In this document: one piece after another, positions 1-64,000 of the stretch
Layout: every line of letters begins with the position of its first letter
Position numbering within the stretch: position 1 is the first letter of the stretch
Assembly: GCA_950097015.1 (NCBI GenBank)
Contig: CATNEN010000001.1
Span: forward strand, 25,420,001 to 25,484,000
Direction: 5' to 3'
DNA from: Macrostomum hystrix
Taxonomy: Eukaryota; Animalia; Platyhelminthes
DNA: 64,000 nucleotides
The notes under the pieces: generated by a model
The model's database searches: none
Told to the model about the DNA's origin: nothing
Seen by the model: only the letters and a program-made list of their open reading frames with translations
Translations under genes and position numbers: made by a program

Positions 1-210
1 CCAAAGCAGGCATGTCTCCAAAGCAGGAATGTCTCCAAAGCAGGCATGTCTCCAAAGCAGGCATGTCTCCAAAGCAGGCATGTCTCCAAAGCAGGCATGT
101 CTCCAAAGCAGGCATGTCTTCAAAGCAGGCATGTCTTCAAAGCAGGCATGTCTTCAAAGCAGGCATGTCTCCAAAGCAGGCATGTCTCCAAAGCAGGCAT
201 GTCTCCAAAG
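1..210. repeat. 17-bp minisatellite (CCAAAGCAGGCATGTCT), runs off the window start
   Basis: About 12 near-identical tandem units are visible. Confidence 0.95.
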
Positions 211-889
211 CTCGCATCTCCTGGAACTGCAGATTCTGTTGAAATCCAGCTAATTTTTGCACAATAAGCCAGCAGAAACTTTATTATTTAACAAGGCTTC
301 AATGTGTAAGCCCAAGCCCAACCTGAAGCTATATCGCGCTGGAAATCTTTGCCTGCAGCCTCGATCAGGGAGATATCGGCAGAACGGAATCCTCCCTCGG
401 TTTCAGAGCTGCAATTTTACAACCAACACTGCATGGAGCCCACACCTGCTGGAGTCCTATTCCCATTTATGTCGATGCGAAAAGGTGCTAAGAATGGCAG
501 TTAAATGCACATCTGTCGAAGTTGTAAAGCGAAGACGCCTGGTGGATAATAAAAGCTCACGCTCTTTACAATGCGACGATGCCGATGCATTGACTGACCG
601 GTCATTATCGATCGCGTCTCCGGGACATTGCGGGGAAATTTGTGGATTCTCGCGCCTGACTCGATCTATCGCTGGGATTCACATAACTCTTGGGATTTTA
701 TTACTCATTTTAGCCAGAAACTTCATCACGAGAGCCCTGAAATTATGCAATCAAGTTTTGATAACCGGATGAAAACTTGTTAGGACGAAGTAATTGCTTG
801 CGCATTCCATTCTTCTCAATCAAATCCCAGATCATGGAGACGGAGTAGTGACTCGCCCAGACCCGAGCCGACTTTCACAGACAACCAAA

Positions 890-2380
890 ATCTCACAAAC
901 CCGAATCTCACCAGCACGAATCTCACCCACCTCAATCTCACCCACCTATATCTCACCCAACTAAATCTCACCCACCTAAATCTCACCCATTTCAACCTCA
1001 CCCACCTGAATCTCACCACCTGAGTCTCATCCACCCGAATCTCACCCACCTGAATCTCACCCACCTAAATCAAATCCATCTGAAAATCACAGACCCGAAT
1101 CTCACTCACCTAATCTCACCCATCACAGAACCGAATCCTACAGACCTGAGTCCTACAGAACAGAATCTCGATCACAGAATCGAATCTCACAGAACCGAAT
1201 CTCACAGAATCAAATCTCACAGAACCGAATCCCACAGACCTGAATCTCACAGAACCGAATCCCACAGACCTGAATCTCACAGAACCGAATCTCACAGAAC
1301 CGAATCCTACAGACCTGAATCCTACAGAACCGAATCTCACAGAACCGAATCTCACAGACCCGAATCTCACAGACCTGAATCCTGCAGAACCGAATCTCAC
1401 AGAGACGAATCTCACAGACCCGAATCTCACAGACCTGAATCCTACAGAACCGAATCTCACAGACCCGAATCTCAAAGAACCGAATCTCACAGAACCGAAT
1501 CTCACAGAACCGAATCTCACAGAACCGAATCCCACAGACCTGAATCCTACAGAACCGAATCTCAAAGAGACGAATCTCACAGAGACGAATCTCACAGAAC
1601 CGAATCTCACAGAACCGAATCTCACAGAACCGAATCTCACAGAATCAAATCTCACAGAACCGAATCCCACAGACCTGAATCTCACAGAACCGAATCCCAC
1701 AGACCTGAATCTCACAGACCTGAATCTCACAGAACCGAATCTCACAGAACCGAATCTCACAGAACCGAATCTCACAGAACCGAATCTCACAGAACCGAAT
1801 CCTACAGACCTGAATCCTACAGAACCGAATCTCACAGAACCGAATCTCACAGAACAGAATCTCACAGAGACGAATCTCACAGACCTGAATCTCACAGAAC
1901 CGAATCCCACAGACCTGAATCTCACAGAACCGAATCCCACAGACCTGAATCTCACAGAACCGAATCTTACAGAACCGAATCCTACAGAACCGAATCTCAC
2001 AGAGACGAATCTCACAGAGACGAATCTCACAGAACCGAATCTCACAGAACAGAATCTCACAGAGACGAATCTCACAGAGACGAATCTCACAGAGACGAAT
2101 CTCACAGAGACGAATCTCACAGAACCGAATCCCACAGAATCAAATCTCACAGAACCGAATCTCACAGAGACGAATCGCACAGACACGAATCTCACAGACA
2201 CGAATCTCACAGAACCGAATCTCACAGAACCGAATCTCACAGAACCGAATCTCACAGAACCGAATCTCACAGAACCGAATCTCACAGAACCGAATCTCAC
2301 AGAACCGAATCTCACAGACCCGAATCTCACAGACCCGAATCTCACAGACCTGAATCTCACAGACCCGAATCTCACAGACC
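890..2380. repeat. 15-bp minisatellite (AATCTCACAGAACCG)
   Basis: Tandem units, degenerate at the 5' end; this array produces the spurious (RFGSV)n ORF. Confidence 0.95.
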
Positions 2381-2703
2381 CGCTCTTATCACATCGATTC
2401 TAAAGCATATTCAGTGGTTCTGTTCGGTTCTGTTGCCGTGCTACCAGCTTCGCTGTTCTGCTGTACACAGCAATCACTGCAGCAAATGCAAATTGGCTGC
2501 CTATCCACAATGCCATCTCGGCTTTGATTGGATTGATAAACCAGCGCTGCAGGAAAATGAAATCTGATGCAGCTGCAGTGCTCTGTGCTTGTAACGATAA
2601 GAATTGTCTCTCCTACATACACTGCTTGTGTATAGCTTTTCCTGCTTTGAAATGCAAGCTAGCATGTACTGTACGAGTAATTATATCGTTGGGCAAAGAA
2701 ACC

Positions 2704-4417
2704 GCTCAGCAACTGGACACTGTCATTAGCTAGCTGACAGGTGTGCTGATTTAAGGCTGAGCAACTGGACACTGTCATTAGCTAGCTGACAGGTGTGCTG
2801 ATTTAAGGCTGAGCAACTGGACACTGTCATTAGCTAGCTGACAGGTGTGCTGATTTAAGGCTGAGCAACTGGACACTGTCATTAGCTAGCTGACAGGTGT
2901 GCTGATTTAAGGCTGAGCAACTGGACACTGTCATTAGCTAGCTGACAGGTGTGCTGATTTAAGGCTCAGCAACTGGACACTGTCATTAGCTAGTTGACAG
3001 GTGTACTGATTTAAGGCTGAGCAACTGGACACTGTCATTAGCTAGTTGACAGGTGTACTGATTTAAGGCTGAGCAACTGGACACTGTCATTAGCTAGTTG
3101 ACAGGTGTACTGATTTAAGGCTGAGCAACTGGACACTGTCATTAGCTAGTTGACAGGTGTACTGATTTAAGGCTCAGCAACTGGACACTGTCATTAGCTA
3201 ACTGACAGGTGTACTGATTTAAGGCTGAGCAACTGGACACTGTCATTAGCTAGTTGACAGGTGTACTGATTTAAGGCTGAGCAACTGGACACTGTCATTA
3301 GCTAGCTGACAGGTGTGCTGATTTAAGGCTGAGCAACTGGACACTGTCATTAGCTAGCTGACAGGTGTGCTGATTTAAGGCTGAGCAACTGGACACTGTC
3401 ATTAGCTAGCTGACAGGTGTGCTGATTTAAGGCTGAGCAACTGGACACTGTCATTAGCTAGTTGACAGGTGTACTGATTTAAGGCTGAGCAACTGGACAC
3501 TGTCATTAGCTAGTTGACAGGTGTACTGATTTAAGGCTGAGCAACTGGACACTGTCATTAGCTAGCTGACAGGTGTGCTGATTTAAGGCTGAGCAACTGG
3601 ACACTGTCATTAGCTAGCTGACAGGTGTGCTGATTTAAGGCTGAGCAACTGGACACTGTCATTAGCTAGCTGACAGGTGTGCTGATTTAAGGCTGAGCAA
3701 CTGGACACTGTCATTAGCTAGTTGACAGGTGTACTGATTTAAGGCTGAGCAACTGGACACTGTCATTAGCTAGTTGACAGGTGTACTGATTTAAGGCTGA
3801 GCAACTGGACACTGTCATTAGCTAGTTGACAGGTGTACTGATTTAAGGCTCAGCAACTGGACACTGTCATTAGCTAACTGACAGGTGTACTGATTTAAGG
3901 CTGAGCAACTGGACACTGTCATTAGCTAGTTGACAGGTGTACTGATTTAAGGCTGAGCAACTGGACACTGTCATTAGCTAGCTGACAGGTGTGCTGATTT
4001 AAGGCTGAGCAACTGGACACTGTCATTAGCTAGCTGACAGGTGTGCTGATTTAAGGCTGAGCAACTGGACACTGTCATTAGCTAGCTGACAGGTGTGCTG
4101 ATTTAAGGCTGAGCAACTGGACACTGTCATTAGCTAGTTGACAGGTGTACTGATTTAAGGCTGAGCAACTGGACACTGTCATTAGCTAGTTGACAGGTGT
4201 ACTGATTTAAGGCTGAGCAACTGGACACTGTCATTAGCTAGCTGACAGGTGTGCTGATTTAAGGCTCAGCAACTGGACACTGTCATTAGCTAGCTGACAG
4301 GTGTGCTGATTTAAGGCTCAGCAACTGGACACTGTCATTAGCTAGCTGACAGGTGTACTGATTTAAGGCTGAGCAACTGGACACTGTCATTAGCTAACTG
4401 ACAGGTGTACTGATTTA
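2704..4417. repeat. 52-bp minisatellite with an internal palindrome (CTGTCA-TTAGCTAGC-TGACAG)
   Basis: About 33 contiguous units of GCAACTGGACACTGTCATTAGCTAGCTGACAGGTGTGCTGATTTAAGGCTGA, with no spacers. Confidence 0.95.
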
Positions 4418-4539
4418 TGAACTACGCACTTGTCGGATAGTCATTGTGGCATGGTATAGTAGTATTAGAGGCCTTTTGTGAACACACCTGGACGATCCCT
4501 ATGCAAAGCACGCGCATCACTAAGCTGGTACTCCAGGGT

Positions 4540-4600
4540 GCGTCAAGTCCCAAATGAATGTGGGCTCGCCGTGGATTCGAACTTGGGTACTTCAGTGCAC
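4540..4600 (-). mobile_element. Probable tRNA-SINE remnant
   Basis: The minus strand reads GTTCGAATCC (B box) followed by GGCGAGCCCACATTCATTTGGG, resembling GGCGTGGCCACATTCATTCGGG in the SINE at 6874. Confidence 0.4.
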
Positions 4601-4749
4601 TTTAATTACTTCGTCCTAAATGTTAGTTTGCTTGTGAATGAAATTGTAGGAAAAATCCTAAATCTGAGCGACTGCTGCAACCCAGCCGATGTTTTGCTTG
4701 TTGGCATGGTTATGTATAGAACTGAAAAAAGCAGAGGAGCAGACAGCGG

Positions 4750-6190
4750 CCAGATAGAAAACTGTTTGGAAGGCTCGCAGATACAGCCAGCGAGATAGTG
4801 GAAGAAGGAGAGAGAGTGAGCGACGGCCAGAGACCGATAAGGCGAAAAGACAATGGATTTCGGAGGCAGATAACGCGGCGGGCCGCAGAAATGAGTGGAG
4901 GGGAAGCGACTGCGATGCGGCAGGCCAGATAAGCTGGGCCTGAATTTTCACTGATGCCAAAAACTGCCAGCTCCTCTCTAATAGTAGACTGTCTGTGTAG
5001 ATTGGGGGCCGACAGGGGGATAGCGAAAGATGGAAAAGCTGCGATAAGCCGCCAAAGTGGAATAAGTAGCAGGGAGGGGGCAGGGGGAGATTGACACAGA
5101 CAAGAGAGAAGCGAGTGAGTCTGCGTGCGGTCGGTTGCGGCCCCGCAAACCAGCCATCCATCCACGTCCACGAGGCGGAGGTGGGTGGCTGGTGGCACGC
5201 TGGAAACCAGACCGAAGAGATATAGAAAACCGGAGAGAGGCGGGTTGGGAGAAAATAGACCAGAAGAAGATAACGCCGAAGAATAAGAATGGGCCCCATA
5301 GCCTGCCAGCCCGGGAGAACTGATAGTGAGGCCCGATTTCTCCTCTCTCTCGCTGTTCAAGCACTGATGCGCATCGGGCAGCCCCTCAGCTCCCTCGGCT
5401 AGATCTCTCGCGATAAGGTTCCAGGCGGACTCGCAGATTTGCCCGGCTGATAAAAAATTATAGGAAGGCCTGCTCCGGTCCCATGAAGGCGGGACCAAGT
5501 CGGCCAACCTCGGAAATCCCCGGTGCAAAATGGGAAGCTGGGAATAAATGAAGTGGAATGTTGGGAGGAGATGCGGGTCGGTAAGGCAAGCGAGAGAGAC
5601 GTAACGCGAGACGCCGATTCGAGTCCAACCCAGGGGAAAAGCCTGTTTCTCTGAGATAAGGAAAGAAGGGATGGAATTAGGGAGGCAGGCTCCACAATCT
5701 GACTTCCAATCTAAAACCGCGCCAGTGCACCGCCCCACTCCTTGAAAATCGATATAGACTAGGCAGGGGGAATCGCCTACCCAGTCAGAGCTGAGATAAG
5801 CGCTGCTGATAACAAAGACAGAGAGGAGGGAGGGAGGGAGAGCTGGTTTTCCCTGATCTGGAACCGGGCTTGCGGCTTTAGGACGGGGAGAGGACGAGGC
5901 TACGGGGGGATGGCCAGCCACCCCAGCGCCCCATCCGACAAACTGAACAACAAGCCCCTCCCCCTCGTGCCGCCCTCCAACCCCGGCCGAGCCACCGCGC
6001 AAACATTTCGTTATTTTAGCTAAAGCCAGTCCGCGCGAAGCGGAGGGGGTGGGTGGGTGTTTCTCGGAGTTGATATCGGACAGATAAGGCCGGGCCTCGC
6101 GCACACACACGCACAGATATTTAGTCCGGAGCCCTCGGCAGTTCAGTGTTCAGTCGACCCGCGAGATTACGCTACGGAGCGCTATCTGGC
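4750..6190 (+). promoter_or_regulatory. Putative GATA-factor enhancer (homotypic GATA site cluster)
   Basis: 11 WGATAR sites on the + strand (4752, 4793, 4868, 4927, 5268, 5321, 5448, 5654, 5794, 5807, 6082), plus CGATAA at 4835, 5042 and 5411. The DNA is non-repetitive and GC-rich, and lies just upstream of the FOG-like exon at 6528. Confidence 0.6.
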
Positions 6191-6527
6191 AGGAAAGGAA
6201 ACAAACCTGTGCTAAATCTAGCCCTCATCAGTGACTGATTAAATTCTCTACCAAAAAGCCTAGTCGCTCTGCTTTTGTAATATTATATAATAAATCTGGC
6301 AAACTAATTGGAACATTAGCCAGCTGAACAAGGCCAAGGAGCTTTGTTTTCAGACTTTTTCTCCCTTCGATTACAATTCGAGATGCATATTGCCGAGTTA
6401 TATAGAAATCGCGCCTCGTTAGAAGGTAAGCACACTCTATAGGGACTGCTTTAATGACATTTGTAGTCATTAAATTTCATTGAGTACATTAGAGAACTGT
6501 CGCGAGCATCAAACCGAACTCTTCCAG

Positions 6528-9500
6528 ACCTGACCTCAGAGCTACCCGACGGCCTAGAGTTTGACCGCGACTTGAACTGCTTGCGCGTCACCGAGTCATT
6601 CAGTCAGACTGCCAGCTGGGGTCCGTTCTGCTTTGAAATTGTGGACAATGCCTCTGATGCGCACCTGGCCGTACAGGTGAGATATTAAAAAAGTAATTAT
6701 ATTTTGACTATGAAATGAACTGCAAACAGCAAGGGTAACTATGCCTCTTCTTATGCCTCGTGTTATTAGTACATTTTTCCTATAAATGAGTACAGAATTT
6801 TGTGAAGAGATGCCATAGCCAAGTTTGATTACATTGACAAACATTCTAATTAAACTTTCTACGGCAGGTCAAAGGGGTCGGTGGCAGAGCGGTTAACGCG
6901 TTGCCTCTCGCACCTCGGTCCCTGAGCTCGATCCCGTGGCGTGGCCACATTCATTCGGGGCGGAGAGAAGGCTTGGGGGCTTGTCGTGCAATTTACGCCC
7001 TTTGGCTTTAGGGCCAACCTGCAAGGCAGAGTGAGAGTGTACACTGCCAGACGATGAGAAAGTTAAGGCAGATGTACACGCCTGTGTGAGAGTGTGCCTG
7101 CGTACGCTATCTGTGTGCGTGTGTGCTCAGGAGTCAGCGAAATGGGCAGAATTGCCACCTCAATGGCTGCCGGTCGAGTGTCACCAAATGATGTGCCATT
7201 GCCCGCAGCCCTCGTGAAATTATTATTATTATTTATTATTATTATTATTATTATTATACGGCAGGTCAAATTTGTGTCAAATGTTAAGAGAAAATTCTAG
7301 AAAAAATTCTACAATGAGACATTAAGGCCTCCCTATCTGTCTCACAAGCTTCTATCCCATAATTATGTGGGAGATAAGGTGAGAGAATAATGAATGCTAG
7401 GTGATACAGATTGCATGAGATTAGAGACCTTGTTTATCGAACTAAACACACTTTGAGTCCGGGGATTGTACAGCTCAGCGCAAAGTTACAAATCATTAGA
7501 AACACGCAAACATTATCTACATGCGATATGTGGCCTGTAGATCTTGTGCAATCAGCCACACTTGAAGACAATTATATTTCCCACGATTAGATAAGGCTGC
7601 AGGCCTAAAGTAATATTATTGTGCAGCAGCAACCTCAGATCCAACTTGGCCTTCGAACCCGACAGATCCGATTGAGAAGTTGATTTCCTACTAAAAGCAG
7701 TGAATTTGGCCAGCTTGAGTATGATAAGAGTTCGATAATGAACCACAATACTTTAGCTAATGCCTTCTAGGTCCCCCGGGATGAGACCGAAAAACTAGCT
7801 GTCACGGCTCCTGAACTCCTGCCTGCAGGCCCCTTAAACAACTGCGATCAACCTGAGAACTTCTTTGAGAACATTATGCTCCCGAGACTGTAGACAAGTC
7901 TATTGTTAGCTTGGATTGGACAAATGACACACGTGAAAATCTTCCAAAATCAAAAAAAAGATTTATCCTATAATTTATCCGATGATAACTGCGTTTACCA
8001 TTTTGTGCTGTGTCTGATAGACTAGGAGCTGTCTGATAGACTAGGAGCTGTCTGATAGACTAGGAGCTGTCTGATAGACTAGGAGCTGTCTGATAGACTA
8101 GGAGCTGTCTGATAGACTAGGAGCTGTCTGATAGACTAGGAGCTGTCTGATAGACTAGGAGCTGTCTGATAGACTAGGAGCTGTCTGATAGACTAGGAGC
8201 TGTCTGATAGACTAGGAGCTGTCTGATAGACTAGGAGCTGTCTGATAGACTAGGAGCTGTCTGATAGACTAGGAGCTGTCTGATAGACTAGGAGCTGTCT
8301 GATAGACTAGGAGCTGTCTGATAGACTAGGAGCTGTCTGATAGACTAGGAGCTGTCTGATAGACTAGGAGCTGTCTGATAGACTAGGAGCTGTCTGATAG
8401 ACTAGGAGCTGTCTGATAGACTAGGAGCTGTCTGATAGACTAGGAGCTGTCTGATAGACTAGGAGCTGTCTGATAGACTAGGAGCTGTCTGATAGACTAG
8501 GAGCTGTCTGATAGACTAGGAGCTGTCTGATAGACTAGGAGCTGTGTCTGTCTAACAGATAGGGAGCTGTGTCTAACAGATTGGGAGCTGTATCTAACAG
8601 ATTGGGAGCTGTGTCTAACAGATTGGGAGCTGTATCTAACAGATTTGGAGCTGTGTCTAACAGGCTAGAGCTGTGTCTAACAGATAGGGAGCTGTGTCTA
8701 ACAGATTGGGAGCTGTGTCTAACAGATTGGGAGCTGTGTCTAACAGATTGGGAGCTGTGTCTAACAAATGGGGAGCTGTGTCTAACAGATTGGGAGCTGT
8801 GTCTAACAGATTGGGAGCTGTGTCTAACAGATTGGGAGCTGTGTCTAACAGATTGGGAGCTGTGTCTAACAGATTAGGAGCTGTATCTAACAGATTAGGA
8901 GCTGTATCTAACAGATTAGGAGATGTGTCTAATAGATTAGGAGATGTGTCTAATAGATTAGGAGATGTGTCTAACAGATTGGGAACTGTGTCTAACAGAT
9001 TGGGAGCTGTGTCTAACAGATTAGGAGCTGTATCTAACAGATTAGGAGATGTGTCTAATAGATTAGGAGATGTGTCTAACAGATTGGGAGCTGTGTCTAA
9101 TAGATTGGGAGCTGTATCTAACAGATTAGGAGCTGTATCTAACAGATTAGGAGCTGTATCTAACAGATTAGGAGATGTGTCTAATAGATTAGGAGATGTG
9201 TCTAATAGATTAGGAGATGTGTCTAACAGATTGGGAACTGTGTCTAACAGATTGGAAGCTGTGTCTAACAGATTAGGAGCTGTATCTAACAGATTAGGAG
9301 ATGTGTCTAACAGATTGGGAGCTGTGTCTAACAGATTAGGAGATGTGTCTAACAGTTAGGAAACTTGTTTGTTTAATATATTGTTTTGATTGACTGCTAT
9401 CAATAAAGAATCAGTCTTACATTTTTCTCTTATTCAAAATACTGTACAGACAGCGGACAGTGCTCAAGATGCCGTGCGGCTGTTTGTCAGACTCAAAGTG

Positions 9501-12182
9501 AAAGGCGAGCGCTGGCTGATGCTGCTCAGCTTTGTCAACATCGATGCGGACTTCATCGGGGGAACTGCTGACGAAGGTGGAGCAGGTGTCGACAGCAACA
9601 CCGCCATTGTTGTCAACGGTGAGAATAGGAAGAATAAGGCGGAAAATAGCTTCTTTAATACATTTGCAGATAATATGTTTCTTAGAAAATCAGCTGAGAA
9701 AATGATTCTTAGAAATATGCATAGAAGCAGTTTCTTGAGGTTTATTAAAACCACCTGCCGAGAGGTATTATTAGAAAGGCTTATTTTATTGATTTTAAGA
9801 TTCAAGAAACTGTTTCTTGGCAAGTTAGTACAGAATGCAACTGTTACCTATAGTTTTTAAAACAACAGAGCTGTCTCACCTGGGATCTTCCAGTGCGCGA
9901 GCAGACGCTGTACCTGAAGGCTGATCGACCGCTGCGGCCGGGCGATCGACTCACCACTCGACTGACCAGCAGCGACGATGCCGACGAAGAAATTACCGCC
10001 GCCGACAATGCCGAGGCTGCTGATCCGCAGGAACTCCAGCAGGTCCGCGTAGAAGACGACGATTGCGATGATGACGAGTCCGCGTTGCGTCCTGAAGCAG
10101 CCGAGCCGCGGAAGAGAGCGGCGAGCGTCGACGCCTGCGGCTCCGACAGTCGGCTGGCCAAGACGCCGCGCCTGCAGACGGGCCGCGCCCAGCAGGCCGA
10201 AGCCGCCGTCCGCTCTCGGATCCGCAGCTGCGCCAGGTGCGGCCTGTACTTCACCTCGGCCTGGATGCTGCGCACCCACCGCCAGTTCCACGGCCTGTTC
10301 GACAGCGGCGCAGCCGCCCAGCTGCGAAGACGGCGGCGACGACCGCTGCGCGACAGTCGGCCGGAGCTGGTGCTGGCGGCTCCCGTGCTCAGTGACTGGG
10401 GCAGCATCTCCTACGTGCCAGTCAGCCCAGCGCAGTACTCGACTGAGGCTCCGCAGCGGCTGCAACTGCGGCAGCGAAGGCGGCAGCAGCAGCGCCTGGA
10501 GGAGCAACTGATGATGGAGCAGCAGGAAGCTGGCTCGGATGTTAGCGGGTGAGTATCTGTGCAAATACAATCTCTCTAATCAATGGCTTCAGTTTCTCGC
10601 ACCGCCTCTGATCTCTGAAACCCGCGATTCTGTGAAACCCAGCAGCGGCTGCTCGCCAGATCTGCCATCTGAGACCGCGGCGCTGGACCTGACCCTGCCC
10701 AGAGCGCCGTCTCCGCCGAGGAGCACCGTCAGTGCGGGACCATTGTCCAGAGCGGCCCCCAGCCTTCAGCAGCAGCAGCAGCCCAGGCAGCGCAGCCGGC
10801 CGCCAGTCGACGGCCTCGACCAGCAGAGCCGCCCGGGCCCAGAGCAGTCGCCGAGTCCGAGGAAATCTCAGCCTTCGGCCGGCCCCGTGTCCAGCCTGAT
10901 GAGTGTGTGCAAGGACTGCAAGATCGGCTTCTTCAACTACAACAACTACGTTGTGCACCGCTCTCTATACTGCCAGAGCAGCCGCTTGGCTCAGGGGGCT
11001 GGCACACCCGGCAACTCGGGCCGCACAGCCAAGCTGCCACTGCAGCAGCAGCAGCAGCCAACCATCCAGCTGCAGGAGCAAAAGCAGACTCCAATCCTAG
11101 CAGTGCCTGTTCTGCCAGCACCCAAGCTCGAGGCCCAACCCCCTGCGGCAGCCGGCAGCGCGAGTCACTCTCCCACTGGATCAGCTGAGCGCAAATTCCA
11201 GTGCCCCTACTGCCAGATCCGATTCCACTCGCCATCCACCCTCACAGCGCATCAGGCGTTCTACTGCCCGGAGAATCCAGACAAAACTGCGCCCTCCAAC
11301 ACGGCCACCAACACACTGCCATCGACTGCCGCAGCTCCAGCTGCTGCTGCTGCTGCTGCTGCAGCCTCTGCATCGACTGCCGACAGTTCGGCATCGTCAG
11401 CTGCCGCCACCGGCGACGCGGCAGGGTCCGGCTGCAGTCAGCCGTCCTGGCTGCCGATCTCTCTGGACGTCGGTGGAAGCGGAGCCGGCGGCTACAAGTG
11501 CTCCATCTGCGGCTACATCGGCCAGACTGAGCGCGGCATGAAGATGCACGCCAAGGTGCACTGCGGCTTCGGCGGCGGCAGCGGCCTCGGCACCGTGGCG
11601 GCTCCCAGCGGCGGCAGCTCCTCCTCAGCGCTGTCCCCATCGGAGACTTCAACAGGCGACGGCATCCGGCTGCCGAACGCCTTCGCCGGCGACCTGCTGT
11701 GCAGCATGAGCCCAGAGGAGCTCGGCATGCTGCAGCACAAAACACAGCCCTACAGCAAGCGGAGAACTTTTAAACGAGTGGCGCCGCCACTGGCGCAGCA
11801 GCAGCAGCAGACACTCCAGCTGCCACTGTCGCTTCACCCGGAGCTGCTCCGACATCAGCTCCAACAGCTGCATCAGCAGCACCAGCTGGCCATCTCTGCT
11901 GCCGGAGCCAGCGCCGCAGCCGCTGCTGCTGCGGCCGTTGCTGGAGCTGGCTTTCGACTGAGCCGATGCGGCAGAGACATCGAAGACGCTCAGCAGCAGC
12001 AGCAGCTGGATCAGCTGGTCTGCGTTCGCTGCGGCGAGTCATTTGAACAGCTGGAGTCCCTGCTGGAGCATCAGGAGACCGCCTGCGCCGGCCTGAGCAC
12101 CACTGCCGCGGCTGCCGTAGAAGCGGCGGCTGCGGCCGTCAAGCTGGAGGTGCGGGCAGCTGACAGCCTTGGCAGAGTTTAG
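6528..12182 (+). CDS. ZFPM: FOG/U-shaped (ZFPM)-like PR-domain CCHC/C2H2 zinc-finger protein, copy A; 5' exons not identified
   Basis: Phase-compatible exons are 6528-6676 (LPDGLEF...ASWGPF), 9450-9618 (RWLMLLSF...NTAIVVN), 9894-10548 (LYLKADRPLRPGDRL plus a C2H2 finger) and ~10643-12182. The first three rebuild a PR-like domain. The last has the FOG-type CCHC fingers CKDCKIGF..NYVVHRSLYC and CPYCQIRF..TLTAHQAFYC, a CSICGYIGQTERGMKMH finger and a CtBP-like ALDLT motif. The last acceptor is uncertain (10642 or 10645). Confidence 0.85.
6874..7256 (+). mobile_element. tRNA-derived SINE with a (TTA)n tail
   Basis: A box TGGCAGAGCGG, B-box-like GCTCGATCCC, (TTA)n tail at 7219-7256, and a 14-bp target-site duplication (TSD) TACGGCAGGTCAAA at 6860-6873 and 7257-7270. 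Confidence 0.85.
8007..8545. repeat. Homogeneous 19-bp minisatellite (GTCTGATAGACTAGGAGCT)
   Basis: About 28 essentially identical units, intronic in the FOG-like gene. Confidence 0.95.
8546..9360. repeat. 21-bp minisatellite (GTCTAACAGATTGGGAGCTGT)
   Basis: Tandem units related in sequence to the adjacent 19-mer. Confidence 0.95.
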
Positions 12183-12811
12183 TGGATGCGGCTCAACATT
12201 TTCTATGCGTAATATACTACTGCCCTTCTCTATGATGCCATTTCAATACATCAATGGGCTGCAGATGGGATTCGAATACAACCTTTGAATGCTTCTGTGA
12301 CTGGGAATCAGGATTCTTCGAATCATGGGAATCTGATGACAGGGGATTCTGTGAATCATGGGGATTGGGGAAAGATGGAATTCTTTTAATTATGGAAATT
12401 GGTTAAAATGGGATTCTATGAATCATGGGGATTGGGGAAAGATGAATTTTTAAAAAAATATTTTTATCCCACCCGCAGTCCAGTAGGACATTAGGACAGT
12501 AGGAGTTTAAACAATAAACAATTTCAAATTTAGATTCTGAAGACTTATATTGTTTAGCCAAGTGACACACCCGCCAATTACAATTTACTGCACAGTGAAT
12601 ACACTTTGAATTGCTTAAAAATTATTGTGCTTCAAATGGCAGAAAAATCTGTACATCAATACTTGTGAGTAGTATGTGATATGCAAATATATTCATTGTT
12701 GCCATGGCAACCAAATTTGCAAAGCTGCTCCAATCACAGACAGCAATCACGCATATAAACTATTTGTGATTATTGTGTTCTAGTCCACTGTCTGATCTAT
12801 TTTTAGATTTA

Positions 12812-13482
12812 TCTCATGTTTTTATGTCACTCTCTCATATCTTCTGTCACTCTCTCATATCTTCTGTCACTCTCTAATATCTTCTGTCACTCTCTCATGT
12901 CTTCTGTCACCCTCTCATATCTTCTGTCACTCTCTCATATCTTCTGTCACTCTCTCATATCTTCTGTCACTCTCTCATATCTTCTGTCACCCTCTCATGT
13001 CTTCTGTCACCCTCTCATATCTTCTGTCACTCTCTCTTATCTTCTGTCACTCTCTCATATCTTCTGTCACTCTCTCATATCTTCTGTCACTCTCTAATAT
13101 CTTCTGTCACTCTCTCATGTCTTCTGTCACCCTCTCATATCTTCTGTCACTCTCTCATATCTTCTGTCACCCTCTCATATCTTCTGTCCCTCTCTCATGT
13201 CTTCTGTCACTCTCTCATATCTTCTGTCACTCTCATTTCTTCTGTCACTCTCATATCTTCTGTCACTCTCTCATATCTTCTGTCACTCTCTCATATCTTC
13301 TGTCACCCTCTCATATCTTCTGTCACTCTCATATCTTCTGTCACTCTCATTTCTTCTGTCACTCTCTCATATCCTCTGTCACTCTCTCATATCTTCTGTC
13401 ACTCTCTCATATCTTCTATCACTCTCTCATATCTTCTGTCACTCTCTCATATCTTCTATCACTCTCTCATATCTTCTATCAC
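12812..13482. repeat. 20-bp minisatellite (TGTCACTCTCTCATATCTTC), copy A
   Basis: Tandem units; the paralogous array is at 44890-47928. Confidence 0.95.
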
Positions 13483-13781
13483 TCGATCCCATCGACTTGT
13501 CCCTTCAGCAAACACATTGGCAATGAATTAACAGCTCAACAACATAACATAGACGGTGGCAGTGCCAGAGCATTCGGCTGCATCTTCAGCAACGGTGGAG
13601 GAGTCAGGAAGTGACAAATTTCAATGCGCGATGCACACTACTCGAACGCTTGGATGTTAGTAGCATAAAACGCATACGCCATGCAGAAATGAGATCAGAC
13701 CCACTCACCGCTTCTCCATTTCTAGTGAGCACAGACAGGCTGGATTTCACTCCAATGCTGGAGAATTCTCCGAATGGCGAC

Positions 13782-14360
13782 TTACTTACTTTGCAGGGGG
13801 GCCTGGGGCACTTGACGCACAAACACAGGAACGGCATGCCCCCAGGCCGGCGAACTAGGCGAGAGCCGCCCATCGCGCCGCCTCCCCTGAGCAGGCACCT
13901 CACACACACAGCAGCAAGCCAAGCGGGGAAGGGGGCGGCAGCCGGAGTGCCTCTCACCCCAGGCCCGCACACGCACAGAGCAGACCAAGCCGGGGCGGAA
14001 GGCTGATAGAAATCAGTCCTCAGGGGGGGCGGGTGACGAGTGTACACTTTATCCAATCGCGCTGACGGAAATCCAGATGAGCGCGCGGCGGTGTACACCC
14101 GCCCCCCAGCCACCCCCCGCAAGGTCTAACGCCCCAGCGCCAACGCACAAACTCATACAACGCAGAACAGGCACACAGAAAGTAGGAGCAAAGCTATTTT
14201 TCAAGCTTTGATTGCACGAAAAAAGGTGCACCTCCGCCGGTCGCTACTGTCCAAACCCCCCCAACAAGTACCGAAATTAATCGTGACCTGAAGGGTGAAT
14301 CGAACTAGCGTCCTTTGGAGTGCGAGGCAGCGACGTTAGCCGCTGACCCCCCTCGCCCCC
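13782..14360 (-). mobile_element. tRNA-derived SINE with an (AAGT)n tail, specific to copy A
   Basis: The minus-strand head reads GGGGGCGAGGGGGGTCAGCGG...AGTTCGATTC and the tail AAGTAAGTAA. A 14-bp TSD CTCCGAATGGCGAC lies at 13768-13781 and 14361-14374. The empty site is present in copy B at ~48209-48222. Confidence 0.85.
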
Positions 14361-16249
14361 CTCCGAATGGCGACACTGCTCCAGCTGATGAAGCTAGAGA
14401 GTCTGTGCATAACATGGTTGCGAATTTCATTTCTGAAGGAATTTCATTGATTAGTTTTAACCACTTCAGTAAACCAATTAAGTCGACAATCCTTACCATT
14501 TAGAGATCTTCAGCTCAGTGCACCCAAGCTGCAATAAATCTGATGTAACCGGGGGATGGAACAATGCGAGCGCTGGAAATCCCACGGGCTGATCCCAAGG
14601 TGGAAGGGGATCAGTCAGGCCTTACTCCCCAGTGGCACCCGCCCTAGTGATCGGTTGGTAGCTGCATGGTTTGTGGTCTGATTGCTCCGATTGGTGGGCT
14701 TTTCGAGGGAAAATTAAAGGCGGTGACTCAACGAGTAACGTGATTTTATAACCCAGACTGGCCGCTGACTTACAATTCTATGGGGAAAACTGGCAGATAA
14801 TGCCAGTGATCAAAAGAGTAAAATTACACTCCAAGGCCTTGGGGTGTAATTATAAGTATAGATACTTCAAATCTGTGTTATGGAAAATAAATTTTCAGTG
14901 CACAATCTACTCAGATGTAACTTACCATTAGTAATTTAACTTTACTTAAAACGTCATTATATTTTTAATTCGCATTTAAAATATGTCGTGCAGAATAGAA
15001 CTGGGAACTGAAAACCCGGTCACGTTTCTCAGTCTAATCAGGTTGGATGGATTCGAACTAAGATTTTGAAATCGTTACTGAGTTTCCAGGGTTCGAAACA
15101 GTATAACTCTTTAGAGTAGTATAGAACGATAAAATGCTAACTAGAAATAGTAATTAATGAGTAAATACTATCATGAAGTTTTTTAAAAACTATTAAGGAA
15201 TCGATTGCAATCGTAGAAACGAATCCTATAGAATGAACTTTTTTCTTTGAACTTCGGCGTGTCTGTAATAAAGCCTAACTGCAGTTCAGGAATTGGCGCT
15301 GTTTAGGCTCAACTTCTTTTTCGGCGGCAGACTGAAAAGGGCAGGCCTACCGCTCACTCGCTCAAAGACTTGCTAAACCCAAGGGATATAGTGCCTTTAA
15401 TTTACAGCTACTCAATATAATTATAGGCCCTTTTTGTAATTTGCTCAATGCTCAATAAAAATGTTTTTTTGTGTTTGTCACGATGTCTAATACACACCAA
15501 ATATTGCCTTGTATTTGTCCTTAACTTCTTTAAAGTTAGAATTTGAGAGTCTTGACATTCAAGTAAGAATTTGATTGAGAAGTTGAAATAAGGGTTTGGA
15601 GCCAGGGGGCTTGGGGCACAGGGACAGGGTCAGGGAGATTATGATACAGTAGAAAATTTCAATTTTCTGTAATGTAGCAATTTTTTATTCGTTAAACATT
15701 TCTAAAATTTAAATCTGGGATACAGAATCTGGTTTAATTTTTCTAATAAAAAAATCTGAGAGTGATTGTAAAGCTATATTCCGATATATAGTCAGTTCAG
15801 TTAGATATTGAAATAAATAGGCCTATTTATTTAATTAGCTATATATTATGTCTAATTTCTGAATCTTATTAAATGTTTGTTAGTAAATTTCAGTACTTAC
15901 ACTTAGAGTACACTAAGTTTAAAACACTATATGCACCTACAAATAACCACCAAATTTAGTAAGTTTAATTAGTAATTTAGTAAATATATTTCTTATTATT
16001 GCAATATATCTAGTTCTATATTCTAAATTGTGTGTAGTTTGTTTTTGTTGACCTAATCTGATAGACAAGAAAAATAAAAAGCTAAGGTGTCAAACAATTG
16101 CTGACTGACTTTCAACATCCTTAAGTTAATATTATCAGGCACATTATAATTATATGTTATATTGCATAGTTTCAACAGTTAACACTTAAGTTATAATGTA
16201 GTTGACCCAGTCTAGTTAGCTATGGAAGTTGTCATAAGTCTATGACAGT

Positions 16250-16690
16250 TCTGACAGGTCTGACTAGTGCCCTGCAGCCCTGCAGTTCTGACTAGAGCCC
16301 TGCAGTTCTGACTAGAGCCTTGCAGCCCTGCAGTTCTGACTAGAGCCTTGCAGCCCTGCAGTTCTGACTAGAGCCCTGCAGTTCTGACTAGAGCCCTGCA
16401 GTTCTGACTAGAGCCCCGCAGTTCTGACTAGAGCCCTGCAGTTCTGACTGGAGCCCTGCAGTTCTGACTAGAGCCCTGCAGTTCTGACTAGAGCCCTGCA
16501 GCCCTGCAGTTCTGACTAGAGCCTTACAGTTCTGACTAGAGCCCTGCAGTTCTGACTAGAGCCCTGCAGTTCTGACTAGTGCCCTGCAGTTCTGACTAGA
16601 GCCCTGCAGTTCTGACTAGTGCCCTGCAGTTCTGACTAGAGCCCTGCAGTTCTGACTAGAGCCCTGCAGTTCTGACTAGAGCCCTGCAGC
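16250..16690. repeat. 20-bp minisatellite (CCCTGCAGTTCTGACTAGAG), first array
   Basis: Tandem units. Confidence 0.95.
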
Positions 16691-16836
16691 CCTACAATAA
16701 TTAAAAAATGTTGTTGTAAAATGTTGTTGAAAAAATAAAAAAAGGCTGAGAAATAAACTTATATTTATTTAGAGAGCTAGGCTTGGCCTGCTCTGAAAAA
16801 CTTCTCTCTCTGCAAGCCACGCTGACTTTATTACAG

Positions 16837-18225
16837 GGATCATTGTCAACTGTGGGATCGTTGTCAACTGGGGGTTCATTGTCAACTGTGGGATCATTGT
16901 CAACGGGCCGGATCATTGTCAACTGGGGGATCATTGTCAACTGGGGGTTCATTGTCAACTGGGGGATCATTTTCAACTGGGGGATCATCATCAACTGGGG
17001 GATCATTGTAAACTGGGGGATCTTTATCAACTGGGGGATCATTGTCAACTTGGGGATCATTGTCAACTGGGGGGATCATTGTCAACTGGGGGATCATTGT
17101 CAACTGGGGGATCGTTGTAAACGGGGGGTTCATTGTCAACTGGGGGATCATTGTCAACTGGGGGATCATTGTCAACTGGGCGATTATCATCAACTGGGGG
17201 GATCATTGTCAACTGGGGGATCATTGTCAACTGGGGGATCATTGTCAACTGGGGGATCATATTCAACTGGGGGATCATTGTAAACTGGGGGATATTTGTC
17301 AACTGGGGGATCATTGTCAACTGTGGGATCATTTTCAACTGGGGGATCATTGTCAACTGGGGGATCGTTGTAAACGGGGGGTTCATTGTCAACTGGGGGA
17401 TCATTGTCAACTGGGGGATCTTTGTCAACTGGGCGATTATCATCAACTGGGGGGATCATTGTCAACTGGGGGTTCATTGTCAGTTGTGGGATCATTGTCA
17501 ACTGGGGGATCATTGTCAACTGGGGGATCATTTTCAACTGGGAGTTCATTGTCAACTGGGGGATCATTGTCAACTGGGGGAACATTGTCAACTGGAGGGG
17601 ACATTGTTAACTGGGGATCATCATCAATGGGGAGTCATCATCAACTGGGGGATCTTTGTCAACTGGGGGATCATTGTCAACTTGGGGATCATTGTCAACT
17701 GGGGGATCATTGTCAACTGGGGGATCTTTGTCAACTGGGGGATCGTTGTCAACTGGGGATTCATTGTCAACTGTGGGATCATTGTCAACTGGGGGATCAT
17801 TGTCAACTGGGCGGTCATCATCAACTGGGGGGATCATTGCCAACTGGGGGTTCATTGTCAACTGTGGGATCATTGTCAACGGGCGGGATCATTGTCAACT
17901 GGGGGATCATTGTCAACTGGGGGATCATTGTCAACTGGGGGATCATATTCAACTGGGAGATCATTGTAAACTGGGGGATATTTGTCAACTGGGGGATCAT
18001 TGTCAACTGTGGGATCATTTTCAACTGGGGGATCATTGTTAACTCGGGGATATTTGTCAACTGGGGGATCATTGTCAACTGTGGGATCATTGTCAACTGG
18101 GGGATCATTGTCAACTGGGGGATCATTGTAAACCGGGGGTTCATTGTCAACTGGGGGATCATTGTCAACTGGGGGATCATCATCAACTGGGGGATCATCA
18201 TCAACTGGGGGATCATTCAACTGGT
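16837..18225. repeat. 18-bp minisatellite (GGATCATTGTCAACTGGG)
   Basis: Tandem units. Confidence 0.95.
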
Positions 18226-18324
18226 GGTTCATTGTAGCTTTAAAAAGTTGTAAATTCAGCTGCTAAAAAGTATATACTAGACGAATTAAAAGTATTTCTG
18301 CTCCCCGAAGGGGGGCAAAACTTG

Positions 18325-19090
18325 CTAGTTCTGACTAGAGCCCTGCAGTTCTGACTAGAGCCCTGCAGTTCTGACTAGAGCCCTGCAGTTCTGACTAGAG
18401 CCCTGCAGTTCTGACTAGAGCCCTGCAGTTCTGACTAGAGCCCTGCAGTTCTGACTAGAGCCCTGCAGTTCTGACTAGAGCCCTGCAGTTCTGACTAGAG
18501 CCCTGCAGTTCTGACTAGAGCCCTGCAGTTCTGACTAGAGCCCTGCAGTTATGACTAGAGCCCTGCAGTTCTGACTAGAACCCTGCAGTTATGACTAGAG
18601 CCCTGCAGTTCTGACTAGAGCCCTGCAGTTATGACTAGAGCCCTGCAGTTATGACTAGAGCCCTGCAGTTCTGACTAGAGCCCTGCAGTTCTGACTAGAG
18701 CCCTGCAGTTCTGACTAGAGCCCTGCAGTTATGACTAGAGCCCTGCAGTTCTGACTAGAACCCTGCAGTTATGACTAGAGCCCTGCAGTTCTGACTAGAG
18801 CCCTGCAGTTATGACTAGAGCCCTGCAGTTATGACTAGAGCCCTGCAGTTATGACTAGAGCCCTGCAGTTATGACTAGAGCCCTGCAGTTATGACTAGAA
18901 CCCTGCAGTTCTGACTAGTGCCCTGCAGTTCTGACTAGAACCCTGCAGTTATGACTAGAGCCCTGCAGTTCTGACTAGAGCCCTGCAGTTCTGACTAGAA
19001 CCCTGCAGTTCTGACTAGAGCCCTGCAGTTCTGACTAGAGCCCTGCAGTTCTGACTAGAGCCCTGCAGTTCTGACTAGAGCCCTGCAGCC
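18325..19090. repeat. 20-bp minisatellite (CCCTGCAGTTCTGACTAGAG), second array
   Basis: Same unit and same 3' flank (CCCTACAATAATTAAAAAA(A)TGTTGTTGT) as the first array. Confidence 0.95.
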
Positions 19091-19364
19091 CTACAATAAT
19101 TAAAAAAATGTTGTTGTCACCCTTGAGCCAGGAAGAATTATGTTGGCGTCCTTCTGTCATGATTTATCCCACCACTTACAATTCCTGGCTGAACCCTAGC
19201 CCTTTAAAAATGGGAGTAATAATTTCTACTAAGAGTAGGCATCTAACATCTCTACATTGAAGCATCATTAAAAGAAATTTATATGCTTATTTTCTATGAT
19301 TCTACTACTATAACATTCAGAATATAAAATTAGTTTTTTTAATCTGTTAATATATTCAGCACAA

Positions 19365-19550
19365 TTCATCACACATCCACATTTCTCACCTACCCTAGAA
19401 CACTGTACATCAGTGAGCCAATCAGAACTCATCACACAACCACATTTCTCACCTACCCTAGAACACTGTACATCGTTGAGCCAATCAGAACTCATCACCC
19501 AACCACATTTCTCACCTACCCTAGAACACTGTACATCAGTGAGCCAAGCA
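19365..19550. repeat. 63-bp tandem repeat, three copies
   Basis: CCACATTTCTCACCTACCCTAGAACACTGTACATC recurs at 63-bp spacing. Confidence 0.9.
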
Positions 19551-19775
19551 GAGCATGGCTTTGCTGATTGGTTGTCCATGGTCAAGACTAGGCCAGTTAC
19601 CTAGATATAATTATGACAATACAGATGTAGTCAACATAACTAACTAGTTAACCAATTAATCATTATTTACCTTCTGGTATAGTTAATTGTAGACCATTTG
19701 GTATTGGTGTTGTATTTAATTTGGGAATATGTGACCTAATGAGACACAATGGCCAAGCATTCTTGAGATTTAGAT

Positions 19776-19860
19776 TTAGACCGCATCATCTGCACATGCA
19801 ATTTAGACTGCATCATCTGCACATGCAATTCAGACTGCATCATCTGCACATGCAATTTAG
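19776..19860. repeat. 27-bp tandem repeat, three copies
   Basis: Unit TTCAGACTGCATCATCTGCACATGCAA; expanded in copy B. Confidence 0.85.
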
Positions 19861-21111
19861 ATATTTACATAATTTACCTACATATACATTAACATATACA
19901 TTTAGATTTACAATTTACACATCACTCAACTGATATGTATTAGGTCTCTGAAATCATTCAACTTTTCTTTCTTAAATTCTTGTGATTGTGATGATGCTTC
20001 TGTTAATGCTGTTTCTTAACTTTTGCACATGGTAGACATGTCTAGGTGCCCATTGTCTAGATTGGTCATTGCTTAGAGTAATATGATTGCTTTTCTAGTC
20101 CTAAATTCTATAACCATTTTTGCTATTGCTTAAGTTTATTTGTGTTGATTGAGTTTTAACATCCTTAAGTTAATATTATCTGGCACATTATCTTGTCCTA
20201 ACCTTGGCCATAGCAGGGGTGTAGTTATCAGGGAATACAGGGACATTGTGACGAGTGTTTAGTTAGTTGTTGTGTAGCGGATTTGGGTTGGGATTTAAAT
20301 ATATTGCTTTTTAAGTTTGTTTGTTTGACTAGCTGTGAGGTGGTAATGGGTGGGGACGGCGACGGCAACACTCAAAACATGTTTATTATTATAACAACAG
20401 AAAGTACTAATTGGGTGTTGAATAAATTTGGTGCAATAATACCCAAGTGTACACTTAGGAAATAAGCCAATCAGAATATAGGGTCAAGGTCAGAGCCAAG
20501 TTCTACTTTCTAGTCACAGAATAAAATGATTATTGCGCAAAAAGTGAATGAAGAGTGAAGTGCGAAAACCAAAATAGTGTACCATACACAATATACCGTA
20601 AACTGTATTGTTATAATAAGAAAAGTAAGAAAGTAAGTATTTACAATAATTATACACCTGCGATAAACAAACACTGCCACAATATATTCTCCCATTTGTC
20701 TGCTTAAACAGTTGCCCATTATATAAGTTAAAGTTTACTGATTTTTATCGCCGTATTTTCATGTTTCTTTGACAATATTTAGCATGTTTTACAAATGTAG
20801 AGTATGAATTAATGTACTAATGTACTAAACTAGAGTAAGTATGAATTCGCTAATAATGCAGTTATCATTTATATTTAACTATTTCCCACAGCTGCAGCAT
20901 GCGCTCCACTCTACTGCCCTGTTAGTAGCCACCAAGGAGCACGATTCGAGAGCACTCCAAGGAGAGAGCGGCAGACACTGGCCTGCCCGTTGCCATAGCA
21001 ACAATTTCAGGCATAAAAGCAGTCTCCGAGCTGCAGCGGGCCAGAGATGGAATCGCTGTGGGCTCACCTTGAGCAGTGCTCAATCTAACTCCTCACTCTA
21101 ATCCCAGTCCC

Positions 21112-24100
21112 ATGGCTGCTGGAGGCCCAAGCGATGACCAGGTGAGGGACTCAGAGAGCCAATCACAGTGCTCTTTCTATTGCTCAAATATTGACTGAAC
21201 TTTCCCACTGACTGTTGCATTGCCGACTCTCAGCTGCAGAGACTCGCCCAGCTGACCATCCAGGGCGACTTTGGCCAGGTGCGCCAACTGGCGACGCGAC
21301 AGCTGGTGGCAAGCACAGATGACAGCGGATGGACCATCTTGATGCTGGTGGCCGACGCTCCAGATACTCCCGTGGAGGCTGAGAAGTGCGTATTGTACTT
21401 ATTTGAGTTGGACGCGGATCCGGCAGCGCGTGACGGGGCCGGCGACACGGCTGCGCACGTGGCAGCCAGACGAAACCACCTGCGGCTGCTGGCGCTGCTG
21501 CCGTTCGATGCGAAGTGGCTGCAGAACAAGCGAGGCGCGACACCGCTGATGGAGGCAGCTCGGGCCGGCAGCTGGCGAATCGCGAAACACCTGCTGCATC
21601 TGCTGAGGCAGTGGAGGTATAATGAGTATAATAAGAGAGGCAACTCGAAGAGGGATCAGCTGCTCGGCCTGCAGGACAGCGAAGGTCGAACCGCGCTCGA
21701 CCTGGCGAGGCAGGGCGGCCACTCAGAGCTGGCCAGCGACATTGAGCGGTGAGTGATCAGTTCGCTGCTGTGCCCGATTCGCAGCATTGCAGCTGGGGTG
21801 GCCTGAGCATTGGTCTCAGCCCAGCCAATCAGAGCCAGTCAGCTGAAGCCGCTGTTGTTTGCATGGCCCAATGGGATTTCATTTCGGTGCAGTCGCTTTT
21901 GCATTTCTAGTTTAGCAACTCGAGCTAACTAATAAATCGATGGGAGATCACTCAAATGGGAACTTGTCAATCTGGGAAAGCATTAGAGATGCAGGGGAAT
22001 TTTGTGCTGCAACTGAATTCCCCATGTGTTTGTGTCTCCCACGGGCAGTTACACTTCCCCAATATTCTGATTGGCTGAGATTTCACTTCCCTTAACTTGG
22101 AGATTCGCAAATATGCAATCAGCAAATCTCCAATGGCTGGCATTTCTCATGCCGCAGTGCTTTCTCGACCCCAACACTTTGCTGATGCAGCGAATTTGAG
22201 GCTGAGTAAAAATGAGCTTGTCCGAAACTGCTGCCTGTTTGTGTGCGATGAGAATTTCGCATTTGATTTCTTCTGCTTTGCAGGGAGATGCGGCTGCGAG
22301 TGGATGAAAATGGCTGGATCTCCGGCCTGACAGACTCGGTGAGTGGCATCTGGGGTGCCGATGTGGGTGCAGATGAGCAGCTGTGCTCAAATTCGCCACT
22401 CGCCTTTGCAGGAGGAGGCAGAGCGAGAGGAACTGGAGCGGCTGGCCTGGGCGGGCGACTCGGCGGGGCTGCGGCGAGCGGCGACCCGCGGCAACTGCGA
22501 CCTGCCGGACAGGAGGGGTCGGACAGCGTTAATGCATGCAGCTCGGAACATCCAGTGCTCTGACGGGGCTCTGTGGCAGCATCTGCTGCAGCTCGGGGAC
22601 CCCACCTGTGCTAGTGTGGGTGCTCACAGTTGCCTGCACTGGGCAGCCGAGGCTGGCAATCCTGCCGCAGTCTCCCAGCTGCTCCATGCCGGAGCCTCCG
22701 CCAACGCCAGGGATTGGAGGGAATCCACGCCCCTCATGCGGGCAGCCTGGGCGCCCCCCGCCACCGCCGCCGCAGTCGGTCGGGCTCTGCTGGCCGCAGG
22801 GTCGGACTGGAGCCTGAAGGACAGAGATGGCAAGACTGCGCTGGACTGGGCCACAGAGTATGGAAAGAGCGAACTGGCCGAGCTGCTGCGTGGGTGAGTT
22901 GCCATGGCGACTGAGAATGTCTCTCATCTTGCATTATCGCACTGAGTGGGTGCAGGTCGCAGTGTTTCACTGATCAGAGTCAAAGTGGGTTGCAATTTTT
23001 AGCCAAAATATTTTCTGTCCAATCAGAGTTTTGCCAGCCTCTGCCACTCAAGCAGTTTGCAGTGCTGCAAATAATAGCATTAATATTATCAGTGGGAATA
23101 AGGCTTTCCATTTGCTGCTTTTTATAGGTGAAAATGCGCACTGCGTACCGTGCGGGCCGCTCTCACAAAGCCCAATTTTCAGTGCGCAATTCAGAGTTTG
23201 TGCAGTCCGAAGCAACTTCTGCTTTCGACGCTGTGGAAATTGGGGCTTGTGAAACGGCTGAGCATCGCTTCTGGAGGGGTGGGCGTGCGGGCGCTCTCCC
23301 ATTGGCTGGCGGCCTCCCCGCCCCGTCTCTCCCATTGGCTGGCTGCCTCCGCCAGTCAGTTTTAGCGTTGCGCTGTTGCGCTGTTGCGCTGCTATTGCTG
23401 GAAAACTGACACAGCTGAGCTAAAATGCACAGTTTAGTTACAGTTTGCTGCTACTTGAACTGTTAATTGGCATTGGCATTAATTACTGCAGTGCCTTCAG
23501 CAAACACAAGCAAAGGACAGGACACACTCAGGACAAACACAAGTCAGCAATCAGACGCAGACTAAAGTGCATTGAATGAAAAACAGTCTGGCTGACTGTG
23601 GCTCACTTGGCGCAAGTGACGGCCTACAGGGCGGCTGTTAAGAAGAGGCCACCCACAGAGTGGGGGTCGAGGGCCGCACAGGCAAATGAAAATGTGCGGA
23701 GAGGCCCCCAGCGAAGGCAGGGACTGTGGAGTGGGGTGGGTGGCCCCGCCTCTCTGCCCCCTCGGCACCTCGTCACCTCGCAGCCAGCGAGTGGCAATTC
23801 TGCCCATTCCGCTGACTCCTGAGCACACACGCACACAGATGCCTTCAATAAAGTTGACAGCTGTCCAAATACTTTTGCGGAGTCTGTCTCGGTTTCCTCA
23901 CCTTCTTCAGTGATTTGCCACTGGCCAAGTGAGCCTCACTGATCAAAAACTGTCAGTTGAAGAGCGGTAGAAGGGAAGTGGGATATTTTTGTATTCACTT
24001 TTCCCCACGGCATGCCAGGGCATGAATCTGACATTCTCCTTCGGTAGCATGTTTTGAGACAGGGGAGATGAGACAGGGAGATGAGACAGGGAGATGAGAC

Positions 24101-27100
24101 ATGGAGATGAGACAGGGAGATGAGACAGGGGAGATGAGACAGGGAGATCAGACAGGGAGATGAGACAGGGAGATCAGACAGGGGAGATGAGACAGGGAGA
24201 TAAGACAGGGAGATGAGACAGGGGAGATGAGACAGGGGAGATGGGACGGCGGAGATGAGACAGGGGAGATAAGACATTACAAAAAATATTACCATTGGCA
24301 TCGAAATAGAGGCTCATAGAAATAACTAATGTGAAACAGGCAGTCTGGTGTCTCGGGACTTGTTCTCAGCAGTTTTCTGAGCTTTCTCTTGAGTAAATTC
24401 CCTCATTTCTGCCTACAGGTACGAAGGCAAGAAGTACTTTGACGCGCCTACGCAGCCTCGGTGAGTTCGATTGCGGTTTCTTAGAAAATACCACAGCCTC
24501 TTCTTATGCCTTGCTTGTCTTGTCTTGCTTTTCATGGATTAATATGATTGGCTGATTGATGAAATAAGGGATGAATATGATTGGCTGATTGATGCAATAA
24601 GGGATGAATATGATTGGCTGATTGATGCAATAAGGGATGAATGTGATTGGCTGATTGATGCAATAAGGGATGAATATGATTGGCTGATTGATGCAATAAG
24701 GGATGAATATGATTGGCTGATTGATGCAATAAGGGATGAATATGATTGGCTGATTGATGCAATAAGGGATGAATGTGATTGGCTGATTGATGCAATAAGG
24801 GATGAATATGATTGGCTGATTGATGCAATAAGGGATGAAAGTGATTGGCTGATTGATGCAATAAGGGATGAATATGATTGGCTGATTGATGCAATAAGGG
24901 ATGAAAGTGATTGGCTGATTGATGCAATAAGGGATGAATATGATTTGCTGATTGATGCAATAAGGGATGAATATGATTGGCTGATTGATGCAATAAGGGA
25001 TGAATGTGATTGGCTGATTGATGCAATAAGGGATGAATATGATTGGCTGATTGATGCAATAAGGGATGAAAGTGATTGGCTGATTGATGCAATAAGGGAT
25101 GAATGTGATTGGCAGACTGGCGTAATAAGGGATGAATGTGATTGGCTGATTGACGCATTAAGGGATTGTTGTAAATGAATAGTAGCGAGTCAGCCAAGTT
25201 AGTATCCGAAACTTTCACGCCAAGTTGGCTCTCAGTTATTGGACTATATATATTCTGCGCCAATCGATATCAGAGGTGTACATGTACGAACTATGTACGT
25301 GCATTAATCAACTGCACAACATTCACCTTCCCTTTCAAAGGATAGAGCAACGAAAATAATTATGCAAATATTGAGCAGGAAATAAAAGTGCATTACCAAG
25401 CATCGAAGGAGTAAAATGATCTTTTTATGCATCAGGTACTTCAAAGAGAATTAAATCGAAACAGCTGATCGCTAATAACAGCTGAATAACCGTAACTAAA
25501 AAACGAGTCAGTGAGTCACGATTTCACCGTACCATTGCGGCGGCGCTCGCGGCCTTGAGCTCACTCGGATCGCCGTCTGGGCTGGCTGCTGCTGTCTCGC
25601 TGGGTCTGCCGCCGTCGCCGCCTCCGCGGCTGTCCCGGCTGCGCTGGGAGCCGGCGCTGGCCAGTGCGGCAGCGCTCCGGCTGGCCGCGGTACCCGGACG
25701 CAGTTGTCGACGTGCCAGCGGGAGCCATCGCTGAGGATGACGGTGGTCGCGCTCGCGATCCGGGAGATCTGCCGTGGCTCGGACAGGCGGCTGCTCAGCT
25801 TGCCGCGGGCGAACGGCCGCTTCACGCGCACCCAGTCGCCGACTATGAACGTGGGCGGCGGCCTCCGGGTCGTGTTGAGCTGATCGAAAACGCGCTGCTG
25901 CCTCCGCTTGATGCTGGCCGCCAGTCTGTGCCGCGCTGTTGTCCTTGGCTGCAGAGCTGTCAACGGGGTGCTGATCTTCCGGCCTGTCATGAGCTCCGCC
26001 GGTGACACTCCAGTCAGTGCATGCGGGGTGGCCCTGTACGACCACAGCAGCGTCTTCACCGCGTCCTTGAAGTCGTAGCCCTCCTCTAGGTGCGTCTTTA
26101 GGCCGTCCTTGAGAAAACGGTTGAAGCGCTCTACGGCCGCGTTGCCCTGGGGGTGGTAGTGCGGTGACTGCCGGTGCCGGATGCCGCAGCGCTGAAGAAA
26201 ATCCTCGAAATCGCCGGACACGAACTGCGGACCTCCGTCTGTTTTAATGCTCTTCGGCAGGCCCCAGCGGCTAAACCACGTTGTCAGGGCGTCGATGACA
26301 TCCGCGCTTGTGACAGTCGACATGCAGGCAGCCTCCGGCCACTTTGAATGCAAATCGTACAGCACCAGGATGAAGCGACAGGAGTTCGGCGCAGAGTGCA
26401 GCTCCCCGAAGATGTCGAGCTGGAGTTCCTCCCATGGACGCGTCGGCCACTTCGTAGGGGTCAGGACCGTCTTGGGTGGCTTAAAGTTCTTCTCGCTAAG
26501 CAGGCAGGCCTCGCAATGTCGCACAAATTCCTCGATATGCTGATCGATTTGCGGCCACCAGACTGCGTCCCGGCAATGCTGCTTCATTTTGCTCACGCCG
26601 AGGTGCCCGAAATGCGCCAGCTGCAGCGTCTTCTCCCTCAGGGATGCGGGGATTACTGCTCGGGTGCCGTTGGCCAGGCACTTGCCGTCATTCCAGAGCG
26701 CCAGTTGCGTCCGCATCCTCCAGAACGGCTGCAGCTCCGGCTTCAGCTGCTTGATGGAGTTAGGCCACCCCTGGAGCGTCATTGTGACCGCATCATTGAT
26801 CACCGGGTCCTGCAGGGATGCCTCGGCCAGTTCGCTTGGACTGACAATCTCCAGCGCGCCCGATAGCAGTACGGCATTCACTTGGAGCTCGGTCGAGTCC
26901 TCTTCGCTTTGCCTTGGGCATTTTCCTTCGAGAGCGCCGTGGCGCGACAAAAAATCTGGCACGATGTTCTTCTTGCCAGGAACGTGGCAGACTTGGAAGT
27001 CGTACGCGAGCAGGCGGTCGGCCCATCGATGAAGCCGCAGAGGCCGGTGGCCGCTGCCTTGAGCCGTCAGCAGCGTCGTCAGAGCCTGGTGGTCCGTGTG

Positions 27101-30100
27101 CAGCTCGAATCTCCGGCCGAACAGGAAATAGTGCCATCTCTCGCACGCGAAGATGCACGCGAGAGCCTCTCTCTCTGATGCGGAGTACTTGCGCTCGGTC
27201 GCTGACAGGGTCCTTGACGCGAAAGCGACTGGTCTTCGAACCCCGGCGCTGTCGTCTTGCATCAGCACGGCCCCCAGAGCGTGCGCGGAGCTGTCGCAGG
27301 CCACGATGATCTTGTCGTCGGGACTGAAGAATCGCAAGCATGTTGGGGACACCACCATCTTCTTGAGCCTCCAAAAGGCCTTTTGGCAATCTGTTGTCCA
27401 GTTCCAGGGCTGCTCTTTGCGAAGTAGCAGCAGCAGCGGCTCGGCGATGTCGGACAGGTTGTGCAGAAAGTTGGAATAGAATTTAACCATTCCCAGAAAT
27501 GAGGCCACTGCCTCGGCGTTCTGGGGCTCCGGCACCGCCTCGATGTCTTCAACGTTAGACTGCATCGGCTGAAGTCCTCTCGCGGAGACGATGTAGCCCA
27601 GGAACTGCACTGTCTCTGCAGCCCACTGGCACTTTGAGGCGTTGAGCGTGACGCCATGGGCGAGCAGCTTGTCCAGCACTGTCGTGAGCCGCCGCAGGTG
27701 CTCCGCCTCGTTGGCAGCGTGCACCACTATGTCGTCGATGTAGTGCAGCGTCCCGGAACAGCCATGGAGAATCTTGCTGAGAACTTTCTGGAAGGCCGCC
27801 GGGGCGCTGTTTAGGCCATAGCATACGCGCTTGTACCGGTACAGCCCTTTCTCCGTAATGAAGGCCGTTAAGTCCCGCCTATCTTCTGCTAGCTCCAACT
27901 GCAGATACGAAGAATTTAAATCCAGCTTAGTGAACACGGTCGAGCCCTTGAACTCCGTTGTCAGCTCCTCGAATGTCGGCAGCGGCTGCTTATCCGGAAC
28001 TATGGCCTTGTTTGGGCACCTGAGGTCATTGCAGACCCTGATTTTGCCATCAGGCTTCGGGACGATCACCAGGTTCGAAATCCACTCTGAAGCCTGGATC
28101 TCCTCGATGATGTCATCCTCCAGCAGCTGGTCAATCTCCGCCTGGACTTTGTCTTTGATGCTAAGTGGGATGCGGCGTAGCGATTGCGCCACCGGGGGCA
28201 CGGCGGGGTTCAGCCTGGGCCGGTGCTCGAATCCTCGGATCCGCCCGAGTCCCTGTGTCAGTGGCTTGAAGCGCTCGGCCAGCCAGACCGGTAGCTCTGC
28301 CGTTTTTTCGACTGTGCGCACGAGGTCGCCGTCCTTGTCCACCACCTGGAAGCTGAGGTGCTGCATCAGATCCGTTCCCATGATGTCGGAGCCTTGCCGT
28401 ACCACGGTAAAGCAGAAAAATGGCACCAGCTGGCCGCGATAGCTGACGGACAGCACCGCCTCGCCGACGACATCGATTGCCTTGCCGTTGTACGCGATGA
28501 GTTTCTTGGTCGACGGCTGGAGTGGCGACCGGTTTCCGAGCTTCCTGAAGGTCCTCTCTGACAGGATGGACACCTTGGCTCCCGAGTCTACAAGCAGATT
28601 CAGCCAGATGCCATGCACCTTCAGCCGGCAGCGGATGTCGGGACTGGAGGCGCCGCGCACCATGTACACGGCTTGGCCGCTCTCGTCCATGACCTCGGCG
28701 ACCTTGGCGCCCTGCGACCTGCACATCCGGCCGAAATGGTTCGCCTTCCCGCAGACATGACAACTCTTGCCTTCAGCTGGACACCGGGCTCGTCTGTTGT
28801 GCCCGCCTCCGCACTTGGAGCATGACTCTCGATCTGGTCGCCCTTGTCCTGTGTTCTTCCTGTCTGGTTGTAGTCGGACTCTCTTCACCTCTTCTTCCAG
28901 CTGTGCTCCGGCCGCGGCTGCGCCTTCCGTCTCTATCGCGCTGGCCTCAGCGATGCTGGTCTCCCATTGCTGGCTCAGCGTCACTGCCTTCTGCAGCGTC
29001 AGGCCGTCCTCGATCAGCAAGCGCTCTCGAATTCGCCTGTCGCTGACCTTCTCCACGATCTGGTCGCGGATCATTTCTTCCATCATGTCGCGGAACTCAC
29101 ATGAGCCAGCCAGAGCATACAGAGCCGCCACGAAGTCCGCAATCTTTTCACCCGGACGCTGACTGCGCTGCCGAAACTTGTGGCGCTCCGCCACCACGTT
29201 GACTTTGGCTCCGAACTGCTCGTCCAGAATCGCGACTGTCGCCGCGAGTTCTGTCGGACTCGGCCTCTTCGTTGCTGCCACAGCCGCAAAGACTCGCTGC
29301 CCTTCCGCGCCAAAGCAGTGCAGCAACAGCGCGCGCCTCCTCGCTTCCGGCAAAGTGTCGTAGCCGGCCGCAAGTAAGTAGTTCTCAAAGAGGGCCTTCC
29401 ACTCTTTCCACGGCCTCGCCGGTCGGCCCGGCTGCGGCAGGAATTGATCCGGCGGCGATACGCTGATCCGCGGCGCTTCTGCTGAGTTGCTGTCACTCGT
29501 CATGTTTCAGTTTGTACTTTTGCAGTTTGGCGCTGTTGTTTACGCTTGGCTTGGCAGGCTTGCAGTCACTTCACTTCAGTCTACTCCGACCCCGGCTTAT
29601 TGGGGTGGGTGTTCGCTTGAGCTTGCGATGCCAATGTTGTAAATGAATAGTAGCGATATGATTGGCTGATTGACGCAATAAGGGATGAATGTGATTGGCT
29701 GATTGATGCAATAAGGGATGAATATGATTGGCTGATTGATGCAATAAGGGATGAAAGTGATTGGCTGATTGATGCAATAAGGGATGAATGTGATTGGCAG
29801 ACTGGCGTAATAAGGGATGAATGTGATTGGCTGATTAACGCAATAAGGGATGAATGTGATTGGTTGATTGATGCAATAAGGGATGGATATCATTAGCTGA
29901 TTGATGCAATAAGGGATGAATGTGATTGGCAGACTGGCGTAATAAGGGATGAATGTGATTGGCTGATTGACGCATTAAGGGATGAATATGATTGGCTGAT
30001 TGACGCAATAAGGGATGAATGTGATTGGCTGATTGATGCAATAAGGGATGAATATGATTGGCTGGTTGATGCAATAAGGGATGAATATGATTGGCTGGTT

Positions 30101-33100
30101 GATGCAATAAGGGATGAATGTGATTGGCTGATTGATGCAATAAGGGATGAATATGATTGGCTGATTGATGCAATAAGGGATGAATGTGATTGGCTGATTG
30201 ATGCAATAAGGGATGAATATGATTGGCTGATTGATGCAATAAGGGATGAAAGTGATTGGCTGATTGATGCAATAAGGGATGAATGTGATTGGCAGACTGG
30301 CGTAATAAGGGATGAATGTGATTGGCTGATTGACGCATTAAGGGATGAATATGATTGGCTGATTGACGCAATAAGGGATGAATGTGATTGGCTGATTGAT
30401 GCAATAAGGGATGAATATGATTGGCTGATTGATGCAATAAGGGATGAAAGTGATTGGCTGATTGATGCAATAAGGGATGAATGTGATTGGCAGACTGGCG
30501 TAATAAGGGATGAATGTGATTGGCTGATTAACGCAATAAGGGATGAATGTGATTGGTTGATTGATGCAATAAGGGATGGATATCATTAGCTGATTGATGC
30601 AATAAGGGATGAATGTGATTGGCAGACTGGCGTAATAAGGGATGAATGTGATTGGCTGATTGACGCATTAAGGGATGAATATGATTGGCTGATTGACGCA
30701 ATAAGGGATGAATGTGATTGGCTGATTGATGCAATAAGGGATGAATATGATTGGCTGGTTGATGCAATAAGGGATGAATATGATTGGCTGGTTGATGCAA
30801 TAAGGGATGAATGTGATTGGCTGATTGATGCAATAAGGGATGAATATCATTAGCTGATTGATGCAATAAGGGATGAATGTGATAAGCTTATTGATGCAAT
30901 AAGGGATGAATGTGATTGGTGTTGTGACGTAGCGAACTTTAATATCGGTGCTGTGGGCCGAGTGCTAGTATTGCTTAATGGTGATTGCGCAATGTACATG
31001 CCAATGACACCTCTTTAATGTACATGCATTGGTTGAGTAAATATATAAAGCATTGCACGCCCGTTTTGGAGGGCTGGAGCTTTTAAGTGGAATTGACACT
31101 GGCTGACTTCTCTCGCTCACTACATTTGGCGTCGCAAGCAGGATCGTCCGATGCGGCTTGAAGCTCTTCTCGCTCATGACGCACGCAGAACAATTGGCTG
31201 ATTGATGCAATAAGGGATGAATGTGATAAGCTTATTGATGCAATAAGGGAAGAATGTGATTGGCTGATTGAAGCAATAAGTGCATGTCTCATTGTATCAT
31301 TTTGGCTTGAGTGTCTATGATAAAAACATATCAAAATCACACAATATTAGTGATGAACGGCTATTCGTGCACGAATGATTTGACCTCGGTGCAAATGCAT
31401 TCGTGCACTCATAGCAGTTCATTACTTATACATTGTAACCTCCCTCAGTGTTTAAGGTGAGTTCGTTTGTATATTCTTAGAAACATTAATAGTCCGGAAA
31501 ATCTCTGTCACTCTAGTAACTGCTCATTTACCTGCTCAATCGAGGTGCTTAGTTTTATAATATATTTTTAGTTTAATCAAAATTGAACGCAATAAATCTA
31601 AATAGATAATAAAGCGAAGTGCAGCAATAGACAAATGCAATGAAGTTAACTATTCTGAATTTCTATCAGTCTTTATGAGTATCTGCTTTGTACCCGCATT
31701 GCAGCACTGTTCGAGTGGACCACATCGATGAGCTTTCGAGCGACGATGAGCGTTCGACGCCACCAGGGTGAGTCACAGGACTTGAGCACTCTGCTCTTTT
31801 GGCTTGTTCTGCGCATTCTTTGATTGCCTCTTAAATAACAGCTTTGAAATTTGCAACAGCCCGCAGTACCCATCGTATCGTCCTCCTGAAAGCCCCCGGC
31901 ACGCTGTTGAGCCCATATGGTGTGCACTTTTACATTCTGGAAGGGCGGCACGTGGTTTGGCTTTAGTTTAATGATGATAATCGTAGTCAGTGATGGCATT
32001 GGGTGTCAGTGATGGGATTGGGTGTAAGTGATGGCATTGGGTGTCAGTGATGGCATTGGGTGTCAGTGATGTGATTGGGTGTCAGTGATGGGATTGGGTG
32101 TCAGTGATGGGATTGGGTGTAAGTGGTGGGATTGGGTGTCAGTGATGTGATTGGGTGTCAGTGATGTGATTGGGTGTCAGTGATGTGATTGGGTGTCAGT
32201 GATGGGATTGGGTGTCAGTGATGGCATTGGATGTCAGTGGTGGGATTGGGTGTCAGTGATGTGATTGGGTGTCAGTGATGTGATTGGGTGTCAGTGATGT
32301 GATTGGGTGTCAGTGATGGCATTGGGTGTCAGTGATGGCATTGGATGTCAGTGGTGGGATTGGGTGTCAGTGATGGCATTGGATGTCAGTGGTGGGATTG
32401 GGTGTCAGTGATGGCATTGGGTGTCAGTGATGGCATTGGGTGTCAGTGATGGCATTGGATGTCAGTGGTGGGATTGGGTGTCAGTGATGGCATTGGATGA
32501 CAGTGATGGCATTGGATGTCAGTGGTGGGATTGGGTGTCAGTGATGGCATTGGATGACAGTGATGGCATTGGATGTCAGTGGTGGGATTGGGTGTCAGTG
32601 ATGGCATTGGATGGCAGTGATGGCATTGGATGTCAGTGGTGGGATTGGGTGTCAGTGATGGCATTGGATGACAGTGATGGCATTGGATGTCAGTGGTGGG
32701 ATTGGGTGTCAGTGATGGCATTGGGTGTCAGTGATGGCATTGGGTGTCAGTGATGGCATTGGGTGTCAGTGATGGCATTGGATGTCAGTGGTGGGATTGG
32801 GTGTCAGTGATGGCATTGGGTGTCAGTGATGGGATTGGGTGTCAGTGATGGGATTGGGTGTCAGTGATGTGATTGGGTGTCAGTGATGTGATTGGGTGTC
32901 AGTGATGGGATTGGGTGTCAGTGATGTGATTGGGATTCAGTGATGGGATTGGGTGTCAGTGATGAGATTGGGTGTCAGTGATGAGATTGGGTGTCAGTGA
33001 TGAGATTGGGTGTCAGTGATGTGATTGGGTGTCAGTGATGGGATTGGGTGTCAGTGATGGGATTGGGTGTCAGTGATGTGATTGGGATTCAGTGATGGGA

Positions 33101-34083
33101 TTGGGTGTCAGTGATCTGATTGGGTGTCAGTGATGGGATTAAGCCGCTAAGATTTCTTGCCTTGTCTGAAACCGGTTGCCGCATTCCAGGACTCAGGATG
33201 ACTATTACCGGGTGACTGACCCACAAGGCTTCTGCCTCATCATCAACATCAAGAACTACAATTCTGACAGCGCCATCACGGTCAACCTTGAAGTTCGCGA
33301 GGGCGCGCAGCACGACGTGGAGCGAGTGAGGCAGGTGTTCCAGGAGCTGCGCTTTGTGGTTGACTATCAGGAGGACCTCACCGCTGAGCAGATTGACGAC
33401 TATCTCAATGAAAAGAAGAAGTCAAAGGAGCTGGCCGGCCACGGCAGCTTCGTCTGCTTCCTGATGGCCCACGGCAGCCACGACTGCATCTATGGCATCG
33501 ACTGGCGCCCGTTTGAAATCCAGAAGCTGACGGAAAAGTTCGAGGTAAGTGGACAATGGCACTCAGTAATGAACACTTTCAAGAGCTGAACACACTCTGC
33601 TGCAATACGCCTCCACCCAAGGCCTCAATCTGCCGGAGTCTGGCTGGCAAGCCGAAGATCTTCTTCATCCAGGCCTGCCGAGGTCCCCGCGTTGACACAG
33701 TGGCGCCACGAAACACCGACCTGAGGACCGACGACGCCCCGGTGCTAAACCCGACACTTCACCCGGCTAAGGCGGACTTTCTAGTCTGCTTTGCCAACAC
33801 TCCGGGCAAATTTGCCTTCAGAGATGTCAGATGGGGCTCCATCTTCGTACAGACTCTGTGCGACTTCATTACGAAGGACTTCAGCGTGCATGACCTGGTG
33901 CACATCATGGTCAGAGTGAACCGACACATTCAGAATAATCCGATCCGCATTGATAACAAGGTGTACCATGTGGTGCCACAGATGGTTGCCCAGCTGTCCT
34001 ATAAGATCTGCCTCGACCCCAGCAGGGCCCTCAACCCACAGAGGCCAAGCACCGATGGTTCCCGCGTGTGCGAACTGCTCTAG
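21112..34083 (+). CDS. Ankyrin-repeat-caspase fusion protein, copy A (~687 aa predicted)
   Basis: Predicted exons are 21112-21141, 21234-21748 (ANK), 22284-22338, 22412-22893 (ANK), 24419-24460, 31705-31767, 31860-31919 (weak donor), 33190-33544 and 33622-34083. All introns are GT-AG and phases match, giving a 2064-nt open frame. The ANK exons end at GTGAGT donors, with no in-exon stop. The caspase exon has a phase-2 acceptor and no ATG of its own. Confidence 0.72.
21234..21748 (+). CDS. Ankyrin-repeat exon 1, copy A
   Basis: Ankyrin motifs GWTILM, GDTAAHVAA, GATPLMEAARAG and GRTALDLARQGG. Confidence 0.9.
22412..22893 (+). CDS. Ankyrin-repeat exon 2, copy A
   Basis: Ankyrin motifs GRTALMHAA, SCLHWAAEAGN, STPLMRAA and GKTALDWATEYG. 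Confidence 0.9.
23570..23842 (-). mobile_element. 5'-truncated SINE-like repeat sharing a core with the SINE at 6874
   Basis: 23790-23840 is the near-exact reverse complement of 7109-7158; the paralog is at ~55115-55385. Confidence 0.55.
24055..24275. repeat. 14/15-bp purine-rich minisatellite (GAGATGAGACAGGG[G])
   Basis: Tandem units. Confidence 0.9.
25167..29656 (-). mobile_element. Ty3/Gypsy LTR retrotransposon with a truncated 5' LTR
   Basis: The 3' LTR at 25167-25321 (155 bp, TGTTGT...ACAACA) is preceded by the polypurine tract GAAAGGGAAGGTGAA. Only 22 bp of the 5' LTR remain (29635-29656), followed by the primer-binding site TGGCATCGC. The element is absent from copy B. Confidence 0.92.
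25508..29503 (-). CDS. Gag-Pol polyprotein (1331 aa)
   Basis: Single ORF with a gag CCHC knuckle (CHVCGKANHFGRMC), protease LVDSGA, RT YIDD, RNase H (ACDSS...YSASEREAL) and integrase (HHCC, TDGGPQF, VERFN). Domain order is PR-RT-RH-IN. Confidence 0.96.
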   Translation of the reverse strand: MTSDSNSAEAPRISVSPPDQFLPQPGRPARPWKEWKALFENYLLAAGYDTLPEARRRALLLHCFGAEGQRVFAAVAATKRPSPTELAATVAILDEQFGAKVNVVAERHKFRQRSQRPGEKIADFVAALYALAGSCEFRDMMEEMIRDQIVEKVSDRRIRERLLIEDGLTLQKAVTLSQQWETSIAEASAIETEGAAAAGAQLEEEVKRVRLQPDRKNTGQGRPDRESCSKCGGGHNRRARCPAEGKSCHVCGKANHFGRMCRSQGAKVAEVMDESGQAVYMVRGASSPDIRCRLKVHGIWLNLLVDSGAKVSILSERTFRKLGNRSPLQPSTKKLIAYNGKAIDVVGEAVLSVSYRGQLVPFFCFTVVRQGSDIMGTDLMQHLSFQVVDKDGDLVRTVEKTAELPVWLAERFKPLTQGLGRIRGFEHRPRLNPAVPPVAQSLRRIPLSIKDKVQAEIDQLLEDDIIEEIQASEWISNLVIVPKPDGKIRVCNDLRCPNKAIVPDKQPLPTFEELTTEFKGSTVFTKLDLNSSYLQLELAEDRRDLTAFITEKGLYRYKRVCYGLNSAPAAFQKVLSKILHGCSGTLHYIDDIVVHAANEAEHLRRLTTVLDKLLAHGVTLNASKCQWAAETVQFLGYIVSARGLQPMQSNVEDIEAVPEPQNAEAVASFLGMVKFYSNFLHNLSDIAEPLLLLLRKEQPWNWTTDCQKAFWRLKKMVVSPTCLRFFSPDDKIIVACDSSAHALGAVLMQDDSAGVRRPVAFASRTLSATERKYSASEREALACIFACERWHYFLFGRRFELHTDHQALTTLLTAQGSGHRPLRLHRWADRLLAYDFQVCHVPGKKNIVPDFLSRHGALEGKCPRQSEEDSTELQVNAVLLSGALEIVSPSELAEASLQDPVINDAVTMTLQGWPNSIKQLKPELQPFWRMRTQLALWNDGKCLANGTRAVIPASLREKTLQLAHFGHLGVSKMKQHCRDAVWWPQIDQHIEEFVRHCEACLLSEKNFKPPKTVLTPTKWPTRPWEELQLDIFGELHSAPNSCRFILVLYDLHSKWPEAACMSTVTSADVIDALTTWFSRWGLPKSIKTDGGPQFVSGDFEDFLQRCGIRHRQSPHYHPQGNAAVERFNRFLKDGLKTHLEEGYDFKDAVKTLLWSYRATPHALTGVSPAELMTGRKISTPLTALQPRTTARHRLAASIKRRQQRVFDQLNTTRRPPPTFIVGDWVRVKRPFARGKLSSRLSEPRQISRIASATTVILSDGSRWHVDNCVRVPRPAGALPHWPAPAPSAAGTAAEAATAADPARQQQPAQTAIRVSSRPRAPPQWYGEIVTH
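31986..33140. repeat. 19-bp minisatellite (GTGTCAGTGATGGSATTGG)
   Basis: Tandem units in the intron before the caspase exon; copy A only. Confidence 0.95.
33190..34083 (+). CDS. Caspase (peptidase C14A) p20+p10 exons, copy A
   Basis: Motifs GFCLIIN, R-EGAQHD, FVCFLMAHG (catalytic His), KPKIFFIQACRG (catalytic Cys), ADFLVCF and AFR...GSIFVQTLC. Intron at 33545-33621. Confidence 0.95.
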
Positions 34084-34187
34084 CTTTGCTCAAACTGCAC
34101 TTTTTATGGACTTTGGTTGATGATTTTCTGCAGTATTCTGCAAGTTCAGTATTGTCAACCCGTTGACAATGCGACTGGTGGGACTAT

Positions 34188-34852
34188 TGTCTATTGTCTA
34201 CAGATTGGTATCTGTTGTCTACAGATTGGTGTCTATTGTCTAAAGATTGGTGTCTATTGTCTAAAGATTGGTGTCTATTGTCTACAGATTGGTGTCTATT
34301 GTCTAAAGATTGGTGTCTATTGTCTATAGATTTGTATCTATTGTCTACAGATTGGTGTCTATTGTCTAAAGATCGGTGTCTGTTTTCTAAGGATTGGTGT
34401 CTATTGTCTACAGATTGGTGTCTATTGTCTAAAGATTGGTGTCTATTGTCTATAGATTTGTATCTATTGTCTACAGATTGGTGTCTATTGTCTAAAGATC
34501 GGTGTCTGTTTTCTAAGGATTGGTGTCTATTGTCTAAGGATTGGTGTCTATTGTCTACAGATTGGTGTCTATTGTCTAAAGATTGGTGTCTGTTTTCTAA
34601 GGATTGGTGTCTATTGTCTAAGGATTGGTGTCTATTGTCTAAGGATTGGTGTCTATTGTCTACAGATTGGTGTCTATTGTCTAAAAATTGGTGTCTATTG
34701 TCTACAGATTGGTGTCTATTGTCTAAAAATTGGTGTCTATTGTCTACAGATTGGTGTCTATTGTCTAAAAATTGGTGTCTATTGTCTACAGATTGGTGTC
34801 TATTGTCTACAGATTGGTGTCTATTGTCTACAGATTGGTGTCTATTGTCTAC
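34188..34852. repeat. 21-bp minisatellite (GTCTATTGTCTACAGATTGGT)
   Basis: Tandem units. Confidence 0.95.
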
Positions 34853-35242
34853 AAAATACAGTTTATTATTTGTTGATGTCTATTTTCTATCGGTAGATAT
34901 TTATTGTCTATTGTGTCTTATCTGTCATCTAATTAATATATTGGCTGTGTATGTATAATATATATAGATTATCTACTTGTTTTTATAATTAACACCTATT
35001 TTACTCTTGTAACTTAGTAGCCGAGTTGCAGACTGTGTTCCAGCTGCTGCTCAAACCTCATCTGTTAGACGCCTGAACTATACCTGATACGTGAGATATA
35101 CCTGATAACTGAGATATACCTGATAACTGAGATATACCTAATACCTGAAATACCAGTGAACTGACACGCCATTGCCACGATTTCCATTCACACAAAATAC
35201 GCCTTGCCCTGCTCTCCCTTTCATTTTTGTGGGACTGCAGTG

Positions 35243-35665
35243 GGGATTGTGATGTGGGATTACAGTGTGGTATTGGGATGTGGGATTACAGTGTGGTATT
35301 GGGATGTGGGATTACAGTGTGGTATTGGGATGTGGGATTACAGTGTGGTATAGGGATGTGGGATTACAGTGTGGTATTGGGATGTGGGATTACAGTGTGG
35401 TATTGGGATGTGGGATTACAGTGTGGTATTGGGATGTGGGATTACAGTGTGGTATTGGGATGTGGGATTACAGTGTGGTATTGGGATGTGGGATTGCAGT
35501 GAGTTATTGGGATGTGGGATTACAGTGTGGTATTGGGATGTGGGATTGCAGTGAGTTATTGGGATGTGGGATTGCAGTGTGGCATTGGGTTGTGGGATTG
35601 GGATACGGGATTTTAGTGTGGCTTTGGGATATGGGATAGCAGTGTAGGATTGGGATGTGGGATTG
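35243..35665. repeat. 26-bp minisatellite (GGGATGTGGGATTACAGTGTGGTATT)
   Basis: Tandem units. Confidence 0.95.
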
Positions 35666-36384
35666 TCATATTTATGTCATATTTTTTTCCAATACTTCTT
35701 TGCAAGCTCATCATACTCTGTTACTAGCGACCTGTCCGCAGGCCTTCGACTTTTCTTCATCGCTACAATGAGACCTGAGCACTTGCCATCCAGCACCCAC
35801 CCCTCCACTCGCTACAATGAGACCTGAGCACTTGCCATCCAGCACCCACCCCTCCACTCGCTACGCGCCCCTCGCCCTCCACACAATGAGCCGAGTGGAT
35901 TGTCCCTGCCCCCTCAGAAGACTAGCTTGCTGCCTTTGCCTCCGTGCTCACTGCACTGAGCGGTTTGGGTGAACCCGACTCAACCCACTCTTTCCGCTTT
36001 GAGCTTGGTGTGCTAAATATTGTACATCCCAGCACCGCCATTGTTGTGGGCTGCAGAAGTTTGCCAGGCTGAGCAGTTTTGTGACTGGAGCCCCAGCTAA
36101 TTTGAGCTGTTCTCAGCCCCGAGTGTCTCGGCTCAAGCAGCTTTTTCACTGACATTTGAATTTATTTTTCTGAAAGCTGCTGATTTAATTATCCAGTCCC
36201 ATTGGACACCATTAACACAGCCGTGCTTGCACTACTGTGGCAGCAAGTATTTGAAATCTCTTACAATTGATATCACTGCAGCTATATTCTCTGCAGAAAA
36301 ACCTGTCTAAGCAGTTGATCTCCTTTGCACTTTGAACTCTTTCAGGCACTTCTTGAAATTTTATCGATTTCGGGCAATGAGAAT

Positions 36385-36921
36385 CGATTTGGGGAATGGG
36401 GATCGATGGGGGAATGGGATCGAGTAGGGGGAATGGGGATCGAGTTAAGGGAATGAGAATCGAGTTGAGTGAATGGGGATCGATTTTAGGGAATGGGGAT
36501 CGATTTGGGGGAATGGGGATTGAGTTGAAGGGAATGGGGATCAAGTTGAGGGAATGGGGATCGAGTTGGGGAATGGGGATCGAGTTGGGGAATGGGGATC
36601 GAGTTGGGGGAATGGGGATCGAGTTGGGGGAATGTGGATCGAGTTGGGGGAATGTGGATCGAGTTGAGGGAATGCGGATCGAGTTGGGGGAATGGGGATC
36701 GAGTTGGGGAATGGGGATCGAGTTGGGGGAATGGGGATCGAGTTGAGGGAATGGGGATCGAGTTGGGGGAATGGGGATCGAGTTGGGGGAATGTGGATCG
36801 AGTTGAGGGAATGGGGATCGAGTTGAGGGAATGGGGATCGAGTTGAGGGAATGGGGATCGAGTGGAGGGAATGGGGGGTCGAGTGGAGGTAATGGGAATC
36901 GAGTTAAAGGAATGGGGATCC
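36385..36921. repeat. 20-bp G-rich minisatellite (GGGAATGGGGATCGAGTTGR)
   Basis: Tandem units. Confidence 0.95.
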
Positions 36922-37821
36922 AATAGAGTGGATTAGGGATACAGTAGTTGAGAGCATTACTAGCTTGTATGAGCCAATTTCAAATTCGAGTCCAGTTTGT
37001 TAAACTTGAGTTGCATTTTCAACCCACCTTGAACTGAAAGTGCGGCAGCCACCGAACCGCAGCTGCATGAAATCCGGTTTCAACCGGTTCAGTCGCTGTC
37101 TATGGCGCATTTGTTCAGCGCCTTTCTGCAGTTTTGTAAAAGTTCGCGGAGTTGGGGTGGGTGTCTTTCGAGTCGCTTTCTCAAGCCCGCCCTCCCGAGT
37201 TCTCAAAGTGCTGAGCACTGACGGCCCCCAGCCGCTCATCTCAAAATAAGTTTTGTTGATTTTATCTTTTGTTTCAATTCAACTGCTGCATTGTGCTTGA
37301 CTGCTCAATTATCTTCTGCTCAGCTTTAGTCCCTATGTCTGCCCAGAGCTGCTCACTTGAGTTCACTTTTTTCTCTGCCTAGCCGACTCATTTTATTGAA
37401 ATTCCATTTGAAGCAGCTCAGATTTTGGCCCTGCTCACCCTGAGCAGTGCTCACTGTTGTCTCCAGTTTGCACTGCAGGGCAGCTGGCTGAGGGAGGGCC
37501 GATGGACTCAGAATAAGGACCTCTAAAAATAGCACCTGCACTCTGTGAGCAGATTCGAAAACCCGATGAGATGCTCAGAATTCAAGTTGAATGGAATCGG
37601 CCATGGCAGAGAGAATTTTAGCAGCACAAATGCCTGATTCTGCAGCCTGGGCTCGAACCCACAGCCTGCGGAGTCCCAGCCGATTCTCCCAACTGCCGTC
37701 ACTCTGCAGGACATTTATAATTATGATTTATGATTCCAGCTGGCTCACCATGGGAGCGGGCAGAGGACATTGCAGCAGGAGGCGCCCACGACTGCAAGAG
37801 ACAGAAGAGCGAGAGAATGAA

Positions 37822-38362
37822 GGGATTAGCATGTCTTAAAGGGATTAGCATGTCCTACAAGGATTAGCATGTCCTACAAGGATTAGCATGTCTTAAAGGG
37901 ATTAGCATGTCCTACAAGGATTAGCATGTCCTACAAGGATTAGCATGTCCTACAAGGATTAGCATGTCCTACAAGGATTAGCATGTCCTACAAGGATTAG
38001 CATGTCGTACAAGGATTAGCATATCCTACAAGGATTAGCATGTCCTACAAGGATTAGCATGTCTTAAAGGGATTAGCATGTCCTACAAGGATTAGCATGT
38101 CCTACAAGGATTAGCATGTCCTACAAGGATTAGCATGTCCTACAAGGATTAGCATGTCCTACAAGGATTAGCATGTCCTACAAGGATTAGCATGTCCTAC
38201 AAGGATTAGCATGTCTTAAAGGGATTAGCATGTCCTACAAGGATTAGCATGTCCTACAAGGATTAGCATGTCCTACAAGGATTAGCATGTCCTACAAGGA
38301 TTAGCATGTCCTACAAGGATTAGCATGTCCTACCAGGATTAGCATGTCCAGCATGGATTAGC
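37822..38362. repeat. 19-bp minisatellite (GGATTAGCATGTCCTACAA), first array
   Basis: Tandem units. Confidence 0.95.
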
Positions 38363-38980
38363 GACTTTGCCTGTAGTTTTAAGTTAAGACCATTCTCCGC
38401 ATTAATTTTCTTAATTTTATATTTTGAGTCCGAGGTTTCGTCAAACTGAGTTGAGTGAGTGCGAATTAATTTTCATTAGCCTTGAGCAGACATTATGCCC
38501 GGAAGATATTACGTCGACAATGCGACAATAAATCCAGTTCGAAACGGTTGAGCAGCCCTGCACCGTAAGTCCTGAGCAGTGCTAGGCTTGGGGATGCTAT
38601 TTTATTTTTTATAACCGACCGCTTGTTTTACTGCACTGAAAACGGCCCGTCGACCTCCCCCGCTCCGAGAGCGCAGGTGAAAGAAGCTGAGAGACGGGCC
38701 GGGCAGGGATGGAGACTCGCTGCGACAAACTCGAGAAACTGGAGGCTGCGGACTGGCGCCACCTGCTTTGCCCTTTTCCATTGTGAGCCGCAGACTGGGC
38801 GGCTGCTTTCAAACTCAAATTTATTTTCAGTGCCACAATGAGCACAAATTGCCCAGCCAAGAATAAGCAAATATATGAAGTGACTCAAATCAGTTCTCAC
38901 TTTTAGCAAACCGATTGGGCAGGAAATGGCTGGATTTTACTCTGTGCTCACCTTGAGCTGTGGCTTAGTGAGGAGCCCTT

Positions 38981-39737
38981 AACACCCTCTGCCTTCTCTG
39001 ACACCCTCTGCCTTCCCTGACACCCTCTGCCTTCCCTGACACCCTCTGCCTTCCCTGACACCCTCTGCCTTCCCTGACACCCTCTGCCTTCCCTGACACC
39101 CTCTGCCATCCCTGACACCCTCTGCCATCTCTGACACCCTCTGCCTTCCCTGACACCCTCTGCCTTCCCTGACACCCTCTGCCTTCCCTGACACCCTCTG
39201 CCATCCCTGACACCCTCTGCCATCCCTGACACCCACTGCAATCTCTGACACCCTCTGCCATCCCTGACACCCTCTGCCATATCTGAAACCCTCTGCCTTC
39301 CCTGACACCCTCTGCCTTCCCTGACACCCTCTGCCATCCCTGACACCCTCTGCCATCCCTGACACCCTCTGCCATATCTGAAACCCTCTGCCTTCCCTGA
39401 CGTCCTCTGCCTTCCCTGACACCCTCTGCCTTCCCTGACACCCTCTGCCATATCTGACACCCTCTGCCTTCCCTGACACCCTCTGCCTTCCCTGACACCC
39501 TCCGCCTTCCCTGACACCCTCTGCCTTCCCTGACACCCTCTGCCATCCCTGACACCCTCTGCCATGCCTGACACCCTCTGCCATGCCTGACACCCTCTGC
39601 CATATCTGACACCATCTGCCTTCCCTGACACCCTCCGCCTTCCCTGACACCCTCTGCCTTCCATGACACCCTCTGCCTTCCCTGACACCCTCTGCCTTCC
39701 CTGACACCTTCTGCCATATCTGACACCCTCTGCCACC
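38981..39737. repeat. 19-bp minisatellite (ACCCTCTGCCTTCCCTGAC)
   Basis: Tandem units. Confidence 0.95.
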
Positions 39738-39850
39738 CTTGTTAGCCTCCGAAGAATTAGATTGGAAACAGGCAAAGCCTGCTGACTCGCAATTATAGCT
39801 CGACTCAAAGGCTGTCCAATTAAGGTGAGCTTCGCTAGGTCCGACAAGCG

Positions 39851-40164
39851 TACAAGGATTAGCATGTCCTACAAGGACTAGCATGTCCTACAAGGATTAG
39901 CATGTTCTACAAGGATTAGCATGTCCTACTAGGATTAGCATGTTCTACAAGGATTAGCATGTCCTACAAGGATTAGCATGTCCTACAAGGATTAGCATGT
40001 TCTACAAGGATTAGCATGTTCTACAAGGATTAGCATGTTCTACAAGGATTAGCATGTTCTACAAGGATTATAGCATGTCCTACAAGGATTAGCATGTCCT
40101 ACCAGGATTAGCATGTCCTACAGGGATTAGCATGTCCTACAAGGATTAGCTTGTACTACAAGGA
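39851..40164. repeat. 19-bp minisatellite (GGATTAGCATGTCCTACAA), second array
   Basis: Same unit as 37822-38362. Confidence 0.95.
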
Positions 40165-41870
40165 TCGCATAAGATTTCTGCGAAAAATTCGAAAGCAAAT
40201 GGTGCTGGTCAAACGGGATGCCGAATGTTAATTAAAAAGATACATTTTTACTTGAGCCGAATGTGAGGCCGGATGAGCTGGGATCGAGTTGAGTGAATCG
40301 GCGCGAGTTAAGGTAATGGGTTTGAAAAAAATCTATAAATTTGTCATTTTGAGTCAGAGGTTTTTCATGCTAATTTTTTATGTGATAACCTTGAGCTGAA
40401 ATTGTGTTCGCAAGCGAGACTGAGACAATGAATCCAGTTCGAACCAGTTTAGCTGTTTTGCACCTTAAGTTTTGGGGATGCACTTTGATTACTTTTTTAA
40501 CCGACCGCTTGTTTACTGCATCTCAATTAAATAGCCATTCGGCCTTCCCTCGCTCCGAGAGCGCAGATGAAAGAAGCTGAGAGATGGGCCGAGCAGAGGG
40601 CGATTCCACAATTCCATAAACACTAGAAACTTGCGGCTGCGGAGTGGCGCCACGTGCATTGCCCTATTGAACGTGAGCTGAGAAACTTGTCCACTGACGA
40701 AAATAGACAAACAATAATAGGCAAAGATATGAAGAGATGCAAATAAATAATTTACGTTCAGTGAAGTGATAGAAACGAAATCTACTGCCAGTAGCTGTGG
40801 CTTAGCACAAAGCCGATGAAATATTCTGAAACGGACACACTTTTTTGCTTTCGCAAAAGCAACGCAAACATTTTTGCTACAGAACAGGATGGGAAGCCTC
40901 CTTGCTTGCATCGCCCCTGAGCCTGAATATAGAACCTGGAAGGACACTTCCCACGAATCCCGGGGTTGTAATGTAAATTAACTCGTAAAATACACAAGTA
41001 ATAACAAAAAGTATTTGTCCTTTAGTAAATTAGAATTCATTAAAGATTTGGGGGACTGTTTTGGCTTAACGAAACGAATTATTTTATTTTTTATATGGCG
41101 CTATATAATCTAAGACATACAATTCAGACTGAACGGACAATATTTAAGCAGTTTTTTCCGAGAAGAGAGATCTAAACTAATGCCTACTACTTAAACCGAT
41201 TGTGGTCTGTGGAGGTTTCGTCTTTCAGCTCATTTTTTGGTGAATCTGACTGTTAAACTGAACCTTCCATGCACAGTATAATCTAGTGATGTAATTTATA
41301 TGTTTTAATATAAAAAACAACAGTAAGAGTGCTATTAATAATATCTACTGTACTACATAATTACTTAAAAGAGTTGTTGTAATCTCCAGCTGGTATTTTT
41401 AATAAATCTCTCTCATAATTGCTAAGTTGTCACAATAATTCATTATGCAAAGACAATTTAGAAAGAATAACCCTACACAGAATTTTATTTGCTGTAATTG
41501 TCACATGGGATAAAATTAAGCATCTGTCTTTAGTTCTGTATTTTTAATGCTTAATGCTAATGGTTCTTTCAACTGAACGATCCACTTAAAAAATAAATAT
41601 GTGGTAATTTTTTAAACGATTTTGCTAGTGCATTTAAACAATTATGCATTACACAATGAATTTGTTTCCAAGAAATTATTATAAGTAGTGTAAGTTGTAA
41701 AATATTTGAAAGCTGGTAATGTGTCTGTGTATATTTCTTAGAATTATATATTTTTTTTGTTTATCTTGCTACAAAATGATTGTCTACTTGTACATTAGTT
41801 ATTTATTGAATATTATAACAACTTTGGTAGCCCTAGTAACCCTAGAGCTGTCTCACCTGAGATCTTCCAG

Positions 41871-44167
41871 TGCGCGAGCAGACGCTGTACCTGAAGGCTG
41901 ATCGACCGCTGCGGCCGGGCGATCGACTCACCACTCGACTGACCAGCAGCGACGATGCCGACGAAGAAATGACCGCCGCCGACAATGCCGAGGCTGCTGA
42001 TCCGCAGGAACTCCAGCAGGTCCGCGTAGAAGACGACGATTGCGATGATGACGAGTCCGCGGTGCGTCCTGAAGCAGCCGAGCCGCAGAAGAGAGCGGCG
42101 AGCGTCGACCCCTGCGGCTCCGACAGTCGGCTGGCCAAGACGCCGCGCCTGCAGACGGGCCGCGCCCAGAAGACCGAAGCCGCCGTCCGCTCTCGGATCC
42201 GCAGCTGCGCCAGGTGCGGCCTGTACTTCACCTCGGCCTGGATGCTGCGCACCCACCGCCAGTTCCACGGCCTGTTCGACAGCGGCGCAACCGCCCAGCT
42301 GCGGAGACGGCGGCGACGACCGCTGCGCGACAGTCGGCCGGAGCTGGTGCTGGCGGCTCCCGTGCTCAGTGACTGGGGCAGCATCTCCTACGTGCCAGTC
42401 AGCCCAGCGCAGTACTCGACTGAGGCTCCGCAGCGGCTGCAGCTGCGGCAGCGAAGGCTGCAGCAGCCGCAGCTGGAGGAGCAACCGATGATGGAGCAGC
42501 AGGAAGCTGGCTCGGATGTTAGCGGGTGAGTATCTGTGCAAATACAATCTCTCTAATCAGTGGCTTCAGTTTCTCGCACCGCCTCTGATCTCTGAAACCC
42601 GCGATTCTGTGAAACCCAGCAGCGGCTGCTCGCCAGATCTGCCATCTGAGACCGCGGCGCTGGACCTGACCCTGCCCAGAGCGCCGTCTCCGCCGAGGAG
42701 CACCGTCAGTGCGGGACCATTGTCCAGAGCGGCCCCCAGCCTTCAGCAGCAGCAGCAGCCCAGGCAGCGCAGCCAGCCGCCAGTCGACGGCCTCGACCAG
42801 CAGAGCCGCCCGGGCCCAGAGCAGTCGCCGAGTCCGAGAGGAAATCTCAGCCTTCGGCCGGCCCCGTGTCCAGCCTGATGAGTGTGTGCAAGGACTGCAA
42901 GATCGGCTTCTTCAACTACAACAACTACGTTGTGCACCGCTCTCTATACTGCCAGAGCAGCCGCTTGGCTCAGGGGGCTGGCACACCCGGCAACTCGGGC
43001 CGCACAGCCAAGCTGCCACTGCAGCAGCAGCAGCAGCCAGCCATCCAGCTGCAGGAGCAAAAGCAGACTCCAATCCTAGCAGTTCCTGTTCTGCCAACAC
43101 CCAAGCTCGAGGCCCAACCCCCTGCGGTAGCCGGCAGCGCGAGTCACTCTCCCACTGGATCAGCTGAGCGCAAATTCCAGTGCCCCTACTGCCAGATCCG
43201 ATTCCACTCGCCATCCACCCTCACAGCGCATCAGGCGTTCTACTGCCCGGAGAATCCAGACAAAACTGCGCCCTCCAACACGGCCACCAACACACTGCCA
43301 TCGACTGCCGCAGCTCCAGCTGCTGCTGCTGCTGCTGCTGCTGCCTCTGCATCGACTGCCGACAGTTCGGCATCAGCCACGTCAGCTGCCGCCACCGGCG
43401 ACGCGGCAGGGTCCGGCTGCAGTCAGCCGTCCTGGCTGCCGATCTCTCTGGACGTCGGTGGAAGCGGAGCCGGCGGCTACAAGTGCTCCATCTGCGGCTA
43501 CATCGGCCAGACTGAGCGCGGCATGAAGATGCACGCCAAGGTGCACTGCGGCTTCGGCGGCGGCAGCGGCCTCGGCACCGTGGCGGCTCCCAGCGGCGGC
43601 AGCTCCTCCTCAGCGCTGTCCCCATCGGAGACTTCAACAGGCGACGGCATCCGGCTGCCGAACGCCTTCGCCGGCGACCTGCTGTGCAGCATGAGCCCAG
43701 AGGAGCTCGGCATGCTGCAGCACAAAACACAGCCCTACAGCAAGCGGAGAACTTTTAAACGAGTGGCGTCGCCACTGGCGCAGCAGCAGCAGCAGACACT
43801 CCAGCTGCCACTGTCGCTTCACCCGGAGCTGCTCCGACATCAGCTCCAACAGCTGCATCAGCAGCACCAGCTGGCCATCTCTGCTGCCGGAGCCAGCGCC
43901 GCAGCCGCTGCTGCTGCGGCCGTTGCTGGAGCTGGCTTTCGACTGAGCCATTGCGGCAGAGACAGCGAAGATGCTCAGCAGCAGCAGCAGCTGGATCAGC
44001 TGGTCTGTGTTCGCTGCGGCGAGTCATTTGAACAGCTGGAGTCCCTGCTGGAGCATCAGGAGACCGCCTGCGCCGGCCTGAGCACCACTGCCGCGGCTGC
44101 CGTAGAAGCGGCGGCTGCGGCCGTCAAGCTGGAGGTGCGGGCAGCTGACAGCCTTGGCAGAGTTTAG
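41871..44167 (+). pseudogene. ZFPM: FOG/ZFPM-like copy B, 5'-truncated and frameshifted
   Basis: Lacks equivalents of exons 6528-6676 and 9450-9618. A 2-bp insertion at ~42838 (CCGAGAGGAAA versus CCGAGGAAA) splits the last exon into ORFs 42516-42878 and 42866-44167. Confidence 0.75.
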
Positions 44168-44329
44168 TGGATGCGGCTCAACATTATCTATGCGTAATAT
44201 ACTACTGCCCTTCTCTATGATGCCATTTCAATACATCAATGGGCTGCAGATGGGATTCGAATACAACCTTTGAATGCTTCTGTGACTGGGAATCAGGATT
44301 CTTCGAATCATGGGAATCTGACGACAGGG

Positions 44330-44530
44330 GATTCTGTGAATCATGGGGATTGGGGAAAGATTGGATTCTGTGAATCATGGGGATTGGGGAAAGATGGGAT
44401 TCTGTGAATCATGGGGATTGGGGAAAGATGGGATTCTGTGAATCATGGGGATTGGGGAAAGATGGGATTCTTTTAATTATGGAAATTTGTTAAAATGGGA
44501 TTCTATGAATCATGGGGATTGGGGAAAGAT
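44330..44530. repeat. 34-bp tandem repeat (GGGATTCTGTGAATCATGGGGATTGGGGAAAGAT)
   Basis: Four consecutive units here, versus one at the matching position in copy A (~12343-12377). Confidence 0.85.
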
Positions 44531-44889
44531 GAATTATTTAAAATATCTTTTCATCCCGCCCGCAGTCCAGTAGGACATGAGTTTAAACAATAAACAATTT
44601 CAAATTTAGATTCTGAAGACTTATATTGTTTAGCCAAGTGACACACCCGCCAATTACAATTTACTGCACAGTGAATACACTTTGAATTGCTTAAAAATTA
44701 TTGTGCTTCAAATAGCAGAAAAATCTGTACATCAATACTTGTGAGTAGTATGTGACATGCAAATATATTCATTGTTGCCCTGGCAACCAAATTTGCAAAG
44801 CTGCTCCAATCACGGACAGCAATCACGCATATAAACTATTTGTGATTATTGTGTTCTAGTCTACTGTCTTATCAATTGTTAGATTTATC

Positions 44890-47800
44890 TCATGTTTTTA
44901 TGTCACTCTCTCATGTCTTCTGTCACCCTCTCATATCTTCTGTCACTCTCTCATGTCTTTTGTCACTCTCTCATATCTTCTATCACTCTCACATGTCTTT
45001 TGTCACTCTCTCATATCTTCTGTCACTCTCTCATATCTTCTGTCACTCTCTCATGTCTTTTGTCACTCTCTCATATCTTTTATCACTCTCTCATGTCTTC
45101 TGTCACTCTCTCATGTCTTCTGTCACTCTCTCATATCTTCTGTGACTCTCCCATGTCTTCTGTCACTCTCTCATATCTTCTGTCACTCTCTCATGTCTTC
45201 TGTCACTCTCTCATGTCTTTTGTCACTCTCTCATGTCTTCTGTCACTCTCTCATGTCTTCTGTCACTCTCTCATGTCTTCTGTCACTCTCTCATATCTTC
45301 TGTCACTCTCTCTTATCTTCTGTCACTCTCTCATGTCTTCTGTCACTCTCTCATATCTTCTGTCACTCTCTCATATCTTCTCTCACTCTCTCATGTCTTC
45401 TGTCACTCTCTCATGTCTTCTGTCACTCTCTCATGTCTTCTGTCACTCTCTCATGTCTTCTGTCACTCTCTCTTATCTTCTGTCACTCTCTCATATCTTC
45501 TGTCACTCTCTCATATCTTCTCTCACTCTCTCATGTCTTCTGTCACTCTCTCATGTCTTCTGTCACTCTCTCATGTCTTCTGTCACTCTCTCATGTCTTC
45601 TGTCACTCTCTCATATCTTCTGTCACTCTCTCATGTCTTCTGTCACTCTCTCATATCTTCTGTCACTCTCTCATATCTTTTATCACTCTCTCATGTCTTA
45701 TGTCACTCTCTCATATCTTCTGTCACTCTCTAATTTCTTCTGTCACTCTCCCATGTCTTCTGTCACTCTCTCATGTCTTCTGTCACTCTCTCATATCTTC
45801 TGTCACTCTCTCATATCTTTTATCACTCTCTCATGTCTTATGTCACTCTCTCATGTCTTTTGTCACTCTCTCATATCTTCTATCACTCTCACATGTCTTT
45901 TGTCACTCTCTCATATCTTCTGTCACTCTCTCATATCTTCTGTCACTCTCTCATGTCTTTTGTCACTCTCTCATATCTTTTATCACTCTCTCATGTCTTC
46001 TGTCACTCTCTCATGTCTTCTGTCACTCTCTCATATCTTCTGTGACTCTCTCATGTCTTCTGTCACTCTCTCATATCTTCTGTCACTCTCTCATGTCTTC
46101 TGTCACTCTCTCATGTCTTTTGTCACTCTCTCATGTCTTCTGTCACTCTCTCATGTCTTCTGTCACTCTCTCATGTCTTCTGTCACTCTCTCATATCTTC
46201 TGTCACTCTCTCTTATCTTCTGTCACTCTCTCATGTCTTCTGTCACTCTCTCATATCTTCTGTCACTCTCTCATATCTTCTCTCACTCTCTCATGTCTTC
46301 TGTCACTCTCTCATGTCTTCTGTCACTCTCTCATGTCTTCTGTCACTCTCTCATGTCTTCTGTCACTCTCTCTTATCTTCTGTCACTCTCTCATATCTTC
46401 TGTCACTCTCTCATATCTTCTCTCACTCTCTCATGTCTTCTGTCACTCTCTCATGTCTTCTGTCACTCTCTCATGTCTTCTGTCACTCTCTCATGTCTTC
46501 TGTCACTCTCTCATATCTTCTGTCACTCTCTCATGTCTTCTGTCACTCTCTCATATCTTCTGTCACTCTCTCATATCTTTTATCACTCTCTCATGTCTTA
46601 TGTCACTCTCTCATATCTTCTGTCACTCTCTAATTTCTTCTGTCACTCTCCCATGTCTTCTGTCACTCTCTCATGTCTTCTGTCACTCTCTCATATCTTC
46701 TGTCACTCTCTCATATCTTTTATCACTCTCTCATGTCTTATGTCACTCTCTCATATCTTCTGTCACTCTCTAATTTCTTCTGTCACTCTCCCATGTCTTC
46801 TGTCACTCTCTCATGTCTTCTGTCACCCTCTCATATCTTCTCTCACTCTCTCATATCTTCTGTCACTCTCTCATATCTTCTGTCACCCTCTCATGTCTTC
46901 TGTCACTCTCTCATGTCTTCTGTCATTTCTCATATCTTCTGTCACTCTCTCATATCTTCTGTCACTCTCTCATATCTTCTGTCACTCTCTCATGTCTTCT
47001 GTCACTCTCTCATATCTTCTGTCACTCTCTCATGTCTTCTGTCACCCTCTCATATCTTCTGTCACTCTCTCATATCTTCTGTCACTCTCTCATATCTTCT
47101 GTCACTCTCTCATGTCTTCTGTCACTCTCTCATATCTTCTGTCACTCTCTCATATCTTCTGTCACTCTCTCATATCTTCTGTCACTCTCTCATGTCTTCT
47201 GTCACTCTCATATCTTCTGTCACTCTCTCATGTCTTCTGTCACTCTCTCATATCTTCTGTCACTCTCTCATGTCTTCTGCTGTCACTCTCTCATGTCTTC
47301 TGTCACTCTCTCATATCTTCTGTCACTCTCTCATATCTTCTGTCACTCTCCCATATCTTCTGTCACTCTCTCATGTCTTCTGTCACTCTCTCATATCTTC
47401 TGTCACTCTCTCATATCTTCTGTCACTCTCCCATATCTTCTGTCACTCTCTCATGTCTTCTGTCACTCTCTCATATCTTCTGTCACTCTCTCATGTCTTC
47501 TGTCACTCTCTCATATCTTCTGTCACTCTCTCATATCTTCTGTCACTCTCTCATATCTTCTGTCACTCTCTCATGTCTTCTGTCACTCTCATATCTTCTG
47601 TCACTCTCTCATGTCTTCTGTCACTCTCTCATATCTTCTGTCACTCTCTCATGTCTTCTGTCACTCTCTCATATCTTCTGTCACTCTCTCATGTCTTCTG
47701 TCACTCTCCCATGTCTTCTGTCACTCTCTCATGTCTTCTGTCACTCTCTCATATCTTCTGTCACTCTCTCATATCTTCTGTCACTCTCTCATGTCTTCTG

Positions 47801-47928
47801 TCACTCTCTCATATATTCTGTCACTCTCTCATATCTTCTGTCACTCTCTCATGTCTTCTGTCACTCTCCCATGTCTTCTGTCACTCTCTCATGTCTTCTG
47901 TCACTCTCTCATATATTCTATCACTCCC
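44890..47928. repeat. 20-bp minisatellite (TGTCACTCTCTCATRTCTTC), copy B, ~150 units
   Basis: Tandem units, including an internal 900-bp duplication. Confidence 0.95.
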
Positions 47929-48442
47929 ATCGAATTGTCCCTTCAGCAAACACATTGGCAATGAATTAGCAGCTCAACAACATAACATAGACGGTGGCAG
48001 TGCCAGAGCATTCGTCTGCGTCTTTAGCAATGGTGGAGGAGTCAGGAAGTGACAAATTTCAATGCGCGATGTACGCTACTCGAATGCTTGGTTGTTAGTA
48101 GTATAAAACGCATTCGCAATACAGAAATGAGATCAGACTCACCGCTTCTCCATTTCTAGTGAGCACAGACAGGCTGGATTTCACTCCCATGCTGGAGAAT
48201 TCTCCAATCTCCGAATGGCGACACTTGCTCCAGCCGATGAAGCTAGAGAGTCTGTACATAACATGGTTGCGAATTCCATTTCTGAAGGAATTTTATTGAT
48301 TCGTTTTATCATTTCGGTAACCCAATTAAGTCGACAATCCTTACCATTTAGAGATCTTCAGTGCACCCAACAAGCTGCAAAACTGATGTAACTGGGGGAT
48401 GGAACAATACGAGCGCTAGAAATCCCACCGTGCTGATCCCAA

Positions 48443-48497
48443 CCCTGGACCCCCGATCCACGGACTACTCAAGTAGACTACTATCTACTACTACTAT

Positions 48498-48592
<95 letters not shown>

Positions 48593-50411
48593 TCTACTAT
48601 CTACTAGTGGACTACTATCTACTAGTGGTCCTTGCCCCGATCATGGATAAATCATGCATGGTCCATGTGCAAATACATGCATGTAGCATGCATGAAGCAT
48701 GTATGTTTTATCCATGTTCCATGCATGTTACATGCATGGGTATCCATGTGTTAACCGTGTGTTTTCTAAAAACATGCGTGACTTATCCATGCGTGCAAGC
48801 CGCACATGCATGTTTTGCCCATGAATATCCCAAGCACTATATACATGCACTTTCTGTGGATGCAGTCAGATGTAGGAAGCAAACCCAAAGCGAATTGTGG
48901 AATTCAAAAGAAATAAAAAAGCCTGTAATATAAACATCATGCAGTCAAAGGAAGCAGCATCAGTTAATTTATGACTAGGCTCAGTTCCATGCTAAGAGGT
49001 AAAATAGCGAAGTTATACTGTTTATAAAATATACTTGGAGGTTGCAAATTACGCTCGTATTATCATGTGATAGTGATCAACACATAATTTGTGCAACGTA
49101 GTAGAAAGTGAGATATTAGATGAAAAAACCGCCAATCGCTTACAATTACATCATTAAAATGCGTAGAAAGTTGCAGAGTGCAATACAGAAAGCAACAAAG
49201 TAGCACATCAATATACAGTATGAGCATTCACAAGTATGACAGGAGTACGTACATTCGAAAGAAGCGAGCAGGGACAATAAAACGGCACGCTTTTAGGGCA
49301 GGTTGCATCTACAAGAAGGGAGCAGGGATAATAAAACGGCACGCTTTTAGGGCAGGTTGCATCTGCAAGAAGGGAGCAGGGATAATAAAATGGCACGCTT
49401 TTAGGGCAGGTTGCATCTGCAAGAAGGGAGCAGGGATAATAAAACGGCACGCTTTTAGGGCAGAAAAAATGAAACTAGTCATGCATGTAGCGATAGACCG
49501 GTACACTGCAAAATAGTGAGGGACCGCGCCATGGAATTAAAGTACAGGGCGCCAAAAAATCGGACAGCGGGACGTTAAATATAGCGCTAGGACGAGTAAT
49601 GTTATAGATGTTGAAGGAAATGAATTGGTTGGCATTAATGATCGAGTCGACTGTCTCCATCATTGCAACGTCTCTCGCACAGAATGAAGTACCTTCATTG
49701 TTAAGTGTCTCGCGAATGACAGACGTAATGGGGTCAACAATACGCAAAGAAGCCATTTGACCTGTGATGCTGGATATAATACCGATCTGCTTACCGCGCA
49801 GGAAAACAATCGAGTTCTTTGTCCTGCGAGCGGCATCCTCGTCAGAAGAACAGTACATACCCTGGTAGAACTGGATCCGATAGAAATCATCGTCAGTGCC
49901 ATGAGTTGAACTCTTTCGCTAGGCGATGATGACAATACACGGGATAATCGTTTTATCAGCAGCGTCTTTGATGCCATTTGACAAGCATAATTCCGTGTGC
50001 CCATTAACAACTTTTTGTAACGACCTATGGCACTCTCAAAGCCGAACATCGAGGCCACAGAGATAGGTCCAAAATTCTGGTACATCATGGGATAGTGCAC
50101 CAAAAAATGAAAATCCGACGCAAATGCCGCAGAAGCAGAAGTCGACTTGGTAGTAACACGCTGTCTTTTTTGAGGTGGTGAGGGGTCATCGCGCTCGGGC
50201 CACTGTCATCAGAATCTTCGGAATCAAAGGTGGCTTGATCAAATGGTTTAGCAGGGATGTACGCAGTAAATTATACATGTTTTATTGCTTTTTTTCTTGA
50301 TATTACAGTATTTCGTGTACTTTCCTTCATTGAGAAAGTACTTATTTGAAGTTTTTATATAATATTTAGAAATAATGCTTGTCGCAATCATGCGTTATGG
50401 CGGGTCCAGGG
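48443..50411 (-). mobile_element. CMC (EnSpm/Mirage-type) DNA transposon, internally deleted, specific to copy B
   Basis: Terminal inverted repeats CCCTGGACCC...GGGTCCAGGG with a 2-bp AA TSD; the empty site GATCCCAAGGTGG is at ~14591-14603 in copy A. It contains a transposase fragment, (CTA)n at ~48487-48592 and three to four ~60-bp repeats at ~49262-49463. Confidence 0.85.
49475..50112 (-). pseudogene. CMC/EnSpm-like transposase C-terminal fragment
   Basis: FHFLVHYPMMYQNFGPISVASMFGFESAIGRYKKLLMGT..ACQMA matches the HxxxH..GP....xFxFE motif of CMC transposases; the frame is broken downstream. Confidence 0.75.
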
Positions 50412-51091
50412 AAGGTGGAAGGGGATCAGGCCTTACTCCCCAGTGGCACCCGCGCTAGTGATTGGTTGGTCGCTCTTGGTGGGCACTTCGAGGGAAAATT
50501 AAAGGCGGTGACTCATCGAGTAACGTGATTTTATAACCTGGCCCCTCACTTACAATTCTATTGGGAAAACTGGCAGATAATGCCAGTGATCAGAAGAGTA
50601 AAATTACACTCCAAGGCCTTGGAGTGTAATTATAAGTATAGATACTTCAAATCTGTGTTAGGGAAAATAAATTTTCAGTGCACAATCTACTCAGATGTTA
50701 CTTACTATTAATAATTTTACTTTGTTTGAAACATTATTGTATTTTTAATTCGCACTTAAAATATGTCATGCAGAATAGAACTGGGAACTGAAAACCCGGT
50801 CACGTTTCTCAGTCTTTAAATCAGGTTGGGTGGATTCGAACTAAGATTTTGAAATCGTTACTGAATTTCCAGGGTTCGAAACAGTATAACTCTTTAGAGT
50901 AGTAGAACGATAAAATGCTAACTAGAAATAGTAATTAATGAGTGAGTACTATCATGAAGTTTTTTAAAAACTATTAAGGAATCGATTGCAATCGTATATC
51001 ACAGAAACGAATCCTATAGGGCCTAGAATGAACTTTTTTCTTTGAACTTCGGCGTGGCTGTAAGAAAGCCTAACAGAAGTTCAACTGAAGA

Positions 51092-51320
51092 CTGCAATTC
51101 AGACTGCATCATCTGCACATGCAATTCAGACTGCATCATCTGCACATGCAATTCAGACTACATCATCTGCACATGCAATTCAGACTACATCATCTGCACA
51201 TGCAATTCAGACTACATCATCTGCACATGCAATTCAGACTACATCATCTGCACATGCAATTCAGACTACATCATCTGCACATGCAATTCAGACTGCATCA
51301 TCTGCACATGCAATTTAGAT
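51092..51320. repeat. 27-bp minisatellite, ~8 units
   Basis: Unit TTCAGACTRCATCATCTGCACATGCAA. Confidence 0.9.
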
Positions 51321-52616
51321 ATTTACATAATTTACATACATATACATTAACATATACATTTAGATTTACAATTTTCACATCACTCAACTGATATGTATTA
51401 GGTCTCTGAAATCATTCAACTTTTCTTTCTTAAATTCTCGTGATTGTGATGATGCTTCTGTTAATGCTGTTTCTTAACTTTTGCACATGGTAGACATGTC
51501 TAGGTGCCCATTGTCTAGATTGGTCATTGCTTAGAGTAATATCATTGCCTTTCTAGTCCTAAATTCTATAACCATTTTTTGCTATTGCTTAAGTTTATTT
51601 GTGTTGATTGAGTTTTAACATCCTCAAGTTAATATTATCTGGCACATTATCTAATATCTTGCAAGTTCTTACAGGCCTAAAACATGTATAAGGATAGACT
51701 TGTCCTAACCTTGGCCATAGCAGGGGTGTAGTTATCAGGGAATACAGGGATATTGTGACAAGTGTTTAGTTAGTTGTTGTGTAGCGGATTTGGGTTGGGA
51801 TTTAAATATATTGCTTTTTAAGTTTGTTTGTTTGACTAGCTGTGAGGTGGTAACGGGTGGGGACGGCGATGGCAACACTCAAAACATGCTTATTATTATA
51901 ACAACAGAAAGTACTAATTGGGTGTTGAATAAATTTGGTGCAATAATAACCAAGTGTACACTTAGGAAATAAGCCAATCAGAATATAGGGTCAAGGTCAG
52001 AGCCAAGTTCTACTTTCTAGTCACAGAATAAAATGATTATTGCGCAAAAAGTGAATGAAGAGTGAAGTCCGAAAACCAAAATAGTGTACCATACATAATA
52101 TTCCGGATACTGTATTGTTATAATAAGAAAAGTAAGAAAGAAAGTATTTACAATAATTATACAGCTGTGATAAACAAACACTGCCACAATATATTCTCCC
52201 ATTTGTCTGCTTAAACAGTTGCCCATTATATAAGTTAAAGTTTACTGATTTTTATCGCCGTATTTTCATGTTTCTTTGACAATATTTAGCATGTTTTACA
52301 AATGTAGAGTATGAATTAATGTACTAATGTACTAAACTAGAGTACGTATGTATTCGCTAATAATGCAGTTATCATTTATATTTAAATATTTCCCACAGCT
52401 GCAGCATGCGCTCCACTCTACTGCCCTGTGAGTAGCCACCAAGGAGCACGATTCGAGAGCACTCCAAGGAGAGAGCGGCAGACACTGGCCTGCCCGTTGC
52501 CATAGCAACAATTTCAGGCATAAAAGCAGTCTCCGAGCTGCAGCGGGCCAGAGGTGGAATCGCTGTGTGCTCACCTTGAGCAGTGCTCAATCTAACTCCT
52601 CACTCTAATCAGTCCC

Positions 52617-55600
52617 ATGGCTGCTGGAGGCCCAAGCGATGACCAGGTGAGGGCCAATCACAGTGCTCTTTCTATTGCTCAAATATTGACTGAACTTGCC
52701 CACTGACTGTTGCATTGCCGACTCTCAGCTGCAGAGACTCGCCCAGCTGACCGTCCAGGGCGACTTTGGCCAGGTGCGCCAACTGGCGACGCGACAGCTG
52801 GTGGCAAGCACGGATGGCAGCGGAAGGACCATCTTGATGGTGGTTGCCGACGCTCCACAGACTCCCGTGGAGGCTGAGAAGTGCGTATTGTACTTATTTG
52901 AGTTGGACGCGGATCCGGGAGCGCGTGATGGGGCGGGCGACACGGCTGCGCACGTGGCAGCCAGACGAAACCACCTGCGGCTGCTGGCGCTGCTGCCGTT
53001 CGATGCGAAGTGGCTGCAAAACGAGCGAGGCGCGACACCGCTGATGGAGGCAGCTCGGGCCGGCAGCTGGCGAACCGCGAAACACCTGCTGCATCTGCTG
53101 AGGCAGCAGAGGTATAATGAGTATGAGGAGAGAGGCAACTCGAAGAGGGATCAGCTGCTCGGCCTGCAGGACAGCGAAGGTCGAACCGCGCTCGACCTGG
53201 CGAGGCAGGGCGGCCACTCAGAGCTGGCCAGCGACATTGAGCGGTGAGTGATCAGTTCGCTGCTGTGCCCGATTCAGCTGGGGTGGCCTGAGCATTGGTC
53301 TCAGCCCAGCCAATCAGAGCCAGTCAGCTGAAGCCGTTGTTGTTTGCATGGCCCAATGGGATTTCATTTCGGTGCAGTCGCTTTTGCATTTCTAGTTTAG
53401 CAACTCGAGCTAACTAATAAATCGATTGGAGATCACTGAAATGGGAACTTGTCAATCTGGGAAAGCATTAGAGATGCAGGGGAGTTTTGTGCATGCAACT
53501 GAATTCCCCATGTGTTTGTGTCTCCCACGGGCAGTTTCCCTTCCCCAATATTCTGATTGGCTGGGATTGACCCTTAACTTGGAGATTTGCAAATAGGCAA
53601 CCAGCAAATCTCCAATGGCCAGTGCACAGATTTGTGTGTGCCACATTGGCAGCACTGAGAACTGGCATTTCTCATGCCGCAGTGCTTTCTCGACCCCAAC
53701 ACTTTGCTGATGCAGCGAATTTGAGGCTGAGTAAAAATGAGCTTGTCTGAAACTGCTGCCTGTTTGTGTGCGATGAGAATTTCGCATTTGATTTCTTCTG
53801 CTTTGCAGGGAGATGCGGCTGCGACTGGGTGATGAATATGGCTTTGGATTTAAATGCATCTCTGGCCTGACAGCCTCGGTGAGTGGCATCTGGGGTGCCG
53901 ATGTGGGTGCAGATGAGCAGCTGTGCTCAAATTCTCCACTCGCCTTTGCAGGAGGAGGCAGAGCGAGAGGAACTGCAGCGGCTGGCCGATGCCGGCGACT
54001 CGGCGGGGCTGCGGCGAGCGGCGACCCGCGGCAACTGCGACCTGCCGGACAGGTGGGGTCGGACAGCGTTAATGCATGCAGCTCGGAACATCCAGTGCGC
54101 TGACGGGGCTCTGTGGCAGCATCTGCTGCAGCTCGGGGACCCCACCTGTGCTGCTGTGAATGCTTTCAGTTGCCTGCACCATGCAGCCGGGACTGGCAAT
54201 TCTGCCGCAGTCTCCCAGCTGCTCCATGCCGGAGCCTCCGCCAACACCAGGGGTTGGATTGAATTCACGCCCCTCATGTGGGCAGCCTGGAATGCGCCCC
54301 CCGCCACCGCCGCCGCAGTCGGTCGGGCTCTGCTGGCCGCAGGGTCGGACTGGAGCCTGCAGGACGATTATGGCAGGACTGCGCTGGATTTGGCCTCAGA
54401 GAAGGGAAAGAGCGAACTGGCCGAGCTGCTGCGTGGGTGAGTTGCCATGGCGACAGAGAATGTCTCTCATCTTGCATTATCGCACTGAGTGGGTGCAGGT
54501 CGCAGTGTTTCACTGATCAGAGCCAAAGTGGGTTGCAATTTTTAGCCAAAATATTTTCTGTCCAATCAGAGTTTTGCCCGCCTCTGCCACTCAAGCAGTT
54601 TTGCAGTGCCGTAAATAATAGCATTAATATTATCAGTGGGAATAAAGCTTTCCATTTGCTGCTTTTTATAGGTGAAAATGCGCACTGCGTACCGTGCGGG
54701 CCGCTCTCACAAAGCCCAATTTTCAGTGCGCAATTCAGAGTTTGTGCAGTCCGAAGCAACTTCTGCTTTCGACGCTGTGGAAATTGGGGCTTGTGAAACG
54801 GCTGAGCATCGCTTCTGGAGGGGTGGGTGTGCGGGCGCTCTCCCATTGGCTGGCGGCCTCCCCGCCCCGTCTCTTCCATTGGCTGGCGGCCTCCGCCAGT
54901 CAGTTTTAGCGTTGCGCTGTTGCGCTGTTGCGCTGCTATTGCTGGAAAACTGACACAGCTGAGCTAAAATGCACAGTTTAGTTACAGTTTGCTGCTACTT
55001 GAACTGTTAATTGGCATTGGCATTAATTACTGCAGTGCCTTCAGCAAACACAAGCAAAGGACAGGACACACTCAGGACAAACACAAGTCAGCAATCAGAC
55101 GCAGACTAAAGTGCATTGAATGAAAAACAGTCTGGCTGACTGTGGCTCACTTGGCGCAAGTGACGGCCTACAGGGTGGCTGTTAAGAAGAGGCCACCCAC
55201 AGAGTGGGGGTCGAGGGCCGCACAGGCAAATGAAAATGTGCGGAGAGGCCCCCAGCGAGGGCAGGGACTGTGGAGTGGGGTGGGTGGCCCCGCCTCTCTG
55301 CCCCCTCGGCACCTCGTCACCTCGCAGCCAGCGAGAGGCAATTCTGCCCATTCCGCTTACTCCTGAGCACACACGCACACAGATGCCTTCAATAAAGTTG
55401 ACAGCTGTCCAAATCTTGCGGAGTCTGTCTCGGTTTCCTCACCTTCTTCAGTGATTTGCCACTGGCCAAGTGAGCCTCACTGACCAAAAACTGTCAGTTG
55501 AAGAGCGGTAGAAGGGAAGTGAGATATTTTTGTATTCACTTTTCCCCACCGCATGCCAGGGCAGGAATCTGACATTCTCCTTCGGAAGCGTGTTATGAGA

Positions 55601-58600
55601 CAGGGATGAGACAGGGAGATGAGACAGGGGAGATGAGACAGGGAGATGAGACAGGGGAGATGAGACAGGGAGATGAGACAGGGAGATGAGACAGGGAGAT
55701 GAGACAGGGAGATGAGATAGGGGAGATGAGACGGCGGAGATGGGACGGGAGATGAGACAGGGGAGATGAGATGGCAGAGATGAGACAGGGGAGATGAGAC
55801 GGCGGAGATGAGACGGCGGAGATGAGACAGGGGAGATGGGAGGGAGATGAGACAGGGGAGATGAGACAGGGGAGATGAGATGGCGGAGATGAGACGGCGG
55901 AGATGAGACGGCGGAGATGAGACGGCGGAGATGAGACAGGGGAGATGGGAGGGAGATGAGACAGGGAGATGTGACGGTGGAGATGCGACAGGGGAGTTGA
56001 GACATTACCAAAAGTATTACCATTGGCATCGAAATAAAGGCTCATAGAAATAACTAATGTGAAACAGGCAGTCTGGTGTCTCGGGACTTGTTCTCAGCAG
56101 TTTTCTGAGCTTTCTCTTGAGTAAATTCCCTCATTTCTGCCTACAGGTACGAAGGCAAGAAGTATTTTGACGCGCCTACGCAGCCTCGGTGAGTTCGATT
56201 GCGGTTTCTTAGAAAATACCACAGCCTCTTCTTATGCCTTGCTTGTCTTGCTTTTCCTGGATTAATATGATTGGCTGATTGACGCAATAAGGGATGAATG
56301 TGATTGGCTGATTGATGCAATAAGGGATGAATGTGATTGGCTGATTGATGCAATAAGGGATGAATGTGATTGGCTGATTGATGCAATAAGGGATGAATGT
56401 GATTGGCTGATTGATGCAATAAGGGATGAATGTGATTGGCTGATTGACGCAATAAGGGATGAATGTGATTGGCTGATTGACGCAATAAGGGATGGATGTG
56501 ATTGGCTGATGGATGCAATAAGGGATGAATATGATTGGCTGATTGATGCAATAAGGGATGAATGTGATTGGCTGGTTGATGCAATAAGGGATGAATATGA
56601 TTGGCTGATTGATGCAATAAGGGATGAATGTGATTGGCTGATTGATGCAATAAGGGATGGATGTGATTGGCTGATTGGTGCAATAAGGGATGAATGTGAT
56701 TGGCTGATTGATGCAATAAGGGATGAATGTGATTGGCTGATTGATGCAATAAGGGATGAATGTGATTGGCTGATTGATGCAATAAGGGATGAATGTGATT
56801 GGCTGATTGATGCAATAAGGGATGAATGTGATCGGCTGATTGATGCAATAAGGGATAAATGTGATTGGCTGATTGATGCAATAAGGGATGAATGTGATTG
56901 GCTGATTGACGCATTAAGGGATGAATATCATTGGCTGATTGATGCAATAAGGGATGAATGTGATTGGCCGATTAATGCAATAAGGGATGGATATCATTGG
57001 CTGATTGATGCAATAAGGGATGAATGTGATTGGCTGATTGATGCAATAAGGGATGAATATGATTGGCTGATTCATGCAATAAGGGATGGATATCATTAGC
57101 TGATTGATGCAATAAGGGATGAATGTGATTGGCAGACTGGCGTAATAAGGGATGAATGTGATTGGCTGATTGATGCAATAAGGGATGAATATGATTGGCT
57201 GATTGATGCAATAAGGGATGAATGTGATTGGCTGATTGATGCAATAAGGGATGAATGTGATTGGCTGATTGATGCAATAAGGGATGAATATGATTGGCTG
57301 ATTCATGCAATAAGGGATGGATATCATTAGCTGATTGATGCAATAAGGGATGAATGTGATTGGCAGACTGGCGTAATAAGGGATGAATGTGATTGGCTGA
57401 TTGACGCATTAAGGGATGAATATGATTGGCTGATTGATGCAATAAGGGATGAATGTGATTGGCTGATTGATGCAATAAGGGATGAATGTGATTGGCCGAT
57501 TGATGCAATAAGGGATGGATATCATTGGCTGATTGATGCAATAAGGGATGAATGTGATTGGCTGATTGATGCAATAAGGGATGAATATGATTGGCTGATT
57601 CATGCAATAAGGGATGGATATCATTAGCTGATTGATGCAATAAGGGATGAATGTGATTGGCAGACTGGCGTAATAAGGGATGAATGTGATTGGCTGATTG
57701 ATGCAATAAGGGATGGATGTGATTGGCTGATTGATGCAATAAGGGATGAATGTGATTGGCTGATTGATGCAATAAGGGATGGATGTGATTGGCTGATTGA
57801 TGCAATAAGGGATGAATGTGATTGGCTGATTGATGCAATAAGGGATGAATATGATTGGCTGATTGATGCAATAAGGGATGAATGTGATTGGCTGATTGAT
57901 GCAATAAGGGATGGATATCATTGGCTGATTGATGCAATAAGGGATGAATGTGATTGGCTGATTGATGTAATAAGGGATGGATATCATTGGCTGATTGATG
58001 CAATAAGGGATGGATATGATTTGCTGATTGATGCAATAAGGGATGGATATCATTGGCTGATTGATGCAATAAGGGATGGATATGATTGGCTGATTGATGC
58101 AATAAGGGATGGATATCATTGGCTGATTGACGCAATAAGGGATGAATATGATTGTGTAGTCTGGCTTTTGGTGCGCGTTTTCACATAGCCTAGGCCTATT
58201 TGCTCCGATCTTAGACCATAGAAACGTGCACTCGTTTCAACTATTTGTCTCAAATTGTGCATGTCTCATTGTATCATTTTGGCTTGAGTGTCTATGATAA
58301 AAACATATCAAAATCACACAATATTAGTGATGAACGGCTATTCGTGCACGAATGATTTGACCTCGGTGCAAATGCATTCGTGCACTCATAGCAGTTCATT
58401 ACTTATACATTGTAAACTACCTGAGTGTTTAAGGTGAGTTCGTTTGTATTTTCTTAGAAACATTAATAGTCCGGAAAATCTCTGTCACTCTAGTAACTGC
58501 TCATTTACCTGCTCAATCGAGGTGCTTAGTTTTATAATATATTTTAGTTAGAGTCAAAATTTAACGCAATAAATCTAAATAGATAATAAAGCGAAGTGCA

Positions 58601-61151
58601 GCAATAGACAAATGCAAAGAAGTAAACTATTCTGAATTTCTATCAGTCTTCATGAGTATCTGCTTTGTACCCGCATTGCAGCACTGTTCGAGTGGACCAC
58701 ATCGCTGAGCTTTCGAGCGACGATGAGCCTTCGACGCCACCAGAGTGAGTCACAGGACTTGAGCACTCTGCTCTTTTGGCTTGTTCTGCGCATTCTTTGA
58801 TTGCCTCTTAAATAACAGCTTTGAAATTTGCTGCAGCCGGCAATTCCCACTGAGACGTTTGAAATTTGCAAAATGATAAGCTGATTGATGCAATAAGGGA
58901 TGAATGTGATTGGCTGATTGATGCAATAAGGGATGAATATGATTGGCTGATTGATGCAATAAGGGATGAATGTGATAAGCTGATTGATGCAATAAGGGAT
59001 GAATATGATTGGCTGATTGATGCAATAAGGGATGAATATGATTGGCTGATTGATGCAATAAGGGATGGATGTGATTGGCTGATTGATGCAATAAGGGATG
59101 AATATGATTGGCTGATTGATGCAATAAGGGATGGATGTGATTGGCTGATTGATGCAATAAGGGATGAATATGATTGGCTGATTGACGCATTAAGGGATGA
59201 ATATGATTGGCTGATTGATGCAATAAGGGATGGATGTGATTGGCTGATTGATGCAATAAGGGATGAATATGATAAGCTGATTGATGCAATAAGGGATGGA
59301 TATTATTGGCTGATTGATGCAATAAGGGATGAATATGATAAGCTGATTGATGCAATAAGGGATGGATGTGATTGGCTGATTGATGCAATAAGGGATGGAT
59401 GTGATTGGCTGATTGATGCAATAAGGGATGAATATGATTGGCTGATTGATGCAATAAGGGATGAATATGATTGGCTGATTGATGCAATAAGGGATGGATG
59501 TGATTGGCTGATTGACGCATTAAGGGATGAATATGATTGGCTGATTGATTTATGTTGTTGGACAAACTTCGACACCAACATTTCGTGCGAATCAAACCTC
59601 AAACCCAACAGCAAAGTTGTCAGTGTACAATTGAAATCTGCTGCTCGAGGATCTGCTGCTCAAGGATCTGCTGCGGCTGGGAAGTGAGTATTTTTGCTGA
59701 GATTTTAAGACTTCTTTAATTGGTTTCAGCGTCAAAATTTACTAAATTATTATCGTTTTCACATAGCCTAGGCCTATTTGCTCCGATCTTAGACCATAGA
59801 AACGTGCACTCGTTTCAACTATTTGTCTCAAATTGTGCATGTCTCATTGTAAACTACCTGAGTGTTTAAGGTGAGTTCGATTGCATTTTCTTAGAAACAT
59901 TAATAGTCTGGAAAATCTCTGTCACTCTAGTAACTGCTCATTTACCTGCTCAATTGAGGTGCTGAGTTTACTCGGCACCTCGAGGACCTGCTGCGGCTGG
60001 GATGTGAGCTTGAGTTGATTGATGGTCAGGGCACTTCTGCTCGAGGATCTGCTGTCTCATTGCTTCATTGACCATTCCAGTCTCACTGAGCAGTTCTACC
60101 CGGTGACGGACCCTCAAGGATTCTGCCTCATCATCAACATCAGCAAGTACAAGGCTGGCAGTGACATCACTTTCAGCCTGGAGGAGCGTCAGGGCTCGGA
60201 GCGGGATGTCCAGCGAGTGACGCAGCTGTTTAAGATGCTACGATTTTCCGTCATCGTGAAGACGAACCTGACTGCCGAGGAGATCGACAACTGCCTTCAC
60301 GAGGTGAAGACATCGAAGGAGCTGGTTGATCACGGCAGCTTCGTCTGCTTCCTGATGGCTCACGGCAGCCAGGACTGCATCTACGCCAGCAACGGAGTGC
60401 CCTGCGACATCCGCAAGCTGACTGAGAAGTTCCAGGTGAGAGCACTGGTATTTTTATCACAATGTAAGAGTTCAGGTCATGACTTAGCACTTCATGTAGA
60501 CATATGTTGAAGCCCCACTTCATTAGTGCGCTTATTTTGTTGAAAAATTCATTGCCGCATAAATTAGGCTGAGTAATGTACATTAGTGAGACAGACGGCC
60601 TTCTCATGTGCGTGTGTTGAAAATTGAGGTGGCGGCTACTGAAATAGACTAGAAAGTACATCAGGTATCGGTGCGACTGTTGCTGTCCTGCAGTCTTTGA
60701 AGGCCTCATCGAACCCGAACCTCAGGCCGATGTCTGCGAAAAGCTGTCGAGGAAGCCGAAGATCTTCTTCATCCAGGCCTGCCGCGGCAGCCGCCGTGAT
60801 GGAGTGTCCGCCCACGGCACCCGGGTAGCAACGGACTCGCGTCACGTACCCGTGCTCAACTCCGAGCTCAGTCCCGCTAGGGGGGACTTCCTGCTCTGCT
60901 TTGCCAACACCGAGAACTCCGTGGCCTACAGGGACCTGGACACCGGCTCCTTTTACGTGCAGACAATCTGCGACTTCATCAAGAGGCACTTCAAGCACGA
61001 GCACCTGGTGGACATCATGACTAGTGTGAACTTCTACATTCAGAACAACCCAGTTCGCATTGGCAACCAGCGATTCCATATGGTGCCTCAGATAGTGACT
61101 CAGCTCTCCAAGAAGGTCTGCCTGGACCCAGCCAGAGCTCAACGCTTGTAG
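52617..61151 (+). CDS. Ankyrin-repeat-caspase fusion protein, copy B (~685 aa predicted)
   Basis: Predicted exons are 52617-52646, 52729-53243, 53809-53878, 53952-54436, 56147-56188, 58682-58744, 59612-59683, 60081-60435 and 60726-61151. All introns are GT-AG and phase-compatible, giving a 2058-nt open frame. Confidence 0.72.
52729..53243 (+). CDS. Ankyrin-repeat exon 1, copy B
   Basis: Motifs GRTILM, GDTAAHVAA, GATPLMEAA and GRTALDLA. Confidence 0.9.
53952..54436 (+). CDS. Ankyrin-repeat exon 2, copy B
   Basis: Motifs GRTALMHAA, SCLHHAAGTGN, FTPLMWAA and GRTALDLASEKG. Confidence 0.9.
55597..56003. repeat. 14/15-bp purine-rich minisatellite, copy B
   Basis: GAGATGAGACAGGG units. Confidence 0.9.
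56260..58153. repeat. 33-bp minisatellite, copy B (no Gypsy insertion)
   Basis: Same unit as 24537-30920. Confidence 0.95.
58874..59549. repeat. 33-bp minisatellite, extra array in copy B
   Basis: Same unit. Confidence 0.95.
60081..61151 (+). CDS. Caspase (peptidase C14A) p20+p10 exons, copy B
   Basis: Motifs GFCLIIN, R-QGSERD, FVCFLMAHG, KPKIFFIQACRG (in exon 60726-61151), GDFLLCF and AYR...GSFYVQTIC. Confidence 0.95.
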
Positions 61152-61557
61152 ACGCCCGGAGCCATGCTGTGTTCGGTGTCTGTTGTTTGACAAAGGAACT
61201 CATTGTGTAGAATATTGCTGACTGAATTTTGTTATTGCCAGCCAGCTTTATCGATTCCCATAACCAAAATCATTCCATTGGGTTCAGTATTCCAGATAAT
61301 TATTGCCTTCCTAAATGTATGTTGAATGTTAATTAATCTGCTCCTAATATAACAAATTCAGTGTAAAAATATGCACTTTAATATCCGATTTTACCATTTG
61401 TGTGCCTTCACCAATTCTAGAATTTGGCTCTCCACTAACTGCTGTGTTCTGTGTGTTTTACGGGCAATGATTTCCTTAGCAATTTAATTTACCTATGGCT
61501 TGCACCTGTTTCTCCTCCTTCAACTCCTTCAGGCACTTCTAGAACTCGAATCGATGC

Positions 61558-62070
61558 GAATTGGGGATCAAGTTAAGGGAATGGGGATCGAGGTGAGGAA
61601 TTGGGGATCGAGTTGGGGGAATGGGGATCGAGTTGAGGGAATGGGGATCGATTTGAGGGAATGGGGATCGAGTTGAGGAATTGGGGTCGAGTGGAGGGAA
61701 TGGGGGTCGAGTGGAGGGAATGGGGATCGAGTTGAGGGAATGGGAATCGAGTTGAGGGAATGGGGATCGAGTTGAGGGAATGGGGATCGAGTGGAGGGAA
61801 TGGGGGTCGAGTGGAGGGAATGGGGGTCGAGTGGAGGGAATGGGGATCGAGTTGAGGGAATGGGAATCGAGTTGAGGGAATGGGGATCGAGTTGAGGGAA
61901 TGGGGATCGAGTGGAGGGAATGGGGGTCGAGTGGAGGGAATGGGGGTCGAGTGGAGGGAATGGGGATCGAGTTGACGGAATGGGGATCGAGTGGAGGGAA
62001 TGGGGGTCGAGTGGAGGGAATGGGGGTCGAGTGGAGGGAATGGGAATCGAGTTAAAGGAATGGGGATCCA
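61558..62070. repeat. 20-bp G-rich minisatellite, copy B
   Basis: GGGAATGGGGATCGAGTKGA units. Confidence 0.95.
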
Positions 62071-62170
62071 ATAGAGTGGATAGGAATACAGTATTGAAAG
62101 TAGTTGAGAGCATTACTAGCTTGTATGAGCCTATTTCAAATTCGAGTCCAGTTTGTTAAACTTGAGTTGA

Positions 62171-62625
62171 GTCTATTGTCTACAGTTTGATGTCTGTTGT
62201 CTAAGGATTGGTGTCTATTGTCTACAGTTTGATGTCTGTTGTCTAAGGATTGGTGTCTATTGTCTACAGTTTGATGTCTGTTGTCTAAGGATTGGTGTCT
62301 ATTGTCTACAGTTTGATGTCTGTTGTCTAAGGATTGGTGTCTATTGTCTACAGTTTGATGTCTGTTGTCTAAGGATTGGTGTCTATTGTCTACAGTTTGA
62401 TGTCTGTTGTCTAAGGATTGGTGTCTATTGTCTACAGTTTGATGTCTGTTGTCTAAGGATTGGTGTCTATTGTCTACAGATTCCTGTCTATTGTCTACAG
62501 ATTCCTGTCTGTTGTCTACAGATTGCTGTCTGTTGTCTAAAGATTGGTGTCTATTGTCTAAGGATTGGTGTCTATTGTCTACAGATTGGTGTCTATTGTC
62601 TAAGGATTGGTGTCTATTGTCTACA
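62171..62625. repeat. 21-bp minisatellite with a 42-bp dimeric higher-order unit, copy B
   Basis: GTCTATTGTCTACAGTTTGAT alternates with GTCTGTTGTCTAAGGATTGGT. Confidence 0.95.
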
Positions 62626-63039
62626 AAATACAGTTTATTATTTGTTGATGTCTATTATCTATCGGTAGATATTTATTGTCTATTGTGTCTTATCTGTCAT
62701 CTAATTAATATATTGGCTGTGTATGTATAATATATATAGATTATCTACTTGTTTTTACAATTAACACCTATTTTACTCTTGTAACTTAGTAGCCGAGTTG
62801 CAGACTGTGTTCCAGCTGCTGCTCAAACCTCATCTGTTAGACGCCTGAACTATACCTGATACGTGAGATATACCTGATACGTGAGATATACCTGATAACT
62901 GAGATATACCTGATAACTGAGATATACCTGATAACTGAGATATACCTGATACCTGAAATACCAGTGAACTGACACGCCATTGCCACGTTTTCCATTCACA
63001 CAAAATACGCCTTGCCTTGCTCTCCCTTTCATTTTTGTG

Positions 63040-63942
63040 GGACTGCAGTGGGGATTGTGATGTGGGATTACAGTTTGGTATTGGGATGTGCGATTACAGT
63101 GTGGTATAGGGATGTGGGATTACAGTGTGGTATTGGAATGTGGGATTACAGTGTGGTATTGGGATGTGGGATTACAGTGAGGTATTGGGATGTGGGATTA
63201 CAGTTTGGTATTGGGATGTGCGATTACAGTGTGGTATTGGGATGTGGGATTGCAGTGTGGTATTGGGATGTGGGATTACAGTGTGGTATTGGGATGTGGG
63301 ATTACAGTGAGGTATTGGGATGTGGGATTACAGTGTGGTATAGGGATGTGGGATTGCAGTGTGGTATTGGGATGTGGGATTACAGTGTGGTATTGGGATG
63401 TGGGATTACAGTGTGGTATTGGGATGTGGGATTACAGTGTGGTATTGGGATGTGGGATTACAGTGTGGTATTGGGATGTGGGATTACAGTGTGGTATTGG
63501 GATGTGGGATTACAGTGAGTTATTGGGATGTGGGATTGTAGTGTGGTATTGGGATGTGGGATTGCAGTGTGGTATTGGGATGTGGGATTGCAGTGAGTTA
63601 TTGGGATGTGGGATTACAGTGAGGTATTGGGATGTGGGATTACAGTGTGGTATTGGGATGTGGGATTGCAGTGTGGTATTGGGATGTGGGATTACAGTGT
63701 GGTATTGGGATGTGGGATTACAGTGTGGGATTGTGATGTGGGATTACAGTGTGGTATTGGGATGTGGGATTACAGTGTGGTATTGGGATGTGGGATTGCA
63801 GTGAGTTATTGGGATGTGGGATTACAGTGTGGTATTGGGATGTGGGATTGCAGTGTGGCATTGGGTTGTGGGATTGGGATACGGGATTGTAGTGTGGCTT
63901 TGGGATATGGGATAGCAGTGTAGGATTGGGATGTGGGATTGT
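63040..63942. repeat. 26-bp minisatellite, copy B
   Basis: Same unit as 35243-35665, in a longer array. Confidence 0.95.
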
Positions 63943-64000
63943 CATATTTATGTCATATTTTTTTCCAATACTTCTTTGCAAGCTCATCATACTCTGTTAC

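Follow-up and report, generated by a model that had tools for sequence, protein, structure and literature searches.

Caspases with an ankyrin prodomain have already been described in flatworms. The first report, by Lee et al. (2014, Trends Parasitol; as cited in PMC11463336), concerned Schistosoma. An "ANK caspase" clade of platyhelminths, stated to be restricted to parasitic flatworms, was described later (PMC11463336; Genome Biol Evol 2024); in that study, a kinase-prodomain caspase of Macrostomum lignano was the sister to this clade, and an ankyrin-binding activator was proposed. In these proteins, as predicted for the ones analyzed here, the ankyrin prodomain is located N-terminally to p20 and p10, and CARD and DED domains are absent. 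They are proposed initiators and are functionally uncharacterized. Judged by their sequences, the proteins analyzed here would also resemble the CARD/DED initiator caspases (caspase-2, -8, -9, and Dredd) in being Asp-specific and in having a long interaction domain at the N-terminus and a linker between the subunits that can be cleaved, but their prodomain would be an ankyrin solenoid and not a death fold, and a separate sensor or adaptor is not known. DED caspases constitute 13 of the 50 nearest database relatives of the caspase part.

The analyzed window is a stretch of 64,000 nucleotides from the genome of Macrostomum hystrix. Two genes of the probable ANK caspase type, herein referred to as copies A and B, were found in this window as tandem neighbors within a segmental duplication of ~31.5 kb. 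The original prediction considered this architecture to be possibly new for animals; ankyrin-prodomain caspases as such are not new, being both published for platyhelminths (PMC11463336) and present in public M. lignano annotations. The two copies differ from the published ANK caspases in that they come from a free-living flatworm and in that their ankyrin module is hypervariable and common to kinase genes. We consider each gene to encode a single polypeptide with the order ANK-ANK-linker-caspase, that is, a flatworm ANK caspase with ligand-driven activation, and assign this reading a probability of about 0.68. The single-chain architecture itself is very probably real, given partial RNA evidence and strong comparative evidence.

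In both copies, the caspase exons are located 3' of the ankyrin exons on the same strand, at a distance of 10.3 kb (A) or 5.6 kb (B), close to the 6-10 kb predicted originally. Joining of the exons in frame through GT-AG introns gives predicted chains of 667 and 661 aa for A and B, respectively; the modelled prodomain has ~395 residues. All 8 exons are open over ~2 kb in each copy, with canonical splice sites, fitting phases, and no stops; thus, the claim that ankyrin and caspase reading frames form one phase-matched open frame in both copies held when sites and frames were checked. The predicted protein would begin with a short N-terminus followed by a conserved ankyrin block (cap and four repeats), a connector of 18-23 residues, and another ankyrin block, the concave face of which is hypervariable. 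Next would come the conserved linker of 14 residues from the micro-exon, possibly an acidic stretch of 21 residues from a cassette exon, and the C-terminal part would be a complete Asp-specific caspase comprising p20, a cleavable linker, and p10.

All exons of copy A are on the forward strand. The first exon (21112..21141) contains the start codon (MAAGGPSDDQ), preceded by an in-frame stop at 21070, and its joint 21141>21234 is present in RNA contigs of X1, X2, and X4. The first ankyrin exon (ANK1, 21234..21748), with RNA joints on either side, encodes a cap and four repeats, matches the Pfam models Ank_2/Ank, and is 60-72% identical to the ankyrin modules of M. lignano. Between the ankyrin blocks lies a 55-nt exon (22284..22338; R|EMRLRVDENGWISGLTDS), defined by the RNA joints 21748>22284 and 22338>22412 and collinear with the M. 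lignano proteins P0009, P0164, and P0170. The second ankyrin exon (ANK2, 22412..22893), again a cap and four repeats recognized by Pfam, has an RNA-confirmed acceptor and a predicted donor at 22893. A predicted 42-nt micro-exon (24419..24460; G|YEGKKYFDAPTQP) with the acceptor CTACAG and the donor GTGAGT, entering and leaving in phase 2, encodes the linker that ends the ankyrin module. It is conserved in P0164 (YEGKVYFNEPLALP), in P0009, and in the ANK-kinase P0170, and a 42-nt exon of the same phase was found in the paralog L004.

A 63-nt candidate cassette exon of copy A (31705..31767; R|TVRVDHIDELSSDDERSTPP) has the acceptor TTGCAG, the donor GTGAGT, an open frame, and likewise phase 2 on both sides. 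Its coding status is uncertain: the exon resembles P0164 only weakly, and it lies in a segment of 442 bp of which an ANK-kinase gene has at least 6 repeats in its intron. The caspase is encoded by two predicted exons, one (33190..33544) for p20 with the S1 Arg and the His of the MAHG motif, and another (33622..34083) for QACRG, the linker Asp sites, p10, and the stop codon; both were recognized by Pfam (Peptidase_C14) and by alignment to caspase-3 structures in the PDB. The acceptor of the last exon was set to 33622 and not to the start of the open reading frame at 33556, following homology with copy B and with M. lignano P0017 and the spacing in caspase-3. The originally proposed chain 22893>24419>31705>33190 proved canonical, with GTGAGT donors and the acceptors CTACAG, TTGCAG, and TTCCAG; the exon model behind it had missed the 55-nt exon, and the start of the second ankyrin exon was moved from 22343 to 22412. 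Since both micro-exons are multiples of 3 nt and have the same phase, the matching phases carry less weight than would three junctions independent of each other.

Copy B, also on the forward strand, has the same four ankyrin and caspase reading frames as A. Its ankyrin module (52617..54436) consists of exon 1 (52617-52646), the first ankyrin exon (52729-53243), a small exon of 70 nt (53809-53878), and the second ankyrin exon (53952-54436). The 42-nt micro-exon (56147..56188) differs from that of A by one synonymous change and has identical splice sites. The 63-nt candidate cassette exon (58682..58744) ends in A instead of G, and the caspase exons are located at 60081-60435 and 60726-61151.

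Both ankyrin and caspase domains are clearly recognizable. Tandem 33-residue repeats match the Pfam models Ank_2/Ank in the A reading frames 21279-21752 and 22343-22897 (Ank_2, E=4e-18 and 6e-19). Each block contains four TPLH-type anchors and a cap, in agreement with the ~8 repeats predicted originally. Peptidase_C14 was detected in both caspase halves of A (reading frames 33176-33589 and 33556-34083; 63.0 and 69.9 bits, cut-off 21.4), and a genome-wide search with this model finds A as well as B. The catalytic residues and S1 arginines claimed for both copies are present, as seen for A in the alignment with caspase-3 structures and for B in the translation: the His of MAHG (His-Gly), the Cys of QACRG (QACxG), and the S1 pocket residues, namely Arg in p20 and Gln and Arg in p10. 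The p20 Arg is located in REGAQHD (A) and RQGSERD (B), corresponding to RSGTDVD of caspase-3, and the p10 Arg in AFRD (A) and AYRD (B), corresponding to SWRN. The translations also contain the intersubunit Asp sites LRTD/D (A) and VATD/S (B).

Long introns of the two genes are rich in repeats. Every long intron of A and B has a satellite, and the caspase cassette of A is flanked by satellites on both sides. In the introns and flank of copy A, these include a 13-bp satellite (24055-24276), a 33-bp satellite in the long intron (24536..25166, continued at 29659-30919), a 19-bp satellite (31986-33140), and a 21-bp satellite (34188-34851). A Ty3/gypsy-type gag-pol reading frame of 1331 aa (25508..29503, reverse strand; Pfam RVT_1, RNase H, and integrase) is open and located inside the 33-bp satellite of A. 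It is absent from B, whose satellite runs unbroken. No LTRs or flanking direct repeats of this element were found in 25150-29680.

RNA contigs were examined over 20900-24054 of copy A. Introns 21142-21233, 21749-22283, and 22339-22411 were confirmed by spliced contigs, and one X1 contig contains a small exon of the B type, 15 nt longer. The contigs were placed at 90% likeness or more and may derive in part from ANK-kinase paralogs, the genome having at least 17 near-identical ankyrin modules; several X4 pieces are ~99% like copy A. RNA depth is zero directly past the 22893 donor and then continues at the low level that is also found in the confirmed intron. The 5' half of the single chain is thus confirmed by RNA, and the splice from ANK2 to the caspase, probable in both copies, is derived from comparison.

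This comparison includes two M. lignano proteins. BOX15_Mlig016858g2 (P0164, 731 aa, Ank and C14) and BOX15_Mlig009377g1 (PAA46841.1; P0009, 760 aa) are collinear with every exon of the model, and the alignment takes in the small exon confirmed by RNA as well as, directly after ANK2, the micro-exon of 42 nt. Identity is 60-69% in ANK1 and 54-61% in the caspase p20; the linker past the micro-exon is longer than in A and B (~42 residues). Both proteins are annotated merely as hypothetical or ANK_REP_REGION proteins. In a tree, the ankyrin module of P0164 nests among the modules of M. lignano ANK-kinases. No parasite ANK caspases were found among the database search returns. Proteins or fragments of the same species were not found in databases, one such search returning M. 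lignano alone.

The ankyrin module of A and B is present in at least 17 copies on one contig, at 85-94% identity. In 12 of the 14 checked copies, it is followed by a kinase instead of a caspase, encoded by a single protein-kinase exon of ~950 nt in place of the two caspase exons of A and B. No kinase exon was found in the window, as judged by matches to the kinase part of P0170. The ANK-kinase genes L005, L006, and L009, as well as M. lignano P0170-P0178, have the same module of ANK1, small exon, ANK2, and micro-exon. ANK1 of the ANK-kinase genes is 85-96% identical to that of A and B at the amino acid level, the ANK2 hypervariable positions are alike, and the introns carry similar satellites. 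In the tree, ANK1 of A and B nests in a species-specific module clade (support 92/98), with L005 and L010 nearest to A and L006 nearest to B (95/86). The module, at 85-96% identity, is wired to a kinase in at least 12 neighboring genes, so that A and B would belong to a common ankyrin-effector family as its members with a caspase.

Caspase parts of A and B are about 59-60% identical in amino acids and are each other's best match; their exons, with dS ~0.95 and dN/dS 0.28-0.36, are under purifying selection. These are two old caspase cassettes sitting inside a young duplication, and no donor paralog for either cassette was found in a genome search. Positive selection as the source of the caspase divergence was rejected by these values (dS ~0.95, dN/dS ~0.3). 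For the ankyrin exons, dN/dS between A and B is 0.94 in ANK1 and ~4.7 in ANK2, and 12 of the 21 ANK2 differences occur at the canonical target-contact positions 2, 3, 5, 13, 14, and 33 (p=7e-5). Family-wide entropy is 1.50 bits at contact positions vs. 0.31 elsewhere (p=3e-9). Over 15 family members, variability is found at repeat positions 1, 2, 3, 5, 10, 13, and 14; identity among members is 80-97% at framework positions and 14-54% at contact positions, and the ANK2 contact residues form a signature that is different in each member. The first ankyrin block, with an entropy of 0.2-0.3 bits, is conserved among the family members.

Highly similar, hypervariable ANK, WD, or TPR repeats occur in fungal NLR-type receptors, and in DARPins an invariant framework is combined with diversity at target-contact positions. 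By analogy, the family studied here may follow the same design, possibly with a link to a cell-death effector. Unlike the fungal receptors, A and B have no NACHT or NB-ARC domain, and the diversity is between paralogous genes and not between repeats of one gene. The ANK2 pattern gives indirect support to the idea, put forward in the original prediction, that the ankyrin part may be a ligand-binding sensor.

Each copy could instead be two genes: one that is either composed of ankyrin exons only or left over from an ANK-kinase gene after loss of the kinase exon, and a separate caspase with a short prodomain downstream of it, the continuous open frame being a by-product of symmetric micro-exons. 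The contigs over 20900-24054 indeed give no ANK2-caspase junction, the phase evidence is modest for micro-exons with lengths divisible by 3 nt, the M. lignano models include ANK-only proteins (P0174 and P0179), and for the paralogs L008 and L018 an effector was not found over a distance of 10-20 kb. Read-through past the 22893 donor meets a stop after two codons, which would allow a product with ankyrin repeats alone, but the zero RNA depth immediately after this donor means that there is no 3' UTR at 22893. A separate caspase is conceivable for B, where an in-frame ATG is present at 60022, 59 nt upstream of the caspase acceptor. In contrast, no in-frame ATG precedes the His in caspase exon 1 of A, where the frame opens just 14 nt upstream of the acceptor. 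A spliced leader, which presumably ends in AUG, would provide a 3' AUG out of frame in both A and B. The collinearity of P0164 and P0009 extends over the full set of exons, the linker micro-exon included, and three further paralogs (L004, L001, and L002) keep the ANK-ANK-caspase order. Thus, the collinearity with M. lignano, the paralog order, the start-less caspase exon of A, and the purifying selection support the fusion, and we regard separate genes as improbable.

That one or both copies are decaying, non-functional duplicates seems very unlikely. In such a case, the ankyrin changes would reflect relaxed constraint, and the 4.5-kb retroelement, together with kilobases of intronic satellite, would have disabled A. 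The dN/dS values of ANK1 and ANK2, the A introns filled by retroelement and satellites, and the truncated appearance of other family members are compatible with decay. However, splice sites and catalytic residues are intact alongside the 8 of 8 open exons in both copies, the caspase exons have been under long-term purifying selection, and a clustering of changes at contact positions is unexpected under neutral decay; ANK-kinase paralogs with equally satellite-rich introns also keep their kinase exons open. A different doubt concerns function: with the fusion real, the ankyrin part could be an ordinary prodomain. It would then either dock onto an invariable adaptor in the manner of CARD and DED or keep the caspase inactive until its own removal by cleavage. 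The conserved first block could bind a common partner, the ankyrin-binding activator proposed in PMC11463336 would fit, and inhibition of caspases by designed ankyrin proteins is known from work that the same paper cites. Hypervariability of ANK2 exactly at contact positions, with a signature for each member, is nevertheless hard to fit to a single fixed partner, and this explanation appears unlikely.

For the preferred reading, a single-chain ANK caspase activated by a ligand, we propose the following mechanism. The second ankyrin block would bind a protein ligand specific for each member, and ligand binding or clustering would bring the caspase domains together. Dimerization and cleavage at LRTD/D in A or VATD/S in B would then activate the protease, and the conserved Asp in the linker micro-exon (YFD/A) is a candidate site for prodomain removal.

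The new element here is the hypervariability of the ankyrin module and its occurrence in a dozen kinase genes as well, a combination that hints at a family of receptors; nothing on a hypervariable ankyrin family in Macrostomum was found in a literature search. More tentatively, the ANK-ANK module may be the recognition part of a lineage-specific, immune-receptor-like family of macrostomids with a kinase or caspase output for each member, A and B being wired to death. Recent duplication or gene conversion would keep the members alike, kinase output would mean signaling and caspase output proteolysis or death, and effectors would be swapped by recombination at the satellite arrays of the intron that precedes the effector exon.

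The presence of these genes in Macrostomum corrects the published confinement of ANK caspases to parasitic flatworms (PMC11463336) and places their origin, or a second one in parallel, in a free-living lineage that branched off early. A hypervariable module shared by a dozen kinases and two old, divergent caspases provides a testable case of an animal gene family in which sensors and effectors are combined as modules, as well as a natural experiment in which a recognition module has been rewired from signaling to proteolysis.

The 220-Mb genome of Macrostomum hystrix contains 81 caspase-domain matches, as revealed by a genome-wide search. In the window, a segment is duplicated in tandem, its two copies being offset by ~31.5 kb. 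Each copy holds one gene model, A (~21112-34083) or B (~52617-61151), with two ankyrin-repeat ORFs on the plus strand and two Peptidase_C14 ORFs downstream, separated by 10.3 kb in A and 5.6 kb in B. These gaps are packed with 13-bp, 33-bp, and 19-bp satellite arrays, and a 21-bp array is located past the stop. A Ty3/gypsy-type gag-pol ORF (25508-29503, minus strand; 1331 aa with RT, RNase H, and integrase) remains open, lying antisense in the 33-bp satellite of the copy A intron. No LTR-like direct repeats flanking this ORF were found within 25150-29680, and the ORF is missing from copy B and from the paralogous locus L007. A GC-rich (0.66) C2H2 zinc-finger ORF upstream of each ankyrin-caspase gene (10539-12182 and 42866-44167, plus strand) also belongs to the duplication; its copies are 98% identical, and the second one is split. 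The nearest public proteins for the window genes are all M. lignano models (40-72% identity), and no same-species protein was found in the databases searched.

RNA is present in all four sequencing runs, X1-X4, as indicated by the depth profile and spliced joints. X4 represents M. hystrix itself, with 50 contigs at ≥99% likeness, and X1-X3 are from a relative. RNA contigs were aligned to positions 20900-24054 and accepted at ≥90% likeness, at which some may stem from paralogs. In A, they confirmed introns 21142-21233, 21749-22283, and 22339-22411. In A and B alike, the originally predicted splice chain, 22893>24419>31705>33190, runs through canonical splice sites with matching phases; the exon set around it was amended by the contigs, which revealed an overlooked 55-nt exon (22284-22338) and moved the beginning of the second ankyrin exon to 22412. 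The B-type form of the small exon, 15 nt longer, occurs in one contig. The last intron of A most likely ends at 33621, giving the predicted junction KLTEKFE/ASICRSLAGKPK, since the spacing then equals that of copy B, M. lignano protein P0017, and caspase-3. Verified exon by exon, both models have 8 exons and no internal stops; that of A totals 2004 nt (667 aa) and that of B 1986 nt (661 aa). In the intron after the second ankyrin block, RNA depth is very high over a 48-nt stretch (23793-23840), at 7313 in X4; the loose ends differ on both its sides in all four runs, which points to a short sequence common to many transcripts.

The ankyrin and caspase exons could belong to one gene or to two. 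Two M. lignano proteins, P0164 (BOX15_Mlig016858g2, 731 aa, Ank+C14) and P0009 (PAA46841.1, 760 aa), are collinear with every exon of the A model. The RNA-confirmed small exon reads EMRLRVDENGWISGLT in A and EMRLVVDEYGTISGLT in P0164. Immediately after the second ankyrin block (ANK2, 22412-22893), the 42-nt micro-exon (24419-24460) reads YEGKKYFDAPTQP in A and YEGKVYFNEPLALP in the M. lignano alignment, and the caspase then opens with DFYPVTDPQG. This retention of all exons in order argues for one gene, as does the exon order in three paralogs. In L004, a compact 3-kb version with ~50-60% identity, the 42-nt micro-exon (FKDKSFFDPSIDL) has the same phase as in A and good splice sites on either side; L001 and L002 also retain the ANK-ANK-caspase order. 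Moreover, caspase exon 1 of A (33190-33544) offers no possible translation start: its frame begins 14 nt ahead of the acceptor, and the first Met is that of MAHG. This counts against a separate caspase gene. RNA depth falls to zero right after the 22893 donor and resumes at the level of the confirmed intron, which favors one gene, as does purifying selection on the caspase exons. A caveat is the in-frame ATG at 60022 in B, upstream of its caspase acceptor. Both the 42-nt micro-exon and the 63-nt candidate exon (31705-31767) are multiples of three with equal phase, so skipping either preserves the frame. The coding status of the latter is uncertain because it lies within a 442-bp segment with at least six copies in an ANK-kinase intron. 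That intron, ~17 kb long, belongs to the gene at L007+L019 (G000:C1:25573500-25593499), where it comes after the linker micro-exon and before the kinase exon; its 442-bp copies, 97.7% identical, alternate with the 33-bp satellite. Altogether, the indirect evidence for a single ANK-caspase gene is strong, and the predicted fusion of the ankyrin and caspase parts is given a probability of roughly 0.75-0.8.

The residues on which the original prediction relied are intact in A and B, namely the MAHG His, QACRG, the p20 S1 arginine, and the p10 arginine; the intersubunit-linker Asp sites are also present (LRTD/D in A, VATD/S in B). A and B are very probably a real pair of ANK-caspase genes, and probably functional. 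The architecture itself, for which no characterised animal precedent had been known to the first analysis, is already described: PMC11463336 (Genome Biol Evol 2024) recognises the "ANK caspases" of platyhelminths as monophyletic, with the DED caspases as their sister group. That paper credits their first detection to work on Schistosoma (Lee et al., 2014) and regards them as confined to parasites; the one M. lignano caspase it mentions has a kinase-like prodomain. A and B are most likely further ANK caspases of this published architecture, found, however, in a free-living host. Public M. lignano models with Ank and Peptidase_C14 also exist in number. The ankyrin and caspase exons of L001 (C8:4631000-4640999) and L002 (C7:161000-170999) are identical despite different contigs; the locus was either duplicated very recently or entered twice in the assembly. 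Both parts are orthologous to M. lignano P0007.

The first ankyrin exon (ANK1, 21234-21748 in A) has at least 17 copies with 85-94% amino-acid identity at 22.1-26.9 Mb of contig C1. A protein-kinase exon follows the ankyrin module in 12 of the 14 loci fetched; it shares 60-64% identity with P0170, an ANK-kinase of M. lignano, and 91-98% among these loci; no kinase exon was found in the window. In the ANK1 tree, the M. hystrix modules form one species-specific clade (92/98), in which the nearest modules are those of L005 and L010 for A and that of kinase gene L006 for B (95/86). The P0164 module likewise falls among M. lignano kinase modules, and the 14-residue linker micro-exon also occurs in P0170. 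Caspase-armed and kinase-armed genes therefore draw on one ankyrin module, which is new here. L012 (G000:C1:23926600-23936599) holds an ANK-ANK-kinase gene (331-3989 of the locus) and, 1.7 kb past its end in the same orientation, an exon resembling caspase p10 (5695-6114) that shares 48% identity with A; a p20 half was not found. L012 may be related to the M. lignano kinase-like prodomain caspase (PMC11463336).

Between A and B, the caspase exons have dS of 0.92-0.98, dN/dS of 0.28-0.36, and 59% amino-acid identity, and the ankyrin exons, introns, and flanks show 92-98% identity and dS of 0.02-0.04. The caspase parts are reciprocal best matches genome-wide, and in weakly resolved caspase trees they do not group apart from M. 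lignano lineages. Judged from these divergences, A and B are mosaics: the caspase cassettes are old, and the ankyrin module and flanks are either young or homogenised. Gene conversion of the ankyrin module would explain this pattern, as would effector exchange through recombination in shared intronic satellites. Satellites flank the cassettes (31873-34187 in A, 58850-62170 in B) at either end: a 19-bp array upstream in A, a 33-bp array upstream in B, and a 21-bp array downstream in both. A 600-bp repeat (36416-37013 in A, 61564-62169 in B) is on one side of the 21-bp array in A and on the other side in B.

For ANK2, the comparison of A and B gave dN/dS of 4.7, and 12 of the 21 mapped differences fall at repeat positions 2, 3, 5, 13, 14, and 33 (binomial p = 7e-5), the target-contact positions randomised in DARPins. 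Entropy calculated over 15 modules reaches 1.1-2.1 bits at positions 1, 2, 3, 5, 10, 13, and 14 and stays at ≤0.6 elsewhere (p = 3e-9); framework identity is 80-97% vs. 14-54% for contacts, and the first ankyrin block is conserved. Every member has a contact signature of its own, in which W, R, D, E, and Y are frequent. Such variation supports the binding of a member-specific ligand by ANK2. A putative ligand bound by ANK2 would activate the caspase by proximity, and the full explanation of A and B, mechanism included, is considered fairly probable. The interest of these genes lies in their free-living host, their mosaic history, and the hypervariable module that they share with kinase genes.

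Follow-up and report, generated by a model that had tools for sequence, protein, structure and literature searches.

Fungal NOD-like receptors carry hypervariable ANK, WD and TPR repeats, as in Podospora anserina Pa_3_8560 (Dyrka et al. 2014, PMC4986451), and in their ANK repeats positive selection acts on the concave face of otherwise highly conserved repeats (PMC4986451). DARPins bind their targets through randomized positions on the concave face (PMC8229355). In platyhelminths, caspases that bear an ankyrin pro-domain, termed ANK caspases, have been described (Lee et al. 2014, as cited in PMC11463336). The citing study (PMC11463336, Genome Biol Evol 2024) treats ANK caspases as essentially confined to flatworms that are parasitic, singles out for Macrostomum lignano only a caspase with a kinase-like pro-domain, and reports no hypervariability, multigene array or kinase-bearing sisters.

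Here we analyze a 64,000-nucleotide stretch of the genome of Macrostomum hystrix, referred to below as the window, together with the gene family to which two of its genes, copies A and B, belong. Our reading, to which we assign a probability of roughly 0.75, is that diversifying selection acts on the recognition groove of a family of cytosolic sensor-effector proteins that have two ankyrin domains, about 15 intact members and exchangeable effectors. Like the fungal receptors, the family has a near-identical ankyrin scaffold with selected concave positions on inner helices and hairpins, exchange of repeat sequence, combinatorial pairing with effectors, and a proposed role in non-self recognition. 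In the fungal receptors, however, it is the repeats of a single protein that are conserved (>85%), these repeats are polymorphic in number, and they lie C-terminal to NACHT or NB-ARC, whereas in the M. hystrix family the five repeats of each protein clearly differ, the conservation is between paralogous genes, the ankyrin domains are N-terminal and the host is an animal. Pfam detected no NACHT or NB-ARC domain in ten M. lignano relatives, and none would fit into the M. hystrix exon chain, which runs from the start codon through the ANK1, hairpin and ANK2 exons to the effector. Given that it has neither a NOD module nor repeat identity within a protein, the family is not a member of the fungal NOD-like receptor class, and our comparison is that it may work in a similar manner.

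The other described systems differ from this family in their own ways. The ankyrin-then-caspase order of ANK caspases is found in the two window copies and in M. lignano proteins P0030 and P0059, with the HG and QACRG motifs intact, whereas most members of the M. hystrix family have a kinase downstream instead. As in DARPin libraries, a fixed consensus-like scaffold bears diversity at hairpin positions 2, 3 and 5 and helix-1 positions 13 and 14 on the concave face; unlike the man-made DARPins, the family is natural, varies at positions 1 and 10 as well, makes little use of position 33 and has a long insert in repeat 3. Ankyrin repeats also lie N-terminal to the kinase in ILK and TNNI3K, which are single conserved genes. 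The M. hystrix family is predicted to share this arrangement, but its kinase is closest to the STE group and its groove is hypervariable across a gene array. In a literature search, we did not find a description of an animal array of ANK-kinase or ANK-caspase genes with a hypervariable groove.

Organization of the two gene copies in the window

The window holds two units of a tandem duplication of about 30 kb. One unit is shifted by some 31.5 kb relative to the other, and long minisatellites interrupt them. An original prediction, made from the window sequence, had set an ankyrin exon of copy B against its counterpart in copy A and had quoted pairs of motifs that distinguish them; we found every pair in place, with the peptides as quoted. 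The exons of the two copies are as follows.

Copy B:
52617..52646, + strand: first coding exon (MAAGGPSDDQ); RNA contigs and frame check
52729..53243, + strand: ANK1 exon, coding for the conserved first ankyrin domain; tblastn with M. lignano proteins, GT..AG joint and codon models
53809..53878, + strand: hairpin exon; loose ends of RNA contigs and paralog comparison
53952..54436, + strand: ANK2 exon; Pfam Ank_2, AlphaFold (AF2) model with pLDDT 95.4 and exact RNA-contig matches
60081..60435, + strand: caspase large-subunit exon (HG motif); acceptor phase fits the ANK2 donor, with a predicted splice
about 60723-61148: next caspase exon (QACRG)

Copy A:
21112-21141: equivalent of the first coding exon
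21234..21748, + strand: ANK1 exon; tblastn with M. lignano proteins
22284..22338, + strand: hairpin exon; comparison with copy B
22412..22893, + strand: ANK2 exon, the paralog set against that of copy B; coordinates, translation and Pfam
33190..33544, + strand: caspase large-subunit exon; acceptor phase fits the ANK2 donor
about 33619-34080: second caspase exon

The start codon lies at 52617 in copy B and at 21112 in copy A, with an in-frame stop 21 nt 5' of it, and the N-terminus MAAGGPSDDQ, when checked, was found to be without a signal peptide. Both ANK2 exons are bordered by AG and GT and have an open translation with no stops. The ANK2 exon of copy B codes for helix 1 of repeat 0 followed by repeats 1-4. 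Its 3' end is in phase 2, with GG before the gt donor. The DxxGx hairpin that precedes repeat 0 is coded by the separate hairpin exon, which in copy A is 15 nt shorter than in copy B and shows 5/61 mismatches to it. The Pfam Ank_2 profile matched the two ANK2 exons with E values of 3e-14 and 2e-19 (53.7 and 70.3 bits, curated cut-off 27.3 bits), and the Ank profile matched them with 45.1 and 50.3 bits, above its cut-off of 21.1 bits (PF12796 and PF00023, clan Ank). For the reading-frame check the exons were joined in silico, while searches and fold prediction were done exon by exon.

Divergence between copies A and B

The ANK2 exons of copies A and B differ by 36 mismatches in 482 positions (7.47%) and one 3-nt indel of a single codon, compared with 65 mismatches in 3141 positions (2.07%) of non-coding sequence from which all exons had been removed (Fisher p 6e-9). 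For the intron 3' of the ANK2 exon the count is 20/1152 (1.7%). Within the exon, the changes comprise 23 replacements and the codon indel, and only 2 are synonymous. By the method of Nei and Gojobori, Nd is 33.3 and Sd is 2.7, giving a dN of 0.101, a dS of 0.021 and a dN/dS of 4.7, and the dS value equals the non-coding divergence of 0.0207. The original prediction had proposed a comparison of dN/dS with intron divergence and had held that a ratio of at most 1 would count against selection; the ratio lies far above this value, and synonymous change is at the intron level. Just one of the 23 replaced residues (P/S 84) falls in a second helix of the AlphaFold model. Together with the intron count, this bears out the claim that the second helices and the following intron are nearly identical between the copies.

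A family of paralogs in the genome

We searched the genome (220,453,370 bases in 42 contigs) with the ANK2 exon and found 15 intact copies at 87-93% nucleotide identity and two broken ones, with a frameshift in L017 and a truncation in L020. All copies of the family lie on a single contig (C1) between 22.1 and 26.9 Mb, and eight of them, all on the + strand, fall within 25.44-25.64 Mb in a partly tandem array. The sequenced line is inbred, and the variation compared here is variation between paralogs in an assembly that was haplotype-purged and polished (PMC10468722). Every variant that we observed is a germline paralog in the assembly, the contigs being blind to rare somatic variants. More distant relatives elsewhere in the genome share 40-63% amino-acid identity, and the closest proteins, at 40-79% identity, are those of M. 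lignano.

The 15 peptides present a near-invariant scaffold that is interrupted by columns with up to 8 different residues; apart from the codon indel between A and B, the only length change is an insert of 8 residues in copy L007. The majority consensus reads DxxGxTALMxAAxN, then DVxAxSCLHxAAxxGN, then RxxxESTPLMxAAx, then DxxGxTALDLATxxGK. This consensus resembles a library design. Among the paralogs the hairpin exon measures 55-70 nt and is variable in length as well as at x2, x3 and x5, so the variable surface reaches past the coordinates covered by the original prediction. Intron divergence across the family is about 2.8%, an approximate figure that includes the ANK1 and hairpin exons.

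Codon models of selection

For the 15 paralogs, dN exceeds dS in 104 of the 105 pairwise comparisons. We then fitted codon models with our own Goldman-Yang likelihood program (neither PAML nor HyPhy), using F3x4 frequencies and an IQ-TREE tree; the M0 likelihood from this program agrees with the value given by IQ-TREE. Under M0, omega for the ANK2 exon is 2.74, and omega = 1 is rejected (p 2e-11). Comparison of M2a with M1a gives 2ΔlnL = 313.7, with 20% of codons at an omega of 13.5, and 27 ANK2 codons have a posterior above 0.95. The variable codons often carry multi-nucleotide changes. Recombination is present among the copies and can inflate site models, whereas the pairwise counts are tree-free and unaffected by it. 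We therefore refitted the exon in thirds, each on its own tree, and each third was significant (LRT 45.7, 118.9 and 112.0). Control exons of the same genes gave omega values of 0.41 (ANK1) and 0.47 (kinase exon). The collection of paralogs and the site models that had been proposed as a check on diversifying selection, along with the A/B ratio and the pairwise counts, thus support positive diversifying selection on what are predicted to be groove residues.

Location of the selected sites on the ankyrin fold

The best sequence matches to the ANK2 exon among solved structures are DARPins, and we numbered the repeats from a residue-level HMMER alignment of the exon to DARPin chains. The fold was modeled with AlphaFold for the ANK2 exon alone, using an alignment of 21 paralogs. 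In the resulting model (pLDDT 95.4), five helix pairs (H2-14/17-23, 39-44/52-61, 74-81/84-92, 107-114/117-129 and 144-150/154-160) form a helix-turn-helix stack with hairpin loops, as in an ankyrin repeat domain. The selected sites, grouped by repeat, are 9 and 13; 34, 35, 37, 42 and 45; 68, 70, 72, 77, 80 and 81; 99, 101, 102, 103, 110 and 113; and 138, 139, 140, 142, 147, 150, 151 and 153. In repeat numbering they occupy positions 1, 2, 3, 5, 10, 13 and 14, with single sites at 9, 16 and 32. They sit on the hairpin tips and first helices, and none is found among the 46 residues of the second helices.

As Binz and colleagues reportedly set out in 2003, the positions randomized in DARPins are 2, 3, 5, 13, 14 and 33, and these positions are recognizable as differences between the internal repeats of the aligned DARPin. 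They hold 17 of the 27 selected sites (Fisher 1.7e-10), and with positions 1 and 10, which belong to the same face, the count rises to 24 of 27. The residues W, R, E, D, K and Y are also over-represented at the selected sites, with W at 11.9% versus 0.8%. The surface position of the sites was deduced from the DARPin alignment and the secondary structure. On this basis, positive selection appears to be confined to the concave binding face. The central claim of the original prediction, that the paralogs differ mainly at DARPin-type variable positions, agrees with this placement, and in the structural mapping that it had suggested, the sites fall on one face of the predicted fold rather than scattering over it.

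Effector exons

A pair of kinase exons lies 0.7-8 kb downstream of ANK2 in 10 paralogs. These exons have intact G-loop, HRD, DFG and APE motifs, and of the solved structures they match MAP2K7, WNK, TNIK and ASK1 best, which makes them STE-like. Caspase exons are found downstream only of copies A and B (2/15), where they contain MAHGS and IQACRG, the catalytic HG ... QACxG pattern. We found no effector exon within 10 kb downstream of ANK2 in L011 and L013, or in the 2.9 kb between ANK2 and the next copy in L007. When the pieces coding for the kinase, the caspase and ANK1 were scanned with NCBIfam, nothing came up beyond bacterial kinase and ankyrin matches of a generic kind, which fell far short of the cut-offs.

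The phase 2 donor of ANK2 is compatible with the caspase acceptors at 33190 and 60081, and all three of three effector acceptors complete a Gly codon and remain in frame. The caspase exon of copy A has no in-frame ATG and so needs an upstream exon. In M. lignano proteins the same ANK module is attached to a kinase (P0011) or to a caspase (P0030 and P0059), and these caspase kin match PF00656 with an E value of 3e-40. A search of the RNA contigs described below found none that bridges the ANK2-effector junction in M. hystrix. From splice phase, reading frame and the M. lignano proteins, ANK2 is probably spliced to the caspase exons in M. hystrix.

Interpretation of the selected groove

The ANK2 exon would code for the greater part of the second of two ankyrin domains in a cytosolic protein, a member of a young family. 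The scaffold, consisting of the second helices, the helix-1 core and the introns, would be held near-identical between copies, while selection would drive apart hairpin positions 1, 2, 3 and 5 and helix-1 positions 10, 13 and 14 over five repeats. Each copy would then offer a binding surface of its own, and exchange between paralogs would reshuffle the variants. After ANK2, in a phase that allows splicing, would come an exchangeable effector: an STE-like kinase for the majority of copies, a caspase for the two in the window. We propose that the groove binds fast-changing ligands, which may be of pathogen, non-self or conflict-derived origin, and that ligand binding would activate the attached kinase or caspase. 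The resemblance to innate-immune or allorecognition receptors, which the original prediction had suggested, is to be taken as an analogy. A more specific picture, which we hold tentatively and at somewhat below even odds, is that of a germline "natural DARPin library", in which NOD-less cytosolic innate sensors would recognize changing foreign or conflict-derived proteins through a hypervariable ankyrin groove and directly switch on an exchangeable kinase or caspase, as one of several ankyrin-based diversified systems in the genome.

The driver of the diversification might instead be conflict within the species rather than pathogens, with the groove tracking rapidly evolving proteins that come from the partner, for example those of sperm or semen, or else selfish genetic elements. 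M. hystrix performs hypodermic insemination, the protein is predicted to be cytosolic, and the selection signature would be identical in this case and is silent on ligand identity. A caspase or stress-type kinase, however, suits cell-autonomous defence at least equally well, and we regard within-species conflict as an unlikely driver.

It also seems quite improbable to us that the groove is an adaptor that recruits substrates or partners, so that the copies send their effectors to different endogenous substrates following neofunctionalization after duplication. Partner recruitment is common for ankyrin domains and the effectors are conserved (omega 0.47), but with 20% of codons at an omega near 13, continuing diversification suits the data better than a few settled specificities. 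The presence of up to 8 residues per site between copies whose introns are only 2-3% apart, and the recurrent reuse of variants, likewise argue against such an adaptor.

Sequence exchange among the paralogs

The original prediction had offered patchy gene conversion as another source of the clustered differences. Within the exon, PHI gave no significant signal (p 0.12), and we therefore compared exon and flank trees by AU tests. Given the exon alignment, the tree of the upstream flank is rejected at AU 6e-5 and that of the downstream flank at AU 4e-5; in the reverse direction, the upstream flank rejects the tree of the exon (AU 0.005). Homoplasy in the exon is high whatever the distance. Copies A and B differ at 25 codons. 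For 17 of these, both states turn up in other copies, and only 4 are unique to each copy. Since the A and B states recur in the family, a simple split of two sisters followed by 33 new substitutions does not describe these copies. The family draws on a common pool of variants and reshuffles it, and the tree tests and recurrent states indicate that exchange among paralogs is real.

This exchange could not by itself produce a dN that greatly exceeds dS, because conversion moves synonymous and non-synonymous differences alike. The part of the earlier claim that concerns exchange therefore stands, while conversion as the sole cause is contradicted by the excess of dN over dS. Mosaic recombination in the absence of selection can draw on the AU tests, the shared codon states and the homoplasy, but we consider it very improbable in view of the 33 versus 2.7 changes between A and B, the 104 of 105 pairs and the PHI result. 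Variable codons, such as 68, 70 and 72, alternate with invariant ones, so that conversion tracts would have to be about 3 nt long, and this interleaving rules out tracts from divergent donors. Such potential donors have about 70% DNA identity and would leave synonymous scars.

Transcript evidence

We examined RNA-derived contigs from runs X2, X5 and X7 of an independent 2020 study, together with a DNA run, X1. Contigs from all three RNA runs contain the GT..AG joint 52646>52729, which is absent from DNA run X1. Loose ends of RNA contigs link 53243 to 53809 and 53878 to 53952, and RNA contigs show the copy B ANK2 exon spliced to the linker exon. Contigs of X7 reproduce the B-specific stretches 53951-54023, 54193-54359 and 54330-54438 with zero differences. 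The DNA run has no contig over 53960-54271, a gap that carries no weight as evidence, and the RNA-derived runs cover this stretch. Copy B is expressed. Other contigs carry differing hairpin exons, indicating that several of the paralogs are expressed.

The exact match of the RNA contigs to B-specific codons means that assembly error, which the original prediction had named as a possible source of the differences, is not their cause. More generally, the broken L017 and L020 (2/17 copies) and the purging and polishing of the assembly (PMC10468722) could raise the suspicion that constraint is relaxed, that copies are decaying, or that assembling or polishing a region with many copies introduced artefacts, but this explanation is scarcely credible and is contradicted by an omega far above 1 on a single face of the fold with invariant scaffold codons, by 15 open reading frames and by the RNA contigs of a separate study.

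Significance of the family

Animals other than vertebrates are thought to depend on germline-diversified receptors. To our knowledge, few such receptor families are known, and their domains are of the LRR, Ig, lectin or scavenger-receptor type. The family that we describe is apparently an animal system in which an ankyrin groove is the variable surface, and its predicted architecture, a variable ankyrin domain joined to a kinase or caspase, is the design that would be expected of a diversified recognition receptor. It would extend the "ANK caspases" of flatworms to a free-living species and suggests a plausible purpose for their pro-domain, that of a sensor. With 15 natural variants on one scaffold, a set for ligand screening is already at hand, and nature's own experiment can be read for the ankyrin positions at which diversity is tolerated and put to use. 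Because the selection signal is exceptionally strong and clean and the outputs, a kinase or a caspase, are simple, the family offers a directly testable system.

Caspase and kinase effectors of the ANK2 paralogs

We compared the caspase exons lying downstream of the hypervariable second ankyrin domain (ANK2) in copies A and B, the two units of the tandem duplication:

Window 33190-34080: caspase exons, copy A
Window 60081-61148: caspase exons, copy B

While the units are otherwise near-identical, these exons share only ~61% amino-acid identity and 74.6% nucleotide identity (over 340 nt). Just 5' of them, 31280-31872 in A and 58257-58849 in B are 96.6% identical DNA. Judged from sequence, the low caspase identity would reflect either an effector swap or extremely fast divergence.

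More distant ANK2-like exons (36-54% identity) were found ~0.5-2 kb from caspase exons at five genomic loci, indicating that ANK-caspase genes exist outside the young array too:

G000:C1:23971510-23972977
C7:164684-167627
C5:4188944-4190293
C38:15429944-15431688
C38:22341194-22342517

The kinase exon downstream of other paralogs (L031-L040) has an average omega of 0.47, indicating purifying selection, although the site model M2a still places ~19% of its codons at omega 2.8 (LRT 20.6, p 3e-5).

Transcription and a candidate internal promoter

In RNA-derived contigs, we observed at least three distinct variants of the hairpin exon, which directly precedes ANK2, joined to the same ANK2 start (window 53828-53951), indicating that the worms sampled transcribe several paralogs. 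Within the long intron 3' of ANK2, both copies keep a direct repeat that could serve as an internal promoter:

Window 54835-54900 and 23290-23350: directly repeated CCATTGGCTGGCGGCCTCC-like motif (inverted CCAAT box), then GC-rich sequence

Both units have introns and spacers filled with long minisatellite arrays, whose periods are ~20, 33, 21 and 26 bp:

Window 44888-47926, 56259-58154, 58870-59549, 62171-62625, 63036-63940: minisatellite arrays
Window 12812-13484, 29656-30919, 34188-34853: minisatellite arrays, copy A

Array lengths are unequal between the two units, and the arrays are possible substrates for unequal exchange.

Copies without an effector and broken copies

Several family members depart from the ankyrin-effector arrangement:

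G000:C1:25571645-25575566: region of paralog L007, next copy included (L007, L043, L011); also L033, L041
G000:C1:24533763-24534248: L017/L030, frameshifted within repeat 3
C1:25215016-25215340: L020, truncated after ~108 codons

The next copy's conserved first ankyrin domain (ANK1) and ANK2 come 3.4 kb after the L007 ANK2 exon; no effector lies between that exon and the ANK1, and the splice phase is incompatible. For paralogs L011 and L013, the 10 kb examined contains no effector exon. L007, L011 and L013 could be either genes encoding a sensor only or copies in decay. The frameshifted L017 and truncated L020 are consistent with birth-and-death turnover.
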